A DNA stretch of 64,000 nt from an uncultured Clostridia bacterium (GCA_934132775.1 CAKPAA010000005.1:11839-75838), one strand, 5' to 3'. Shown: positions 1 through 64,000, counted from the first letter of the stretch. Numbers and translations: made by a program. The notes: generated by a model from the sequence alone, not told the origin.

Positions 1-258
1 AACTACTTTATATTCTCTATGTTCTAATGTTACATCAAATAAATTTCCTGTTGACTGTATTTGAGATAAAAATGAATTATACATATCCATCGTTAGGGTA
101 CCAGTGTTTCTTACGGCATCTACGAAATCGACAGTGGCAGTGTAAACAGCCATATATGAAAGATCGTCTTGTCTTTCAAACGTATCCATCATCGGAAATA
201 AAAACATTATTAAAACTGCAAGAATTATCGTGAAAACGATACTTAATGAATCTCCCAT
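1..258 (-). CDS. Pilus-locus small membrane protein, N-terminal part only (gene runs off the left edge)
   Basis: Not in the ORF track. I read the reverse frame by hand: it is open from ATG 258..256 to position 1 (86 codons, MGDSLSIVFTIILAVLIMFLFPMMDTFERQDD...). It has an N-terminal hydrophobic helix like the three upstream pilin-like genes, is on the same strand, and starts 20 nt after the stop of 279..794. Confidence 0.45.
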   Translation of the reverse strand, partial: MGDSLSIVFTIILAVLIMFLFPMMDTFERQDDLSYMAVYTATVDFVDAVRNTGTLTMDMYNSFLSQIQSTGNLFDVTLEHREYKVV

Positions 259-278
259 ATTACTTCGTAAACCCCTTT

Positions 279-794
279 CTAATTAACTTTTGTAAAAGTA
301 AGTGACTTTTCATCATATGATACGGTATATTGTGTTGCAGAGCTTCTAAACACCTGAGTTTTTAGAACTTTTATAAGTTTATTTAAGTCATCACTTTGTG
401 CAGTGTTAGCATCTGTATAATACTTTTCCTGAGCCAATCCATTATTGAAAATTAAAATTTCTTCTTCGCCATCATTTCTACGCATTGAAAAAGAATACAC
501 ATTACCACCATCGACAACTTTTATTATATAGTTTTCATTACCTCTTGTTTGGGTTGTCCTTGGAAGTGAAGCAACAGACATTATTATTTCAGCTCTATCG
601 GTTTTTCTCATAATGTCATTTTCATCTCCGTATGCTGATGTAGCTGTACCACGCCTATTATAAGTGTTTATATTTATATATTGGTTAACTCTGTCATTTA
701 CTCGTGAATACGAAAGTATACCACAAGAAAGGGCGAATACAAATAATAGTGTTGCTCCTGCCATTTGTATAAAATCAAAAGAATTATCACTCAT
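279..794 (-). CDS. Minor pilin-like / pseudopilin-like protein of the Tad-like locus
   Basis: 171 aa. A short polar N-terminus is followed by a hydrophobic helix (FIQMAGATLLFVFALSCGIL) that shares the 'MAG' core with the two pilin paralogs upstream. Position is at the distal end of the filament operon. Confidence 0.45.
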   Translation of the reverse strand: MSDNSFDFIQMAGATLLFVFALSCGILSYSRVNDRVNQYININTYNRRGTATSAYGDENDIMRKTDRAEIIMSVASLPRTTQTRGNENYIIKVVDGGNVYSFSMRRNDGEEEILIFNNGLAQEKYYTDANTAQSDDLNKLIKVLKTQVFRSSATQYTVSYDEKSLTFTKVN

Positions 795-947
795 TTGTAT
801 TCATCTCCTCCTTTCATATGAACTGTTTAAAGTAGTCATCTCAACTATATTTGTAAAACTTCAAGTGATATTTAGATATCACTTAATTAAATAATATCAT
901 TAAAGTTTATTTAAAAAACTTCCTAATTCATTTTTTAAAATAGAATC

Positions 948-1355
948 TTAGTTTGATATTGTGACTTTACCAACCTTACCAACTGGATCATAGCTTAAAG
1001 AATATGATACCGTTTTTGTTGTGTAATCCTTTGAATCTGCTGAATAAACAGTTGATCCATTTGAATTACTTGCTGTAATTAAGTTTGAAGAAACTTCTCT
1101 TTCAACATCATCTTCAACAGCTCTGTTTAAGATGTTTACAGCATCTATGCAATTTATTGTTGATACTGTACCAGCACCAGTTCTATATTCTTGATAAAAT
1201 CTATTAAAACTTTGTATTTGCGAGGCCGATAAAATATCGTCTGCAGAACTTGCAAAATTTCTTGCAGAGTTAAATGCATATATCGCTACCGATATAAGCG
1301 CTATAGCAATCATAACTCCTCCAGCCATTACAATAGCTTTTGATGCATTATCCAT
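948..1355 (-). CDS. Putative pilin (paralog 2)
   Basis: 135 aa. N-terminus MDNASKAIVMAGGVMIAIALISVAIY is almost identical to that of 1453..1833. The layout is a small charged leader, a ~20-aa hydrophobic helix, then a soluble domain, as in type IV filament subunits. Confidence 0.5.
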   Translation of the reverse strand: MDNASKAIVMAGGVMIAIALISVAIYAFNSARNFASSADDILSASQIQSFNRFYQEYRTGAGTVSTINCIDAVNILNRAVEDDVEREVSSNLITASNSNGSTVYSADSKDYTTKTVSYSLSYDPVGKVGKVTISN

Positions 1356-1400
1356 AAATTATAACACCTCACACATCTAAAATTTTTGAAAATACTACTG

Positions 1401-1433
1401 TTGTTACTGCTTAGGAAAACTAAGCAGTAACAA
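1401..1433 (-). terminator. Perfect 14-bp hairpin between the two pilin genes (attenuator or partial terminator)
   Basis: ttgttactgcttag (1401-1414) pairs with ctaagcagtaacaa (1420-1433) around a 5-nt loop. It lies just downstream of the first pilin gene. There is no immediately adjacent U-tract, so it is more likely an attenuator or stabiliser than a full terminator. Confidence 0.45.
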
Positions 1434-1452
1434 TGTAAGCGTATATTATAAA

Positions 1453-1833
1453 TTAGTTACCACTTTTATATGGTTCAACTTCAACCTTATCATAATATCC
1501 ATCGCTATTAGAGTCAGTTACAGTTACTGTGTAGTATGCTGTATCTGTGATTGTCATATCATCATCATATGTTATATCTACTGGTAAAGTTTTGTTTATG
1601 TTTGAAATTCTGCATTTTTCAAATAATTGTTTAACTGTTGAACCTCTTACTTTTGTACCAGCATATTGTCCTAATGTTGAGTTTGTCATTTGAGCTGCTG
1701 CATCATCTAATTGTTGGTTTGCTCCTCCAACCATTGTGTTTGTGCTTGAAAAAATGTAAACACCAACACCTACTAGTGCTATTGATATTAAAACAGCACC
1801 TGCCATAATCAATGCTTTTGACGCATTATCCAT
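1453..1833 (-). CDS. Putative major pilin (paralog 1)
   Basis: 126 aa with N-terminus MDNASKALIMAGAVLISIALVGVGVYIF. It is the first pilin-like gene after the platform gene and is followed by a strong hairpin, the usual arrangement for a major subunit. Confidence 0.5.
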   Translation of the reverse strand: MDNASKALIMAGAVLISIALVGVGVYIFSSTNTMVGGANQQLDDAAAQMTNSTLGQYAGTKVRGSTVKQLFEKCRISNINKTLPVDITYDDDMTITDTAYYTVTVTDSNSDGYYDKVEVEPYKSGN

Positions 1834-1898
1834 AAAAAATCATTCCTTTCTTTTATATAGTTAAGTTTGAAAACTTTATATTGGCTGATGTATTTTTA

Positions 1899-4256
1899 TT
1901 ACATCATTGAACCCATTTGAGTGAAGTATACGCCCATATCTGCGATACTTGTCCACATTAGTGGAATAATTAGATAACCAACAAATAAAACTACCATTGG
2001 TGCGAAACCAATAAACTTACCTATTTTAGCTTTTCTGTTGATTAGTCTTTCGTTTGCTTCCTTACGTTTTTCTTGGAAGAAAGCTCTCTCTGTTTCAAGT
2101 TCATCAAATGCATCTGTTATCTTAACATTTTCAACAGCAGACTGTAAACTTTCAACAATTCTTATAAATGGCTTAAAAGTTACTTCGTCTTTTAGTTGTT
2201 CCAATGCTTCATAAGCACCACTTTCATAGTTATTTAAGCAACGTTGAAGTGGCTCTCTAAATATGCTTGAAAATCTTGTTAACCATTCTAGTATGTATTC
2301 AACTGAAACTCTTTCGATATACATAAGCATTAGTATAATTGTTTGGAATTGCATTACTTCATCATCCATTTCCATTTGTCTCATCCTTCTTTGGAAAGTT
2401 AATAACATATTTGGAAATTGGTACGCAATAAGTGCAATCAACATCGCTAACACTAATTCTGTCCATTTAAAATATTCAGAAGTTAGCTCTGAAAGTTTTT
2501 CATAAATTCTTTCAGCATAGCTTATTATTTGCTCATCAGTTAATTCAACACTATATATATCTATAACTGCATTTTTAACATCTGCAAATTCTACTTGTAT
2601 TCTACCATCTTTTTTAGCATTTGCAATGATATCTGATGAAAGCTCTAATACAAAGTTATTTCTAGGCATTTCAATACCTGCTTTTAAAATTGCATTTTGT
2701 ATATCTGCTTCACCAGTTGTTATACTTCTTGACCTTGCAGTTGTTAAATGTTTAAATATCCTATTTGAGTATTCATTTGCAACTTCATCAGAGAGTGGCA
2801 TTACGTTTAGTATCCACATTTGATATTCAATCTTTTGAAGTGCAACTTCTTTTGTATCATTTTTTACTGATTTTACAATTTCATCATTGTCTAATAAATT
2901 TGTAACGAAATATCTGTCAGAGGCTGATAATGATTTAGCAGCTTTAATATCCTTGTCTGAAAGTTTACCCATTACATTTCCTTCAACAGTATCATCATAC
3001 AAAACTGATTCAACTGCCATGCCGTGCATTTGATTTACTATAAATATTACAACGAAAAATGCTATAACTGCACATATTGCTTTATTTACATATAACCATT
3101 CAATTTTTAAAGTTGAGGCTGTATCTTTTAAAAGTTTTGTAACTTTTACATATCTAGGATTATCTGAATTTGGAACAAGTCCATCAATAATCTTCTCAAC
3201 AAATGGTAATCTATACACTTTTTCCTGCCAAGCCATATCTGTCGAAAATGTTATTTGCTTTTCATCATTGTCTTTAATTCTAACAAGTAGTGCATATGAC
3301 AAGAATGTTAAAACTAAGAGAACTATTTCCATCAAGAAACCAGTCTTTCCCTCATAAAAGCTTGATGTTGATGCGAAGGCATTCATCGCCCAATCACGAA
3401 GTGGATGTATGAAAAGCACTGGTGCAACTGCGATATACGTTAAGCTTTTAAACATATAATCTAGTTTATCACGTTTTAAAATTTCAAGTTGTAACTCTTG
3501 CGTGATATTGTTTAAATCTTTCAAATATAGTGAAATTCCACCAATTTTTCTATCACCAAATTCTTTTGTTAAGTAAGATACTCCTGCAAAGATTTTTAGG
3601 AATCTATTTGGTGCAACATCATAATATTTTTCAAGTTCCATTTCTGGTTCTGCCGAAATCAAAATATCATAAATAATATTTGCTTGTGATACAATTTCTT
3701 GCTCTTCCATAAGTGAAGCATCATAAACAGCTTCTTCAACCATACTAGTGCTGTGAAATGCGTGTCTTACTTCTGAGAAAAACTCAAGCTCTTGCACTAG
3801 CAATTTATCTTCTACTTTATTTATCATTTGCTCTGTTAAGTTTTCTATAACTATCAAAACGCCAAGCAATGAAACAAGCATTATAAACAAGTTATCCTTA
3901 TTTATCCAAGCTATAAGAATTGCGGCAAACAAAGCAATTAAAATTGCTCTCAAAGTAATTTTTGCTGAATCTTTTCTTATTGTATATTCATCATTTTGAT
4001 TTACAAGTTCCAGTCTTCTTCTTATTTTTCTTAAATACCTATTTATGATAGGGACACGTTCTATCTTTATATATACTTTTTGATAGAACGCATCCTTACC
4101 TGAAGAAGAAGATGAGGCCTCATTCATCATTTTTTCTAATACGGCACTTTTATTGCCTTTATTCTTTTTCTGTAATGCGTAATATATAACCATCAATATT
4201 GCAAATAAAACAATTGGTATAAACACAAAACATAAAAGTAAAGTTTTTGAATCCAT
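1899..4256 (-). CDS. Large polytopic platform protein, TadB/TadC (T2SS-F)-like
   Basis: About 785 aa from ATG 4256, which follows a GAGAGGGGGA RBS; the track start 4277 is a TTG. It has several TM helices separated by helical cytoplasmic domains. The C-terminal part (...YESGAYEALEQLKDEVTFKPFIRIVESLQSAVE...GFAPMVVLFVGYLIIPLMW) resembles a GspF/TadC repeat. It sits directly downstream of the ATPase. Confidence 0.55.
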   Translation of the reverse strand: MDSKTLLLCFVFIPIVLFAILMVIYYALQKKNKGNKSAVLEKMMNEASSSSSGKDAFYQKVYIKIERVPIINRYLRKIRRRLELVNQNDEYTIRKDSAKITLRAILIALFAAILIAWINKDNLFIMLVSLLGVLIVIENLTEQMINKVEDKLLVQELEFFSEVRHAFHSTSMVEEAVYDASLMEEQEIVSQANIIYDILISAEPEMELEKYYDVAPNRFLKIFAGVSYLTKEFGDRKIGGISLYLKDLNNITQELQLEILKRDKLDYMFKSLTYIAVAPVLFIHPLRDWAMNAFASTSSFYEGKTGFLMEIVLLVLTFLSYALLVRIKDNDEKQITFSTDMAWQEKVYRLPFVEKIIDGLVPNSDNPRYVKVTKLLKDTASTLKIEWLYVNKAICAVIAFFVVIFIVNQMHGMAVESVLYDDTVEGNVMGKLSDKDIKAAKSLSASDRYFVTNLLDNDEIVKSVKNDTKEVALQKIEYQMWILNVMPLSDEVANEYSNRIFKHLTTARSRSITTGEADIQNAILKAGIEMPRNNFVLELSSDIIANAKKDGRIQVEFADVKNAVIDIYSVELTDEQIISYAERIYEKLSELTSEYFKWTELVLAMLIALIAYQFPNMLLTFQRRMRQMEMDDEVMQFQTIILMLMYIERVSVEYILEWLTRFSSIFREPLQRCLNNYESGAYEALEQLKDEVTFKPFIRIVESLQSAVENVKITDAFDELETERAFFQEKRKEANERLINRKAKIGKFIGFAPMVVLFVGYLIIPLMWTSIADMGVYFTQMGSMM

Positions 4257-4295
4257 CGTCTTCCCCCTCTCTTTCAAAGTAAAAACATTTTACGT

Positions 4296-6209
4296 TTATT
4301 CAACAATTCTTCTTGATGAAGATGTTGTTGATGAACCAAAATAGTTAGAACAAAATTCATCAAATAATACTTGGTCTTCCTCAGACATATTTTCTCTCAT
4401 TGCTTCAATATTTTCCTTAGATATTGGATTCTTTATAACATATTGTCCGTCAACAAATTGTACAATATCAACAGCTTTATATGTTTCAGTTTCTGTAATC
4501 TTTTGGAAATATTCGGTAGCATTATCTATGAATTTATCCATTTTACCTTCAAGAGTAGGTTCGTTATGATGATCAAATGTATAATTGTTCTTTTGTTTAA
4601 CTGGTATACATTCTGTTATTCTTTCAATATATCTGTCACCTGAATAAGATTTCTTCAAGTGAACTTCAAAGTTTAATACTCCAACAACCTGTATCTCTGC
4701 AACTTTTTCATTATGGAACATACCAACTTTCAAAAGTGAGTTTCTTAATGAAAGAATTAAGTTATCAAACGTTTTAGCATGGTGAGTAAACATTGTAAAT
4801 TTTGATGCAACCTGTGCCATCTGAATCATCCAAGCAGCAACTCCGTCTGTTGCAACCTCACCAAGGATATTAACAGAACCGTCAGTTTTCTTTTGAACAT
4901 CTAGTCCTTCTTGTCCTGAAACTGTATCTGTTTCTCTGAAAGTCAAGATGTTTCTATCTGGATAAACTTTTCTTAAATGCAACTCGAATGCTGTTTCTTG
5001 AACTCTTATGTTCAATGATGTGTAAATATATTTAATCATAGCCATAAGCATTGTTGTTTTACCACAACCCTGCTCACCTGTAAGGGCTGTAACTCTTGCA
5101 CCTTTTACTAAGAATTTTAATAAATCTATAACTGGTTCTCTTCCTGGGTGTCTTACTAAGTTTTCTAGCACTGCATTTGGTGTATCAAACTTTCTTATGA
5201 AGAATGCCCAAGACTCTGACATACTTGGTCTAACAACAACGACACGGGAACCATCTTTCATTTCATTTATCTTATAACCATTTGTATCAGATAACTGACC
5301 TGGATTATTGTATTTGTATATGTTTTGACATACACGTCTTAGTTCTGCAAAAGAACCAAAAGATAAACAAGATAAATAAATTGATTTACCTTTATAGAAT
5401 ATCCAAACGCTATCATAAGCTCTTGGAATTGTTCTTTCTGTTGTTTGTCTCAAATAGTCACCTAACTGTGCTACTTGATACATAAATGATTCTGGAAGAC
5501 CAGAAACACCACCAGAAATACCATCTATATTCATATCTCTTATTTCATCGATTACACTAAAACCTTTATAATTTTGATATATTCTTTGTGATAAAATATT
5601 CAATCTATCTTCAAAAGATAAGTAGTCATATTCTTTTTCAAATATTTCATCGATTTCTTCTGGAGTTATGATATATTGTGCAACATCTGATCCATAAACT
5701 TTCTTTTGCTCATCTAGATGATACTTTTTAATAAGTTCTCCTAGTGCATTATATCCATATTGTTGTTTGTACATATACAAAAGAATATCAAATTTGTCAT
5801 TTGTTGATAATTTATCAATATTATCAAAATCAATCGCGTTTGTGATGTTTACTTGGTTTACTCCATATTCTCTGTGAAGCAAATCAAATATCAATTCTTT
5901 AACATACTTCTTGTCATTAACATCACCATATGTACAATTCTTCAAAGCTTTTTTCAATTCATACTTTTTATTTTTTCTTCTCTTCAGCTCATCTTCTGAA
6001 AGTCCAATATCATAAAGGTTTGTCCTAGTTATCTCGTCCATTCTGGCTTTAATAAATTCTGTCATTCTTTCTACGCTGTATATTCTCCCCTCTTTTTGCA
6101 CATCTTGAATAACAGAAGAATCAGACTTTGAGAATAAGTAACCAATAAAGACTAAAAGTCCAATTACCAATATTCCTATTAGAAGATAATTAAAAAACAT
6201 TGTGGTCAT
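4296..6209 (-). CDS. CpaF/TadA-family secretion ATPase with N-terminal transmembrane anchor
   Basis: Walker A is 'LTGEQGCGKTTML'. A Walker B/Asp-box-like 'VNILGEVATDG' and a His-box-like 'FTHHAKT' are present. The N-terminus MTTMFFNYLLIGILVIGLLVFIGYLF is a predicted TM helix. At 637 aa it is longer than typical CpaF. Confidence 0.75.
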   Translation of the reverse strand: MTTMFFNYLLIGILVIGLLVFIGYLFSKSDSSVIQDVQKEGRIYSVERMTEFIKARMDEITRTNLYDIGLSEDELKRRKNKKYELKKALKNCTYGDVNDKKYVKELIFDLLHREYGVNQVNITNAIDFDNIDKLSTNDKFDILLYMYKQQYGYNALGELIKKYHLDEQKKVYGSDVAQYIITPEEIDEIFEKEYDYLSFEDRLNILSQRIYQNYKGFSVIDEIRDMNIDGISGGVSGLPESFMYQVAQLGDYLRQTTERTIPRAYDSVWIFYKGKSIYLSCLSFGSFAELRRVCQNIYKYNNPGQLSDTNGYKINEMKDGSRVVVVRPSMSESWAFFIRKFDTPNAVLENLVRHPGREPVIDLLKFLVKGARVTALTGEQGCGKTTMLMAMIKYIYTSLNIRVQETAFELHLRKVYPDRNILTFRETDTVSGQEGLDVQKKTDGSVNILGEVATDGVAAWMIQMAQVASKFTMFTHHAKTFDNLILSLRNSLLKVGMFHNEKVAEIQVVGVLNFEVHLKKSYSGDRYIERITECIPVKQKNNYTFDHHNEPTLEGKMDKFIDNATEYFQKITETETYKAVDIVQFVDGQYVIKNPISKENIEAMRENMSEEDQVLFDEFCSNYFGSSTTSSSRRIVE

Positions 6210-6240
6210 ACCACCTTTCTACCTGGGATATATAACTTCT

Positions 6241-7059
6241 TTATCTCTCTATAATCTTAGGCTTAATAGCTTCAACAATCGCATCTGTTAATGTTGCAAC
6301 TTCTGAAATGAAGAAGCCATTTCTATCAGTTCCCATATCTGCATTTGCGTTTTCAATGAAGAATTTTGCTGCTGTTCCATCATTACTTGAATCAAAGAAT
6401 TGGGTATTGTATGGTAGCGTATAAATTCTCTTCTTATAATTGAACTTTCTAGCAATATTTCTTTCATTGTATTTTGAATATCTGTCATATCTTCCTAAAA
6501 CAGGTATAACAGGTTTCTCTTGCAATATCTTTAACGTTTCCATATCTTTAAACAATTTTTTCAATATTTGCATATCTTGACTCATATGGAAAACAATCAA
6601 ATCAGATTTTTGCAAAATAGGATTAACTTCTGAAGTTCTATTTCCCTTATTCAAATCTACAAGAACAATATCGTATAATTGATTTGCATAATCCATCATA
6701 ATTGGCATTGTTTCAAGTATTCTTGAATATGAATCAGGATCATTTTTAAATGTTCCGTATAATAGTTCTAATCTTCCTTTTATTACTGGTGAAGCATAAT
6801 TAGGAATATTCTCAGGTGTTAACTTATTGCTTCTTAAAAGCCTATCCAAAGCATCAATACCAGTATCAGCAGTATCTAGCCTTGATTTCTTATCTTGATT
6901 AAAGAAAGATGCTTCCAACGATAAATCATTATAATGTGTTTGTGTTACTAATGTCTTATATTTTGTTCTTGCTGGAATCATTGATGCAACTGCTACTGCT
7001 GTTGCGGTTGCCGACAATTGAGCTGATTCCTCAGTGCTCCAAAATGAAACTATTGGCAT
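6241..7059 (-). CDS. Degenerate ParA/MinD-fold protein (CpaE/TadZ-like) 2
   Basis: 272 aa. It has a 'DIVLVDLNKG' Walker-B-like strand but no intact deviant Walker A. Its position between the CpaB-like and CpaF-like genes matches TadZ/CpaE. Confidence 0.4.
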   Translation of the reverse strand: MPIVSFWSTEESAQLSATATAVAVASMIPARTKYKTLVTQTHYNDLSLEASFFNQDKKSRLDTADTGIDALDRLLRSNKLTPENIPNYASPVIKGRLELLYGTFKNDPDSYSRILETMPIMMDYANQLYDIVLVDLNKGNRTSEVNPILQKSDLIVFHMSQDMQILKKLFKDMETLKILQEKPVIPVLGRYDRYSKYNERNIARKFNYKKRIYTLPYNTQFFDSSNDGTAAKFFIENANADMGTDRNGFFISEVATLTDAIVEAIKPKIIER

Positions 7060-7083
7060 AACATTCTCCTCACTTTCTATACT

Positions 7084-7830
7084 CTATGCAAAAAATCTAG
7101 CTGATTTTTCTGCGTTTTTCATAACTTTCTTAATAGTTTGAATTGGCTCTCCTGTGATAATTTCCACAGTTGATGCAAGTGCATCTTTATATGCTCTTGA
7201 TAACATACGAATATCAAACTTCTTTGAATACTGATTCTGAATATTAACAGACAAGTCTCCACCATCATATGGATAATCCAAAGTCTTTTGATTCCAATCT
7301 AATGGTAAATTATCTGTACAATCTTCTATAAATTTTCTATCTGCTGTTGTAAGAAGTTCACTATAAAATGTTAACTTGTATAGTGGAACAATTGCATCAG
7401 GATCAGTTCTTCTCTTTAAAGCTGAAATAAATTTAAGCAAGTCAATACCTTTTTTAATATACATCTTGTCGTATGATGTAACAAAGAATAACACATTTGC
7501 GCTCTTCAAATCATACTCTTCAATCATTTCATCCATATCGGTGTCAATCATAATGTAGTCATATTCATTGAAGTCTTCGCCTTTTGTTAATAAATATTTT
7601 TTTAATTCCAACATATTGCTGAAGCCGACGGCGACATCAACGCCGTCGTGCTGTGTAACATACTGTGCAAGTTCGTCCACTCCATCAATAGTAGGAATTG
7701 TATATCTTGTTTTTTGAGATGATGTAGCATCCAAAAATATAACTTTCTTTCCAGTAGCGGCAATTATTTTAGAGATATAACCAATTAACTCTGTTTTATC
7801 TGATTTTCCAATAAAGCCTATACTTTTCAT
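7084..7830 (-). CDS. Degenerate ParA/MinD-fold protein (CpaE/TadZ-like) 1
   Basis: 248 aa. 'IGFIGKSDKTELIGY' occupies the P-loop position but lacks the glycines. 'YDYIMIDTD' is Walker-B-like. Operon position supports the call. Confidence 0.45.
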   Translation of the reverse strand: MKSIGFIGKSDKTELIGYISKIIAATGKKVIFLDATSSQKTRYTIPTIDGVDELAQYVTQHDGVDVAVGFSNMLELKKYLLTKGEDFNEYDYIMIDTDMDEMIEEYDLKSANVLFFVTSYDKMYIKKGIDLLKFISALKRRTDPDAIVPLYKLTFYSELLTTADRKFIEDCTDNLPLDWNQKTLDYPYDGGDLSVNIQNQYSKKFDIRMLSRAYKDALASTVEIITGEPIQTIKKVMKNAEKSARFFA

Positions 7831-7874
7831 AATGTAACAATCCCCTTTCTATTACCTTTAAATTTTATTATAAA

Positions 7875-9233
7875 CTATTGCGCACTTGAAATAGCAGCTT
7901 CTCTTATCAAAGTTTGTAAATACTCTTTTCTATCAGCTCTTTGTGCTTCGATTTCTTTTGTAAGTTTCTCTGCAACCTTAGCTGTCTTAGATGGATCTTC
8001 AACTTCTAATCCTGTCATATCATCAATTGTCTTTGTTGATGTATCAGTTAAGTTAGCTCTTTGTGCTTCAAGTTTTTCTATATCAGCATACTTAGCTTTA
8101 ATTTCATCCATAAGATTTGGATTTTCAGCAAGCATTTTTGCAACTTCTGGTCTAACTGGGTAGTTAGGTGTTAAAGCCTTGCTATATATTTCTGTTTTAT
8201 TTGTATAGAATTTTAATAATTCTTCGTCTTTCTCAGCCTTTGCAGTTCTAATTGCTCTAGCGTCTTCTTCTGTCATTTGGCAACCAGCTTCTCTAACAAT
8301 TTCAGCTATATCTAATTCATCTTCTGTTGGTACTTTTTCTTCTGATTTTGTTGTTGGCTCTGTATACATTGGATTTCCATTGCTATCAAGTACTGGATCA
8401 CCACTCTCATCAAGTATTGGTTTAACTGAACTATCATCAGTTACATCAACACTTTCTGTGTAAAGCTCTTGTAATTTTTTAACAGCATTATCATATTTTG
8501 CGACATAATCAACATTAACATATTTATATAACTGTTCTGTTGGATTTACATATTTTGTTGCGTAAACATTTATACCATCAGCAATGTATGATTCAATAAC
8601 AGCACTACTTACTCTTACTATCTCTTCTTCGTTCAACTCTAAGAAAATAGAATTAGATTCAGCATTAGCTCCAGTCCCTGTTATTTCTTTACCTGCAACA
8701 ACAAGATAATCTTCACCTGTTGGGAACAATATTCTAATATCAATGAAATCACCTTCAACTAAGTTGCTTGGCAATGAAATCATATTAAATTCTCTTGATC
8801 TTAAATCAACACTTACATTATCTGAATCTTGTAAAAATAAAGAATCAGATATAATTGTCCTTGCACTTGTTGCAGATTTAAGTTTTCTTCCTACGAAACT
8901 CTTATCATAATTATATAAAATATTTCCACTCTTATCTTTTGTTGGATTTCCGTTTCTATCAAGAATCTCCGTAGCTAAATAAGCATCAACTGGTAAAGTT
9001 TCTTTTTTAGCCTCAACCAAAGTCACGTCATTTTCAGACATAATATGATTAACTGGTAAGTCGTCAGCTAATACATATGCCATTTGAGTTTCAGCTTTTA
9101 CTTTTAAATCAGCGATTTCATTCTTCTTTTGCTTAGCATATAAACCAAACATAACTCCTATTACAATAGTTGGGATTAAAAAGGCAATCACGCCTGTAGT
9201 AATCATTTTCTTTTTCATAGGTCCTAACATCAT
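7875..9233 (-). CDS. CpaB/RcpC-like pilus assembly protein (SAF-type domain) with long coiled C-terminal extension
   Basis: One N-terminal TM helix, then 'VLADDLPVNHIMSENDVTLVEAKKETLP' (SAF-like) and 'GDFIDIRILFPTGEDYLVVAGKEI' (RcpC-like). It is the first gene of the operon. Confidence 0.55.
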   Translation of the reverse strand: MMLGPMKKKMITTGVIAFLIPTIVIGVMFGLYAKQKKNEIADLKVKAETQMAYVLADDLPVNHIMSENDVTLVEAKKETLPVDAYLATEILDRNGNPTKDKSGNILYNYDKSFVGRKLKSATSARTIISDSLFLQDSDNVSVDLRSREFNMISLPSNLVEGDFIDIRILFPTGEDYLVVAGKEITGTGANAESNSIFLELNEEEIVRVSSAVIESYIADGINVYATKYVNPTEQLYKYVNVDYVAKYDNAVKKLQELYTESVDVTDDSSVKPILDESGDPVLDSNGNPMYTEPTTKSEEKVPTEDELDIAEIVREAGCQMTEEDARAIRTAKAEKDEELLKFYTNKTEIYSKALTPNYPVRPEVAKMLAENPNLMDEIKAKYADIEKLEAQRANLTDTSTKTIDDMTGLEVEDPSKTAKVAEKLTKEIEAQRADRKEYLQTLIREAAISSAQ

Positions 9234-9395
9234 AATATAATCCTCTCCTCTACATTACAATCTCTTACTTACAGAAAAAAGTTTATCACTACCATATATA
9301 ACATTCAATCGAATAATACTTTTTTAATAAAAATGTAACAAAAATGTAATATTTCTGTAATTTTTTTAATCTTATTTGAAAACTAATTACTAAAA

Positions 9396-9420
9396 ATATT
9401 GTTTTTATGTAAAACAATAT
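9396..9420. promoter_or_regulatory. Perfect 10-bp inverted repeat in the divergent pilus/nifS control region
   Basis: atattgtttt-tatgt-aaaacaatat. It lies about 120 nt upstream of nifS and about 165 nt upstream of the CpaB-like gene. Candidate dimeric-repressor operator. Confidence 0.3.
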
Positions 9421-9539
9421 CAAGTAACAATAAAAAACAAATCGAATATTATGTTATAAAGAGGATGTCTTGTTTAAAAGAATTTCTAAATTTATTACAA
9501 TTTTTGCTTTAATCAAAGCAAGAAAGGAATTGATTATCT

Positions 9540-10667
9540 ATGAATATTTATTACTTTGACAATGCTGCCACAACAAAATTAGACGAAAAAGTTTTAAAAG
9601 AAATGCTCCCCTACCTTATCCAAAATTATGGCAACGCATCGAGCCCTTACAAACTTGGAAGACATTCTAGAAAAGCTGTTGAAATATCAAGAGAAAAAGT
9701 TGCAAACGCATTGAATGCAAATAAAAACGAAATATATTTCACTTCTGGGGGAAGTGAGAGTGACAACACAGCACTTTTCGGTATTGCCAGTGCATATAGT
9801 TCAAAAGGGAAACACATAATAACAAGCCAAATCGAACATCCAGCAATATTAGAAACCTGTAAGCAACTAGAAAAGGAAGGCTATGAAATAACTTATCTTC
9901 CAGTTGATGATAATGGAGCAGTTAGCATAGAAGAACTAAAAAAAGCAATAAAACCTTCAACAATATTGATTTCAATTATGTTTGCAAATAATGAAATTGG
10001 TACAATACAACCAATAAAAGAAATCAGTACCATTGCTCATTCACACGGTATAATATTTCATACAGACGCAGTTCAAGCCGTTGGTAACGTTAAAATAGAT
10101 GTTAAAAAATTAGAAATTGATGCACTATCTCTATCGGGTCATAAATTTTATGGTCCAAAAGGAATTGGAGCATTATATGTCAGCGAAAATATAAAATTCA
10201 ATAAATTTATAAACGGTGGTCATCAAGAAAAAAATATGCGAGCAGGAACAGAAAATGTAGCAGGAATTGTCGGACTTGGTGAGGCGATAAACTTAGCCGA
10301 TAAAAACTTAGAAAAACATCAAAGCAAAATGACAAATTTGAGAAATTACTTCTTTGAAGAGATATTAAAAAACTTTAAAGATGTAAAAATAAACGGCGAT
10401 TTAAGCAATAGACTGCCTGGTAACGCTAACCTGTCTTTCAAAAATATAAATGGAAATAAAATTCTACTAGACTTAGATAAGTATGGAATTTGTATTTCAA
10501 CAGGAAGTGCTTGTAGCTCTTCATCTAACAATGCTTCACACGTTTTAAAGGCAATTAAGGTACCAAAAGATTACATCAATGGTTCGATAAGAGTTACCAT
10601 TGGAAAAAACAATACACAGGAAGAAGTTGATTATCTTTTAGAAAAATTAAAAGAGATTATTAAATAG
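9540..10667 (+). CDS. nifS: Cysteine desulfurase, NifS/IscS class V aminotransferase
   Basis: PLP-lysine motif 'SLSGHKFYGPKGIGALYV', active-site 'STGSACSS', and an RBS (gaaaggaa) upstream. Confidence 0.9.
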   Translation: MNIYYFDNAATTKLDEKVLKEMLPYLIQNYGNASSPYKLGRHSRKAVEISREKVANALNANKNEIYFTSGGSESDNTALFGIASAYSSKGKHIITSQIEHPAILETCKQLEKEGYEITYLPVDDNGAVSIEELKKAIKPSTILISIMFANNEIGTIQPIKEISTIAHSHGIIFHTDAVQAVGNVKIDVKKLEIDALSLSGHKFYGPKGIGALYVSENIKFNKFINGGHQEKNMRAGTENVAGIVGLGEAINLADKNLEKHQSKMTNLRNYFFEEILKNFKDVKINGDLSNRLPGNANLSFKNINGNKILLDLDKYGICISTGSACSSSSNNASHVLKAIKVPKDYINGSIRVTIGKNNTQEEVDYLLEKLKEIIK

Positions 10668-10670
10668 TTA

Positions 10671-10711
10671 AAATTCGTAATGAGGCTTATGGCACTTCAT
10701 TACGAATTTTT
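10671..10711 (+). terminator. Intrinsic terminator of nifS
   Basis: 13-bp stem: aaattcgtaatga (10671-10683) pairs with tcattacgaattt (10697-10709). It runs into a T-stretch 4 nt after the stop codon. Confidence 0.7.
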
Positions 10712-11051
10712 AAATCATTTATTAAATAAGTATAATATTAAATTTTATGTTCATAAAAAACATCTAGTAGCTTAAAAACTTTATTACAAAGCATTACGTT
10801 GAGCACTATTGCTAGATATGAGTACGTAGAAAAGTTTGTGTAAACTAGCACAATCCTTTCTATGTAAAGAATCAAAAATTATAATTGACTAAATCTTTTA
10901 TATTGTTATTATACAGTTAGTTAGTTTTAAGTCAATAGTGAGGGGTTATAGTTTAAGGCCATAATCCCTTAAATCAAGCTAAATATTAAAATTAATATTC
11001 TGTTCTCCGTCTCCCGTCCCTCTCCTCGTCATCTCGTCCTCTTTCCCCGCC

Positions 11052-11426
11052 TTATTTATCGAAGTTTATTAATTTCTTTATTTTTGAATCATAAGACCTT
11101 ATTTTTCTTTTTAATTCCATATTTTGCTCAATATACAAATTTTCTAAGTCAATTCTATCTTGTTCATTCATATCGCCTTCACTTATTATACCAACTTTAT
11201 ACTTCTTTTGTAAATCTAATAAATAATCTTGTCTCTCGTTTTTCAATTTATACTCCTCAAAAAAATTATTTATTCTTGTACTTTTTTCATTATCTATTGG
11301 TGCATCTACTGTACTTTCCTCTATTAAATTATTAGTTCTGTGAAACAAATGATGCAGCCATGATTTTACTTTTGAAAACAAACTGCTCATTTCTATTTTA
11401 TTATAATCCCTTCTCATAAATGGCAA
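11052..11426 (-). CDS. Hypothetical protein (charged, helical)
   Basis: 124-aa ORF with no recognisable motif. The start is uncertain (an internal MSSLFSKV is possible). It is followed in-frame by an odd GC-rich tract, described in the findings. Confidence 0.35.
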   Translation of the reverse strand: MPFMRRDYNKIEMSSLFSKVKSWLHHLFHRTNNLIEESTVDAPIDNEKSTRINNFFEEYKLKNERQDYLLDLQKKYKVGIISEGDMNEQDRIDLENLYIEQNMELKRKIRSYDSKIKKLINFDK

Positions 11427-11652
11427 ATTTTTCCTTTCATATATAATGACTTTATGACTGTATCCTTAAATTGGCATAGTTTGTTCAACATAACGTTGAA
11501 TTTCTTCCACAAATATGTTAAAATTATGGTAATAACTTCTATTTTTATAATTCCATTCATTTTTTGCGTTACATTGTGGCGTAAGATTATCTGATTGGCA
11601 TTATGCAAGATTATTGCATAAATAGAAGGCAATAAATTGGAGGTTTCAAACA

Positions 11653-11883
11653 ATGAACAAAATCTACACCAACGTCAATCGCATCCTCAGAACCATCTTC
11701 CACGTTCTCCATATCTTTGTTCGGCTCTTCATCATCACTTTCATCATCTGCGTAAGTCTGGTAGTAATTCGTTACACCGTTCCTGCCACAGAAAGTATGC
11801 CATCATATATCCAATTCGTTGATGAAATACTAATTCCGTGTGGTGAGAACTTCTTTAAAGGAGTGATGAAGTATCTGAAGTGA
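11653..11883 (+). CDS. Small single-pass membrane protein, unknown function
   Basis: 76 aa. A GGAGG RBS sits 8-9 nt before the ATG. Hydrophobic core is IFVRLFIITFIICVSLVVI. It is visibly GC-richer than its flanks and is followed by a GC hairpin plus T-run (about 11894-11925). It is convergent with the 719-aa gene. Confidence 0.45.
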   Translation: MNKIYTNVNRILRTIFHVLHIFVRLFIITFIICVSLVVIRYTVPATESMPSYIQFVDEILIPCGENFFKGVMKYLK

Positions 11884-11925
11884 AGTGATATTGCCAGCCT
11901 CTCTCGATTTCGAGGAGGCGCTTTT

Positions 11926-14085
11926 TTATGACTTTTCATAGGAACTTTTATCTATTGTTTTTCCATGTGATTGCTCATATTCTCTTTTTCTATCATCAAG
12001 AGCTGTTAAAAGCTGTTTCTGTTCTTCTTCTAGCCTTCCAAGTTTAGTTTGACTATAACTTCTAGCATGTGTTTCTCGTTGTTCTTGCTCTGCCATATCC
12101 AATTTTTGAACACTTTTATCATCAGCTTGAAAACCAGTACCATCTTCATAAAAATCTGCTATGTCAGAAAAAACCCTTTGTGGAACTCCATCTCCCAACT
12201 CACCATTTGGAGCATCAAATATTCCAAAATACTTGATTTTTCTATTGTTTTGAGGATTTTCGTCTAAACTTCTATATTCGACTCTGTTATGAGCAACATC
12301 TCTATATATTTTAGATTTAAAACTATATCCGTGTTCCGTATAATACTTCATTGCACTATCTAATCTATCTTGCATTGTTTCGCCATAATGCTCTCTAAAC
12401 AATTCTCCAGTTTCATAATTCATGCTTCTAGGCTGATAAGACATATCATACATAGGCATAATAGGAATAGATGGATTAACACGTTCTATTTTTCTTCTTC
12501 CATCACCACTTACAATTTCTCTAAATGCGGGTTGCCCATCTTTTCCATAATTTCCTGGTCTTGATGCCTCATGTTCTCCAACATAATATGCAAAATCAAT
12601 TTGTTTATAACTATCTAAATCAAAGTCAAAGCCAAACAATTCTTTAAAATCCTTTATACCACAAGGATATGGCAAAGTTTCATCAGGAATTGGAATTGAA
12701 CCTACTGCTCCACCAACGCAGCATTTGCTTACAATTTCTGGATGTATCATTGCAAATCTTTGAGCAAAAACCCCTGATGCAGAATAACCACTCAGAAAAA
12801 CTTTCTCGGAAACAGATTTTCCTGTAATTTCTTCAATTTTCCTTTTAGCTGATTCTATACATTCTAAATATTGAGTATCCATTCGTTCTTCAGGTGCTTT
12901 TTCTTCTATACAATCACGAGAAAGTTCCTGAAAGTACCCCTCTCCATCTATACTAGGAACAATTGGAATAACAATAGGAGCATCTTTTACAGATTTAAGT
13001 ATTCTATTTGCTGTTCCTAATGCACTAACTGAACTTCTATCATCAAATCCAACAATATTTCCTCTTTTATCACTTTCTTTATTTAAACTTTCAACAATAA
13101 TTTCTGAATTGTCTTTCATTCCATCAGGAATAACTAATAAATACGGAATAGAAGACCCCTCAATTATCATATAACCTTCATACTTTTTTCCATCATGTTC
13201 AAATTGACTAATAGTTGTAAAATAATCACTTAAACAATCTGTTTTTTCTGGAAGTCTAAGACCATATTTACCCATTGTCTTTAATAAACAATCATCTCTC
13301 TTTTGAACAAAATCAGCAAAATTACCAATATCTAATACATCTGTTCTTCTTTGTTCAGACGAAAAAACATATTTTACACCCATTTGATTTAGCCTAATTA
13401 ATTCATCTTGCCACATAGCAAATGCTCCACCATGAGTTTCAGAAATAGTAGTACATAATGTGCCATTTTCTATACCATGAGAATATACATTACCTCCCAT
13501 TAAGCCTCTTTCTTTTTGATCTGGATTTACTCTTGATGAATATCTTTTTGCTACATCATAATCAGTAGTCCAATAAGAAATACCATCTCGAATACTATAA
13601 ACTCCTTTTTCATCAGGGACACCAATCTGACTAGGATCAAGTTCTTCGGCTGTGCCATGATACAACATGTCTGGAGATGAAATACTTTGTGCTTTATATT
13701 TAAAAATTTCACCTAATTTAGGGTCTAAAACTCTTTCAACATCATAGCCTTTCATTTTCATATCATCAATTAAAACTTGCAATTTAGCTGAATAAAAAGC
13801 TCTTGAAGCTAAACATTTTTTTATCCAATCGCCTAAATCTTGCTTTGACGAATCATTATTAACATCACGATATATCCAATAATCCTGCATACCAATATCA
13901 TAGAATAAATCAATTAAAAGTAATGCAGATGCTTGTTCTTCTGTTCTATCTCTTCCTCTTTTTCTTGCTTTTTCAATATACTTTTTTAGCGACTCATTAT
14001 TTTGTCGACGAAGCATATCTATTTCTCCATCAGTAAGAGAAAACTCCGATCTTCTTGGAATAGTATTCAAACGTTTCACCACCAT
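11926..14085 (-). CDS. Large multidomain protein with alpha/beta-hydrolase (GxSxG) core; N-terminal domain of unknown, possibly ART-like, fold
   Basis: Nucleophile-elbow 'FLSGYSASGVFAQRF' lies in the middle of the 719 aa. There is no signal peptide. The N-terminal region contains 'MLYHGTAEEL' and 'GISYWTTDYDVAKRYS'. Confidence 0.55.
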   Translation of the reverse strand: MVVKRLNTIPRRSEFSLTDGEIDMLRRQNNESLKKYIEKARKRGRDRTEEQASALLLIDLFYDIGMQDYWIYRDVNNDSSKQDLGDWIKKCLASRAFYSAKLQVLIDDMKMKGYDVERVLDPKLGEIFKYKAQSISSPDMLYHGTAEELDPSQIGVPDEKGVYSIRDGISYWTTDYDVAKRYSSRVNPDQKERGLMGGNVYSHGIENGTLCTTISETHGGAFAMWQDELIRLNQMGVKYVFSSEQRRTDVLDIGNFADFVQKRDDCLLKTMGKYGLRLPEKTDCLSDYFTTISQFEHDGKKYEGYMIIEGSSIPYLLVIPDGMKDNSEIIVESLNKESDKRGNIVGFDDRSSVSALGTANRILKSVKDAPIVIPIVPSIDGEGYFQELSRDCIEEKAPEERMDTQYLECIESAKRKIEEITGKSVSEKVFLSGYSASGVFAQRFAMIHPEIVSKCCVGGAVGSIPIPDETLPYPCGIKDFKELFGFDFDLDSYKQIDFAYYVGEHEASRPGNYGKDGQPAFREIVSGDGRRKIERVNPSIPIMPMYDMSYQPRSMNYETGELFREHYGETMQDRLDSAMKYYTEHGYSFKSKIYRDVAHNRVEYRSLDENPQNNRKIKYFGIFDAPNGELGDGVPQRVFSDIADFYEDGTGFQADDKSVQKLDMAEQEQRETHARSYSQTKLGRLEEEQKQLLTALDDRKREYEQSHGKTIDKSSYEKS

Positions 14086-14109
14086 TTTACGATCTTTTTA
14101 TATTTTTAA

Positions 14110-14361
14110 TCATTGTTCTATTTGAAGGACAAACAAATCATATTCGCCAATACTTATTTGGTTGTCTTTATTTCCATGGTCAAATATTTCCCGATAAACA
14201 TCTAAACATTGCTTATTATCAAGACATAATATTGATGTTTTTAATGTTCCTATCTGCTTTCCACTCAAAAACCTCTTTTGTCTATCAATAGAATAACTAT
14301 CATTACTAAAATCATGTTGAATCCTATTAAAAAGAGAATTCGCCACTTTAAATAAATTCAT
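14110..14361 (-). CDS. Small hypothetical protein immediately upstream of the hydrolase gene
   Basis: 83-aa ORF ending 24 nt before the 719-aa gene. No motif recognised. Confidence 0.35.
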   Translation of the reverse strand: MNLFKVANSLFNRIQHDFSNDSYSIDRQKRFLSGKQIGTLKTSILCLDNKQCLDVYREIFDHGNKDNQISIGEYDLFVLQIEQ

Positions 14362-14447
14362 TGGTTATCACATTTTATATAATTTAACAAAATACAAAAT
14401 CTCTCGATGATATTTTACTTCATTTGAAATAATTTGTATATATCTTT

Positions 14448-14700
14448 TTGAAACTTTCTCATTTCATTGTTTGTACAGATGCTGGACTTGCCTCTAATGA
14501 AAATAGAGCTTTTAATAACATTCAAAATAGGTCATATATTGTTACATATAGAATATTAAAAACAGAATTTAAATCGAGACTTGTTTATCTTAAAAATGAT
14601 GACAGAATTAAAGCATATTTTACCACTTGTTTCATTACGAATTTTCAGTTATTTATTAGTTCTAACGTGTTACTATCATATTCTAAAGTTATATTGTCAT
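14448..14700 (+). pseudogene. Internally deleted IS4/IS1634-type DDE transposase remnant
   Basis: The translation 'IVCTDAGLASNENRAFNN..SYIVTYRILKTEFKSRLVYLKNDDRIKAYFTTCFI' joins a second-Asp block (xxxDxGxxSxxN) directly to the C-terminal 'E-F+xxKSxLxxRPvYxxxxxRIxAHFxxCF' block. The roughly 100+ aa normally between them is missing, and the tail is low-complexity. Confidence 0.5.
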
Positions 14701-14714
14701 CCAGCTTTTACAGT

Positions 14715-16487
14715 TTACTTTTCACATTTGCCAACATCTTTTTCCTTATTTCTAAAAATAAATCGTCCTATGTCTTTTAATTTTTGATGAACCCTTTGTA
14801 AATCGAAATTATCTAATCCCAAATCTATTGCTTTTCTTGCCACTCCAAATAATTCAGAAATACCGCTCTTGCCTTGCTCCTTTCTTAAATTTGAAATTGC
14901 TTTACGAAATGCTTGTTTCTTTTGTTTCTCTGAAATAGGAGGCTGTTCATACTCGGAAGAAACTGTATTTTTCTCATATTCAAAAATATCATGTCCTTTA
15001 AAATCAGCATCGGATTTTAAGCAATAAGGCAATGAATATCTTCCACTCTTTATATAGTCGGCATCCCAAGTTAAATCTGTCAAATACCAATTATTATCAA
15101 TCATTACACGATTCCAAGCGTGCCCACTCAAATCTGGATTTTCGCTATTAAGTTTCAGTATTTTATTCTTCTCTTCTTCAGTTAATCCTGCAGCAATACA
15201 TTCACTTTTTATGCCAATACAAGCTAATGTATTTTGCAATATTTCAGCATAACCAGTGCAAACAGCCTTGCCGTCTACTAAACCACCATATAAATTCGCA
15301 GAGTTTTTACGTAGATTGTAATTCTCGTTGCATTTACTCTTACAGGCCACAAAATCATAATCAATTATTTTTCCCAATTGGCTATACACATATGCAAATT
15401 TTTCCAACTCGTTTGCATCACTAGGTATTCTAGAAATAATTTTATCTATTTTGCTCCTTATTAATCCATATTCTTCTGGAGTATATTTATGTATTTCCGT
15501 TTCATATAATTTTAGTGAAATTCCTCTAAGGTTGTGACTGTTTGCTAAATCATCTATTGTAAATTCAGAGGCGTCAGACATTTCCAAATAAGTTGGAATA
15601 TGTATATCACTTTTTTCTTTAATCTTTTTATAGCTAGTAGCAGAAGCATAAAACGTTGCGTTAGTTAAAGAATCCATCTCCTCAATTGCTGCCATCACAT
15701 CTTCTCTGCTCATATCAATTTCATCATCTAAAATAATTTTTAAATCTGCAAGTTTAGAAAAATCATATCTGTTTCTTAATTTGCAATAAGCATTAAACGT
15801 AATGCTTTCACACGGAAATTTTTCAATTGCATCTGCGATGTCACTAAATTTTTTATCATAAAATCCAATATTTCCTTTTCTTTTTACAATTTCGTCTATC
15901 ACTCTTTCTTCATCGCTAAATTCACATTCTGAAAATCTAAGTACAGTCTCATCTGGCAACTTGCTTACCATTTGCAAATTTGATATATTACAATTGCTAA
16001 AACTTAACTTTTTTAAACCTGTCCATTGTGCGAATATATCAGGATCGGCAGACGAAAAGTCTATATGACTCAAACTTAAATCTCTTAGTGAATCTTTTGA
16101 AATATCAATTATTTTTTGTATCAGCCTTAAATTATCTCCGTTTATCGTGGACTGATAAATGAATGCTTCACTCAAATTCATATGACTAATTGCAAGGCAT
16201 AATTCATCTTCAAATTCTTTCTTATTAGGTATTTCTTCTTTAATAGCTATGAAAATCTTATCCAAATTTCCAAGTGCTGTTTCTTCTATTCCCTTTTCGT
16301 CATCATATAACTCAATATGATACGGCTCGCCAAATCTTTGAAAAATATATTGTTCTTTTTGCTCTGGTGTCAAAGCACCCCCCATAGCATCTTCATAAGA
16401 CTTGCATACTTTATCATTGCGTATATTACGTTGTATAATTGCAGCATTAACAATAGCTGCCACACTTTTGTTCTTAAATTTTATCAT
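14715..16487 (-). CDS. LRR-like + transglutaminase-like cysteine protease domain protein
   Basis: Cys-His-Asp core: 'GKAVCTGYAEILQNTLACIGIK ... SGHAWNRVMIDNNWYLTDLTWD'. The N-terminal half has leucine-rich-repeat-like units (LRDLSLSHIDFSS..., LKKLSFSNCNISNLQMVSKL...). No signal peptide. Confidence 0.7.
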   Translation of the reverse strand: MIKFKNKSVAAIVNAAIIQRNIRNDKVCKSYEDAMGGALTPEQKEQYIFQRFGEPYHIELYDDEKGIEETALGNLDKIFIAIKEEIPNKKEFEDELCLAISHMNLSEAFIYQSTINGDNLRLIQKIIDISKDSLRDLSLSHIDFSSADPDIFAQWTGLKKLSFSNCNISNLQMVSKLPDETVLRFSECEFSDEERVIDEIVKRKGNIGFYDKKFSDIADAIEKFPCESITFNAYCKLRNRYDFSKLADLKIILDDEIDMSREDVMAAIEEMDSLTNATFYASATSYKKIKEKSDIHIPTYLEMSDASEFTIDDLANSHNLRGISLKLYETEIHKYTPEEYGLIRSKIDKIISRIPSDANELEKFAYVYSQLGKIIDYDFVACKSKCNENYNLRKNSANLYGGLVDGKAVCTGYAEILQNTLACIGIKSECIAAGLTEEEKNKILKLNSENPDLSGHAWNRVMIDNNWYLTDLTWDADYIKSGRYSLPYCLKSDADFKGHDIFEYEKNTVSSEYEQPPISEKQKKQAFRKAISNLRKEQGKSGISELFGVARKAIDLGLDNFDLQRVHQKLKDIGRFIFRNKEKDVGKCEK

Positions 16488-16667
16488 ATGTCAAGACTCC
16501 TTAATCTTATTTTTTATCTCTTATTAACAAATTGAAAAAGTATTTTTTGAAATATGAAAGTAGCAGACTTTTCAGCTCGTTACGCATCAAATTCATTCCG
16601 TATTGCATAAAGACTTCAATTTATATGAGAACTTTTCTCACTTGATACACTGAAGTTTTATCACTTT

Positions 16668-17120
16668 TTACTTTTTAAAAATTTTTCTAATAAAATTAAG
16701 CATTTTTTCAAAAAAATTATTCTTTTTTATTTTAACTATTTCATTTTCTATTTTAGTTGCCACTTCACTTTGACTGTTAGTTGCCTTATCATTGCCATCA
16801 GCATTTTTTTCAAGCAATAGTTCATATTCTTTGCTTCTCTTTTCAGCATTCATTTTATCGTTATCATCAATTTGTTTTTTCAACATATCTTTTTCTTCTT
16901 GATCGTCACAAAAATACTTGATATAAATATATGATAATAATGCTAATGTATCTTTATCTGATATCTGAAACTTAACTGGAATATCTTTATTTATTTGAAA
17001 ATCATAATTTGGAATAATGTTCTTTTTCATTTCTTCAACTAGACTACTTGGTAAGTCTTCTAGCAAATTTAAAGATTCAAGTGCAATATATGCTTCTGTA
17101 TAAGCTTTTTTACTTATCAT
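16668..17120 (-). CDS. Hypothetical acidic/helical protein
   Basis: 150-aa ORF. It is the first gene of the island on the minus strand. No motif recognised. Confidence 0.4.
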   Translation of the reverse strand: MISKKAYTEAYIALESLNLLEDLPSSLVEEMKKNIIPNYDFQINKDIPVKFQISDKDTLALLSYIYIKYFCDDQEEKDMLKKQIDDNDKMNAEKRSKEYELLLEKNADGNDKATNSQSEVATKIENEIVKIKKNNFFEKMLNFIRKIFKK

Positions 17121-17275
17121 TTTTTCTCCTCTCTAATGGTTTTATCTTTCGTTGTTCTTTCTTTTTCAATGATAATTTTCTTTACCTACTAAAATTCTAT
17201 CACACTTGTCACACAATATTCAATAATAAAAGTGAAAAAACACATTGTCTATAAAACTCAAATGTCTTTCCGTGC

Positions 17276-17312
17276 CAAAAGCACCAGCTAACTTCTAAAT
17301 ATTAGCTGGTGC
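17276..17312 (-). terminator. Intrinsic terminator after the DD-carboxypeptidase gene
   Basis: 11-bp stem: gcaccagctaa (17281-17291) pairs with ttagctggtgc (17302-17312). A U-run follows on the minus strand (aaaag on plus, 17276-17280). Confidence 0.6.
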
Positions 17313-17346
17313 CTACCTTTTAATATGATTAAAATAACTATACGTT

Positions 17347-18579
17347 TTACCTTCCTAATCTATATCCAAAACCAACAAGTTCATCTAAATAATTTATAAA
17401 ATTTTTTCTTTTCACTTCCTGATTTGAAAGAAGATTTCCACTACTAATTAGTTCATCATTCAAATAACAATTTATTGTTCCAAGTTTTTCTCTATATGCG
17501 ATTGGTGCAGAAATTTGATCATCATATATTATTTCTGTTCTTATATTTTTCTCGTCTCCCTTTCCTATCAATGCTGAAACATCTTTTTCTACAACAACTT
17601 CTATTTCTTTTTCATTTCCTTTCTCAATTGGTATTTTTTCTATAACTTGATTTTGACTTGCAAGCACCTTGTTTGAAAAGTTTGCAAATCCGTAGTCAAG
17701 CAGTTTCCTTGCATCATCAAACCTGTTTTGACTGGTTGTTCCGTGAACAACAACAGCAATTAACTTTAAATCATTTCTAGTTGCCGTTGCCGATAAATTA
17801 AAACCAGCCATTGATGTTGAACCAGTTTTTAAGCCTGTGCACCCCGAATAAAATCTTACTAATTTATTCGTGTTTACTAGTTGTGATTTTCCATCTCTTA
17901 AAGAATCCATCCATATCTTTGTGTATTCGTGCATTTTAGGATGGTTTTTACTTAACTCTCTACTCATCAAAGCTATATCATATGCTGATGTTAAGTGACC
18001 ATCTTCATCAATTCCGTGACAATTTTTAAAAGTTGTATCATTCATTCCAAGTTCTTTTGCTTTGTCATTCATTTTTTGTACAAATGCTTCTTCACTTCCG
18101 CCGACAAACTCGGCCATTGCCATACTACAATCATTTGCTGATACAACACAGATAGCTTTAAGCATTTCGTGCACTGTAAGCTGTTCTGTTTCATTAAGCC
18201 ATATCTGTGAGCCACCCATTTTTCTAGCTTTTTCACTACAAGGAACTCTGTCATCTAAATTTATTTGACCGCTGTCCAATGCCTCCATAACTAGTAAAAG
18301 CGTCATTACTTTTGTCACACTTGCTGGCCTTAACTTCTTATGTTCATTTTTTGCATACAATATAGTGCCTGTATCCTCGTCAATTAAAATAGCAGATTCA
18401 GAGTCCAATTCAAGATTTGCCTTGTTAGGTATTTGTGCCATTGTTTCAATAAGTGAGCTATCTTTCCATACCGGTATCATACTATTATCTTCAAAATATG
18501 CCAGAGAATTCAGCGATATAAATAATATTGTAAAACACATAAAAATACAAACATATCTTTTCATATATAGATCCTCCAA
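17347..18579 (-). CDS. D-alanyl-D-alanine carboxypeptidase (PBP5/DacB/DacF type, peptidase S11)
   Basis: SxxK 'ASVTKVMT', SxN 'VSANDCS', KTG 'LKTGST', and an N-terminal signal peptide. The start may be the internal MKRYVCIF (18564). Confidence 0.9.
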   Translation of the reverse strand: MEDLYMKRYVCIFMCFTILFISLNSLAYFEDNSMIPVWKDSSLIETMAQIPNKANLELDSESAILIDEDTGTILYAKNEHKKLRPASVTKVMTLLLVMEALDSGQINLDDRVPCSEKARKMGGSQIWLNETEQLTVHEMLKAICVVSANDCSMAMAEFVGGSEEAFVQKMNDKAKELGMNDTTFKNCHGIDEDGHLTSAYDIALMSRELSKNHPKMHEYTKIWMDSLRDGKSQLVNTNKLVRFYSGCTGLKTGSTSMAGFNLSATATRNDLKLIAVVVHGTTSQNRFDDARKLLDYGFANFSNKVLASQNQVIEKIPIEKGNEKEIEVVVEKDVSALIGKGDEKNIRTEIIYDDQISAPIAYREKLGTINCYLNDELISSGNLLSNQEVKRKNFINYLDELVGFGYRLGR

Positions 18580-18825
18580 AATAATTTTATTTAAACAAAC
18601 TTAATTTTTATTAAGTTCCACTTACTTTATTTCTATTTTTGTGGATATATTTTTATGATATGTATATATAAATTTCAGATTATATATTGAAAAAGAGAAC
18701 CTTGAAAAAACAAAGTTCCCTTTTTAAATTTTGTCAAACTATTAGAATTGACAATTTTGCATAATGACATTATTTGAATGTTTCTTAATGTTTAAACGCT
18801 TCCGCAAAAATCAGCTTTGTACATC

Positions 18826-20439
18826 TCAGCTGTACCTATGTTTTCTGCCTTTTTTCGCTGTCCAAGCGAAATTAGCATCATTAAGCATTTGTTCTTGGGC
18901 ACAAGTAAGTTTGATACCACCCGAGCGAATACTTTGAACCCATTGCCCAAGTTTGTTTCCTTCCGGAGTTATAAAATCAAATGGCACATAACCGTTTTGA
19001 TTATACTTTAGAAAGTCCTCATACCATTCCTCAAACTTACGGGTCTTTCTTATTTTTTCCCAGCGAAAACCTGCCTGACTAAGCTTTTCCTTTTGCTCAC
19101 TGGTCAATTTAGTACGTCCTGAACGAACGCTCCAAACCCAATGGCCAAGTATATTTCCTTCCGGAGTTATAAAATTTACTGATACAAAGCCATTTTGATT
19201 ATACTTTAGAAAATCTTCATACCACTCTTCAAATTTACGAGGCTTTCTATGCACTAACCAGACAAAATTAACATCATTAAGCATTTGTTCTTGGGTACAA
19301 GTAAGTTTGATGCTACCCGAGCGAATACTTTGAACCCATTGACCAAGTTTGTTTCCTTCCGGAGTTATAAAATCAAATGGCACATAACCGTTTTGATTAT
19401 ACTTTAGAAAGTCCTCATACCATTCCTCAAACTTACGGGGCTTTCTTATTTTTTTCCAGCGAAAACCTGCCTGACTAAGCTTTTCCTTTTGCTCACTGGT
19501 CAATTTAGCACGTCCATAACGAACACTCCAAGCCCAATAGCCAAGTATATTTCCTTCCGGAGTTACAAATCTAAATGGTACAGAACCATTTTGATTATAT
19601 TTCAAGAAATCCTTATACCATTCTTCAAACTTACGAGGCTTTCTTTGCATTGCCCAAATAAAATTAACATCATTAAGCATTTGTTCTTGGGCACAAGTAT
19701 GTTTGGTACCACCCGAGCGAATACTTTGAACCCATTGACCAAGTTTGTTTCCTTCCGGAGTTATAAAATCAAATGGCACATAACCGTTTTGATTATACTT
19801 CAGAAAGTCCTCATACCATTCCTCAAACTTACGGGGCTTTCTTATTTTTTCCCAGCGAAAACCTGCCTGACTAAGCTTTTCCTTTTGCTCACTGGTCAAT
19901 TTAGCATGTCCTGAACGAACTTTATTAAACCAGTGACCAAGTCTGTTTCCTTCCGGAGTTATAAAATCAAATGGCACATAACCGTTTTGATTATACTTCA
20001 GAAAGTTCTCATACCATTCCTCAAACTTACGGGGCTTTCTTATTTTTTCCCAGCGAAAACCTGCCTGACTAAGCTTTTCCTTTTGCTCACTGGTCAATTT
20101 AGCATGTCCTGAACGAACTTTATTAACCCAGCGACCAAGTTTGTTTCCTTCCGGAGTTATAAAATCAAATGGCACATAACCGTTTTGATTATACTTCAAA
20201 AAGTCCTCATACCATTCTTCAAATTTACGAGGCTTTCTTTGAGGCGCTGACCAGACAAAATTAACATCATTAAGCATTTGTTTTTGATCATCAGTCAATC
20301 TAATGCCCCCTGAGCGAACATTATTAACCCAGATACCAAGTTTTTTTCCTTCTGGAGTTATAAATTTAACTGGTACAGAGCCATTTTGATTATACTTCAA
20401 AAAGTCCTTATACCATTCTTCAAACGTCCGTCTTGCCAT
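18826..20439 (-). CDS. Stand-alone helicase-associated (HA, PF03457-like) repeat protein, 8 repeats
   Basis: The protein is eight ~66-68-aa units of the form 'RKFEEWYEDFLKYNQNGYVPFDFITPEGNKLGxWVxxxRSG..KLTxEQ...L...GFxW'. This is the W..F..L..y...G...vp......LG.W....R consensus of the HA domain. It ends in a basic tail, KKGRKHRYS. Confidence 0.8.
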   Translation of the reverse strand: MARRTFEEWYKDFLKYNQNGSVPVKFITPEGKKLGIWVNNVRSGGIRLTDDQKQMLNDVNFVWSAPQRKPRKFEEWYEDFLKYNQNGYVPFDFITPEGNKLGRWVNKVRSGHAKLTSEQKEKLSQAGFRWEKIRKPRKFEEWYENFLKYNQNGYVPFDFITPEGNRLGHWFNKVRSGHAKLTSEQKEKLSQAGFRWEKIRKPRKFEEWYEDFLKYNQNGYVPFDFITPEGNKLGQWVQSIRSGGTKHTCAQEQMLNDVNFIWAMQRKPRKFEEWYKDFLKYNQNGSVPFRFVTPEGNILGYWAWSVRYGRAKLTSEQKEKLSQAGFRWKKIRKPRKFEEWYEDFLKYNQNGYVPFDFITPEGNKLGQWVQSIRSGSIKLTCTQEQMLNDVNFVWLVHRKPRKFEEWYEDFLKYNQNGFVSVNFITPEGNILGHWVWSVRSGRTKLTSEQKEKLSQAGFRWEKIRKTRKFEEWYEDFLKYNQNGYVPFDFITPEGNKLGQWVQSIRSGGIKLTCAQEQMLNDANFAWTAKKGRKHRYS

Positions 20440-20495
20440 TTAAAGTCATCTCCATTCTTTGTAGTAGTTGAATTAAAAAGTAGACACAAAACTTT

Positions 20496-21512
20496 TTAAT
20501 TGTAGCTATGATTCTTCCCTTTTTTCACGAGCCAAACAAAATTGGCATCATTAAGCATTTGTTTTTGATCATCAGTCAATCTAATGCCCCCTGAGCGAAC
20601 ATTATTAACCCAGATACCAAGTTTTTTTCCTTCTGGAGTTATAAATTTAACTGGTACAGAGCCATTTTGATTGTACTTCAGAAAATCTTCGTACCACTCT
20701 TCAAACTTACGGGTGTTTCTTTGCATTACCCAAATAAAATTAACATCATTAAGCACTTGTTTCTGTTTACAAGTAAGTTTAATACCACCCAAGCGAATAC
20801 TTTGAACCCATCGCCCAAGTTCGTTCCCTTCAGGAGTTACAAAGCTCCGTGGTACAGAACCATTTTGATTATATTTCAGAAAGTCCTCATACCATTCTTC
20901 AAACTTACGAGGCTTTCTTATTTTTTCCCAGCAAAAACCAACCTGGCTGAGCTTTTCCTTTTGTGCATTGGTCAATTTAGTACGTCCTAAACGAATACTT
21001 TGAACCCATAGTCCAAGTTTGTTTCCTTCCGGAGTTACAAATCTAACTGGCACAAAGCCATTTTGACTATATTTCAAAAAGTCTTTGTACCATTCTTCAA
21101 ATTTACGAGGCTTTCTTTTCATTGCCCAAATAAAATTAACATCATTAAGCATTTGTTCTTGGGCACAAGTAAGTTTGATGCTACCCGAGCGAATACTTTG
21201 AACCCATTGACCAAGTTTGTTTCCTTCCGGAGTTATAAAATCAAATGGCACATAACCGTTTTGATTATATTTCAAAAAGTCCCAAAACCACTCCTCAAAT
21301 TTGCGATATTTGCCTTTTACTGTCCAAACAAAGTTGGCATTTTTCAACATTTGTTCCTGTTTAGAAGTAAGTTTAGCCTCGCCAGAGCGGACTCGTTGAA
21401 CCCAAGCACCAAGGCCATTGCCTTCTGGAGTCACAAACCCACCTGGCACAGAACCATTTTGATTATATTTTAAAAAGTCCTCATACCATTCTTCAAACGT
21501 CCGTTTTGCCAT
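20496..21512 (-). CDS. Stand-alone HA-repeat protein, 5 repeats
   Basis: Same repeat unit x5, with tail KKGKNHSYN. Only 56 nt separate it from the next gene, with no promoter copy, so the two are probably co-transcribed. Confidence 0.8.
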   Translation of the reverse strand: MAKRTFEEWYEDFLKYNQNGSVPGGFVTPEGNGLGAWVQRVRSGEAKLTSKQEQMLKNANFVWTVKGKYRKFEEWFWDFLKYNQNGYVPFDFITPEGNKLGQWVQSIRSGSIKLTCAQEQMLNDVNFIWAMKRKPRKFEEWYKDFLKYSQNGFVPVRFVTPEGNKLGLWVQSIRLGRTKLTNAQKEKLSQVGFCWEKIRKPRKFEEWYEDFLKYNQNGSVPRSFVTPEGNELGRWVQSIRLGGIKLTCKQKQVLNDVNFIWVMQRNTRKFEEWYEDFLKYNQNGSVPVKFITPEGKKLGIWVNNVRSGGIRLTDDQKQMLNDANFVWLVKKGKNHSYN

Positions 21513-21649
21513 TTAAAGTCATCTCCCAATCCTTGTATCAATTGAATTAAAATGTTTAATTAGTGCGTGTTTCCCAGCATATGTTGCACATTATGCTAAG
21601 AAAAAGATTTTAGTTTCAAGTACGTCTGTAAAAGTAGACACAAAACTTT

Positions 21650-22072
21650 TTAATTGTATTTATGTTTTCTACCTTTTTCCGCTGACCAAACAAAATCGGC
21701 ATCATCTAGCATTTGCTTTTGCTCAGCAGTCAATTTGAGCTGCCCAGAACGAATGTTATGAATCCAAATACCAAGCCTGTTACCTTCTGGAGTTATAAAA
21801 TCTCTTGGCACATAACCGTTTTGATTATATTTCAAAAAGTCCCAAAGCCATTCTTCAAATCTGCGATATTTGCCTTTTATTGTCCAAACAAAGTTGGCAT
21901 TTTTCAACATTTGTTTCTGCTCAGAAGTAAGTTTGGTATCGCCAGCACGAACTCGTTGAATCCACGTACCAAGTTTGTTGCCTTCTGGAGTCACAAACCC
22001 ACCTGGCACAGAACCATTTTGATTATATTTTAAAAAGTCCTTATACCATTCTTCAAACGTCCGTTTTGCCAT
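21650..22072 (-). CDS. Stand-alone HA-repeat protein, 2 repeats
   Basis: Same repeat unit x2, with tail EKGRKHKYN. The conserved 5' UTR/RBS block 'gggagatgactttaaATG' lies upstream. Confidence 0.8.
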   Translation of the reverse strand: MAKRTFEEWYKDFLKYNQNGSVPGGFVTPEGNKLGTWIQRVRAGDTKLTSEQKQMLKNANFVWTIKGKYRRFEEWLWDFLKYNQNGYVPRDFITPEGNRLGIWIHNIRSGQLKLTAEQKQMLDDADFVWSAEKGRKHKYN

Positions 22073-22195
22073 TTAAAGTCATCTCCATTTTTTGTAGCAA
22101 TGAATTAAAATGTTTAATTAGTGTAGGTTTTCTATCATATGTTACGCATTATGCCAAGAAAAAAAGACTATCTATATGATTAGACTCTAAACTTT

Positions 22196-22816
22196 TTAAT
22201 TGCAACTGTGTTTTCTACCTTTTTTCAACGACCAAATGAAATTGGCATCATTAAGCAGTTGCCTCTGTTCATCAACCAATTTAATACGTCCTGCACGAAT
22301 ATTATTAACCCAGTTGCCAAGCTTATTTCCTTCTGGAGTTATAAAATTACATGGCACATAACCGCCCTGATTATATTTTAAAAAATCCAAAAACCATTCC
22401 TCGAATTTACGAGACTTCCTTTGCATTGACCAGACAAAATTAGTATTATTAAGCATTTGTTTTTGCGCAACTGTTAACTTAATGCTACCCGAACGAACAT
22501 TTCGAATCCAACGACCAAGTTTATATCCCTCTGGAGTTATAAATTTTGCTGGTAAAGAACCATCTTTACTATATTTTAAAAAGTCCATATACCATTTTTC
22601 AAACTTACGTTTCTTTTTTTTCAATGCCCAAATGAAATTGGCATCTTCAAGTAATTGTTTCTGCTCAAGAGTAAGCCTAATATCTCCACCACGAACATTG
22701 TGAACCCAGCAACCAAGCTTTTTTCCTTCTGGGGTTACAAAGTTATACGGTACAGAGCCATTCCGATTATACTTCAGAAAATCATCATACCATTCATTAA
22801 ATGTCCGCCTCTTCAT
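22196..22816 (-). CDS. Stand-alone HA-repeat protein, 3 repeats
   Basis: Same repeat unit x3, with tail KKGRKHSCN. It is the most divergent copy and lies directly behind the best promoter. Confidence 0.8.
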   Translation of the reverse strand: MKRRTFNEWYDDFLKYNRNGSVPYNFVTPEGKKLGCWVHNVRGGDIRLTLEQKQLLEDANFIWALKKKKRKFEKWYMDFLKYSKDGSLPAKFITPEGYKLGRWIRNVRSGSIKLTVAQKQMLNNTNFVWSMQRKSRKFEEWFLDFLKYNQGGYVPCNFITPEGNKLGNWVNNIRAGRIKLVDEQRQLLNDANFIWSLKKGRKHSCN

Positions 22817-22874
22817 TCAAAGTCATCTCCCAATCTTTATTGTAATTGAAAATTAAATTGTTTAACCAGTAAAC

Positions 22875-22903
22875 ATTCTAGCATATATCAAGCATTATGT
22901 CAA
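22875..22903 (-). promoter_or_regulatory. Sigma-A-type promoter of the HA gene array
   Basis: On the minus strand: TTGACA (22903-22898), 17 nt, TAGAAT (22880-22875). Homologous but degraded copies precede 21650..22072 (TTGGCA-17-TAGAAA) and 20496..21512 (TTAGCA-17-TGGGAA). Confidence 0.55.
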
Positions 22904-23125
22904 ATAAAGAAACTTATTAAATGCTTTATTTTAAAGTGTGTAACTTAACAAAGTAAATTTCATTTAACCATAATAGGAGTAGAAGTTACTTTTACAAGTT
23001 GTCTTTATTTTAGAGCCAATATCCAACTCTACCATTTCTCACATTTTATAATAATCTTGGCATAATAAAATCTTTTATAAAAACAAATAAGACCCTCAGT
23101 TTATGCTGAGAGCCTTTATTTGCAA

Positions 23126-23686
23126 TTAACATTTATTTATATCAACAATAAATAAAATTCCGTTTACTATGTCGATAATTGAGTATGCTATCATAATTAT
23201 TCCTAATGTAACTTCAATTATTCCTGAAAATGCCATTATATATATACCCGCAAGCACCATTAAAACAGCTGAAACTAAAACAACCCACCAATTTTTTAAG
23301 CCAAATGTCTTTAATTTTATTGATGTTGTGCCTCTTATAAGTCCACTGTACATTAGCCAAACTGCTATAACAATTCTAAGAATTGCGTTTAAAAGTGAAT
23401 ATTGTGTTACAAAAACAATGCTTATGATTACTGCTATAATTCCGAAAACTAAATCATAATTGAAAAAGTCTTCATTTCCTTTTTGTGCAAAATAGTTAAC
23501 TATCTTTGCAATACCAACCAAGGCGAATAATCCACCTATGATGTATGAAAAAGTTAATTTAATTGTCTCTGGATTACGCACAAATAGCACACCAACTATT
23601 AAAAATATTATTGCTGCTAGTATTGATTCCATTGCGTCTTTCTTTAAATACTGTTTTAAGTATTTTTTTACGTCTGTTTCTTCCAT
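23126..23686 (-). CDS. HdeD/DUF308-family integral membrane protein
   Basis: 186 aa with six evenly spaced hydrophobic helices in tandem ~30-aa pairs (GVLFV..., GGLFALVGIAKIV..., GIIAVIISIVFV...), as in DUF308 repeats. Confidence 0.65.
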   Translation of the reverse strand: MEETDVKKYLKQYLKKDAMESILAAIIFLIVGVLFVRNPETIKLTFSYIIGGLFALVGIAKIVNYFAQKGNEDFFNYDLVFGIIAVIISIVFVTQYSLLNAILRIVIAVWLMYSGLIRGTTSIKLKTFGLKNWWVVLVSAVLMVLAGIYIMAFSGIIEVTLGIIMIAYSIIDIVNGILFIVDINKC

Positions 23687-23794
23687 TTTAAATCCTCCTC
23701 TTTTTTAATATTTGTAATAGAATGTATAAAGTTATCTTCACACTCTATCACCTTTATTTTATCTTGATTAGAGAGTATCTAAACAAGTTAAAAC

Positions 23795-25807
23795 CTAAAA
23801 TAAATCGATTATCCAACCAAACATTTTTTTAAGTACTAATAAAACTCTATCCCAGAAAGTTGTTTTTGTTGTGTTGGCTTCTAAGTCTCCTCCAAGTTCT
23901 TTTAAGTGCTTTATATCTGGTGTTTTTACTATAAATTGAACTTGTTCAACTTCATTTCTTTCATCGCCAAATGATACTGTTTTAGCATCTTTTTCAACTT
24001 CAAATAATGTTGTTTCATCATCTATTTTATCCCAGCCGTTATCAACTACGTCTTTAATTTTGTTTTTAGAATCTTTAAATTGATTCGTTTGATTTGTTAT
24101 TGCTTGCAATTGCTTTGTTAGTGAAAGTATTGCATTGGCTGTTTTATCGCTTCCTTCATAAATGTCTGAACTTACTATTTTCAAACCTTTATTTATATTG
24201 TCAATCATACTTGAACTTGTATTTGTCATATCAGTTAGTAAACTAATTATAGATTTTGCGTTTTCCATTGCAAGTGAAAAATCATCTTTGTTTTCTAATA
24301 TTTTATCACAATATTCTATCGAAGTATCTATAATTTTTTCTAATGAGTATGAAGTATCACTCAAATCGTGCATAAATTCTTTTACAACTTTTGCATCTTG
24401 CTCGCTTATTGTTTTTCTAACTGCTTCTAATTCGCTAGAAACATTATTCAAATCTCTTACTAATGCTACAATATTTTTCTGCAAAGTCTCTGACGTTGAT
24501 ATTTTATCTATGTTTTCAACTATTGCCTTAGCCGAACCAACAATGCTCAATAAATATGCTCTTGTTTCTTCGTCTTCTTCTTTCATTGCTAATGCGTAAG
24601 AGCTCTTAATTATAGTTTCCAAACTATCTTTTATTTCAGTCGTATCTATTTTTGAAGTATTTGTGATTAGCTTTGCTAAATCTTCTGTTAAAATGGATAG
24701 TTGACTAATTAAGCTTTTAATTTCTTTTACATTGTCAGGAAGTTTATCAGATTTCTCAGCCAAATAATCTATTGATTCATTTAAATCTTTTATATTTTTT
24801 TGCAAATCCTTCATATTGTCATTTAATTCTGTTGCCATTTCAACAATGATGTCATAATTCTTGCTTAAATTGTCTATATCCGTATTTATTTTTTCAGTTA
24901 ATGGAAGTATATCATTCAAAATTTTTTTCAAATTTTCGATATCTTCGTCTCTTGCCTCACTTAGTCCGTGTAAATCTGTTGTGCCTTTTTTAATTTGATT
25001 AACGCCATTAGATATGCCATTTAAACCAGTGTTCATTCCGTTTAATGAATTTAAAATAACATCTGAGCTTGCATTTATTGAGTCTAGTGCATCTTCGATG
25101 TCTTTTCTATCTTGCACCAAATCAGCAATTTTATTTAAAGCGTCACCATTTAATGCAACCATTGCCATTGTAATGCCGTCCATTTCGAAATCATCGCTTC
25201 CTAATTCAATATTTAAAGTTGTGCTTTGACCTGGTAACACGATAAACATCAATGTCTTGTTGTTTCCTGTATCTGTTATCATTGCTTCGCTTGAATCAAC
25301 ACTTAAATATTTGCTCATATCATAAGAGGCTGTAACTTCTAGTATGTAATTGTTTCTGTAATAACTTTTGCAATTTTCATTTGAAGTAAAATCAATAGTT
25401 ATTTTAACCAAGCCACTCTTGCCCAATAACTCTTCTGGTTTTACTTCAACGCCATTCAATTTGTATGAAATATTAAATTTCCAAGGAATATTGTTATAAT
25501 ACTCTTCTCCAACAGTTCCTGTATATGAAAAGTTTTTTTCCCCACTAACATTCCAAATGATTTCATCACCGCTTTGCGTATAACTGTCTCTATTAGAAAG
25601 GTTAGTTACCTCATTATACTTCGTATAATCAATAATTTCATCTGCACCATTTGTTGTACATTTACTATATATATTTACTTTTTCAACATCGCCATAGTCA
25701 CCCAAGTTTATATATACAGTTTCATTTTTCTTTAGTGTAGGCATAGCATAGCAGAAACTGCTAAATAAAATTGTTATAGCCAAAATGCTAGCAATACATC
25801 TTTTCAT
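23795..25807 (-). CDS. Secreted YhgE/Pip-like coiled-coil protein, translationally coupled to the MMPL transporter
   Basis: It has a signal peptide, a beta-rich N-domain, then xxxLxxG heptads ('LNSLNGMNTGLNGISNGVNQIKKGTTDL'). The ATG overlaps the MMPL stop codon (TAATG at 25805-25809). Confidence 0.5.
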   Translation of the reverse strand: MKRCIASILAITILFSSFCYAMPTLKKNETVYINLGDYGDVEKVNIYSKCTTNGADEIIDYTKYNEVTNLSNRDSYTQSGDEIIWNVSGEKNFSYTGTVGEEYYNNIPWKFNISYKLNGVEVKPEELLGKSGLVKITIDFTSNENCKSYYRNNYILEVTASYDMSKYLSVDSSEAMITDTGNNKTLMFIVLPGQSTTLNIELGSDDFEMDGITMAMVALNGDALNKIADLVQDRKDIEDALDSINASSDVILNSLNGMNTGLNGISNGVNQIKKGTTDLHGLSEARDEDIENLKKILNDILPLTEKINTDIDNLSKNYDIIVEMATELNDNMKDLQKNIKDLNESIDYLAEKSDKLPDNVKEIKSLISQLSILTEDLAKLITNTSKIDTTEIKDSLETIIKSSYALAMKEEDEETRAYLLSIVGSAKAIVENIDKISTSETLQKNIVALVRDLNNVSSELEAVRKTISEQDAKVVKEFMHDLSDTSYSLEKIIDTSIEYCDKILENKDDFSLAMENAKSIISLLTDMTNTSSSMIDNINKGLKIVSSDIYEGSDKTANAILSLTKQLQAITNQTNQFKDSKNKIKDVVDNGWDKIDDETTLFEVEKDAKTVSFGDERNEVEQVQFIVKTPDIKHLKELGGDLEANTTKTTFWDRVLLVLKKMFGWIIDLF

Positions 25808-28119
25808 TACTTACTACTTCCTTTCTTAAAATCTTTCTTTGCATTTGATGTCTTTTTAGTCTTACTGTAATTTTCATTTTTATTATCTAAACTTTTATTT
25901 GATTTTGTATCATCTTCTGTCTTATTAGGCGTTTCAACTTCATTATTTTTGTCAAGTTCGTCTGACTTCTTTACATTTCGGTCAAGATTTTTTTCTTTTT
26001 TGCCTAGTTCTTTTTGAGCTTTTTTCTCTCTTCTTTCTTGTATTTTCTTTCTAAGTTTTTTAATTCTGTCAGCTTTAATTGTAGACTTGTAAATCAAACT
26101 ATCAAATAAAGTTAAAACGTGTGGTAAGAAGAATATTACCAAGAACATACTAAGCAATGTTCCTCTACCTATAAGCTCACCGATTTCTGAAATTGCATTT
26201 ATACTTGAATTAAACTTAATCAAGTATGCTGCACAAGTCAAAATTCCTCCTGATGTTAGTATTGAGGGTATACTACGTTTAACAGCTAGCATAGAAGCCT
26301 CTTTCTTATCGTGTGTTTTTCTCTCATCCATATAGTTATTAGTAAACAATATTGCGTAGTCAATAGTTGCACCAAGCTGAATAGAACTTACAATTAAATA
26401 TCCTAAAAACATTATTGATTTACCTGTAAAATATGGTATAGCCATGTTTATAAAAATACCACTCTCAATAACAATAATAAGCACCAATGGCAATACTTTC
26501 GATCTAAAAGTAAATAAAAGTATTAAAAGCACCATTGCGATAGATAATAAATTTACAACGTTATAGTCTTTGTTTACAACATCACGTATGTTCATTGTTA
26601 TTGGAATAACACCTGTCATCTCGTAATTATCGCCATAATACTTACTAACAATATTACGAATCGTTTCTATCGAATTAAAAGCAAGTTCACTCTCTGATGA
26701 TGTTTTCAAATAAATAAGCATTCTTGAATATTTTTCGCTTCTAAACTTCTGATATGTATCTACTGGCACAAAACTATCTGGAATGCCTTCGCTAACCAAA
26801 TTAGCCAAAGACTGAACTTTTTTTACAACTTCCAAATCTTCAATTTCAGCAGCCAATTCTTTTTCGCTTATATAGTCTCCAACTGGAACAAGAACAATTA
26901 TGGGGTTACTTCTTCCAAATTTACTTACAATTGCCTTGTCATCTTCATAAACTTTTGTGCCTTCGCCTCCACCAAATGATGAAGAGCCATAAAGGAATAC
27001 GTTTTGCTTTTGAGCTACATATGACGGAATAGTAACTATAATCACAATTGCGATAATCAAATAAGAAAACTTATTCATAACCTCAGAAAACTTTCCAAAG
27101 CTTGGCATAAAAGATTTATGACGAGTCTTTTCTATCCAAGGATAAAACTTAATTATTAAGCAAGGCATAAAGAAAATAACTGAAAGCAAGCTAAAAACAA
27201 TACCTTTTGCAAAAACAAGTCCCATATCTTTACCAATTGTAAAGCCCATAAATACCAATGCCAAGAATCCTGCAACTGTTGTTAATGCACTAGAAACAAT
27301 AGAAGTACAAGAAGCTTTTATAGTCCTTACCATTGCCTCTTCAATATCTTCTTTGTCCTCAGTTTCAAACCTATGTAGCATAAACACCGAATAGTCCATT
27401 GAAACTGCTAACTGCAAAGCTGCAACAATACTATACGTCAAAAATGAAACGTGTTTAAATATTACGTTCGTACCCATATTTAGGAATATTGATGTGCCAA
27501 TAACAGCCATAAACAATAATGGTGACAAATAAGAATCTGTTGTCAATAACAAAATAACAATAACAACTGGAACAAGTATAATCATTATTTTACTAATTTC
27601 AGTTTTTACAGTATCTTGTGCAGATTTCGTATCAATAGCAGAGCCAATAATATTACTGCCCTCAGGCAAAATCTTATTTATCTCATCAACTGCTTTGTTA
27701 GTTCTAGAAGAATACTCATCTTCATCAAACATAATTTCAAAAAGTGCAGAGCCATCTTTGTAATACTCATTTAATTCATCTTGTGAAATAAAATCAAGAG
27801 GTCTATAAATGTCAACATCGTCGTCTAACCACATAACTAAATCAACACCATCAACCTTTTCAATTTGCTCCTTATACTCTTTTGCTTGAACCAAAGTAAC
27901 ATCATTTACCATAGCTCTTGCAAAACATTGCATAGAGAACTCTTCTTCAACAATATTAAGGCCACGCTTAGCATCCTCATCATCAGGTACATACTCTGAC
28001 AAATCATAATTTATCTTAACCATCGGCATTAGCATCAAACTAATAATAACTGCAACAATAAAACCAAGTCCAATCTTATTTCTATTTTTAACAATAAATC
28101 TCGCCAAATTATCTAACAT
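25807..28119 (-). CDS. MMPL-family (RND superfamily) membrane transporter with Lys-rich C-terminal tail
   Basis: Two homologous halves, each a TM helix, a large soluble loop and about 5 clustered TM helices. The context is TetR-MMPL. The last ~90 aa form a K/E/N-rich, low-complexity tail. Confidence 0.8.
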   Translation of the reverse strand: MLDNLARFIVKNRNKIGLGFIVAVIISLMLMPMVKINYDLSEYVPDDEDAKRGLNIVEEEFSMQCFARAMVNDVTLVQAKEYKEQIEKVDGVDLVMWLDDDVDIYRPLDFISQDELNEYYKDGSALFEIMFDEDEYSSRTNKAVDEINKILPEGSNIIGSAIDTKSAQDTVKTEISKIMIILVPVVIVILLLTTDSYLSPLLFMAVIGTSIFLNMGTNVIFKHVSFLTYSIVAALQLAVSMDYSVFMLHRFETEDKEDIEEAMVRTIKASCTSIVSSALTTVAGFLALVFMGFTIGKDMGLVFAKGIVFSLLSVIFFMPCLIIKFYPWIEKTRHKSFMPSFGKFSEVMNKFSYLIIAIVIIVTIPSYVAQKQNVFLYGSSSFGGGEGTKVYEDDKAIVSKFGRSNPIIVLVPVGDYISEKELAAEIEDLEVVKKVQSLANLVSEGIPDSFVPVDTYQKFRSEKYSRMLIYLKTSSESELAFNSIETIRNIVSKYYGDNYEMTGVIPITMNIRDVVNKDYNVVNLLSIAMVLLILLFTFRSKVLPLVLIIVIESGIFINMAIPYFTGKSIMFLGYLIVSSIQLGATIDYAILFTNNYMDERKTHDKKEASMLAVKRSIPSILTSGGILTCAAYLIKFNSSINAISEIGELIGRGTLLSMFLVIFFLPHVLTLFDSLIYKSTIKADRIKKLRKKIQERREKKAQKELGKKEKNLDRNVKKSDELDKNNEVETPNKTEDDTKSNKSLDNKNENYSKTKKTSNAKKDFKKGSSK

Positions 28120-28711
28120 TTTTTATCACTTCCATAAATCTTACATCCATATTTTCTATCATTAGTTTCTCATAAATTTTCAAATTCTTTTTCAAAAGTT
28201 CAATATCATCAATATTATTTTTTACTATACAAGTAAAGCCCTCAAAGTGAGCACGCGAAACAGCTTCACATAAAGAATGATCTGCACCTTCCGGAATAAA
28301 ACTTTCTGCAATTGATTGAATTTTATCAACAAACATACTTAAAACTTTATTTTTAAATTCAACATACTGCTTCTCATTATCGCACATAAGCATAACCTTT
28401 AATGTGTCCTTTTTAGTTTCTGCAATATTCACAGTCATATCAATAAGCATATCAAAAAGTTCATTAGGCTTTACATCTTCAAGTTTTGTTGGCACTTTAT
28501 TAAAAAAGTTTTCAATTTCAGTCTCAAGTTCCTTTACAATTTCATTGTATAGATGACTCTTTGTCAAGAAATATCTATATATATTACCCGTGCTAATGCC
28601 AACATCCGCCGCAATATCTTTCATAGATGTGTTTGCATAGCCATCTTTCTTAAACTTTTTCTTGCCAGCTTCAATGATTTTTTGCTTTATATCTTCTTTT
28701 AAAATCTGCAT
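28109..28711 (-). CDS. TetR/AcrR-family transcriptional regulator
   Basis: HTH 'GYANTSMKDIAADVGISTGNIYRYFLTKSHLY'. The likely start is MQILKEDIK at 28711, behind an AAGAGG RBS; the track start 28828 adds an implausible 39-aa extension. It overlaps the MMPL start by 11 nt. Confidence 0.85.
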   Translation of the reverse strand: MQILKEDIKQKIIEAGKKKFKKDGYANTSMKDIAADVGISTGNIYRYFLTKSHLYNEIVKELETEIENFFNKVPTKLEDVKPNELFDMLIDMTVNIAETKKDTLKVMLMCDNEKQYVEFKNKVLSMFVDKIQSIAESFIPEGADHSLCEAVSRAHFEGFTCIVKNNIDDIELLKKNLKIYEKLMIENMDVRFMEVIKNVR

Positions 28712-28852
28712 TTTTTCGCCTCTTTCTAATATAAAATAAAAATCTAAAACAAAAGCTACTTTATTATGAATTATTTGTTTTTTCATTTTGCTATATCTAC
28801 TTTTGAATTCATACATTTGGCTTATCATAGCTTGTTGCTTAATTCAATAATA

Positions 28853-28876
28853 AATATTCATTCACTATTGAATATA
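28853..28876. promoter_or_regulatory. Palindrome upstream of the TetR operon (candidate operator)
   Basis: aatattca-ttcactat-tgaatatt: 8-bp arms with an 8-nt spacer. A second nested inverted repeat, attcaata (28842-28849) with tattgaat (28866-28873), is also present. Confidence 0.35.
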
Positions 28877-28991
28877 TTACTACCATTTTCCAAAAATGTC
28901 AATAATAAATTATAATTCATTTTTAAAATTAAATTGGATTTTTAACTTGTTACAATCTTACTGTATAATCCCTATAAAACCAGTTTTTCCA

Positions 28992-29030
28992 CAAAAAAGA
29001 GGCTTTTAGCAACCTCGCTAAAAACCTCTT
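28992..29030 (-). terminator. Intrinsic terminator of the GC-rich orphan gene
   Basis: 14-bp stem with 1 mismatch (28997-29010 with 29017-29030) and a 6-nt loop. A U6 run follows on the minus strand. It lies 16 nt after the stop. Confidence 0.65.
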
Positions 29031-29045
29031 TTCCGTTAATCTTAT

Positions 29046-29396
29046 TTAACTTGCGGCATATGCGTTTTTAAAACGCACATACCTGTCCTCGGGCTCATCG
29101 GAGAGGAAAAGATACCCCTCAAACTTGCCGTTAGGATGGGTGAAATACCTTATTTCAGGCATTCCCTTTGACTTGCCACTCGGCACTCGCCAATGGTAGT
29201 AGTAGCCACCAGCAAAGAACTCATAGATGGTCAGCAGACCGTTCTCCAACAACTTGCAGAGAACGCTGCCTTCGTGTGTACGGCTTACGTCCCAATCGCC
29301 CACTCTCAAGCTTTCATCGAAAAGAACTTCCTTTTCGCCAGCCTGAGTCAAGTTAACCAACCGACCATTCTTAATCTTGACAAACCTTCCTGACAT
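29046..29396 (-). CDS. Orphan 116-aa protein, compositionally foreign (GC-richer)
   Basis: Strong RBS (caaGGAGGtattagtATG), own promoter and own terminator. Both antisense frames are also open (29168..29356 and 29193..29393), which marks locally raised GC in an AT-rich genome. No motif recognised. Confidence 0.6.
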   Translation of the reverse strand: MSGRFVKIKNGRLVNLTQAGEKEVLFDESLRVGDWDVSRTHEGSVLCKLLENGLLTIYEFFAGGYYYHWRVPSGKSKGMPEIRYFTHPNGKFEGYLFLSDEPEDRYVRFKNAYAAS

Positions 29397-29459
29397 ACTA
29401 ATACCTCCTTGTTTCAGTCAAATTGACACCAAACCATAACGTTCTCTAACTCCACTTAA

Positions 29460-29488
29460 AGTATACCATAATATAGCAATTATATCAA
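29460..29488 (-). promoter_or_regulatory. Promoter of the orphan gene
   Basis: On the minus strand: TTGATA (29488-29483), 17 nt, TGgTATACT (extended -10, hexamer 29465-29460). Confidence 0.5.
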
Positions 29489-29722
29489 CCTATAATTAAA
29501 ATTTTCTATCAACAGTATATTATATTACAAAATGCACATTACTATGAATATAAATTGAGTTTTTAAATAATCAGATTCAGTTAAAAATCTGATCTTAATA
29601 ACCCTATCTTCCCCATAATTAGTGTGCATTTCTATTATTTTATTAAATTTGTATCTTGTACACTTCTATTTTCTAGTATACAAGGCAATTTATTTTATAT
29701 CCAATTTGAAAATTATTAGCTT

Positions 29723-31027
29723 TTACTTGCTCAAAATTTCTTCTAATAATTTTTCTCTTGTAACTGTCTTATTTTCTCCAATTGATAAGTCTTTTAAAAC
29801 CACAGTTCCTGCTTTTATCTCATCTTCTCCAAGAATTATTGCATAATCATATTTTTCATCAGCTGCATATTTCATTTGCTTTGAAAGCTTTTTATTGTCA
29901 GTATATATCGTTGCGGCTATATTGTTTTCTCTTAAAAGCTTAGATATCTTCAAATACTCTACGTATGGTATTTCTGGGAATCTTGTAATAAGAACCTTTG
30001 GCATACTAGACTTCATTTCTGGTATTAAATTATGAGAAACCAAGAAATTCTCTAATGTTACATCGCCAAAGCCAAAACCAACCCCCGAAATATTTGAATT
30101 TTCAACGAATAAATTTACAAGATTATCATATCTGCCACCACCAAACATAGCTCTATTATTATTAACATCGTTATCATAAACTTCAAATACAGTTCCTGTA
30201 TAATAGTCTAAGCCTCTTATAATTGAAAAATCGAACTCACAAAACTCACTCATTCCAGCTTCGTTTATTAAATCAAACAATTCTTTCAATTCCTTTGCCC
30301 CCTGTGATTCTGGGCACAAATCAATCATTTCATCTAAGCTCAATTTAAAGAATGAATTTAATTTTTCAATTTGCTCTTTATTTAATCCAAGTTCTGCAAG
30401 GTATTCTAAGAAACTTTCCTCAGACATCTTATGCTTTTTATCAATAGCCTTAGATACCTTTCTTGCGCCTTCTTTATCAAGTCCTAAGTATGTTTCAAAT
30501 AAATCATTATAAAACCTTCTGTTATTTATTTTAATAGTAAACATCGTTTCATCGGCACCGAAAGATTTTAATAACTCAGATGCAACCATTAGAAGTTCTA
30601 AATCTGTTTCTATTGCATCAGAGCCAAACATATCAACGTTAACTTGCCAGTGCTCTCTAAGTCTTCCTCTTTGAGGCTTTTCATATCTATATAAGTTAGG
30701 TATACTAAACCATCTAAGTGGCATATTTAAAGAACCAAGCTTTGCAGCAACCATTCTTGCAACAGTTGGAGTCATTTCAGGACGAATGGCAAGCATTCTG
30801 CCACCATTATCTTCAAAGTGATACGTTTGCTCATTAACTATTTCCTCTCCACTCTTAGCAACATACAAATCATATGATTCAAGCATTGGTCCACCATATT
30901 CTCTATAATTAAATTTCTTTAATGTTTCCTTTATTATTCCGAAAAACCAATTACGGACATCCATCTCTTCTGGATAAAAATCTCTAGTTCCTTTATAAGG
31001 TTGAACTGATAATAAATTCTTTCCCAT
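29723..31027 (-). CDS. hisS: Histidine--tRNA ligase
   Basis: Class II motifs: 'RPEMTPTVARM', 'YRYEKPQRGRLREHWQVNVDMFG', 'GGGRYDNL'. A C-terminal anticodon-binding domain is present. Confidence 0.9.
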   Translation of the reverse strand: MGKNLLSVQPYKGTRDFYPEEMDVRNWFFGIIKETLKKFNYREYGGPMLESYDLYVAKSGEEIVNEQTYHFEDNGGRMLAIRPEMTPTVARMVAAKLGSLNMPLRWFSIPNLYRYEKPQRGRLREHWQVNVDMFGSDAIETDLELLMVASELLKSFGADETMFTIKINNRRFYNDLFETYLGLDKEGARKVSKAIDKKHKMSEESFLEYLAELGLNKEQIEKLNSFFKLSLDEMIDLCPESQGAKELKELFDLINEAGMSEFCEFDFSIIRGLDYYTGTVFEVYDNDVNNNRAMFGGGRYDNLVNLFVENSNISGVGFGFGDVTLENFLVSHNLIPEMKSSMPKVLITRFPEIPYVEYLKISKLLRENNIAATIYTDNKKLSKQMKYAADEKYDYAIILGEDEIKAGTVVLKDLSIGENKTVTREKLLEEILSK

Positions 31028-31051
31028 ATAAACACTCCCTCTTTCACTTCA

Positions 31052-31080
31052 TACCTTGGTATTATACAATATTCGTCGAA
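31052..31080 (-). promoter_or_regulatory. hisS promoter (short leader, no T-box)
   Basis: On the minus strand: TTTACA (31080-31075), 17 nt, TATAAT (31057-31052). This leaves only a ~20-nt leader carrying the GAGGGAG RBS. Confidence 0.55.
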
Positions 31081-31214
31081 TATTGTAAACCTATGTGAAA
31101 GAAAAACTATTAGAAAGAAACTAAAAATAGCCTTTATTCCACTTGGACTTTTCTTATAAAAATACAGTATAAATAGGATTGTACGATAAATCTTAAATGT
31201 CAATTTCTATTATT

Positions 31215-32429
31215 TCAATGCAAATCGTATATGTTTAATTCACCAGCTTTTTTTATTTGATTAAAGCCATATTTTTCTTTTAGCTCGTCCAAAGTTTTGT
31301 CTAAATTGCTATCCTTGCTTTCATCTCCAAAAAACGAAAACTGTCCTTCCTTTTCTGTAAGCTTTTCGAGTCTAAAACCAATAAGCCTAACTGGCACGGG
31401 AAAAACGTACATTTCTTCAAATATTTCCTTTGCTTTCTCATATATTTCGTTTGTGTTTGAAGTAGTAAAATTAAGTTTTGCTTGGTGTGTTATATCTTTA
31501 AAATCGTGTGTCCTAAGCTGAACAGTGGCTACTGTTGCAAGTAATTCTTCTTTTCTCAAACGATATGCAACTTGCTCAACGAGCGAAAGTAGCACTCCCT
31601 CTATTTTCTCTTTATTAGAGATATCAATCGGCAAAGTAACAGAATTGCCAATACTTTTTGGCTTCTCCTTAATGAAATTAACTTCTGACTCATCAATTCC
31701 ATTTGCAAACTCCCAAATCATAGTACCGAATTTTCCAAGCCTTTTTGTTATGCTTAACTTATCATAATTTGCTAAATCTCCAATCTTATAAATCCCCATT
31801 GCATTTAATTTAGGTACGCTTTTTCTTCCTATCATAAAAAGCTCTGATATATCAAGTGGCCACATCTTAGTCTTAATTTCATTTCTGTATAAGGTATGGA
31901 TTTTATCTGGTTTAGTAAAATCTGATGCCATCTTTGCTAAAAGCTTATTACACGAAACTCCAATATTAACAGTAAAGCTTAGTTCTTCTTTTACTCTTTT
32001 ATTTATTTCAATAGCTTTTTGCAACAAAGTCTCATTCATTAAAAAGCCTGTCATATCCAAAAAACATTCATCTATACTAAAACGTTCAATTTTATATGTG
32101 TACTCTGAAAGTAACTTATAAAGTGAATTTGAATATTCTCTATATTTGCTAAAATCTGGCTTAAATAATGCCAAATTGGGGCACTTTTTCATTGCTTGGT
32201 ATATTGTCTCACCTGTTACAACTCCAACAGATTTAGCGAGAGGACTTTTAGCTAATATAATTCCACTTCTCTTATTTTCATCACCGCAAATCGCAGATGG
32301 AATCTTTCTTATATCTAAGTTATCACCATTTTTTAGTCTCTCAACAGCCGTCCAACTTAAAAAAGCATTATTAACATCAACGTGCAGTATTTTCCTTTCC
32401 ATAACACCACCAAAATCATTATAGAACAT
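31215..32429 (-). CDS. dinB: DNA polymerase IV (Y-family)
   Basis: 'ILHVDVNNAFLS' and 'SIDECFLDMTG' catalytic motifs, plus a little-finger domain. The true start may be MERKILHVD (32402). Confidence 0.9.
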   Translation of the reverse strand: MFYNDFGGVMERKILHVDVNNAFLSWTAVERLKNGDNLDIRKIPSAICGDENKRSGIILAKSPLAKSVGVVTGETIYQAMKKCPNLALFKPDFSKYREYSNSLYKLLSEYTYKIERFSIDECFLDMTGFLMNETLLQKAIEINKRVKEELSFTVNIGVSCNKLLAKMASDFTKPDKIHTLYRNEIKTKMWPLDISELFMIGRKSVPKLNAMGIYKIGDLANYDKLSITKRLGKFGTMIWEFANGIDESEVNFIKEKPKSIGNSVTLPIDISNKEKIEGVLLSLVEQVAYRLRKEELLATVATVQLRTHDFKDITHQAKLNFTTSNTNEIYEKAKEIFEEMYVFPVPVRLIGFRLEKLTEKEGQFSFFGDESKDSNLDKTLDELKEKYGFNQIKKAGELNIYDLH

Positions 32430-33230
32430 TTGTTCCTACAAGTCAACAAAAAATTCAAATTAAAAACTTATTTTACCTATGTTAAACTAAAAATAATTTT
32501 ATTCATTAAAATTACAAATTATCTAACATATAAAAATCACTTTTATGTATTATTATTTTCTATTATTTATTAGTCAAAAAGTTAAAAAACAAATCTTTTT
32601 ATGATATAAAAAATAGTATTGCCATCATCGATAAATTGCAGGGATTCGATGAATAGTAATACTATTTTCAACACTACTTTGAGCAATCAATATTGTGTCC
32701 TTAATATATTACAAAAACTAGGCTTAACCAACTGGCTTTACAACTCGAAATAATCTTTATACAAAATAATAAGTGTTGCGATACCACTCCATTATGTACT
32801 CAAATTGCCATTTGCAAGATATACATATAAAACCTTCTAGTCTCTCGAAGAACACGGCTTGGTAGTCCACTTGATAATTATTTGAATGTAGTACGAGTAT
32901 AATTATCAAATTCTTTTTGAGCTATAAAGTTCCATAAGCATATCTAATTCAAACAATTTTTTATGAAAGAAAATCAATTTACGTAAGGGGTTACGAAATC
33001 AACAGGAACAGCACTTTCATAACAAATTCTGCTTTTTAGGTATTAACTTCTGTAATATCAATTATCAAACTATCGTAAGGGACTCTAGAAAAATAATTTT
33101 CTGCAACATTGCTGTCAGGCTCTTAAATTCCGTAAAAAATTTGATTTTTTCTCGAAGCTTTGCCCAAATAAAGTTAAGCCTAGTTAATGTATCTAAATTA
33201 AATATATAAATATTTAAGAAATTTTCTAAC

Positions 33231-33671
33231 CTAATATAAAGTTACTATGTTTGTGTAGAATGGTTCAGCTTCAATTTCTAATCCAGCATCTGTATAAGCA
33301 ATGTGCATTACTAAACAACGATACTTACCTGCTCCGCTAACCTTAAATGTTTCATCTATGTATGCAAATGTTTTCTCTTCATAAACATCCCAGCACTTAC
33401 CATCAACATCTTCCCAAGTTTCTCCTCCATCAGTAGACTTTTGAAGTTGGGCTTCTATACCACAATAATTACCATCATATACTTCAACATCTGCATATAA
33501 TTCCAATTTTCTACTAAACAAAGTAGATTTATCTTCCAAATCACTACTGCAAGCATGTAAATATGACCATCTTGCTAACGATACACTTCCCATTGCTAAA
33601 ATCATCATGAATGCCAAAATTAAAGTTCCTACCTTTTTTACTACATTTTTCTTCTCCATCTGTTTTTCCAT
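33231..33671 (-). CDS. Small secreted Cys-containing protein downstream of the sigma/anti-sigma pair
   Basis: 146 aa with signal peptide VGTLILAFMMILAMGSVSLA. It is on the same strand, 123 nt after the anti-sigma gene. Confidence 0.5.
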   Translation of the reverse strand: MEKQMEKKNVVKKVGTLILAFMMILAMGSVSLARWSYLHACSSDLEDKSTLFSRKLELYADVEVYDGNYCGIEAQLQKSTDGGETWEDVDGKCWDVYEEKTFAYIDETFKVSGAGKYRCLVMHIAYTDAGLEIEAEPFYTNIVTLY

Positions 33672-33794
33672 AAAAAAATCCTCCTTATTTTGGTTATCTA
33701 CACTCGTAAAAACAAAATTAAATCTTTCTCGCTTTGTTTTTACACATATATAACCTCACAAAGGAGGAAAAAGGGACAAATTTTCGAAACTTTT

Positions 33795-34571
33795 TTAATT
33801 TTTTTCAAAAATTCTATCAATTTCTTCATAATCTATATTTTCAATTATCTTTACAAGCTCGTCATATTCAATATTTCCATACAATGTATACATCTTTTTA
33901 TCACTTGTCCAAGAGAAAGTAACGTCATCATCCTTTTGACTAAAATATATTTTTCTTCCATCTATTTCAACTACATTTCTTTCTGCTTTTTCATTATCAA
34001 TAATGTTTCGTGAAAATTCGCTAACTTTAAAACTTATCTTATGACTATTATTTTCAAATCTTACATATTTTGATTTTCCAGTATTAGCTATATCAACTAT
34101 CGTATACCCTTTTGGCATGTACTTCAAAAATGATATTTTATATGACTTTCCATCGTTCTTCTCTCCAAATCGCAAGTCATATAAATCGTCTGGATCTCCA
34201 TATAATACCCACGAATAGCCTGTGCCTTCATCTTGAACAAAGAATTTAGTTATTCTTTCTTTCCAAGCACTGTTACTTGGCATAAACACCCCAAACATAG
34301 CATAAGTTGCAATTAGTATTATAGCTACTTTTGGAATAAGTCTCTTTGCAATATTCGTTCTACTCTTATGATAAGTCGTACTCTTACCGTTTTTCATATT
34401 TTCAAAAAGTTTTTTCATATTTTCTTCATGTTCCTTCGAAAAGACTACTTCTTCGTCAGCATCATTTACGTTCTCATTCTTCATTTTTACATACACAGGC
34501 AAAGCTGCACTTAATAATTCATCTAACTTTTTGTTCTCGGCTTCGATATTTTTCTTAATGCTATCACTCAT
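33795..34571 (-). CDS. Anti-sigma factor-like membrane protein with DUF4367-like C-terminal domain
   Basis: Cytoplasmic N-terminus, one TM helix (VAIILIATYAMFGVF), then an extracytoplasmic domain with 'YMPKGYTIVDI ... VEIDGRKIYFS ... FSWTSDKKMYTLYGNIEYDELVKIIENI'. Its start overlaps the sigma gene stop by 4 nt (ATGA). Confidence 0.6.
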   Translation of the reverse strand: MSDSIKKNIEAENKKLDELLSAALPVYVKMKNENVNDADEEVVFSKEHEENMKKLFENMKNGKSTTYHKSRTNIAKRLIPKVAIILIATYAMFGVFMPSNSAWKERITKFFVQDEGTGYSWVLYGDPDDLYDLRFGEKNDGKSYKISFLKYMPKGYTIVDIANTGKSKYVRFENNSHKISFKVSEFSRNIIDNEKAERNVVEIDGRKIYFSQKDDDVTFSWTSDKKMYTLYGNIEYDELVKIIENIDYEEIDRIFEKN

Positions 34572-35131
34572 TTTATCGTCACTCCTTTCTTATCTAATTT
34601 TTCCGTAAGAATCTTTCTACCTCTCTCAATTCTTTTCTTAACTGTATCATAATTCAAGTTAAGCAACTTCGCAATCTCTTTCTTAGAATAATTATGTAAA
34701 ATTTCGAGAGTAATTAAATCTTTATAAATGTTTGGTAATTCTTCTAACGTCTCTAAAACATTGTGTAGTGTCTCCGTCTCTATTACCGAATTTGATGGAC
34801 AACTCACAGTGCCAAAGTTTATGCTATCGTTTTCATCATATAAATCTATGTATTCAGAGTTAGCCAACAAATGTGCTCTCTTGTTATACATATTGATTGC
34901 TATATTTCTACAAATAATAATTAAAAAGTTTCTTGTTTTTTCTACATTTTCTATTTCAATCTTATCAACGTTAGCTATAACTTTGATAAAAGCTTGTTGC
35001 ACAGCATCTTCTGCAAGATGGAAGTCATTCAATATTCTGTTAGCTTCTTTGTACATACAAACTTTATATGTTTTGTATAATAGTGTGACTTTGTCTGAAT
35101 CGTCTTCTTTACCTTTACTACCGTAGTTCAT
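34568..35131 (-). CDS. ECF-type sigma-70 family RNA polymerase sigma factor
   Basis: Region 2 'AEDAVQQAFIKV' and region 4 'LPNIYKDLITLEILHNYSKKEIAKLLNLNYDTVKKRIERGRKIL'. The start is at 35131, behind a GGAGGGGG RBS; the track start 35167 is less likely. Confidence 0.85.
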   Translation of the reverse strand: MNYGSKGKEDDSDKVTLLYKTYKVCMYKEANRILNDFHLAEDAVQQAFIKVIANVDKIEIENVEKTRNFLIIICRNIAINMYNKRAHLLANSEYIDLYDENDSINFGTVSCPSNSVIETETLHNVLETLEELPNIYKDLITLEILHNYSKKEIAKLLNLNYDTVKKRIERGRKILTEKLDKKGVTIK

Positions 35132-35584
35132 TCTTCCCCTCCCCCTTATTAACATAATATACAACATTAGGCTTGATTATATAATATAAAAATTATTTCT
35201 TTCAATAATTGTTACTCAAATTCAACTATTTTTTGATATAATCCTCTATTTTCCCTCTATATTCCGAAAAATTTGACACATAGAACCTTTTAAATTGATT
35301 AAATTTGTTCAGCCATTTAGCCAAAGTTTTATATTTTAAACACATATAAAAAATCAGCGATTTTATATATATCTAAATAATAACGACTTATTTATAAGCA
35401 CTTGTTTCTTTCTTAAAACACTTTTGTTTTTATATTTATAGTGATAGAATATTAGAGATATTTACTAAGGCAAGAAAAGTAAAAATCAAATATTTTTAGC
35501 TCTCTGTCTTTCGAAATTTTTATTGTAAAAAAGGCTTTCATATAAGTTTAGAAAATTTTATGTTAATTTTAAAAATATTAAGGA

Positions 35585-35986
35585 GTGATTTTATTGGAAG
35601 TTGCAAATATTGAAAAATTTATGCCAACTGTTTATCAAGCTGAAATTTTAGTTAAAAATAATCTTGAAACATATAGAAGAAAAGGAGTTAAAGCTTTTAA
35701 AATAATTCACGGATACGGTTCAACAGGAAAAGGTGGAGCCCTTAGAACTGGACTTAGAGACTATCTAACACAATTAAAAAAAGCAAAGATAATTGCCGAT
35801 TTTATTCCTGGTGAAAATTGGTCTGTTTTTGACGAAACAACAAGAAAAGTACTTGATTTAGATAACAGTTTTGGAAAAGATTCGGATTTAGGCAAAATGA
35901 ATGCAGGAATCACAATTATTGTTATTAGCTGGAATGATAGTAGTAAATCTTTGGGTGAAACGCCTTATAGACCGACTAGAAATTAA
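35585..35986 (+). CDS. Smr-domain protein
   Basis: 'FKIIHGYGSTGKGGALRTGLRDYL' matches the Smr hGxG core. The probable start is TTG 35594, 8 nt after the AAGGAG RBS. Confidence 0.65.
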   Translation: MILLEVANIEKFMPTVYQAEILVKNNLETYRRKGVKAFKIIHGYGSTGKGGALRTGLRDYLTQLKKAKIIADFIPGENWSVFDETTRKVLDLDNSFGKDSDLGKMNAGITIIVISWNDSSKSLGETPYRPTRN

Positions 35987-36107
35987 GCTTCCGTTATAAA
36001 AAAATTTTAAATTCAAAAATGTATGAGTAGTTAAATTGGGGAGTAAAGGTGAAAATAGGCTATAAATTTATAAACTTTTAGCTATTTATACAAAATTAAA
36101 ACATAGC

Positions 36108-36167
36108 CTAAACAATGCTATAACACAGCCACCACTACTATAGTCTGACAATACTTTATGTTATTCA
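36108..36167. repeat. Direct repeat copy A (~60 nt)
   Basis: ctaaacaatgctataacacagccaccactactatagtctgacaatactttatgttattca. It is about 85 percent identical to copy B by manual alignment. Confidence 0.7.
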
Positions 36168-36276
36168 TAAATTAAGCTCTGTGAGAGATTTATAGATGTC
36201 TTAAAACATCGTTAATTTCTTTCACAGAGCTTATAAATTTTATATTAAATTAAAATAATCCTTCAACGTACAGTAT

Positions 36277-36337
36277 CTAGACAATGCTGTAATACAAGTC
36301 AGCACTATTGTAGTCTGACAATACTTTACGTTATTCA
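36277..36337. repeat. Direct repeat copy B (~61 nt)
   Basis: ctagacaatgctgtaatacaagtcagcactattgtagtctgacaatactttacgttattca. Copies A and B flank an 11-bp-stem hairpin (36174-36184 with 36222-36232). Confidence 0.7.
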
Positions 36338-36363
36338 AATTATCATAAATGGTACATTCTCTA

Positions 36364-37515
<1,152 letters not shown>

Positions 37516-38550
37516 TTATTTTATTAACATTGCATCTCCAAAGCTGAAAAATCTATACTTTTGCTCTACTGCAATTTTGTATGTGTCTAATATCATTTCT
37601 CGCGTTGCAAGTGCTGAGATTAGCATCAATAACGTGCTTTCTGGCAAATGAAAGTTTGTTATTAAGTTATCTAAAACTTTGAACTTATATCCTGGATATA
37701 TAAATATTTCTGTGTTTCCTTTTTGTGGCTTTAAAAATCCATTCTCATCAGCCGCACTTTCTACTGTTCTACAAGATGTCGTTCCAACGCAGAAAACCTT
37801 TCCACCATTTGCTTTCGTTTGATTTATTATATCACAAGCCTCCTGTGATATTTCATAATATTCTGAGTGCATTTTGTGATCTTCTATATTTTCTTCTTTA
37901 ACTGGTCTGAACGTTCCAAGCCCAACGTGTAATGTGACTCTTGCTATTTTTACTCCCTTATCTTCTATTTCTTTTAATAACTCTTTGGTAAAATGTAAAC
38001 CAGCCGTTGGTGCTGCACTTGAACCACTCACTTTTGCATAAACTGTTTGATATCTATCTTTCTCTTTTAGTTTTTCGTGTATATATGGTGGTAGTGGCAT
38101 AACTCCTATTTTATCAAGTATCTCATTTAATATGCCATTAAATTCAAGCTTTACTTTTCTATTTCCGTCCTCAAATATATCTATTACTTCTGCTGTTAAT
38201 AATACTTCATCATCTGATTTAAAATAGATTTTAGTACCATTTTTGCATTTTTTACCCGGCTTTACCAAAACTTCCCATTCGTTATTTCCATAATCCTTTA
38301 AAAGTAGCATCTCAATTTTTTCATCTTTATCTGCCCTACTTCCATATATTCTAGCTGGTATTACTTTCGTTTCATTTATTACTAAACAATCATTAGGAGA
38401 TATGTACTCTATTATATCTTTGAAAACTCTATGTTCTATTTTTCCAGTTTTTCTATCTAGCACTAATAATCTTGATTCGTCTCTTTTATCCGCTGGTGAT
38501 TGAGCTATTAGCTCTTCTGGTAGGTCATAGTTAAAATCTGATAATTTCAT
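37516..38550 (-). CDS. queA: S-adenosylmethionine:tRNA ribosyltransferase-isomerase
   Basis: '[17 protein letters not shown]', 'MPLPPYI', 'TAGLHFT'. The start is ATG 38550; the track start is an upstream TTG. Confidence 0.95.
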
Positions 38551-38575
38551 TTCATCTCTTCCTTCTTTTCTATTC

Positions 38576-38604
38576 AAAAAATGCTTTCCAAAAAGGAAAG
38601 CATT
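38576..38604 (-). terminator. Hairpin + U-run after typA, only ~25 nt before the queA start
   Basis: 10-bp stem: aatgctttcc (38580-38589) pairs with ggaaagcatt (38595-38604). A U-run follows on the minus strand. Confidence 0.55.
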
Positions 38605-38614
38605 TTCATTTTAC

Positions 38615-40432
38615 TTATTTCATCAAGCCGTTTGCTCTCATCCATCTAATTCTTGCTGTTGGATCCAAAATCTTCTTTCTTAATCTGATATTCTTTGGAG
38701 TAACTTCAACAAGTTCATCTTCAGCAATATATTCAATTGCTTGTTCTAGGCTCATTATTCTTGGTGGAACTAATCTTAACGCATCATCACTACCTGAAGC
38801 TCTTGTGTTTGTTAAGTGTTTTTCTTTACATACGTTAACTTCCATATCTTCTGGTCTTGGATTTTCACCAATAATCATTCCTTGATATACATCAACACCT
38901 GGTCCAATAAATAATGTTCCTCTCTCTTGTGCATTATATAGTCCATATGTGATTGATTTTCCTGTTTCAAATGCTATTAAAACACCTTTTGTTCTTGGAG
39001 AAATATCACCCTTAAATGGCTCATAACCCATAAATACGTGGTTCATTATTCCATTACCTTTTGTATCTGTTAAGAATTCACTTCTATAACCAACTAAGCC
39101 TCTTGCTGGAATTTTAAACTCAAGTCTTGTATAACCTCTGTCACCAACAAGCATATTTGTCATTTCAGCCTTTCTTGTTCCCAATTTTTCTATTACAGCA
39201 CCCGTAAATTCGTCTGGAACATCGATAACAAGTTCTTCTATTGGCTCACATTTTACTCCGTCTATCTCTTTATATATAACAGATGGTCTTGATACCATAA
39301 ACTCGAAACCTTCTCTTCTCATTGTCTCTATAAGAACCGATAAATGTAATTCTCCACGTCCAGATACTTTGAAACTATCTGGGCTATCTGTTTCTTCAAC
39401 TCTCAAACTTACATTTGATTCAAGCTCTTTCATTAGTCTATCTCTCAAATGTCTTGAAGTAACGAATTGTCCTTCTCTTCCTGCAAATGGTCCGTTGTTA
39501 ACACTAAATGTCATTGTTAATGTTGGTTCGTCAATATCTACAAATGGTATTGGTTCAGGATCATTAACATCTGCAATTGTTTCTCCAATATTTATATCTG
39601 GTATACCAACAACAGCAATAATATCTCCAGCAGGAGCTGATTCAATTTCAAATCTCTTTAAGCCTTGATATGTATATAATTTACCGATTTTAACATTTTG
39701 AACTTTTCCGTCTTTTCTGCATACTGCAACATTTTGTCCTTGTGTAATTGAACCTCTTTCAACTCTACCAATTGCAATCCTTCCAACGTAGTTATCATAG
39801 TCTATACTTGATACAAGCATTTGAAGTGGCTTATCTGGTTCTACTTTTGGTGCACCAACATAATTGATTATTGTCTCAAAAATAGGTGTCATATCTTTTC
39901 CCGGTTTATTCAAATCTAATGTTGCTGTTCCTTGTTTTCCTGATGCATATATAACTGGGAAACCTAATTGTTCATCATTTGCAGCTAAGTCAAAGAATAA
40001 ATCTATAACTTCATCAACAACTGCTTCTGGACGAGCACCTGGTCTATCTATTTTATTTAATACAACGATTGGTTTTAAGTTTAATGCAAGAGCCTTTCTT
40101 AAAACAAATCTTGTTTGTGGCATAACGCCTTCAAATGCGTCAACCAATAGTAAAACGCCATCAACCATTTCAAGTACACGTTCAACTTCTCCGCCGAAAT
40201 CTGCGTGTCCTGGAGTGTCTATTATGTTAATTTTGTAATCTCCATATTGCACTGATGTGTTTTTAGAAAGTATTGTAATTCCTCTCTCTTTTTCTAGGTC
40301 ATTTGAGTCCATAACTCTTTCATCTACGTGTTCATTCTCTCTAAATGTACCTGATTGTTTTAATAGAGCATCAACTAATGTTGTTTTGCCGTGATCGACG
40401 TGAGCTATAATAGCAACGTTTCTAATTTCCAT
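38615..40432 (-). CDS. typA: Translational GTPase TypA/BipA
   Basis: 'NVAIIAHVDHGKTTLVD', 'DTPGHADF', 'NKID'. EF-G-like domains follow. The start is MEIRNV (40432). Confidence 0.95.
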   Translation of the reverse strand: MEIRNVAIIAHVDHGKTTLVDALLKQSGTFRENEHVDERVMDSNDLEKERGITILSKNTSVQYGDYKINIIDTPGHADFGGEVERVLEMVDGVLLLVDAFEGVMPQTRFVLRKALALNLKPIVVLNKIDRPGARPEAVVDEVIDLFFDLAANDEQLGFPVIYASGKQGTATLDLNKPGKDMTPIFETIINYVGAPKVEPDKPLQMLVSSIDYDNYVGRIAIGRVERGSITQGQNVAVCRKDGKVQNVKIGKLYTYQGLKRFEIESAPAGDIIAVVGIPDINIGETIADVNDPEPIPFVDIDEPTLTMTFSVNNGPFAGREGQFVTSRHLRDRLMKELESNVSLRVEETDSPDSFKVSGRGELHLSVLIETMRREGFEFMVSRPSVIYKEIDGVKCEPIEELVIDVPDEFTGAVIEKLGTRKAEMTNMLVGDRGYTRLEFKIPARGLVGYRSEFLTDTKGNGIMNHVFMGYEPFKGDISPRTKGVLIAFETGKSITYGLYNAQERGTLFIGPGVDVYQGMIIGENPRPEDMEVNVCKEKHLTNTRASGSDDALRLVPPRIMSLEQAIEYIAEDELVEVTPKNIRLRKKILDPTARIRWMRANGLMK

Positions 40433-40566
40433 TCTAATTCTTCCCCTCAAAATAGTTTATAATTTCTAAGTTACGTGTTCCCCGCACTTATAAAATCTTG
40501 CTTCATATCATCAGAATGCCCGACTAAATGATATTCTCTTTTAGTCGGACAAACATTGATTTTTTA

Positions 40567-41661
40567 TTATTCCTCAGTTTTAATTTCCTCAGAATCTTCT
40601 GTTGAAGCGCCTTCTAATTCACGAATTGAAAGTTCAATTCTCTTTTTATCTAAGTCAACTTCAACAACTTTTGCAGTAACTTCTTGACCAAGCTCCAAAG
40701 CATCTTGTGGCTTTGAAATTCTTCTAACTGTAATGTTTGAAATGTGAACTAATGCTTCTAAACCATCTTCTAGTTCAACAAAAGCTCCAAAAGGTTTCAT
40801 GCTAACAACTGTACCAGTTACAACATCCCCAACTTGGTATTTAACGTTAGCCCAAGGGTTATCTTCTGTTTTTCTATATCCCAATGAAATCTTCTTGTTT
40901 TCTTTATCAGCTTTCAAAACTGTTACTTCGATTTCTTGTCCAACTCTTAAAACTTCACTTGGATGTTTAATTGGCTTCCAAGAAATTTCTGAAATGTGAA
41001 GTAAGCCATCAACTCCACCAATATCAACGAAAGCGCCGTAATCTGTTAGTTGTTTAACTGTTCCTTTGATTACTTTTCCTTCTTCGATTTCACTCCAAGT
41101 TTTTTCAACTTGCTTTTGTCTTTCTTCATTAGCAAGCTTTCTTTCAGAACCAACAATCTTTCTCTTTTCTGGATTATATTCAATTACTTTTAAAGCAACG
41201 CATTTACCTTTATATTCAACAAGGTCTGTAACTTTCTTTGCAAGTTGTGTTTGTGGTACGAAAATTTTAATGTTTCCACATTCAGCTATAACACCACCAT
41301 TTACAACTTCTGTTACTTTTGCATTTATTGGCTTGTCTTCTTTTACGTTATTTTCAAATTCTTCTCTTAATTTTTTTGTCTCTAATCTCTTAGTTGATAA
41401 AAGAATATTACCTTGACCATTATTCATTCTTAAAATATACGCCGTGATTTTATCACCAACTTTATATTTGTCAGTTGGCTTTTCGTCGCCGTACGTAAAT
41501 TCATCTCTAGGTATAACACCATCTGCTTTATATCCTAAGTCAACGAAGATATCATCTCCAACGATGTCGACGATAGTACCTTCAACAACTGTTCCTTCCT
41601 CTAATCTTTTCAATGAGCTTTCATATAACTCTGCAAAATTTTGTCCTTCATTATTTGACAT
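40567..41661 (-). CDS. rpsA: 30S ribosomal protein S1 (four S1 domains)
   Basis: Four tandem OB/S1 units (G.vveG.V..i...g.fVdlG pattern) and an acidic C-terminus. Confidence 0.85.
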   Translation of the reverse strand: MSNNEGQNFAELYESSLKRLEEGTVVEGTIVDIVGDDIFVDLGYKADGVIPRDEFTYGDEKPTDKYKVGDKITAYILRMNNGQGNILLSTKRLETKKLREEFENNVKEDKPINAKVTEVVNGGVIAECGNIKIFVPQTQLAKKVTDLVEYKGKCVALKVIEYNPEKRKIVGSERKLANEERQKQVEKTWSEIEEGKVIKGTVKQLTDYGAFVDIGGVDGLLHISEISWKPIKHPSEVLRVGQEIEVTVLKADKENKKISLGYRKTEDNPWANVKYQVGDVVTGTVVSMKPFGAFVELEDGLEALVHISNITVRRISKPQDALELGQEVTAKVVEVDLDKKRIELSIRELEGASTEDSEEIKTEE

Positions 41662-41745
41662 TGTAAAATCAATCCTTTCTTACTTTTTCTGCTAATAATT
41701 TGAATTTGAGTAGCATTTTAATAACACACCGTCAAAATCTTATTT

Positions 41746-41774
41746 ATTATCCTATATTTAGCAAAAAAAGTCAA
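41746..41774 (-). promoter_or_regulatory. rpsA promoter
   Basis: On the minus strand: TTGACT (41774-41769), 17 nt, GATAAT (41751-41746). Confidence 0.45.
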
Positions 41775-41783
41775 TAGAAATAA

Positions 41784-41822
41784 GAAAAAAATAAGGGGGC
41801 ATCTGTTGCGATGACCCCTTAT
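41784..41822 (-). terminator. Strong intrinsic terminator ending the ankyrin gene pair
   Basis: 12-bp GC-containing stem (41791-41802 with 41811-41822). A U7-8 run follows on the minus strand. A second 9-bp hairpin (taccgaaag / ctttcggta, about 41855-41895) precedes it. Confidence 0.7.
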
Positions 41823-41926
41823 TTGAATAAAAATTATTTTCTTTTGACTTTCATACCGAAAGCTTGATAAAAGTAAAAATCTTTCGGTACTTAATTTAGA
41901 TTTTGTTAATTACCATCTTCCACTTC

Positions 41927-42859
41927 TTAGAGCTTTTTCAAATACCTCCATTTATCGTCGATAAAGCTATTCATCGTCCAAATCAGCCTTTCATCATCAG
42001 TCTTGCAAATTGCCTTCAAAGGTGTTTCAAGCTTTGCATTCATATTGTAAAGCGTTGCACCATTTTCCAACAAAATATTGAGATTTCTGATGGTATTAGG
42101 CTTGTAAATCGATGGCAAACCAGAATGTCCACCGTAAAAAATGTAATTGAGCGGTGTATTACTCTCGATATCAAGTGCGTCAACATTTGCACCATACTTA
42201 ATGAGCAAATACGCAATTTCCGCGTTGATACCTTTCATAACAGTATAGTGCAAAGGAGTGCGTCCAAAGTCATCTGCGAAATTCGGGTTTGCCCCATATT
42301 GCAATAGCATTTGAACCGTTTCAAAGTCATCTTCAACGACGAAATGCTCCAAAAGTGTCATTCCTTGTGAAGTTTTGCTTTTCACATTACCAATCTCAAA
42401 GCCAGCTTGGCAAAGCAAAAACAAAACCTCCGTTTCCTTCCGCTTATACGGTGACCTCTGCAAAATTTTACTTCTGCAAGCATCGTGTTTGAGCATGCAG
42501 TCCAATACCATCGTATTTCTGCGAGAGTACATCAACCCATACAGATCTTCGCCGTCTTCATTTTTCACACTAAAATCGGCCCCAGAGTCGATTAAGTGCA
42601 TGACATTGTACGACTTACTTTCAAGCCGCATCAAAGCGGTATCTCCGTGACAATCTTGTGCATTGAGATAAGCACCAGCCTTAATGAGGATATCAATAAT
42701 CTGAGGATTACCGAATTCAGCCGCCTCCATAAGCAAGGTCTTACCGAAATCATCGCATTCGTTCACATCAAGCCCATTTTCAATGAGCCTTACGAGCTCA
42801 ATACGATTCCACTCAGAAATTGCAAGCACAGCCTGCAAATAATTTGACATATCTTTCAT
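41927..42859 (-). CDS. Ankyrin-repeat protein 2
   Basis: Repeated 'D..G.TPLHYTVMKG..E.A.LLIKYGANV' units. The start is ATG 42859, 9 nt after a GAGGAG RBS that directly follows the upstream stop; the track start 42910 would overlap the upstream gene. Visibly GC-richer, with many antisense shadow ORFs. Confidence 0.85.
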   Translation of the reverse strand: MKDMSNYLQAVLAISEWNRIELVRLIENGLDVNECDDFGKTLLMEAAEFGNPQIIDILIKAGAYLNAQDCHGDTALMRLESKSYNVMHLIDSGADFSVKNEDGEDLYGLMYSRRNTMVLDCMLKHDACRSKILQRSPYKRKETEVLFLLCQAGFEIGNVKSKTSQGMTLLEHFVVEDDFETVQMLLQYGANPNFADDFGRTPLHYTVMKGINAEIAYLLIKYGANVDALDIESNTPLNYIFYGGHSGLPSIYKPNTIRNLNILLENGATLYNMNAKLETPLKAICKTDDERLIWTMNSFIDDKWRYLKKL

Positions 42860-42875
42860 AAAGCTTTTTCTCCTC

Positions 42876-43826
42876 TCAACACTCATACCAAGAAAAAACA
42901 TCGCCAACATTCTTTACGCCATCTTGTGCAGAGTTTCCACCTATTACAAGATTTCTCTTGTAATAGATTTCACGAGGTGTCTCTCCTTTATTATTCGGTA
43001 TTTCACCGGAAGCGCCTGCTTCAAGCAAAATGTTCAAAATCATAAGCAGCTTATCCTTATCGCAATAGCTCTTCACGCAATAGTGCATTGGAGTATTGCC
43101 AAATTTGTCTTTTTCATCAAATTTGGCATTTGCTTTAAGCAACCGTCTTACAATTTTTTGGGAAGGACTTTTGGACTTTACAGCACAATGCAAAGCATTA
43201 GCACCGTGAGCATCAGTAAGATTAGGATCTGCTCCCATTCTCAGCAGAGCATCCACGATTTTGTCATCGCCTTTCTCTACTACAAAGAAAAGCAGCGGTT
43301 CGCAATCAGGTCCTTCTCTCCAATTTACGTCAATTCCAGCCTTCGGCAGAAGCTTAACAAAGCTTTCAGGCAAATTGGCCCACTGCATAATTGGTTCGAT
43401 GCCGTGTTCCTCAACATTGTACATTCCACCATTTTTGATTAACCACTCAGCAATATCAAAATGGCCTTCTCTTACCGCCAAATACAAGGGCTCATTTCCC
43501 CTGTAATCCTTGAAATTTGGCTTCGCACCACGCATTATCAAAGCCATCACATTTTCACATTTGTTAGAAATAATAGCTTCGGCAAGAGGCGTCGTTCCGG
43601 ATGGTGTCTTTTCATTTACATTTGCACCATACCAAATGACAGACCGAATCATATCCGGCGTACCGTCCACAGCTGCTGTGGCCAAAAGTTCCGCTCTATG
43701 TTTGTTAAATTCTTTTCCGGTGAGTTCATTTTCGAGACAATATCTAAGAGCTTTGATATTGCCGCTTCTAATTGCAAACCGAGCATTAGAACAAGCCTTG
43801 CTTTCTGTCATATACTTTCCCCCCAA
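42876..43826 (-). CDS. Ankyrin-repeat protein 1
   Basis: At least 6 ANK units (for example 'GTTPLAEAIISNKCENVMALIMRGAKPN' and 'DAHGANALHCAVKS...LLKANAKFDEKDKFGNTPMHYCV'). No signal peptide. Confidence 0.85.
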   Translation of the reverse strand: MGGKYMTESKACSNARFAIRSGNIKALRYCLENELTGKEFNKHRAELLATAAVDGTPDMIRSVIWYGANVNEKTPSGTTPLAEAIISNKCENVMALIMRGAKPNFKDYRGNEPLYLAVREGHFDIAEWLIKNGGMYNVEEHGIEPIMQWANLPESFVKLLPKAGIDVNWREGPDCEPLLFFVVEKGDDKIVDALLRMGADPNLTDAHGANALHCAVKSKSPSQKIVRRLLKANAKFDEKDKFGNTPMHYCVKSYCDKDKLLMILNILLEAGASGEIPNNKGETPREIYYKRNLVIGGNSAQDGVKNVGDVFSWYEC

Positions 43827-44012
43827 AAATCAAAGTCAAATTGTAAAATTCCATCCAAGGTACCTCGCTTGTGATGACAACTCATCACTAAATTTTAGAC
43901 TAATCCACTCTGTAATGCTCTTCTATTCACCATCTCCCTAAGTTGTTCTAAGAAAGTGTGTGAAAAACTCAGTTGCATCTTTCACACTAAAAATAAATAT
44001 ACCAGCCTCTAC

Positions 44013-44041
44013 ATTATACAGCCCTTTACATATTATGTCAA
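44013..44041 (-). promoter_or_regulatory. Consensus sigma-A promoter of the ankyrin pair
   Basis: On the minus strand: TTGACA (44041-44036), 17 nt, TATAAT (44018-44013). It is followed by a ~180-nt leader containing an 8-bp hairpin (gtgtgaaa / tttcacac, about 43957-43990). Confidence 0.6.
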
Positions 44042-44105
44042 ATATTTTCAGATATAAAAATAAATAACTCCAAATTCAACTTAGGAGTTATTTAAAATTT
44101 AAACA

Positions 44106-44696
44106 CTATTCTTCATTTTTCAAAGCCATAATCTCATCTTTTAATCTATCCGTCAACATTACAACTTCCCTTGGATTTATTTCTTTACCTGTTGAATATT
44201 CATCCATAGTTATAGGTTTTCCTATCCTTATTTTAACCTTTGTAAATGGCTTATAGTTGCCTTCTATTCCAACTGGAATTATAGGAACATTTTCAGTCAA
44301 AGCAATCAAAGCTGCCCCTTTTTTCAGCTTAATGCCCTTTTCCATTCCATTTCTTGTGCCCTCAGGAAAAATCATAAGCAAATCACCTTGTTCCAGATAC
44401 TTTTTAGAATCTTCTATTGCTTTCATATCGCTTTTTCCCCTACTAACAGGATAACAACCAACTTCTCTCATTACCCAATTTTTAAATTTTGTATTAAACA
44501 ACTCCTCCTTTGCCATTGGATGAATCATTCTTTTTATAAATATTACTACCGATATTGAATCTAGCATATGTACGTGATTTGGACATATTATTGCAGGTTG
44601 CTCCTTAGGTATATTTTCTAACCCCTTTATGTCCAACTTATATACTAAATGACAATATATAGCCATTGCATTTTTTAATATCGTTCTTACTATCAT
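44106..44696 (-). CDS. plsC: 1-acyl-sn-glycerol-3-phosphate acyltransferase
   Basis: 'CPNHVHMLD' (HX4D) and 'IFPEGTR'. The start is probably MIVRTIL (44696). Confidence 0.85.
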   Translation of the reverse strand: MIVRTILKNAMAIYCHLVYKLDIKGLENIPKEQPAIICPNHVHMLDSISVVIFIKRMIHPMAKEELFNTKFKNWVMREVGCYPVSRGKSDMKAIEDSKKYLEQGDLLMIFPEGTRNGMEKGIKLKKGAALIALTENVPIIPVGIEGNYKPFTKVKIRIGKPITMDEYSTGKEINPREVVMLTDRLKDEIMALKNEE

Positions 44697-44790
44697 ATTT
44701 TCCCCTTTCAAAGTCTGATAAAATTTAAAAATATATTTATGCTTGTGTAACTATTTGTTACAAGCCTAAATATTAGACTCATTCTTCTAC

Positions 44791-45462
44791 TTAATCAACC
44801 TTTTCCAATATTATTTCGTGTATTTTTTCATAAACTTCATCTATTGTCAAATTCGAAGAATCTATAACAATAGCATCATCAGCAATTTTCAAAGCACCAA
44901 CTGGCTTATTCATATCTATATTGTCTCTTTCGGTTATACTCTTTAACGTATCTTCATATGTAATTGAAATTCCTTTTTTTATCATTTCATCATATCTTCT
45001 TTTGGCACGAACTTCTGGCGAAGCCGTCAAATATATCTTCACATCAGCATTTGGAAACACAACAGTTGTTATATCTCTTCCTTCCATAACAACATTTTGA
45101 TTCTCGCCTAGTTTTCTTTGCATTTCTACTAACTTTTTTCTTATTTCAACAATAGCAGAAGTTGGTGAAACAGCCTCATTAACTCTTGGCGTTCGTATAT
45201 CTTCTGTTACATCTTCATCATCTAAAAATACATGTTGCTTATTTGAAATATTCATAAATTCTATACTTGTACTTTCCAGCAACTCATTTATTTTTTCTAT
45301 ATCATTAAGTGGTATATTATTATTCAACATTTTCAAAGTTATGCACCTATACATAGCACCAGTATCAATGTACGTATAACCCAACTTTTTTGCCAATAAA
45401 TCTGCTATTGTACCCTTACCTGTACCAGCAGGGCCATCAATTGCTATAATCACGAAAAACAC
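44791..45462 (-). CDS. cmk: Cytidylate kinase
   Basis: P-loop 'IAIDGPAGTGKGT' and 'YIDTGAMYR'. Confidence 0.95.
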   Translation of the reverse strand: MFFVIIAIDGPAGTGKGTIADLLAKKLGYTYIDTGAMYRCITLKMLNNNIPLNDIEKINELLESTSIEFMNISNKQHVFLDDEDVTEDIRTPRVNEAVSPTSAIVEIRKKLVEMQRKLGENQNVVMEGRDITTVVFPNADVKIYLTASPEVRAKRRYDEMIKKGISITYEDTLKSITERDNIDMNKPVGALKIADDAIVIDSSNLTIDEVYEKIHEIILEKVD

Positions 45463-45563
45463 CTCCCATATTCAAATAACAAACATTGCTTTTTACCAAT
45501 GCAATTATATAATATAGGAGGTGTAAAATCAATTCACAATATGATTTTATTGCCAATCATCTA

Positions 45564-46481
45564 TTACTTCAAATTATCAATTTCTTCTTTTGAAAGCCCT
45601 GTAAATTCTATAATTTGGTTAATATTAATTCGTGCTTTTAACATCTTCAATGCCATTTCCTTTTTAGTAGCTTTAATGCCTCTTTTCTCTCCAATTCGTT
45701 CTCCTTCGCTTCTTTCATAGCTTCTTAAACTACTTATATCGTGCTCATACTTATCTTGCAAATATGCTTCTCTTTCTATTGCCTCATCTCCTGTTAAATA
45801 CTCATATTCAGCCTCTGCTTCTCTTATCATTGCATTCTTATCTTCTACCATATGTAACAACTCCTTTCTACTATAGTCTATGAAGACTAGCCATTGTGCC
45901 AGCTTATCGTTTATGTCTATATCTCCATTTAAAAACTTAGGCAATTCTATAAAATGTAACTCTTGCTCATCTAATTTCTTTGTGCTATCTCCATCATACC
46001 TCATTCTCCACACCGTGTGATATTCTTTTATATCTTCAAAGCAATTAAAATTTGTTATCACAATTGCTATCGTTTTATGTAATAAATTATATGCCTCTCT
46101 AACTTTTAATTGTCTTACATATAGTTTACTCAAGTAGTATGTCATTCTTTTTGTTATGTTATGATAATTGGTATTTTGCATTTCTATATTTATCTTTGTT
46201 CCATTTTCTAGCCTAGCACTTACATCTATTGCACTTAACTTATTTCCAGACCTTTCTGGTAACAATATTTCTTTATCCATTTCTACAGAACTTATTTTTA
46301 CTTTCAAAATACCTTCCAATAAATCTTTTAAAAATCTTTCATTTTTCCTTTGCCCAAACAACATCTTAAAAATAACATCATTGGTTGGAGGGTACAGTTC
46401 TTTAAAACTGCCTTTTTCTCTATTCATATTATACAACATCCTTATCCTTTTGGCTAGCAAAATGTTACTTTTAATCAGCAT
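45564..46481 (-). CDS. Rpn-family recombination-promoting nuclease / PD-(D/E)XK putative transposase
   Basis: 'PTNDVIFKMLFG...FLKDLLEGIL ... AIDVSARLENGTKINIEMQ' (D...E.Q nuclease core). C-terminal 'IIEFTGLSKEEIDNL' tail. The start is uncertain (M15 or M19 possible). Confidence 0.7.
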   Translation of the reverse strand: MLIKSNILLAKRIRMLYNMNREKGSFKELYPPTNDVIFKMLFGQRKNERFLKDLLEGILKVKISSVEMDKEILLPERSGNKLSAIDVSARLENGTKINIEMQNTNYHNITKRMTYYLSKLYVRQLKVREAYNLLHKTIAIVITNFNCFEDIKEYHTVWRMRYDGDSTKKLDEQELHFIELPKFLNGDIDINDKLAQWLVFIDYSRKELLHMVEDKNAMIREAEAEYEYLTGDEAIEREAYLQDKYEHDISSLRSYERSEGERIGEKRGIKATKKEMALKMLKARININQIIEFTGLSKEEIDNLK

Positions 46482-46970
46482 TATAATATGAACTCAAAAT
46501 AGTGAAACAAAGTTTATTGAATTAGGATTGTATTGCTGTATTACTTAAATAAAGTCTATCTAAATTGCTTTGATATATTACTTATCGCATTTGAGATTTT
46601 TATATGCAAAATATTTTTAGACTATAATTTTATTATTTTCTATTACACCATTTCAATTATCTTAGTATTTTATTTCTAAACATTTCAAATCATAAAATAC
46701 CCTAGTAATCACTTTACTGCATTATATTTTAAATTTTTATAGGAAAACCTGTGAAGAAATTCACAATTTTCGATACGATTACATTCGAATTTAATCTTTG
46801 AATTCATACTAGCATCAACTGAAACAATTGTCAAAAACTTTCGGTCAACAACTTTCGACAAAAGTATCTTGCCATTGTTGAAATATAAATAATATATGAG
46901 TAAAAGTATAATTAAAATTTTACAAAAATCTAATTATATTTTCTTTGCCTTTGATTTTTTCCTTTATCTT

Positions 46971-47010
46971 AAAAAGAGTTATGAAATTGAGAAAAATCAA
47001 TCATAACTCT
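46971..47010 (-). terminator. Intrinsic terminator of the prepilin-type gene
   Basis: 10-bp stem: agagttatga (46975-46984) pairs with tcataactct (47001-47010). A U-run follows on the minus strand. Confidence 0.6.
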
Positions 47011-47107
47011 TTAATAGCTTATTTAACAAAATTCAATTCAGTGATATTTTCATAGCACCAGTCTCTTATTTTTTCATTTCTATTATAAGTTAAATTATGC
47101 AGTCTAA

Positions 47108-48631
47108 TTATTTAATATTCCAAGCAGTTGAAGCAAAAGAACCATCAGTTGAAGTATTTGAAACATCTAATAAATTTGCCGATAATTGAATTACTGGACG
47201 AAGGCCATATGAGGGTGCAATCGTGTTGCCATCTGAACCTATGGAATGACGTGTATTAGCACTGATAATGTAAGCCGTGCGTAAGCCATAGTAGACATAT
47301 GAGTCCTCTGAGTATAAACTAAGGCACGACGAAGCGAGCCATACTCTATTAATTTCATCACCTTTTAGCATATCACCGATATTTGTATTAAAGCTATTCG
47401 GGTTATACCAATAATATGTTTTCGTTGTTAGTACTGGTTCGTCTTTTGACTTCAATTCAATATAATCTGTCTCGCTCGCCGACTGATGTGTTACCCCATT
47501 TTTATCGTCCCAATTGTAAAACCTTGGATATTCTACTCCACCTGCTAAACTTGCAGTGTGCTTTTTAGCTGTGTATGTGTGTCCTCCTGCTACTACATCT
47601 TTCAAATCACTATCCGCCGTATCAGCTGGATACCAAGCCCATCTTGTTAGATTTGTTGATGGAATATAATCACAAGCCTTATTCAAATCTTCTATTGTCA
47701 TACTTCTTGCTGTTATTCCCTTATCTGCATTTGAATATAACTTCTCACATAATCTATGCAATTCGTTTGCACCATATAAATATCCTGCTGCACCCTTAAT
47801 AGTTACTTTGTTTACGTACCCATCTGTTGTTAGCATTACTTTTCCAGTTTCACTATCGATACTCAAAATTCTCCACTTTGCTGTTGCATCTGTTGATAAT
47901 ACTTGTTTAGTATAGCCTGTCTTAGTTGGGTCTGTCTCAAGATTCTGCACTGCTGTCGGTGCGTAATTAACATAGTCACCAACTTTTATTTTACTCGTTA
48001 TTTCTTCAAACTCTTTCTTAGATAAACCACCGTCTAATAGCTCTCTATTTTCAATTTTACTATTTCCATCTATTTGCAACTTAAAGGTCGTACCCGTAAC
48101 TGTTATATCAAAATCTCCCGAACTAGAAACAAGTGCCCTATCTACAAACTCTTTATCTCTTATGTTATACGCACTTTCACTTGGGAATGGTGGCCAAATA
48201 AAAACCTTTCCATTCTTAGTTACAGCATATTTAACATCAACATTAGTCTCACTTGGAGTATTCACTCTCATTACTGGTAACTTAATTCCAATATCTGCAC
48301 TCTTATCAATTATTGTATAATCAGGTGTCCTGCTTTCTACCACAAAATCATCATCCGTCTTTCCCCCCTTAGCCACGTAATTAAAAACTTGTCCATCAGT
48401 AATTTGAGAACCTTTCGCAAGCACTGTGCCTTTAACTTCTATCATCTTCTCATTTATAGCTTGTTCAACTTCACTAATGTTAGACACAAACTTAGAATAA
48501 TTCGCCTTACCAATAGTACTCGTAGAACTATTAAACGCAATAGCTGCTAAAATAATTATAACAATAATCGTAATAACCAACGCAATAAGTGAAATGCCCC
48601 TTTCATTTCTTCTTAATTTCAAATCCCTCAT
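47108..48631 (-). CDS. Large protein with type IV prepilin-like N-terminus (pseudopilin/adhesin-like)
   Basis: The start MRDLKLRRNERG|ISLIALVITIIVIIILAAIAF gives a short basic leader ending in Gly followed by a ~20-aa hydrophobic helix. The +5 residue is Ala rather than Glu. ATG 48631 lies behind a GAAAGGGGA RBS. The ~470-aa C-terminal domain is unknown. Confidence 0.6.
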   Translation of the reverse strand: MRDLKLRRNERGISLIALVITIIVIIILAAIAFNSSTSTIGKANYSKFVSNISEVEQAINEKMIEVKGTVLAKGSQITDGQVFNYVAKGGKTDDDFVVESRTPDYTIIDKSADIGIKLPVMRVNTPSETNVDVKYAVTKNGKVFIWPPFPSESAYNIRDKEFVDRALVSSSGDFDITVTGTTFKLQIDGNSKIENRELLDGGLSKKEFEEITSKIKVGDYVNYAPTAVQNLETDPTKTGYTKQVLSTDATAKWRILSIDSETGKVMLTTDGYVNKVTIKGAAGYLYGANELHRLCEKLYSNADKGITARSMTIEDLNKACDYIPSTNLTRWAWYPADTADSDLKDVVAGGHTYTAKKHTASLAGGVEYPRFYNWDDKNGVTHQSASETDYIELKSKDEPVLTTKTYYWYNPNSFNTNIGDMLKGDEINRVWLASSCLSLYSEDSYVYYGLRTAYIISANTRHSIGSDGNTIAPSYGLRPVIQLSANLLDVSNTSTDGSFASTAWNIK

Positions 48632-48929
48632 TTTGAAATCCCCTTTCATATGTATTTGTCAAAAAAACTATCATAAGTAAATTCTTTGCTTATATTATAA
48701 TTGTTCCCATAAATGCTTGTATTAAACATAGCGAATTATAATACGATATTCATCAATTTAAATTTTATCAATTCTTTTAATCATTGTAAATATATTTCGA
48801 ACCTAAATTTAGTCACTAACTCCTTTTACTACTCTAATACATCTAAATAGTCTTAAATTAGCTCACTTCTAAATCATTGCAACTCTCTCAAACAAAACTC
48901 ACTTAAACCTAGCCACTATGTTCAAAGGA

Positions 48930-49002
48930 GTAAAAGTACATAGAATAAATTTTTTCGGCTCGGTTGGGTAGGTAGGAGAAAAAATTTTTCTATTACTTTT
49001 AC
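48930..49002. other. Long imperfect hairpin (24-bp AT-rich stem, GC-rich 23-nt loop) in the leader region
   Basis: gtaaaagtacatagaataaatttttt (48930-48955), loop cggctcggttgggtaggtaggag, then aaaaaatttttctattacttttac (48979-49002). There are two single-nt bulges. Confidence 0.6.
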
Positions 49003-49300
49003 GACGCTACTATACCAAGTAAGCTTAAACTGCTACTTTTTACAATTAAACCACATACTAAATCTACGAAAATATAAATATAATTTCAAGTCGCCAAAAA
49101 GACTAACCAAAACTTAGCCACTTATTCAAGCCCTATACAAAGCTCAAACAAGCAACAAAGTTTCAGTTAGTCTCCTAACTATCCTCAACATAATTTATAA
49201 AATTCAAAGCAAAATAGCAAACACTTGTAACTCTTCCAGCACCAACATTAGCCACACCCAAAGCAACCTCATCAGGAAAGTGCCATCACATTTCTTTTAT

Positions 49301-49360
49301 TTAAAAATTGGCTTGTGTGTGTGTGTGTACAGCCCCAACGGTTTCAAGTGTCTTGTTCAT
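49301..49360 (-). CDS. 19-codon mini-ORF containing the (CA)7 tract
   Basis: MNKTLETVGAVHTHTQANF*. AAAGGAGAGAG RBS lies 6-10 nt upstream and its own promoter about 40 nt upstream. Too short to validate from sequence alone. Confidence 0.3.
   Translation of the reverse strand: MNKTLETVGAVHTHTQANF
49314..49328. repeat. Dinucleotide microsatellite (TG)7T / (CA)7
   Basis: tgtgtgtgtgtgtgt read directly. I noticed no other comparable dinucleotide tract in this window. Confidence 0.95.
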
Positions 49361-49398
49361 TTTATTCTCTCTCCTTTTTCATTTGATTTTATGCTTTT

Positions 49399-49426
49399 AT
49401 TTTACCATATTCAAACACATTTTCAA
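49399..49426 (-). promoter_or_regulatory. Promoter immediately after the giant-gene terminator
   Basis: On the minus strand: TTGAAA (49426-49421), 16 nt, TGgTAAAAT (extended -10, hexamer 49404-49399). Confidence 0.5.
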
Positions 49427-49435
49427 GCACTTTTT

Positions 49436-49506
49436 CTAAAAACAAAAGTAGCCTTTGGGGTAAAACCAACTAATCAATAAATTGGCTTTACCTTTCCCAA
49501 GGCTAC
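49436..49506 (-). terminator. Intrinsic terminator of the giant surface-protein gene
   Basis: Long imperfect hairpin (gtagcctttggggtaaaaccaa ... ttggctttacctttcccaaggctac, 49448-49506). 'ttttgttttt' follows on the minus strand. Confidence 0.6.
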
Positions 49507-49539
49507 TTTAATATAAATTATTTAACTATACTTTCTCAA

Positions 49540-52500
49540 TTAGTGCGTGCCTTCTGTCTCGTAGTCATCATTTGCTCTTAGTGAAACTTCATATATTGCC
49601 ATAGCGGCGCCTTCTTTTATGTTTGGAATTGTAGCTTTATTTCCATTTGGCAAGTTTATTGTATAGCTGTTATACTCTGTGCCCTCTTTCTCCCATCTTG
49701 ACTCTTCATTTGGCTTTGAATAGCTTAAATAATTAGTGCCCTCACTATTAGTAATTATAGTATCGAATGTAACTATTATATATCCATCTTTTAATAGATT
49801 ATTTTCGTTTTTTAACACATCGTTTTTATCTTTATTCTTTCCTAGCAATGCTCTTGTGCTTGCTGGTAAGTAAAACTCACCATACCAATGTCCACTGCTG
49901 TTTCTAACATCTTTTTCGCTTTCTACTAATTCAGATTTTTTTGCATCTACCATAAACGTAGTCGTATTACCCTTGTAGCCATATAAGTTTGCACACTCTA
50001 AAATATTATTTCTTGGCAATTTTGCATCTACTGATTTTAAATCAAGTCCGTTAAATATACTTCCTATCGTGGTTTGTGCTGTATAATTTTTGTCTATATT
50101 ATTTATCTTTCCATACATCAATTCATAATTAAATCTAGTGTTGTTTACGTTTCCATGTGTGTTTGACATTATCATTTTTATGTCTAAATCATTGTCTACA
50201 TTTAGTTTTATATATTTATTGGTTACTGTGTTGTAGAATAATGAAATATCATTTGTTGCATTTCCACCATTTTTAGATACATAATAGAAATTTGGTTTTA
50301 TTATTACTTCATCGCTTGCTGTTCCTTTTGTTTTTAAATCGAAATAAAATCTATAACCCAATTTTAATCCCATATTGTATCCTGAAAAATAATTTTGATT
50401 ATATTGACCTATTGGTAAATATAAATTCTTTTCTGTTTCTTCTTGATTAGCTAGTTTTAATGTTGTTTTTAAATTGCCCATCCAGCCTACGTCGTCAGAA
50501 TCTCTTATTTCTAAGTCATATAATACACCCGCAATATATACTTTAAAATCTTTCTGTAATACATATACATCTTTATTGTTTGATACTTCCTTAGATATAA
50601 AGTCTCCCTCTTCAATATCGGCTTTTACGTTATAATCTGTTGGTGTATTCGCCGCTACTATTCTAACTGAAACGTCTCCATAGTTTTTGTCTTTTACCCA
50701 CGTTGGAATTATGAAATTATATTTTTCTATATTAAGTCCTGTTCTCTTATCAAGTTCTCCTAAATTGAACCATGTATTTGCAACTATTAGTTTTTTATCT
50801 CTTACTGTTGTACCATCGCTTTCAAATTTGATTGCGTATACATCAAATGAGAACTTAACTAATTTCATCTTTGCAAATGTTGCAAGTCTTAGTCCTTTTT
50901 CTTCGTATTTCTCTTCATCATATAGCTTGTTGCCACCATAGTTATATGCCTTATCCCCATAGCCGTTTAGTGGATTTCCGCTTTTATTAATTGCATAGTA
51001 ATGCATTCCACCGTGTGGTATTAAAATTGAAAATACGCTATCTAGTGTTAGTACATTTTCAATTGTTTCATCTATCAATTGATTATCATCTTTGTTTTCG
51101 TTTGTTTTTGGTATTAGCTCTGTGTAATTAACAATTGGTGTGTGTATGCTAATTGAATTCATTTTAATTTGACTTGGTAAATATTCTTTTACTCTGTTTT
51201 CATCTCCACTAATTTCTTCTATAAAGTAGTTTTTAATGCTTTGATGTATAACGTATGTTACTGTTAATTTTGTTGATGGATAAACTTTGTTTTCTGCTTT
51301 TGTGTATGTATATACATTTCTATCATTGAATAACACACTTCCATTTACTAACGGTGCTATTGAATCTTTGTAATAATATCCTGCATCGGCTAATTCAATA
51401 ACATCTGCAAGTCTTGATGCAGACATATACAAGTTAATTCCATCTAAGTATGTAACTCTCTTGCCTTCTGCTGTTACTGTTAAATAATCTCCATTTACAA
51501 CCGAATTTTCTCTTATTATATTATCTATTACCAAATGATTCTTTTCGTAGCTACTAACAATTGCATTCATATTAGGTTTTTCGTAGTCGATACCATCTAA
51601 TAAAATTTCTAGATAATATGTATCTCCATCTTTTATAAGTGTACATTGTTCAGAACTATTTACTGTTAGTTTTCCACCCGGTATATAAGATATGAAAGGT
51701 GTATTTTCTCCATAGTTTGCTTCGATTTTTACTTTGCCATTTTCTTTATAATGCTTTGTATCCATTACTGATTCATTATCTATAACGGCATTATCTAGTA
51801 TAAATAAATTTGCATTTGCTCCACCATAATACTTATAATCTAAATCGTATATCAAAGGTATTGTTGCATATGCTGTTTCTATATTTGAAGTAATTCCACT
51901 CTCGTTGTTATTGTTATTCGCATAGTATTTTTTCTTTAATATTACATTTACATTTTGCTTTTTATTTAAAACAGAAAGTACGTTTTCAATTATATAACTG
52001 TCTGTTACAACATTTGCATACAAGTCCTCATCAGTTGGCATTGCATCGTCAACGTTATATTCTTCATTGCCTTTATCATTTGAACGAATTATTGCAAGCG
52101 GATTATCATATATATCTGGCATCTCTGGTCTTGTAACTTTCTTTCTGTATATAAATATTAGTTCTCTATCATTTCCATTATCTATAACTTTTACATTCTT
52201 TAATCCTTTAATGTCGTTATGAGTTGTATCATCTAAAACATACTTAATAAGTTCATATCCATCTATTTCAGTAACTGGTATTGTAGCTGTGTTCTTTCCA
52301 TTTTCCTTATCTAATATTTTATAAACCTCTGATGGCATTAAAGTGTTTCCCTCTTCATCAATATACGAAACATTAACTATATTTGCGCCTTGATAGTATT
52401 TAAACTCTATATACAAATCTGACCAAACTTTATTCATTATCGTCATAAGCTCTTCTGTGTTTAGTATATACGCATTAGCAAATGATGAAAAGTCAGAAGC

Positions 52501-55020
52501 CATTTCTAATTTATTCTTTGGAACACTACTTGGCACAAAGGTGTTATTCCCAGCGATTACTTTGTATAATGTTTTTGTGCCCTTATTCAAGTCTTTCGTA
52601 TATATCCAAGCTTGTACAAGTGAGAAATCCGAAGCATCATATTTGAAATGTTTAGTTCCGCCACTTGCTAAATTTACATTCATTTCGTTGTATCCATTTT
52701 CTCTTGGCTTAGTAGTATCTAGTGATTTAACAAGCATATTATCGCCAATTAGTTTAATTGTGTAATGTAAATTTTCTCCGTTTAAGTCTGTCATTATTTT
52801 ACCTGTGTTATAATTTATATTTTTGATTTCAACTTCTGGATATAGATAATGAAACACAACTATTTTATCATTTCCATATCCGATATTTTCTTTTCTTACT
52901 ATCGTAGCTCCGTTAATGTCACTCGAAGAATTTATAGCAGTTAAGAATGTTGCGTACCTTTTATCATTTCCTTTTGAGTTCATTATACTTGTTGTATTAA
53001 CATCAAACGTTTGTTTGGCTATTATATTATTATCTGAAATAGAGTCTTTATATATCGTGTAACCAGTCAATATATAGCCAGGCCAGAAGTTTTTATTAAG
53101 TGATGGAAAACTCTTTGGTGCAAAGTCTGACTTGCTTGTATCATAATTTGTAACACTTGGTATCTTTATATCACTTATATTTTTATTTGTATCTATAATT
53201 TTCGTGCCAACAACGTGATTAACTGTTTTTACATATACAGGTTCATAATAAAATACAATACTTATTCCGAAACCACTGTATGAAAACGATGAATTTACAC
53301 TAACCGTCGAATTAGTTGTTACTGTCATTTCAGCCGGATTATTATATATGCTATAATTACCTCCGTATCCATTGCCATACTTAACTAAATATCCTTTATA
53401 TCTGTACCCTGCTATTTGAGTCCATTCCATCTCGGCACTAACGTTACTTGTTACGGTATGTGCAGATGTGCCGGAATAAACTACTTTACTTATTATGCTA
53501 TCAACAGGAGTTGCCATTCTTCCATCTTTATTTAATATAACATTTCCATTTGTGTCTCTATATGCAATACCTATATATGCTTTTATATTACTTGGCTCGT
53601 CACGTCCAACCTTGCTACCACCACCTCTATTAAACAACGTTGAAAATAGCATATTAGTAAAACCACCAGATGAATAATTTAAAAGATTAAATTGTATTCC
53701 ATATGTTAAAACAGGTGACATTAGTATTTCATATTTTCCACTAGAAAGATCTGCAAAATATATAGTAAATTTTCTGTTAGAAGCATTATACATACTACCA
53801 GAAAAGCTTTGTCTTAATGTATAAGTCTCTCCTGCAAGCCACGTACTTTTTATTGTTGAATCTTTGCTAAACCAGTCCATAAGTGGAGAATCAATTGCAC
53901 CTACCGCAAAGTCTCCTAATTGTGATATTACATTTGAAACTTGAGAAACATCTATAAAGTTCAAATTAGAATCTTGTTTTACTTGTTGATGTAAATCTTT
54001 TATGATTTCTTCTTTTGCAGAATCATTATATCCACCTAGTGCTCCAACTTCTGACATCTTATTGGTGATATAGTTAAGTGTATTACTATCTATGTATCCA
54101 ATTTTCTCAGTTATCTTTTCTAGCTCTTTGCCTATTAACTTAGAATAGTGCGCATAATAGTTACCATTGGTATACCTTCTAACTCTTAAAAACATCTCAT
54201 CTATTTTTAGCAATTGTCCACTTTCGTTTATAGGCATAAAATTACAAATTATATCCTCATCATTCGTCATTGTAACTTCTCTCATTGGATGAGGATTGCC
54301 AACCATTGTGTATTCTTCCTTTTTGGGAAGATTAGGCAATTTTGAATTACTTGAATAAGTTAATGTCAAATACTCACCACAAACTACACAAGGTGCAACA
54401 TTACCGGCTGCTCTTATAGTATCAATATTAAAATAATGTCTGCCTTGTGTTGCATCGTCTTTTTTGCTGTGTACATACGAACAAGATGAACACGTGTGCG
54501 CAGATGTGCTGCCACCAGACCAGTTATGCGTTTCAACACCTGTGTATGTTCCACAGGCATTACAAACCATTTTGTGATATTTGTCTAAATCTTCTTTTGA
54601 TGAATATCTAGTACCCAAAACAACATCACCAGCATTAAGCATTCTAGGCGAACTGTTGTGACCTTGCAAAGTCTCATAACCGCAACTGCATCTTGCTTTG
54701 TGCTGAGTATCACTATATCTAGAATATGAATTAAAGTAGTGTTCACTTACGCCAAGTCTTCTGCCACACCAACAATATGAAACGTGATATGTACTGCTTC
54801 CATAATTAACAACTCTACCCTCTGAATGTCTTTCTCTGCCATCACATTTGCCACACTTTGAGCAATAAGAGTAGTGATAAGTCGCAGGCGAACCGGTGCT
54901 ATATACTCTATGTGTACATTTCTTTTTGGTAGTCGTTGTTTTGGCTGCATAAACCTGCAAACCTCCAAGTGAAAGAATAAGTATTAAAATAGTAATTACA
55001 TAACAAACTTTCTTAGACAT
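49540..55020 (-). CDS. Giant secreted surface protein (1826 aa): N-terminal His/Cys knuckle repeats + MucBP-like repeats + large uncharacterised C-terminal region
   Basis: Signal peptide (VCYVITILILILSLGGLQVYA|A). Residues 35-214 hold repeated H-x3-C-x1-2-C-G-x6-8-H units. MucBP-like modules are present (for example 'VNVSYIDEEGNTLMPSEVYKILDKENGKNTATIPVTEIDGYELIKYVLDD...ELIFIYRK'). No LPXTG motif and no C-terminal TM helix. Confidence 0.75.
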   Translation of the reverse strand: MSKKVCYVITILILILSLGGLQVYAAKTTTTKKKCTHRVYSTGSPATYHYSYCSKCGKCDGRERHSEGRVVNYGSSTYHVSYCWCGRRLGVSEHYFNSYSRYSDTQHKARCSCGYETLQGHNSSPRMLNAGDVVLGTRYSSKEDLDKYHKMVCNACGTYTGVETHNWSGGSTSAHTCSSCSYVHSKKDDATQGRHYFNIDTIRAAGNVAPCVVCGEYLTLTYSSNSKLPNLPKKEEYTMVGNPHPMREVTMTNDEDIICNFMPINESGQLLKIDEMFLRVRRYTNGNYYAHYSKLIGKELEKITEKIGYIDSNTLNYITNKMSEVGALGGYNDSAKEEIIKDLHQQVKQDSNLNFIDVSQVSNVISQLGDFAVGAIDSPLMDWFSKDSTIKSTWLAGETYTLRQSFSGSMYNASNRKFTIYFADLSSGKYEILMSPVLTYGIQFNLLNYSSGGFTNMLFSTLFNRGGGSKVGRDEPSNIKAYIGIAYRDTNGNVILNKDGRMATPVDSIISKVVYSGTSAHTVTSNVSAEMEWTQIAGYRYKGYLVKYGNGYGGNYSIYNNPAEMTVTTNSTVSVNSSFSYSGFGISIVFYYEPVYVKTVNHVVGTKIIDTNKNISDIKIPSVTNYDTSKSDFAPKSFPSLNKNFWPGYILTGYTIYKDSISDNNIIAKQTFDVNTTSIMNSKGNDKRYATFLTAINSSSDINGATIVRKENIGYGNDKIVVFHYLYPEVEIKNINYNTGKIMTDLNGENLHYTIKLIGDNMLVKSLDTTKPRENGYNEMNVNLASGGTKHFKYDASDFSLVQAWIYTKDLNKGTKTLYKVIAGNNTFVPSSVPKNKLEMASDFSSFANAYILNTEELMTIMNKVWSDLYIEFKYYQGANIVNVSYIDEEGNTLMPSEVYKILDKENGKNTATIPVTEIDGYELIKYVLDDTTHNDIKGLKNVKVIDNGNDRELIFIYRKKVTRPEMPDIYDNPLAIIRSNDKGNEEYNVDDAMPTDEDLYANVVTDSYIIENVLSVLNKKQNVNVILKKKYYANNNNNESGITSNIETAYATIPLIYDLDYKYYGGANANLFILDNAVIDNESVMDTKHYKENGKVKIEANYGENTPFISYIPGGKLTVNSSEQCTLIKDGDTYYLEILLDGIDYEKPNMNAIVSSYEKNHLVIDNIIRENSVVNGDYLTVTAEGKRVTYLDGINLYMSASRLADVIELADAGYYYKDSIAPLVNGSVLFNDRNVYTYTKAENKVYPSTKLTVTYVIHQSIKNYFIEEISGDENRVKEYLPSQIKMNSISIHTPIVNYTELIPKTNENKDDNQLIDETIENVLTLDSVFSILIPHGGMHYYAINKSGNPLNGYGDKAYNYGGNKLYDEEKYEEKGLRLATFAKMKLVKFSFDVYAIKFESDGTTVRDKKLIVANTWFNLGELDKRTGLNIEKYNFIIPTWVKDKNYGDVSVRIVAANTPTDYNVKADIEEGDFISKEVSNNKDVYVLQKDFKVYIAGVLYDLEIRDSDDVGWMGNLKTTLKLANQEETEKNLYLPIGQYNQNYFSGYNMGLKLGYRFYFDLKTKGTASDEVIIKPNFYYVSKNGGNATNDISLFYNTVTNKYIKLNVDNDLDIKMIMSNTHGNVNNTRFNYELMYGKINNIDKNYTAQTTIGSIFNGLDLKSVDAKLPRNNILECANLYGYKGNTTTFMVDAKKSELVESEKDVRNSSGHWYGEFYLPASTRALLGKNKDKNDVLKNENNLLKDGYIIVTFDTIITNSEGTNYLSYSKPNEESRWEKEGTEYNSYTINLPNGNKATIPNIKEGAAMAIYEVSLRANDDYETEGTH

Positions 55021-55031
55021 TCAATCACCTC

Positions 55032-55625
55032 CTATTTGCTAAAACGATAAATCATTGTTGCAGCCTCTGCTCTTGTCATATTGTTATATGGCTTAAATGT
55101 ATTATCTGAATAACCTGTTATAAGCTTCTTGCTACAACTATGTTTTAAATAAAGCAAATCTTCATTGCTTAGTGAAATTACATCTTTAAATTTAACTTTA
55201 TCGTTAGTTGCCAAACTGTTTCCTTTCATTAAAATATCCGCTCTTGAAATAATTCTTACCATCTCAATCCTTGTAATCGGCTTATCTATATTAGACATAT
55301 TTATACTGCCAGACGTCACAACACCATATCTTTCAGCAATCCATACATATGGACCTGCCCAGTGATTTAAATTCGATTCGGCATCGTTTATGTCTATCCA
55401 GTCTGGGAGTGCAGCCATAACAACAAGTTTAATAAACTCCGCATTTGTTATAGTTCCACTAGGCTTAAACGTCCTATCATTATAACCGTTGATAACATTC
55501 TTACTCGTCAAATACATAATGTACTCATAAGCCCAGTGATTTGAAGACAAATCCTTAAAAGACACCGCATAAACTGTACTAAACATCATCACGGCAATTA
55601 CTAAAATAGAAATCATACGTTTCAT
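55032..55625 (-). CDS. SLH (S-layer homology) domain protein
   Basis: Signal peptide plus three SLH-like units ('FKDLSSNHWAYEYIMYLTSKNVINGYNDRTFKPSGTITNAEFIKLV', '...HWAGPYVWIAERYGV...ITRIEMVRIISR', 'FKDV...LITGYSDNTFKPYNNMTRAEAATMIYR'). It ends 11 nt before the giant gene. Confidence 0.8.
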   Translation of the reverse strand: MKRMISILVIAVMMFSTVYAVSFKDLSSNHWAYEYIMYLTSKNVINGYNDRTFKPSGTITNAEFIKLVVMAALPDWIDINDAESNLNHWAGPYVWIAERYGVVTSGSINMSNIDKPITRIEMVRIISRADILMKGNSLATNDKVKFKDVISLSNEDLLYLKHSCSKKLITGYSDNTFKPYNNMTRAEAATMIYRFSK

Positions 55626-55797
55626 AATATCACCACCATATTAACTATTAAGGTAAGTTTAACATCAAAAAAAGCAAGTTACCATAACTGAATATTATTT
55701 GTAACCTATTTGAAAACTTAACTTAACAATTCTGTAATATTTAATTACTTTTGCATATTTAAACTTTTTGTACATATTTATGTATCGGGTGATATGT

Positions 55798-56259
55798 ATG
55801 AAAATATATAATGTAAGTTCTAAAAAAATAGTTTTTATAGTTATCTTGGTGGCAGTTTTAATTGCCTTATTCCTAGTAGCACTTAAACTAATTGCAATTT
55901 CCGATGTATTAGAAATGACAACCGAAAATTACACAACAATACTAAAAGAATGTCATCAAGATCCGTATAAATACATAAATCAACGAATAAAAACAACCGG
56001 ATACATATTTAGAAATAACGATTTTTCCGAAGAACAATTTGTAATAGCACGAGATATGCTTGTAAATAAAAATGAATCGCGAATTGTGGGATTTCTATGT
56101 GAATACGACGATATAGACAATTTTGAAAATAATGTTTGGGTTTCCGCAGAAGGAATACTTACCATTGGCGATTATTACGGTGCAATGCCAATAATAAAGA
56201 TAAGAAAAATAGAAAAAATAACAACTCCGAACGAAACGTTTGTGAACCCACCTACTTAG
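55798..56259 (+). CDS. Membrane-anchored DUF1980/TIGR03943-like protein (orphan, no partner permease)
   Basis: One TM helix, then 'IKTTGYIFRNNDF..EQFVIARDML....VGFLCEYDDIDNFENNVWVSAEGIL......MPIIKIRKIEKITTPNETFVNP'. This follows the YcgQ-family C-domain pattern but lacks the usual CC motif. The start is probably MKIYNV (55798). Confidence 0.4.
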   Translation: MKIYNVSSKKIVFIVILVAVLIALFLVALKLIAISDVLEMTTENYTTILKECHQDPYKYINQRIKTTGYIFRNNDFSEEQFVIARDMLVNKNESRIVGFLCEYDDIDNFENNVWVSAEGILTIGDYYGAMPIIKIRKIEKITTPNETFVNPPT

Positions 56260-56454
56260 GCGAAAATCTCTCATAAATTAAAGTTTTTTACGATGTGAAA
56301 GTATCTTATTAGCTTGTTACGTGATTGCCTTTCAACCCTCGAAAGTTTTTAACTGAAAGAAAGGAAATCGCTCGCATAAATTAAAGTTTTATGTAATATG
56401 AAAGTAATGAATCTACCAATCTTTTATGTATAGTTATTTCCTATTGTATAAAAA

Positions 56455-56532
56455 ATAAAAAAACAGAAAATCTTGAAGTGAAACCTCATGATTAAACCTT
56501 TTGTTTCACTTCATTTTGATTTTCTGCTTTTT
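56455..56532. terminator. Bidirectional composite terminator between the DUF1980-like and ytvI-like genes
   Basis: Outer stem cagaaaatc (56464-56472) with gattttctg (56518-56526). Inner stem tgaagtgaaac with gtttcacttca. It is flanked by an A-run and a T-run. Confidence 0.7.
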
Positions 56533-56543
56533 AAATGTATTAT

Positions 56544-57653
56544 TTATTTTTCATCGAACAAATCTTTAAATAGTCCTCGTTCAAGCTGTTTTGAAAAAAT
56601 ACATCTTAAAGCCATTAGGGCAATTGGTCCTACTATTAGTCCAAACACACCGCCAATAAGTTTATAACCTGCATACATAGCCATTAACGTAATAATAGGA
56701 TGTATTCCAAATTGATTGCTTACAAGTTTTGGCTCTATAAACTGTCTTACTATAAAGATTATTATATAAGTTATAAATATTGCAAGAGCAAAACCGTAAT
56801 TTCCTTCAATTAGCATCCAAATTGCCCAAGGATTTAAAACTGTTCCAACGCCCAAAACAGGCAATATATCAACAAGCGCAATTATTATTGCAAGAGCAAA
56901 TGGATAAGGCACATTAAAACCTATTGCATTAAAAATATTAAAAGCCAAGAAAAGCTCTGCAAAAGTTATAACTATTATCTTTAAATAAACCTTTATATAT
57001 CCACCAATAGAAGAGAACACTTCTTTTAGCACCTTGCTAGCATTCTTTATCCAAGACTTTGGGAATTGATGTTCCAACATATCTATAATATATATCCTAT
57101 CTTTTGTAAGAAACACAAGTGCAAGAATTGTAATGATTATATTTATTGCAACCGTAGGAATTGAAAGAAGCACTTTCAAAGACTGTGAAGCTATTTCTCC
57201 AACGTAAGTTCCTATATTTCCAATAAAATCTATCACAGACTTTTCAATCGCATTTATAACTTGTGGTGAAATATCCGCCGCATAATCGGTCGTAATCTTG
57301 TCTGTAAGTACACTTACAAATTCAGTAGCCTTCGTAATTGCAGGAGCTATATTGCTACTTAACTTCAATAATTCTGATATAAGTTCTGTTATTCCGCCAA
57401 TCAGTGCTGCACCTAATATTACAATTGTAAGTGTTATTATTATAAAGCTACTTACCCTTCTACTCATTTTTAGCTTGTTCATACAAAATTTAATCACCGG
57501 TTCTATTGCAATAGCTATTATAGCAGCAATTAAAAACGGCATAAAGAAAAATGCAAATTTACAAACTAAAAACAAAATTAACAACGTACCTAAAAATATT
57601 CCAACTCTTTCAATTACTCTTACTTTCTTACTTTTTACACTATTATTGTCCAT
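56544..57653 (-). CDS. AI-2E family transporter (PerM/YtvI-like)
   Basis: 369 aa with about 8 TM helices. The Pro/Gly-rich C-terminal half ('DILPVLGVGTVLNPWAIW', 'PIITLMAMYAGYKLIGGVFGLIVGP') is typical of UPF0118. Confidence 0.75.
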   Translation of the reverse strand: MDNNSVKSKKVRVIERVGIFLGTLLILFLVCKFAFFFMPFLIAAIIAIAIEPVIKFCMNKLKMSRRVSSFIIITLTIVILGAALIGGITELISELLKLSSNIAPAITKATEFVSVLTDKITTDYAADISPQVINAIEKSVIDFIGNIGTYVGEIASQSLKVLLSIPTVAINIIITILALVFLTKDRIYIIDMLEHQFPKSWIKNASKVLKEVFSSIGGYIKVYLKIIVITFAELFLAFNIFNAIGFNVPYPFALAIIIALVDILPVLGVGTVLNPWAIWMLIEGNYGFALAIFITYIIIFIVRQFIEPKLVSNQFGIHPIITLMAMYAGYKLIGGVFGLIVGPIALMALRCIFSKQLERGLFKDLFDEK

Positions 57654-57742
57654 TTAAGCACCTCTATCTATAAATTTTCTACTCCTATTCTTGCATATAT
57701 TAGTGTCAAAATCAAGAAAAATATCTGTATATTACATTTATT

Positions 57743-58177
57743 TTATATATTTTCGGGTTCAGCAGGTTGAGAGATTTCAGTAAGCGCCTCACTCACTTCC
57801 ATATTAAACTTATTACTTGCAGCAATATCTCCAATAGAAATCATTCCAACAAGTTGCTCATTCTCAATAACAGGTAATCTTCTAATTTGTTGTTTTCTCA
57901 TTAAATCAAGAGCAAAATCAACTTCAACATCTGGCTTAACGCTATAAACCTTATCAGACATAATATTACTTGCAAAAGTTCTGCAAGGGTCAAACTTTTC
58001 TTTTGCCATATTAAGCACAATATCCCTATCTGTAATCATTCCAAGCACCTGCGTACCGTGTGCAACAACAGGCACAGCACCAATATTATGGTGTCTCATC
58101 ATTTTAGCTACATCAAAAACAGTATCATTCGTATCTGCTAAGACTAAGTCTTTTGACATCAAATCTCTTACTAACAT
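57743..58177 (-). CDS. CBS-domain pair protein
   Basis: Two CBS units ('MRHHNIGAVPVV...GMITDRDIV' and 'MRKQQIRRLPVIENEQLVGMISIGDI'). Confidence 0.85.
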   Translation of the reverse strand: MLVRDLMSKDLVLADTNDTVFDVAKMMRHHNIGAVPVVAHGTQVLGMITDRDIVLNMAKEKFDPCRTFASNIMSDKVYSVKPDVEVDFALDLMRKQQIRRLPVIENEQLVGMISIGDIAASNKFNMEVSEALTEISQPAEPENI

Positions 58178-58286
58178 ATAAAAATCCTCCTTTTTAGTGA
58201 TATTTTACCCAAAAGGAGTTAAATTATTACAACATAACAAAATAATTACATTAACTCAATGCCAAAGCAATATAAAGTTTATCAAA

Positions 58287-58437
58287 TTACATTTTATTAT
58301 ATATTTGTCTAAGTATCTCTTTAACATCAGTAATACTAATCCTATATTTATTATCTAAAACATATTTGCTTTGCATTTTTCGTATTTAATGTATCTATTA
58401 TTTCTTTAAATAACTCTTTATTTAAATGTAAATTCAT
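58287..58437 (-). pseudogene. Truncated, frameshifted AbiEii/DUF1814-type nucleotidyltransferase toxin remnant
   Basis: ATG 58437 lies 8 nt after the AbiEi-like stop, with GGAG inside the upstream gene end. It reads MNLHLNKELFKEIIDTLNTKNAKQICFR*, and the +1 frame continues YVLDNKYRISITDVKEILRQIYNKM*. This resembles the N-terminus of AbiEii toxins (MxLHxNKxLF.......IEKDYW...), but only ~50 of the expected ~250+ aa remain. Confidence 0.45.
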
Positions 58438-58445
58438 AATTTCTC

Positions 58446-59102
58446 CTACCTTGCAAGCATAACTAACTTTTTAACTACTGCGTTACTATTAGTTTCTCTC
58501 ACATACTTTAATATTTTTTCAAAATTCAGATTATTTTCTTGAATAAAATCATATATTATTTCATCAATGTTATCAACTTCTATATTTATGTTGTCTTTAT
58601 TTTCTATTAAATCAATCAATTGCAAATACTTATAATTTTCAGTATTTACTGTTACTTTTGGCTTTCTTATTGTTACATTCAAATATTTATTAGTGTACTT
58701 GTTATTGTTTTTGCACTCATTTGTAACTATATCAATGACATTAGGAACTTGTGTCGTTAAACCAACTTTATTAAATAAAGCAGCACCAGTTACATATCCT
58801 TTTACACTTTCAAGGCTATCAATTAAATATTTTCGCTGAATTATTTTGCTATTTGCAAGTGGCATTTCTCCAAAAATATTAAACTTAGGAATGTAATAAA
58901 TGCCTTTATATGCCATTTTTATTACATTTTCTTTATTTAATCTATTTAATATTTCTTTTATATTATTAAATATTTTTTCTTTTTCTTCCTCATTATAAAA
59001 TTGCATAACATATTTTTGTATATCTTCTATAAATATTGGCTCATTTTTCTCACAATTTTGTACATAACTCAAAACTATATCACGGCAATTCATTTTCTTC
59101 AC
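58446..59102 (-). CDS. AbiEi/DUF6088-like type IV antitoxin-family transcriptional regulator
   Basis: N-terminal wHTH-like region ending in 'KGIYYIPK', then 'GYVTGAALFNKVGLTTQVPNVIDIVTN'. This follows the G.Y...... / G..ALN..GLT.Q.P pattern of AbiEi antitoxins. Motif-level inference only. Confidence 0.45.
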   Translation of the reverse strand: MKKMNCRDIVLSYVQNCEKNEPIFIEDIQKYVMQFYNEEEKEKIFNNIKEILNRLNKENVIKMAYKGIYYIPKFNIFGEMPLANSKIIQRKYLIDSLESVKGYVTGAALFNKVGLTTQVPNVIDIVTNECKNNNKYTNKYLNVTIRKPKVTVNTENYKYLQLIDLIENKDNINIEVDNIDEIIYDFIQENNLNFEKILKYVRETNSNAVVKKLVMLAR

Positions 59103-59229
59103 CTCCTTGTTACCATTTTGTGATTATTATATGCTTATATTCATATTATAGTAACATTTTAGCATTTTTATTTATTTTTGTCAAACATAAATGATTATGC
59201 ACTCTACATAAGAAAGCTGAAAAACGCAC

Positions 59230-59260
59230 AAAAAAGAGCTACTCGTTTAAGAGTAACTCT
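59230..59260 (-). terminator. Intrinsic terminator of ppdK
   Basis: 10-bp stem with 1 mismatch (59235-59244 with 59251-59260). A U6 run follows on the minus strand. Confidence 0.6.
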
Positions 59261-59285
59261 TTGTATTAGCTAGTTATTTATCTAA

Positions 59286-61916
59286 CTATTTTGCTCTTGG
59301 ATATTTAATTTGAGCTTGAGCAGCTGCAAGTCTAGCTACTGGAACTCTAAATGGTGAGCAAGATACATAAGTTAAACCAGCTCTGTGACAGAACTCAACA
59401 GAAGAAGGATCTCCACCGTGTTCTCCGCAAATACCTAATTTAATATCAGGTCTTGTCTTTTTACCAAGTTCAACAGCCATTTTAACTAATTTACCAACAC
59501 CAACTTGGTCTAGTTTAGCAAATGGGTCGTTTTCATATATCTTCTTATCATAGTAAGCACCTAAGAATTTACCAGCATCATCTCTTGAGAAACCAAATGT
59601 CATTTGTGTTAAGTCATTTGTTCCGAATGAGAAGAATTCAGCTTCTTTAGCAATTTCATCAGCTGTTAATGCAGCTCTTGGTATTTCAATCATTGTACCA
59701 ACTTTATACTTCATATCAACACCAGCTTCAGCAATTATCTTATCAGCTGTTGCACATACTACATCTTTAACATATTTTAATTCTTTAACTTCGCCTACAA
59801 GAGGTATCATTATTTCAGGTGTAATCATCTTTCCAATTTTCTTAGAAACATTGATTGCAGCTTTAATAACAGCTTCCGTTTGCATCTCAGCAATTTCTGG
59901 GAATGTAACAGCTAGACGGCATCCTCTGTGTCCCATCATTGGGTTGAATTCGTGAAGACTAGCAATAATTGCTTTGATTTCTTCAACTGTCTTGCCTTGT
60001 GTTTTAGCAAGTAATTCAATATCCTTTTCCTCTGTTGGAACGAACTCGTGTAGAGGAGGATCTAGGAATCTAATTGTTACTTCGTATCCGTCCATTGTTT
60101 CAAATAATTGTTCGAAGTCACTTTGTTGCATTGGCTCTATTTTAGCAAGTGCAGCTTTTCTTTGTTCAACTGTATCTGAACAAATCATTTCTCTAATAGC
60201 AGCTATTCTGTCGCCATCAAAGAACATATGCTCTGTACGACAAAGACCAATACCTTGTGCCCCTAATTCTTTTGCCTTAGCAGCATCTCTTGGAGTATCA
60301 GCATTTGTTCTAACTTCTAGGACTCTGTATTTATCAGCCCAGTTCATTATTCTTTCAAAATCTCCACCAATTGTAGCATCAACTGTTGGAATAATGCCAT
60401 CGTAAATGTTACCTGTTGAACCATCAAGTGAGATTTCATCTCCCTCGTGATATGTTTTACCAGCAAGAGTAAATTTCTTGTTTTCTTCATCCATAACGAT
60501 ATCTCCACAACCAGATACGCAACATTTACCCATACCACGTGCAACAACTGCTGCGTGAGATGTTCTACCACCACGAACTGTTAAGATACCTTGAGCAGCT
60601 TTCATACCTTCGATATCTTCTGGAGATGTTTCAAGACGAACTAAAACAACTTTCTCCCTAGCGCCTTTTACTTTTGCATCTTCAGCTGTGAATACGATTT
60701 TACCACAAGCGGCACCAGGAGAAGCACCTAAAGCTTTACCAATTGGTTTAGCTTCTTTTAATGCCTTAGGGTCAAATTGTGGGTGAAGTAATGTGTCTAA
60801 GTTACGAGGATCAATCATAGCAACTGCTTCTTCCTCTGTTCTCATTCCTTCATCAACTAAGTCACAAGCAATCTTTAATGAAGCTTGAGCTGTTCTCTTA
60901 CCGTTACGTGTTTGTAACATATATAATTTACCGTGTTCAACAGTAAACTCCATATCTTGCATATCTCTGTAATGAGATTCAAGTTTTTGGCAAACATCTT
61001 TGAATTGTTCAAATGCTTCTGGGAATTTGTCAGCCATTTCTGTAATCTTCATTGGTGTACGAACACCAGCAACAACGTCTTCACCTTGTGCATTTGTTAA
61101 GAATTCACCATATAGACCTTTTTCACCAGTAGCTGGATCACGAGTAAATGCAACACCAGTACCACAGTCATCACCCATATTACCGAATGCCATCATTTGA
61201 ACGTTAACAGCAGTTCCCCAAGAATAAGGAATATCGTTATCTCTTCTGTATACGTTTGCTCTTGGATTATCCCAAGATCTGAATACAGCTTTGATAGCTC
61301 CCATCAATTGTTCTGTTGGATCTGTTGGGAAATCAGAACCAATCTTTTCTTTGTACTCAGCTTTGAATTCTTCTGCTAATTCTTTTAAATCATCAGCTGT
61401 AAGTTCAACGTCTTGAGTAACTCCTCTATCAGCTTTCATTTTATCTATAAGTTGTTCGAAGTATTTCTTACCAACTTCCATAACTACGTCTGAATACATT
61501 TGAATAAATCTTCTGTAACAATCCCAAGCCCAACGTGGGTTACCTGATTTTGCTGCAATTGATTCAACAACTTGTTCATTCAAACCTAAGTTAAGAATTG
61601 TATCCATCATTCCTGGCATTGATGCTCTTGCACCACTACGTACAGAAACTAAAAGTGGATTTTCAACATCTCCGAACTTTTTACCTGTAATCTCTTCCAT
61701 TTTTTTGATGTATTCAAAAATTTGTGCTTGAATTTCATCATTGATTTTTCTTCCATCTTCATAATATTGAGTACATGCTTCTGTTGAAATTGTAAAACCT
61801 TGTGGAACTGGTAAGCCAAGCTTTGTCATTTCTGCTAAGTTTGCTCCTTTTCCTCCAAGAAGTTCTCTCATTGAAGCGTCACCTTCACTAAAAAGATAAA
61901 CATACTTTTTACTCAT
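59286..61916 (-). CDS. ppdK: Pyruvate, phosphate dikinase
   Basis: 'GGKGANLAEM', phospho-His 'GGRTSHAAVVARGMGK', 'GICGEHGGDP'. The length of 876 aa fits. Confidence 0.95.
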   Translation of the reverse strand: MSKKYVYLFSEGDASMRELLGGKGANLAEMTKLGLPVPQGFTISTEACTQYYEDGRKINDEIQAQIFEYIKKMEEITGKKFGDVENPLLVSVRSGARASMPGMMDTILNLGLNEQVVESIAAKSGNPRWAWDCYRRFIQMYSDVVMEVGKKYFEQLIDKMKADRGVTQDVELTADDLKELAEEFKAEYKEKIGSDFPTDPTEQLMGAIKAVFRSWDNPRANVYRRDNDIPYSWGTAVNVQMMAFGNMGDDCGTGVAFTRDPATGEKGLYGEFLTNAQGEDVVAGVRTPMKITEMADKFPEAFEQFKDVCQKLESHYRDMQDMEFTVEHGKLYMLQTRNGKRTAQASLKIACDLVDEGMRTEEEAVAMIDPRNLDTLLHPQFDPKALKEAKPIGKALGASPGAACGKIVFTAEDAKVKGAREKVVLVRLETSPEDIEGMKAAQGILTVRGGRTSHAAVVARGMGKCCVSGCGDIVMDEENKKFTLAGKTYHEGDEISLDGSTGNIYDGIIPTVDATIGGDFERIMNWADKYRVLEVRTNADTPRDAAKAKELGAQGIGLCRTEHMFFDGDRIAAIREMICSDTVEQRKAALAKIEPMQQSDFEQLFETMDGYEVTIRFLDPPLHEFVPTEEKDIELLAKTQGKTVEEIKAIIASLHEFNPMMGHRGCRLAVTFPEIAEMQTEAVIKAAINVSKKIGKMITPEIMIPLVGEVKELKYVKDVVCATADKIIAEAGVDMKYKVGTMIEIPRAALTADEIAKEAEFFSFGTNDLTQMTFGFSRDDAGKFLGAYYDKKIYENDPFAKLDQVGVGKLVKMAVELGKKTRPDIKLGICGEHGGDPSSVEFCHRAGLTYVSCSPFRVPVARLAAAQAQIKYPRAK

Positions 61917-62039
61917 TTTATTTCCTCCTTGTTAATTAATTATTGTAATGTAAATTTTGTCCTTAACACTAGAATAATATATACCAGTTTGTCCAAAAAA
62001 TCAACTATTTTAAAGGCTTTATTTTTCGTCATAATTATG

Positions 62040-62068
62040 TTGACTATGCTGGTAAAAGATGTTATACT
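62040..62068 (+). promoter_or_regulatory. Promoter of the small-membrane-protein operon
   Basis: TTGACT (62040-62045), 17 nt, TATACT (62063-62068). A ~135-nt leader follows. Confidence 0.55.
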
Positions 62069-62205
62069 TACTGCGTAGGTAAATCTTTATAATAACTGTC
62101 TTTTATAATTAAAGGAGGTATGTCAATAGCAAATTGGGAAGTTGTTTTCTATGACTCACGACTAGGCACTTAAAGACTAACTAATTTTTAAAGGAGGACA
62201 CCACT

Positions 62206-62292
62206 ATGACAGCAATGGAACTTGCCCCGCTTGCTCTAATCATCTTAGCATTTGTTGTCATCGCCATGATGGTGGCATTCGGCACAAACTGA
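62206..62292 (+). CDS. 28-aa hydrophobic peptide (not in ORF track)
   Basis: AAGGAGG RBS 8 nt before the ATG. Sequence MTAMELAPLALIILAFVVIAMMVAFGTN* is a single TM helix. GC-richer codons than the genome background. Confidence 0.5.
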   Translation: MTAMELAPLALIILAFVVIAMMVAFGTN

Positions 62293-62338
62293 TTTAATGT
62301 TTTAGACGTAAAATTGTTTAGGAGGAATTTAAAAGAAA

Positions 62339-62773
62339 ATGATACCGCTTGTGTTAGTTTCGGCGATTATAATAATTTTGCTCATTACAGCTGCTCAAAC
62401 AATATACCAAAAGAAAAAATTAAATTACACTAACGTTGCACTTAGCATAATTTTTGTAATTTTCTTTTTCACAGCAATTAACACCTATCTATTCAAGCCC
62501 GCAAAATTGAATGAAGCTTCTCTAGCTCTCATAAACGCAGAGCCTTACAGGTTGTCTGACGCTTCTTTTCAATTTTCTCAAAGTGGAAATACATTCAATA
62601 TTCCCACTGAAAAAGTTGGATTTGACGCGATATTCAAGTCAGCCGATTATTCAGAGGCTTACCTTCTGACATTTGAATATAGAAGCACGCTTTGGTACTA
62701 CGCAGGGTTATTTCCTGAAAGAGTAAAGATACTGATTCTCCCTCTTAGTGAAATCTACTCTGATATTATCTAA
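62339..62773 (+). CDS. 144-aa two-TM membrane protein, unknown function
   Basis: AGGAGG RBS (ttaggaggaatttaaaagaaaATG). Two N-terminal TM helices plus a ~85-aa soluble domain. Confidence 0.55.
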   Translation: MIPLVLVSAIIIILLITAAQTIYQKKKLNYTNVALSIIFVIFFFTAINTYLFKPAKLNEASLALINAEPYRLSDASFQFSQSGNTFNIPTEKVGFDAIFKSADYSEAYLLTFEYRSTLWYYAGLFPERVKILILPLSEIYSDII

Positions 62774-62836
62774 ATGTGGCTTATGTAGACCTTTCATAAA
62801 AATTTTCCATCGACTTATTAAGAAAGGATGATAAAT

Positions 62837-63079
62837 ATGGAAAAGAAGAGAACTAACTATTTTGTCATAATTATTGCAAGCGTCATATTCGGGTTAGTGT
62901 TTAATTTTGGCTCGCCCTTTTTTATTGGGTGCTTCTTTGCAGCAATTGCACTTGCAGGTCTGCTATTGGAAGCCAAGGGTAGCAATAACCCCGGTATCTT
63001 CTACTTCGTGGGCATTTGTATTGCCATAATCATTGGGTACTTTGCTTATAGCACGTACGTTCTCCCTCATTTGCCTTAA
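62837..63079 (+). CDS. 80-aa three-TM membrane protein
   Basis: The start MEKKRTNYF lies 9-10 nt after an AAAGGA RBS. The rest of the protein is almost entirely hydrophobic. Confidence 0.5.
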   Translation: MEKKRTNYFVIIIASVIFGLVFNFGSPFFIGCFFAAIALAGLLLEAKGSNNPGIFYFVGICIAIIIGYFAYSTYVLPHLP

Positions 63080-63133
63080 AGGCAAAATTCAGTCTTACTT
63101 TGCTTTTCAAAATTTAAATAAGGAGGAGAAATT

Positions 63134-63316
63134 ATGAATCTGCCATTTTTGATCTTTTGTGCAGTCATTTTTACTGTTATTTGCTACCGTGCTATGAAAG
63201 ATGAACAGTTTTATAAAGAGCATAGTTATATCTTTATGACTGGAGCTGCTTCGGCAGTGGTACTTATGCTTTGGCTATTTATCATTGTCAGAATTATTAC
63301 AGATATTTTGGGCTAA
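63134..63316 (+). CDS. 60-aa two-TM membrane protein
   Basis: AAGGAGGAG RBS (aataaggaggagaaattATG). Helices are LPFLIFCAVIFTVICY and AASAVVLMLWLFIIVRII. Confidence 0.5.
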   Translation: MNLPFLIFCAVIFTVICYRAMKDEQFYKEHSYIFMTGAASAVVLMLWLFIIVRIITDILG

Positions 63317-63331
63317 GAAAGGAGCATCTTT

Positions 63332-63496
63332 ATGTTTCTTCGAATTATTTCCCCATTTATCCTTGGGTGGCTCATTAAAGAAATCGGAGGGTATATCGGT
63401 ATTGCGTTCACCTTTCCAATAATTATCGTTATTGTTGGCATCTACTCTGCTCTACTTATCGCAGTAACTGTGCACAGTATGCGTGACGACTTTTAA
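63332..63496 (+). CDS. 54-aa two-TM membrane protein (not in ORF track)
   Basis: AAAGGAG RBS 7 nt before the ATG. Sequence MFLRIISPFILGWLIKEIGGYIGIAFTFPIIIVIVGIYSALLIAVTVHSMRDDF*. Confidence 0.5.
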   Translation: MFLRIISPFILGWLIKEIGGYIGIAFTFPIIIVIVGIYSALLIAVTVHSMRDDF

Positions 63497-63583
63497 TTTA
63501 AAGAATAGTAAATACTCATACGTAAGTTTTCTGCAATCTGCATTTGGCATATTTGCCATTGCAATTATAGTTTCTTCAACTTT

Positions 63584-63620
63584 AAAAAACGTGTTACCTC
63601 AAAAAAGTAACACGTTTTTT
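63584..63620. terminator. Bidirectional intrinsic terminator
   Basis: 10-bp stem: aacgtgttac (63588-63597) pairs with gtaacacgtt (63607-63616). It is flanked by A6 and T6 runs. It serves both the small-protein operon (+) and the ATP-grasp gene (-). Confidence 0.8.
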
Positions 63621-63621
63621 C

Positions 63622-64000
63622 CTATTTTAGTGCTTTTTCAAACATAGGAAGCACTCCTACATCATTTGGTCCTATTTTTTCAGCCACCTGATAAATATCA
63701 TGACCTGGGAACTGATTTCCCTCTATTAGCACTGGACCGTTTATACTCATTGCTACGTCCCAACCTACGTATCTTACGTGGTTGCTCCTCTTTGCTGCTG
63801 TTTTTACAAGTTCTTTTGCCTCATTCCAATATGGAATTTGAAAGCCTTTTATTGTTGTTCCTGTTAATGGATGTTTTTCAAAAAGTTCTCCTTTTTTGTT
63901 TACAGCTTCTTCGACAATTATTCCTGTTTCTGTGTCAACTTTTGCTGTCATTCCACCACTGTTGAAGTTGTCTACTACTTTTCCGTTTCCTATTCTAACG
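63622..64000 (-). CDS. ATP-grasp enzyme, C-terminal part (sugar-transfer-associated ATP-grasp-like); gene continues beyond the right edge
   Basis: The frame stays open upstream of the track Met (…VRIGNGKVVDNFNSGGMTAKVDTETGII…). 'N..SGG...vD..tG' followed by 'YVGWDVAMSINGPVLIEGN' is typical of the ATP-grasp C-terminal lobe. Confidence 0.5.
   Translation of the reverse strand, partial: VRIGNGKVVDNFNSGGMTAKVDTETGIIVEEAVNKKGELFEKHPLTGTTIKGFQIPYWNEAKELVKTAAKRSNHVRYVGWDVAMSINGPVLIEGNQFPGHDIYQVAEKIGPNDVGVLPMFEKALK

What the first reader, a model, noticed from the sequence alone, without database searches (positions are those of the whole stretch)
18826..22816. Four tandem genes built exclusively of helicase-associated (HA) domain repeats: 18 repeats in a 4-kb array
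The HA domain (PF03457) is normally a C-terminal accessory of helicases and is presumed to bind nucleic acid. Here no helicase is attached. Four adjacent paralogs consist only of 8, 5, 2 and 3 HA units, and each ends in a conserved basic tail (K/E)KG(R/K)(K/N)H(R/S/K)(Y/C)(S/N). Two repeat subtypes alternate. One ends '...KLTSEQKEKLSQAGFRWEKIRKP' and the other '...KLTCAQEQMLNDVNFIW..QRKP'. Most variation falls in a few positions: the pair after VP, and the residues around LGxWxxxxR. That pattern is reminiscent of modular repeat binders such as TALE- or PUF-like proteins. I know of no described function for stand-alone HA-repeat proteins.
Basis: partly seen in the sequence, partly recalled or inferred. 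Interest (0 to 1): 0.75.

Follow-up and report, generated by a model that had tools for sequence, protein, structure and literature searches.

The report
Variable array of helicase-less HA-repeat genes
Four neighbouring genes in an uncultured gut Clostridia bacterium encode basic proteins built only of 66-residue "helicase-associated" (HA) three-helix units; they are probably DNA binders, this architecture is already common in databases but unstudied, and the unit and gene numbers differ between strains.

Summary
Four minus-strand genes (206, 140, 338 and 537 aa) consist only of 3, 2, 5 and 8 in-register 66-aa HA units (Pfam PF03457, E 4e-14 to 8e-56). Each ends in a basic KKGRKH-type tail.

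They form one transcription unit, with a near-consensus promoter and a strong terminator, in a housekeeping region of an uncultured gut Clostridia genome. Orthologues are under purifying selection (omega 0.12-0.30).

AlphaFold predicts confident three-helix units joined by low-confidence basic linkers (pTM 0.30). That is beads on a string, not a TALE/PUF-like solenoid. Variation concentrates on the exposed face of helix 2, the loop before it, the start of helix 3 and the linker.

In strains whose flanks are 98-99.8% identical (95-98% in one more distant pair), the array is rebuilt from shuffled unit cassettes: 3-2-5-8, 3-2-5-5, 3-6, 3-2-3, 3-2-3-6 and 3-5-3.

Helicase-less HA proteins are not rare. 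About 62 of the 150 best database clusters are HA-only, and RefSeq plasmids carry some. No paper found describes their function.

Best reading: multivalent DNA-binding proteins that diversify by unequal recombination. This is a new member of a known but uncharacterised kind.

The parts
23089..23116 (-). Terminator-like hairpin ending the upstream DUF308 gene. It separates that gene from the HA array.
   Evidence: 11-pair stem followed by a T-run. Sequence read.
22875..22903 (-). Near-consensus sigma-70-type promoter of the array (TTGACA, 17-nt spacer, TAGAAT, with TG before the -10).
   Evidence: 11 of 12 matches, the best site in the 4.9-kb scan. Consensus match only; function is inferred.
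22196..22816 (-). HA gene 1: 206 aa, 3 units (22807-22610, 22609-22412, 22411-22199), tail KKGRKHSCN, pI 10.0.
   Evidence: Orthologues in other strains have omega 0.12-0.17.
22073..22195 (-). Intergenic region paralogous to the array's upstream region. It holds a weakened promoter (TTGGCA 22157-22152, 17-nt spacer, TAGAAA 22134-22129), a 7-bp inverted repeat AATTAAA-CAT-TTTAATT (22119-22103) and the RBS GGAGATGA.
21650..22072 (-). HA gene 2: 140 aa, 2 units (22063-21866, 21865-21653), tail EKGRKHKYN, pI 9.7.
   Evidence: Omega 0.12-0.30 between strains.
21513..21649 (-). Paralogous intergenic region with a further decayed promoter (TTAGCA 21599-21594, 17-nt spacer, TGGGAA 21576-21571), the same inverted repeat (21561-21545) and an RBS.
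20496..21512 (-). HA gene 3: 338 aa, 5 units (unit 3 is the alpha subtype, the rest beta), tail KKGKNHSYN, pI 9.7.
20440..20495 (-). Short (56-nt) intergenic region. The promoter part is deleted and only the leader end and RBS remain, so gene 4 is probably co-transcribed with gene 3.
18826..20439 (-). HA gene 4: 537 aa, 8 units (r1 20430-20230 to r8 19041-18829; subtype order beta-alpha-alpha-beta-alpha-beta-alpha-beta), tail KKGRKHRYS, pI 9.7. Unit number is polymorphic or unresolved in other assemblies.
18687..18725 (-). Intrinsic terminator closing the array, upstream of the D-Ala-D-Ala carboxypeptidase gene.
   Evidence: 15-pair hairpin, -16.7 kcal/mol, z = -6.1 against 200 shuffles, followed by UUUUU. 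Sequence.

Best explanation
The locus is a self-contained four-gene transcription unit. It encodes paralogous, strongly basic, cytoplasmic proteins made only of HA three-helix domains.

**Proposed mechanism (inferred).** Each 66-aa unit folds on its own. Units are joined by short basic linkers (W-x-x-x-R-K-P-R-K-F). The proteins therefore act as flexible, multivalent nucleic-acid binders, most likely of double-stranded DNA. In this reading the invariant residues (F3, W6, F10, L11, Y13, F23, L31, W34, L53, F58, W60, plus the TPEG and LG turns) build the fold. Conserved basic and polar residues (R1, K12, R39, K44, T46, Q49 and the linker) would contact the backbone. The hypervariable exposed residues would tune what each unit recognises. 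These are positions 33/36/37/40 on one face of helix 2, 21-22 in the preceding loop, 42-43 in the turn, and 47-48 at the start of helix 3.

**How the array grows and changes.** It changes by duplication of whole genes together with promoter and leader, and by unequal recombination or gene conversion between 198/396-nt units. Strains of one species consequently carry different sets of unit cassettes.

**What is shown.** Gene structure, domain identity, predicted fold of the unit, purifying selection, positional variability, and strain-to-strain rearrangement.

**What is inferred.** DNA binding, the binding surface, and the cellular role. The cellular role is unknown. The link of HA-only genes to plasmids, a conjugative element and a phage, together with the strain-level turnover, points towards dealings with mobile or foreign DNA.
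For: **Domain and fold.**
- PF03457 is called with 3/2/5/8 stretches.
- The single-unit AlphaFold2 model has pLDDT 89 and pTM 0.73, with helices at 3-13, 31-40 and 47-55.
- Its best PDB match is 2KTA, the only solved HA domain (66 columns, TM 0.48).
- Its best viral matches are annotated HA domains (TM 0.80 and 0.77, probability 1.00).

**DNA binding of the HA domain (from the literature).**
- The 2KTA paper's title states that the structure 'indicates domain binding to DNA'. PMC12191111 cites HA domains as 'previously shown to bind DNA' when fused to PLD nucleases.
- HA domains sit in TniQ target-selector proteins of nrdD-targeting Tn7-like elements (10.1101/2025.07.27.667033, Fig. S3 legend).

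**Charge.** pI is 9.7-10.0 here and 9.2-10.8 in five distant HA-only proteins.

**Independent units.** The 8-unit model has units at pLDDT 80-90, linkers below 50 and pTM 0.30.

**Real genes.**
- Each has a conserved RBS and start, and a conserved tail.
- Omega is 0.12-0.30 between orthologues and 0.15-0.62 between close units.
- A promoter and a terminator bracket the array.

**Positional variability.** pN reaches or exceeds the mean pS (0.55) at positions 21, 33, 36, 42, 59 and 61, while core positions have pN near 0. The i/i+3/i+4/i+7 spacing places 33/36/37/40 on one helical face, opposite the conserved L31/W34/V35/V38.

**Turnover.** Flanks are 98-99.8% identical while HA genes are 75-96% identical and differently arranged. 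The alleles, written as unit-type strings, are: QWD|FG|PAMHE|ECCAUASA...|ECASA, ONX|PAMHBE, FG|JK|BBILBE, ON|BIILA|JAR, QWD|FG|CAV and QWD|FG|JAK|JACC.

**Link to mobile elements.** A 7-unit relative (48% identical) lies inside a type IV secretion gene cluster. HA-only genes are found on Prescottella, Tunicatimonas and Curtobacterium plasmids. A 414-aa phage protein is annotated as HA domain.
Against: - No experiment on any HA-only protein was found, and the 2KTA paper could not be read. DNA binding therefore rests on a title, one citing sentence and fusion contexts.
- Sequence and fold matches to 2KTA are weak statistically (E 0.3; E 0.92).
- The excess of change at variable sites is no more than expected for unconstrained surface residues (pN about equal to pS). 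The variable set was also defined on the same data, so selection for new specificities is not demonstrated.
- The window's array lies among housekeeping genes (D-Ala-D-Ala carboxypeptidase, HisRS, DinB, BipA), with no integrase or other mobile-element gene beside it.
- There are no hits in PADLOC defence models, in 50,697 GenBank phage records or in IMG/VR.
- The beads-on-a-string picture comes from a 12-sequence alignment. Low pTM may reflect shallow data rather than true flexibility.
Confidence: 0.6

Rival explanations
1. Programmable modular reader. Each HA unit reads a short, specific DNA (or RNA) element through its hypervariable residues, so the order of units spells a target sequence. 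This would resemble zinc-finger, TALE or PUF arrays, with strains carrying different 'words'.
For: - Near-identical scaffolds carry variation focused on one face of helix 2, the preceding loop and the start of helix 3.
- The basic linker is conserved, much like a zinc-finger linker.
- Cassette shuffling and copy-number change between strains resemble fast-evolving zinc-finger arrays.
- HA domains sit where TniQ proteins carry their site-specific DNA-binding domains.
Against: - No solenoid or fixed inter-unit geometry is predicted (pTM 0.30), and there is no fold match to TALE, PUF or armadillo proteins.
- 11-14 positions vary rather than a compact code.
- pN is about equal to pS at those sites, which neutral drift also explains.
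- The first two genes (unit types QWD and FG) are conserved among strains rather than diversified.
- No target repeats were looked for or found.
Confidence: 0.12
2. Detached accessory subunits. The HA-only proteins work in trans with an SF2 helicase or nuclease encoded elsewhere. They would supply the substrate-binding or targeting module that is fused to the enzyme in other genomes.
For: - The more distant homologues of the 537-aa protein (24-29% identity) include about eight ResIII + Helicase_C + HA helicases of roughly 900 aa. Such helicases carry 8-10 HA units.
- In locus L008 the 7-unit HA-only gene lies about 2 kb downstream of a 1703-aa DEAD/ResIII helicase that has no HA domain of its own.
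- In Pseudomonas plasmid NZ_CP044073 a 'helicase-related protein' and HA-only ORFs lie side by side.
Against: - No helicase domain was found among the window ORFs scanned against Pfam. However, several large ORFs have no Pfam hit and the rest of the genome is unseen.
- Four paralogues with 18 units and strain-specific cassettes are more than one partner enzyme would seem to need.
- The Pseudomonas case looks like a fragmented gene rather than a designed split.
Confidence: 0.15
3. RNA-binding or protein-binding scaffold. The arrays bind structured RNA or act as protein-protein adaptors rather than binding DNA.
For: - High positive charge and flexible multi-domain build are equally typical of RNA binders.
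- Nothing in the data separates DNA from RNA.
Against: The only experimental indication for the HA fold concerns DNA. All known fusion partners act on DNA: SF2 ResIII helicases, PLD nucleases and TniQ.
Confidence: 0.08
4. Non-functional debris or assembly artefact. The genes are decaying leftovers of a helicase C-terminus, or a mis-assembled repeat.
For: - Short-read contigs often end inside the array, one scaffold has an N-gap there, and unit counts of the fourth gene disagree (5 versus 8).
- Promoter copies decay along the array.
Against: - The ORFs are intact, with conserved RBS, start context and C-terminal tail.
- Purifying selection acts on them.
- Three of the four genes are reproduced at 99.7-100% identity in an independent assembly.
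- Units differ by 4-38% at the DNA level.
- HA-only proteins are widespread.
Confidence: 0.03

Closest known systems
HA (helicase-associated) domain, Pfam PF03457. The solved example is PDB 2KTA, residues 627-691 of Bacteroides vulgatus BVU_0683.
   Same: Same domain family. Same size (about 65 aa) and an all-helical three-helix build. 2KTA is the top PDB hit by both sequence profile and fold.
   Different: Here 2-8 copies make up the entire protein. Identity to 2KTA is only about 24%.
SF2 helicases with C-terminal HA arrays (ResIII + Helicase_C + HA x 8-10), for example Ruminococcus albus pRUMAL01 WP_013483605.1 and WP_013483606.1.
   Same: Tandem HA units in long arrays. The genes also occur as adjacent paralogue pairs.
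   Different: They carry an N-terminal motor of about 400-500 aa, which the window proteins lack entirely. Identity is about 25-30%.
RefSeq 'helicase associated domain-containing protein' without a helicase, on plasmids: WP_159026034.1 (Prescottella equi, 246 aa), WP_302211104.1 (Tunicatimonas pelagia, 337 aa) and WP_181437516.1 (Curtobacterium, 296 aa).
   Same: Same architecture (3-4 HA units and nothing else) and the same high pI of 9.6-10.8. They are likewise uncharacterised.
   Different: They are single genes on plasmids of other phyla, 24-26% identical, with a longer unit period (about 70-75 aa). No tandem paralogue array or strain-level cassette shuffling has been shown for them.
C2H2 zinc-finger arrays and Myb repeats (a working analogy, not homology).
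   Same: Small, independently folding helical DNA-binding modules on conserved short linkers. Variation is focused on exposed helix positions, and array length changes by unequal recombination.
   Different: The fold is unrelated and there is no metal site. Sequence-specific reading by HA units is unproven.
TALE and PUF repeat proteins
   Same: Tandem near-identical repeats with position-restricted variation.
   Different: Those have 33-36-aa repeats that stack into a rigid superhelix with 2-3 code residues. Here the units are 66-aa three-helix domains with predicted flexible linkers and 11-14 variable positions. There is no fold match.

Membership tests
HA domain family (Pfam PF03457) | Sequence matches the family HMM above the curated gathering score. 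| tested here: met
   186.7, 120.3, 53.2 and 71.4 bits against a cut-off of 28.4. There are 8, 5, 2 and 3 significant stretches covering profile positions 2-64 of 64.
HA domain family (Pfam PF03457) | All-alpha fold of about 65 aa, like the solved HA domain 2KTA. | tested here: met
   The AlphaFold2 unit model has pLDDT 89 and three helices. 2KTA is the top PDB hit but weak (TM 0.48, E 0.92). Predicted viral HA domains match strongly (TM 0.80 and 0.77, probability 1.00).
HA domain family (Pfam PF03457) | Binds DNA, as indicated for 2KTA. | not testable with these tools
   Only indirect support: pI 9.7-10 and literature statements. Binding assays are needed.
HA-carrying SF2 helicases | ResIII/DEAD plus Helicase_C motor domains in the same polypeptide. 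| tested here: not met
   none of the four proteins has a helicase-domain hit. HA units cover about 97-98% of close relatives.
Stand-alone HA-repeat proteins (RefSeq 'helicase associated domain-containing protein', HA-only) | The whole protein is tiled by HA units, with no other domain. | tested here: met
   units start at residue 4 and run to the short C-terminal tail. The same holds for about 62 of the 150 best representative clusters and for three plasmid proteins.
TALE-like repeat proteins | Two-helix repeats of 33-35 aa that stack into a continuous superhelix. | tested here: not met
   Units are 66 aa with three helices. Linkers have pLDDT below 50 and pTM is 0.30. There is no significant Foldseek match. 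The alignment is shallow, so rigid packing is unsupported rather than excluded.
TALE-like repeat proteins | Variation confined to a two-residue code per repeat. | tested here: not met
   11-14 positions per unit are highly variable.
PUF / Pumilio repeat proteins | Match to the PUF repeat profile and a crescent of about eight 36-aa repeats. | tested here: not met
   There is no PUF hit in the Pfam scan. Foldseek alignments to FBF-2 have TM 0.07 and E 0.39-0.78.

The most novel reading that the evidence does not exclude
HA-unit arrays are a bacterial class of modular, recombination-diversified DNA readers. Each three-helix unit would recognise a short DNA element through the hypervariable face of helix 2 and the start of helix 3, so that unit order defines a target. 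The strain-specific cassette sets would reflect an arms race with plasmids, conjugative elements or phages, which carry their own HA-only genes. If so, HA arrays would be a new natural scaffold for programmable DNA recognition, and a new kind of variable locus in gut Clostridia.
Probability: 0.1. Interest if true: 0.8.

Novelty: new member of a known kind. Interest (0 to 1): 0.45.

Why it matters
HA is a widespread domain: this profile alone found 3832 representative proteins. Its only functional handle is one NMR structure that suggests DNA binding. Helicase-less HA-repeat proteins are common in databases, but I found no study of them.

This locus is a good natural starting point. It offers four paralogues of graded length (2, 3, 5 and 8 units), a defined set of about two dozen unit types, and at least six natural alleles in near-isogenic backgrounds. 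That is the material needed to test whether HA units bind DNA independently, additively or sequence-specifically.

If the units prove to be modular readers, this would matter for protein engineering and for understanding strain-level variation in gut bacteria. If they are non-specific DNA coats or helicase accessories, the finding is an ordinary gene-family expansion.

Tried and rejected
- **Whole 8-unit model against PDB**. Only meaningless global alignments came back (TM <= 0.12), so it was dropped in favour of a single-unit model.
- **GTDB genome scan with the 338-aa protein**. No confirmed relative, so the species representative genomes either lack the array or are too diverged for the peptide patterns. 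I could therefore not inspect the locus in the roughly 20 sister species.
- **IMG/VR scan, GenBank phage tblastn and JGI metagenome scan**. These gave none, none and one weak hit. The family's close relatives are confined to ENA and Logan gut assemblies.
- **PADLOC and PHROGs**. No credible defence or phage family. The listed hits have no significant individual stretch and are repeat-inflated.
- **Extra Pfam hits** (MG2, DUF6906, Glyco_hydro_39 and others). All have zero significant stretches and were treated as repeat-summed noise.
- **The 2KTA paper** could not be retrieved. Its content beyond the title is cited only from memory.
- **Positive selection.** Per-site pN/pS cannot separate diversifying selection from relaxed constraint. 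I do not claim positive selection.
- **Bad rows in one calculation.** The PBP5 rows are out of frame because of my coordinate choice and should be ignored.
- **Palindrome as operator.** The 7-bp inverted repeat in the leaders could be an autoregulatory operator. In a 31% GC genome, and between duplicated sequences, this is not evidence.

Full report
**1. What is there**

The interval 18826-22816 holds four ATG-initiated ORFs on the minus strand. They are 206 aa (22816-22196), 140 aa (22072-21650), 338 aa (21512-20496) and 537 aa (20439-18826).

Pfam assigns all four to PF03457 (HA, 'helicase associated domain'). There are 3, 2, 5 and 8 significant stretches, at E 7.5e-20, 3.7e-14, 4.3e-35 and 7.7e-56. 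Every other listed family has zero significant stretches and is repeat-summed noise. NCBIfam has nothing relevant.

Splitting at the R-x-F-E-E-W motif gives 18 units spaced by 66 aa (one by 67). They begin at residue 4 and end in a basic tail: KKGRKHSCN, EKGRKHKYN, KKGKNHSYN or KKGRKHRYS. Tandem Repeats Finder independently reports a 198-nt period, and a better-matching 396-nt period in the longest gene.

The proteins have pI 9.7-10.0 and are rich in Trp, Phe and Tyr.

**2. More than chance, and not an artefact**

- Units are 62-96% identical at the DNA level, so this is an old, diverged array rather than a stack of identical copies.
- The first three genes recur at 99.7-100% nucleotide identity in an independent Hadza gut metagenome contig (L001) whose flanks are 98-99.8% identical.
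- The unit number of the fourth gene is less certain. L001 has a 339-aa version that is 100% identical but lacks units 3-5.
- Another scaffold (L093) has 100 Ns inside the gene, yet contains the diagnostic start of unit 3.
- Several short-read contigs end inside the array.
- Eight units is therefore plausible but unconfirmed. The difference may be real polymorphism or assembly collapse.

**3. Setting**

The window has 29-33% GC, and the array 35-37%.

Its neighbours are ordinary chromosomal genes. One side carries DUF308, a 670-aa coiled-coil protein, an MMPL transporter, TetR, HisRS and DinB. The other carries a D-Ala-D-Ala carboxypeptidase. Further out lie BipA, Tgt and pyruvate phosphate dikinase. 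No tRNA or Rfam family was found.

BipA is 96% identical to uncultured human-gut 'Clostridia bacterium' MAGs. About 20 sister species sit at 87-90%, and the next relatives at 67%. The host is therefore an uncultured gut Clostridia lineage, also seen in Hadza, rabbit and ruminant samples.

**4. Transcription unit**

- The DUF308 gene ends in a terminator-like hairpin (23116-23089).
- The best promoter match in the region follows: TTGACA, 17-nt spacer, TAGAAT with an upstream TG, 11 of 12 matches, at 22903-22875.
- After the fourth gene there is a 15-pair hairpin with a U-run (18725-18687; -16.7 kcal/mol, z -6.1).
- The three intergenic regions are paralogues of the upstream region. They share the RBS GGAGATGA and a leader with a 7-bp inverted repeat.
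- Their promoter copies weaken progressively: TTGGCA/TAGAAA, then TTAGCA/TGGGAA, then deleted before gene 4.
- So the paralogues arose by duplicating whole genes with their control regions. Arrays then lengthen by 198/396-nt unit duplication.

**5. Are they functional genes?**

Yes, on present evidence.

- Orthologues of genes 1 and 2 in other strains have omega 0.12-0.30, against 0.00-0.11 for the neighbouring genes.
- Closely related units have omega 0.15-0.62.
- Over 49 distinct units from five alleles, pN is 0.20 against pS 0.55.

**6. Fold**

The single-unit AlphaFold2 model is confident (pLDDT 89, pTM 0.73), with helices at 3-13, 31-40 and 47-55.

- Its top PDB match is 2KTA, the NMR structure of the HA domain of Bacteroides vulgatus BVU_0683. 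The match spans the full length but is weak (TM 0.48, E 0.92). The sequence profile also picks 2KTA, at E 0.3.
- Against predicted viral structures the top hits are clear. They are 'Helicase associated domain' of Siphoviridae sp. ctNU74 (414 aa; TM 0.80, probability 1.00), a 330-aa protein (TM 0.77), and giant-virus helicases.

The full 8-unit model shows eight such domains at pLDDT 80-90. The linkers fall below 50 and pTM is 0.30. It has no significant PDB match. The prediction therefore favours beads on a string, not a TALE/PUF-type solenoid. The caveat is that the alignment had only 12 sequences.

**7. Where the variation lies**

Across the 17 units aligned, 22 columns are invariant. They are mostly aromatic or aliphatic core residues, the TPEG and LG turns, and R1, K12, R39 and Q49.

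Entropy peaks at positions 8, 21, 22, 33, 36, 37, 42, 47, 48, 61 and 62. pN reaches or exceeds the mean pS at 21, 33, 36, 42, 59 and 61. In close unit pairs, 60-85% of the amino-acid changes fall in a 14-position set.

Positions 33/36/37/40 have i, i+3, i+4, i+7 spacing, opposite the conserved L31/W34/V35/V38. They therefore form the exposed face of helix 2. The two subtypes differ mainly in helix 3 (SEQKEKLSQAG versus CAQEQMLNDVN).

This fits a tunable binding surface. It is equally what unconstrained surface residues would show, so I do not claim positive selection.

**8. Strain-level turnover**

The same site, between DUF308 and the carboxypeptidase, holds different arrays in different assemblies. 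Flanks are 98-99.8% identical, or 95-98% for L006/L007.

| Array (aa) | Loci |
|---|---|
| 206-140-338-537 | window |
| 206-140-338-339 | L001/L092 |
| 204-406 | L003/L091/L094 |
| 206-140-208 | L108/L109 |
| 206-140-206 plus a further gene (>=266 aa, cut off in L111); L002, whose 5' end is missing, shows 140-206-404 | L002, L110-L113 |
| 204-336-208 | L006/L007 |

Clustering units at 88% identity gives about 24 types. The alleles then read as follows:

- QWD|FG|PAMHE|ECCAUASA
- QWD|FG|PAMHE|ECASA
- ONX|PAMHBE
- FG|JK|BBILBE
- ON|BIILA|JAR
- QWD|FG|CAV
- QWD|FG|JAK|JACC...

The promoter-proximal genes are stable. The distal genes are rebuilt from shared cassettes. Single-cassette insertions (PAMHE versus PAMHBE) and block deletions (CAU) are the signature of unequal recombination.

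**9. How unusual is a helicase-less HA protein?**

Not very.

- A profile of the units found 3832 proteins at E <= 1e-3 among 1.84 billion representatives, and 140 at E <= 1e-30.
- Of the best 150, about 62 have no non-HA stretch of 60 aa or more and carry 2-15 units. The list favours many-unit proteins.
- Those I looked up are unnamed. Most are metagenomic, and two of the ten also occur in NCBI records.
- Three RefSeq plasmids carry genes annotated 'helicase associated domain-containing protein' that I checked and found to be HA-only, with 3-4 units and pI 9.6-10.8. They are in Prescottella equi (a conjugative plasmid), Tunicatimonas pelagia (next to the replication initiator) and Curtobacterium (near Lsr2 and a PDDEXK nuclease).
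- A 461-aa, 7-unit relative (48% identical) lies inside a type IV secretion cluster (TrbC, TrbL, PrgI, VirB4-like). It sits about 2 kb downstream of a 1703-aa DEAD/ResIII helicase that has no HA domain.
- Close relatives of the window proteins number only about two dozen clusters, all from gut metagenomes.

**10. What is known about HA**

Three full-text searches found no paper on HA-only proteins. The relevant items are these.

- The 2KTA paper (Mills et al. 2013) has a title stating that the structure 'indicates domain binding to DNA' (seen in a reference list). The paper itself could not be opened. From memory, its abstract adds that binding specificity probably varies widely within the family.
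- A Tn7 preprint (10.1101/2025.07.27.667033) shows HA domains in TniQ proteins of nrdD-targeting elements from gut Clostridia. In such proteins that region is otherwise the DNA-binding, target-selecting domain.

**11. Interpretation**

The best-supported reading is a family of flexible, multivalent, basic nucleic-acid binders, most likely of dsDNA. In this reading the fold and the backbone-contact residues are conserved, and exposed helix-2, loop and helix-3 residues differ between units. The family is diversified by gene and unit duplication and by unequal recombination.

DNA binding, the binding face and the cellular role are all inferred.

The recurrent presence of HA-only genes on plasmids, in a conjugative element and in a phage, together with the strain-level turnover here, suggests dealings with mobile or foreign DNA. 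However, the window's array is chromosomal with no mobile-element neighbours, and it matches no known defence family.

The rivals are:

- a true modular sequence reader;
- detached accessory subunits for a helicase or nuclease encoded elsewhere;
- RNA or protein binding;
- debris or artefact, which is largely refuted.

**12. Verdict**

The domain call and the variability pattern are right. The implied rarity and the solenoid analogy are not supported.

This is a new member, a tandem and strain-variable one, of a known but functionally uncharacterised kind. Interest is moderate. It is a clean natural system for finding out what HA arrays do, with a small chance of revealing a modular DNA-recognition scaffold.

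Noticed in passing
window 11926-17120 (minus-strand ORFs of 719, 590 and 150 aa; also 11052-11426): These three ORFs have no Pfam, PADLOC or PHROGs hit. They are present in some strains (L001, L002, L004) and absent in others. In L108 and L110 the carboxypeptidase gene is followed directly by the aminotransferase gene, and L006 lacks only the 714/719-aa gene. This is a second presence/absence polymorphism right next to the HA array.
   Followed up: partly
L008 220-8935 (ENA ERZ24773508 contig): A 7-unit HA-only gene sits inside a type IV secretion/conjugation cluster (TrbC, TrbL, PrgI, VirB4-like). It lies about 2 kb downstream of a 1703-aa DEAD/ResIII helicase that lacks any HA domain. This may be a 'split' helicase-plus-HA arrangement on a conjugative element.
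   Followed up: partly
L009 3119-9701 (Ruminococcus albus pRUMAL01) and L103 371-6342: In two unrelated loci, pairs of adjacent paralogous SF2 helicases with HA domains lie immediately beside sugar-nucleotide or polysaccharide biosynthesis genes. The R. albus pair carries 10 and 8 HA units. The neighbouring genes include glycosyltransferases, PglD, DegT, Bac_transf and UDP-GlcNAc pyrophosphorylase. The reason is unknown.
   Followed up: no
window 22103-22119 and 21545-21561 (minus strand): A perfect 7-bp inverted repeat, AATTAAA-CAT-TTTAATT, lies between the promoter-like site and the RBS in the leaders of genes 2 and 3. A related TTAAA-CAA-TTTAA lies before gene 1. It could be an operator, or simply AT-rich duplicated sequence.
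   Followed up: no
window 28109-28828 and the DUF308-to-HA spacer 22817-23125: The TetR gene is called as 239 aa in the window-type haplotype and as 199-200 aa in haplotypes with 204-aa first HA genes. Only about 36% of the spacer upstream of the array aligns between haplotypes. The array's promoter region therefore differs between haplotypes too.
   Followed up: no
window 49540-55020 (minus), also 1899-4277, 4296-6209, 7875-9233 and 47108-48649: Several large ORFs (1826, 792, 637, 452 and 513 aa) have no Pfam family at E <= 1e-5. The 1826-aa ORF is the largest gene in the window and is wholly unannotated.
   Followed up: no
window 42001-44000: A local GC peak (0.41, against about 0.30 elsewhere) coincides with overlapping ORFs on both strands (41927-43826). 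No Rfam or tRNA hit explains it.
   Followed up: no
window 23795-25807 (minus): The 670-aa protein between the MMPL transporter and DUF308 gives weak hits to ATG17-like and to coiled-coil parts of the ZorA, JetC, LmuB and DruC defence models (E 6e-6 to 7e-3). This is probably generic coiled-coil similarity rather than a defence gene.
   Followed up: no
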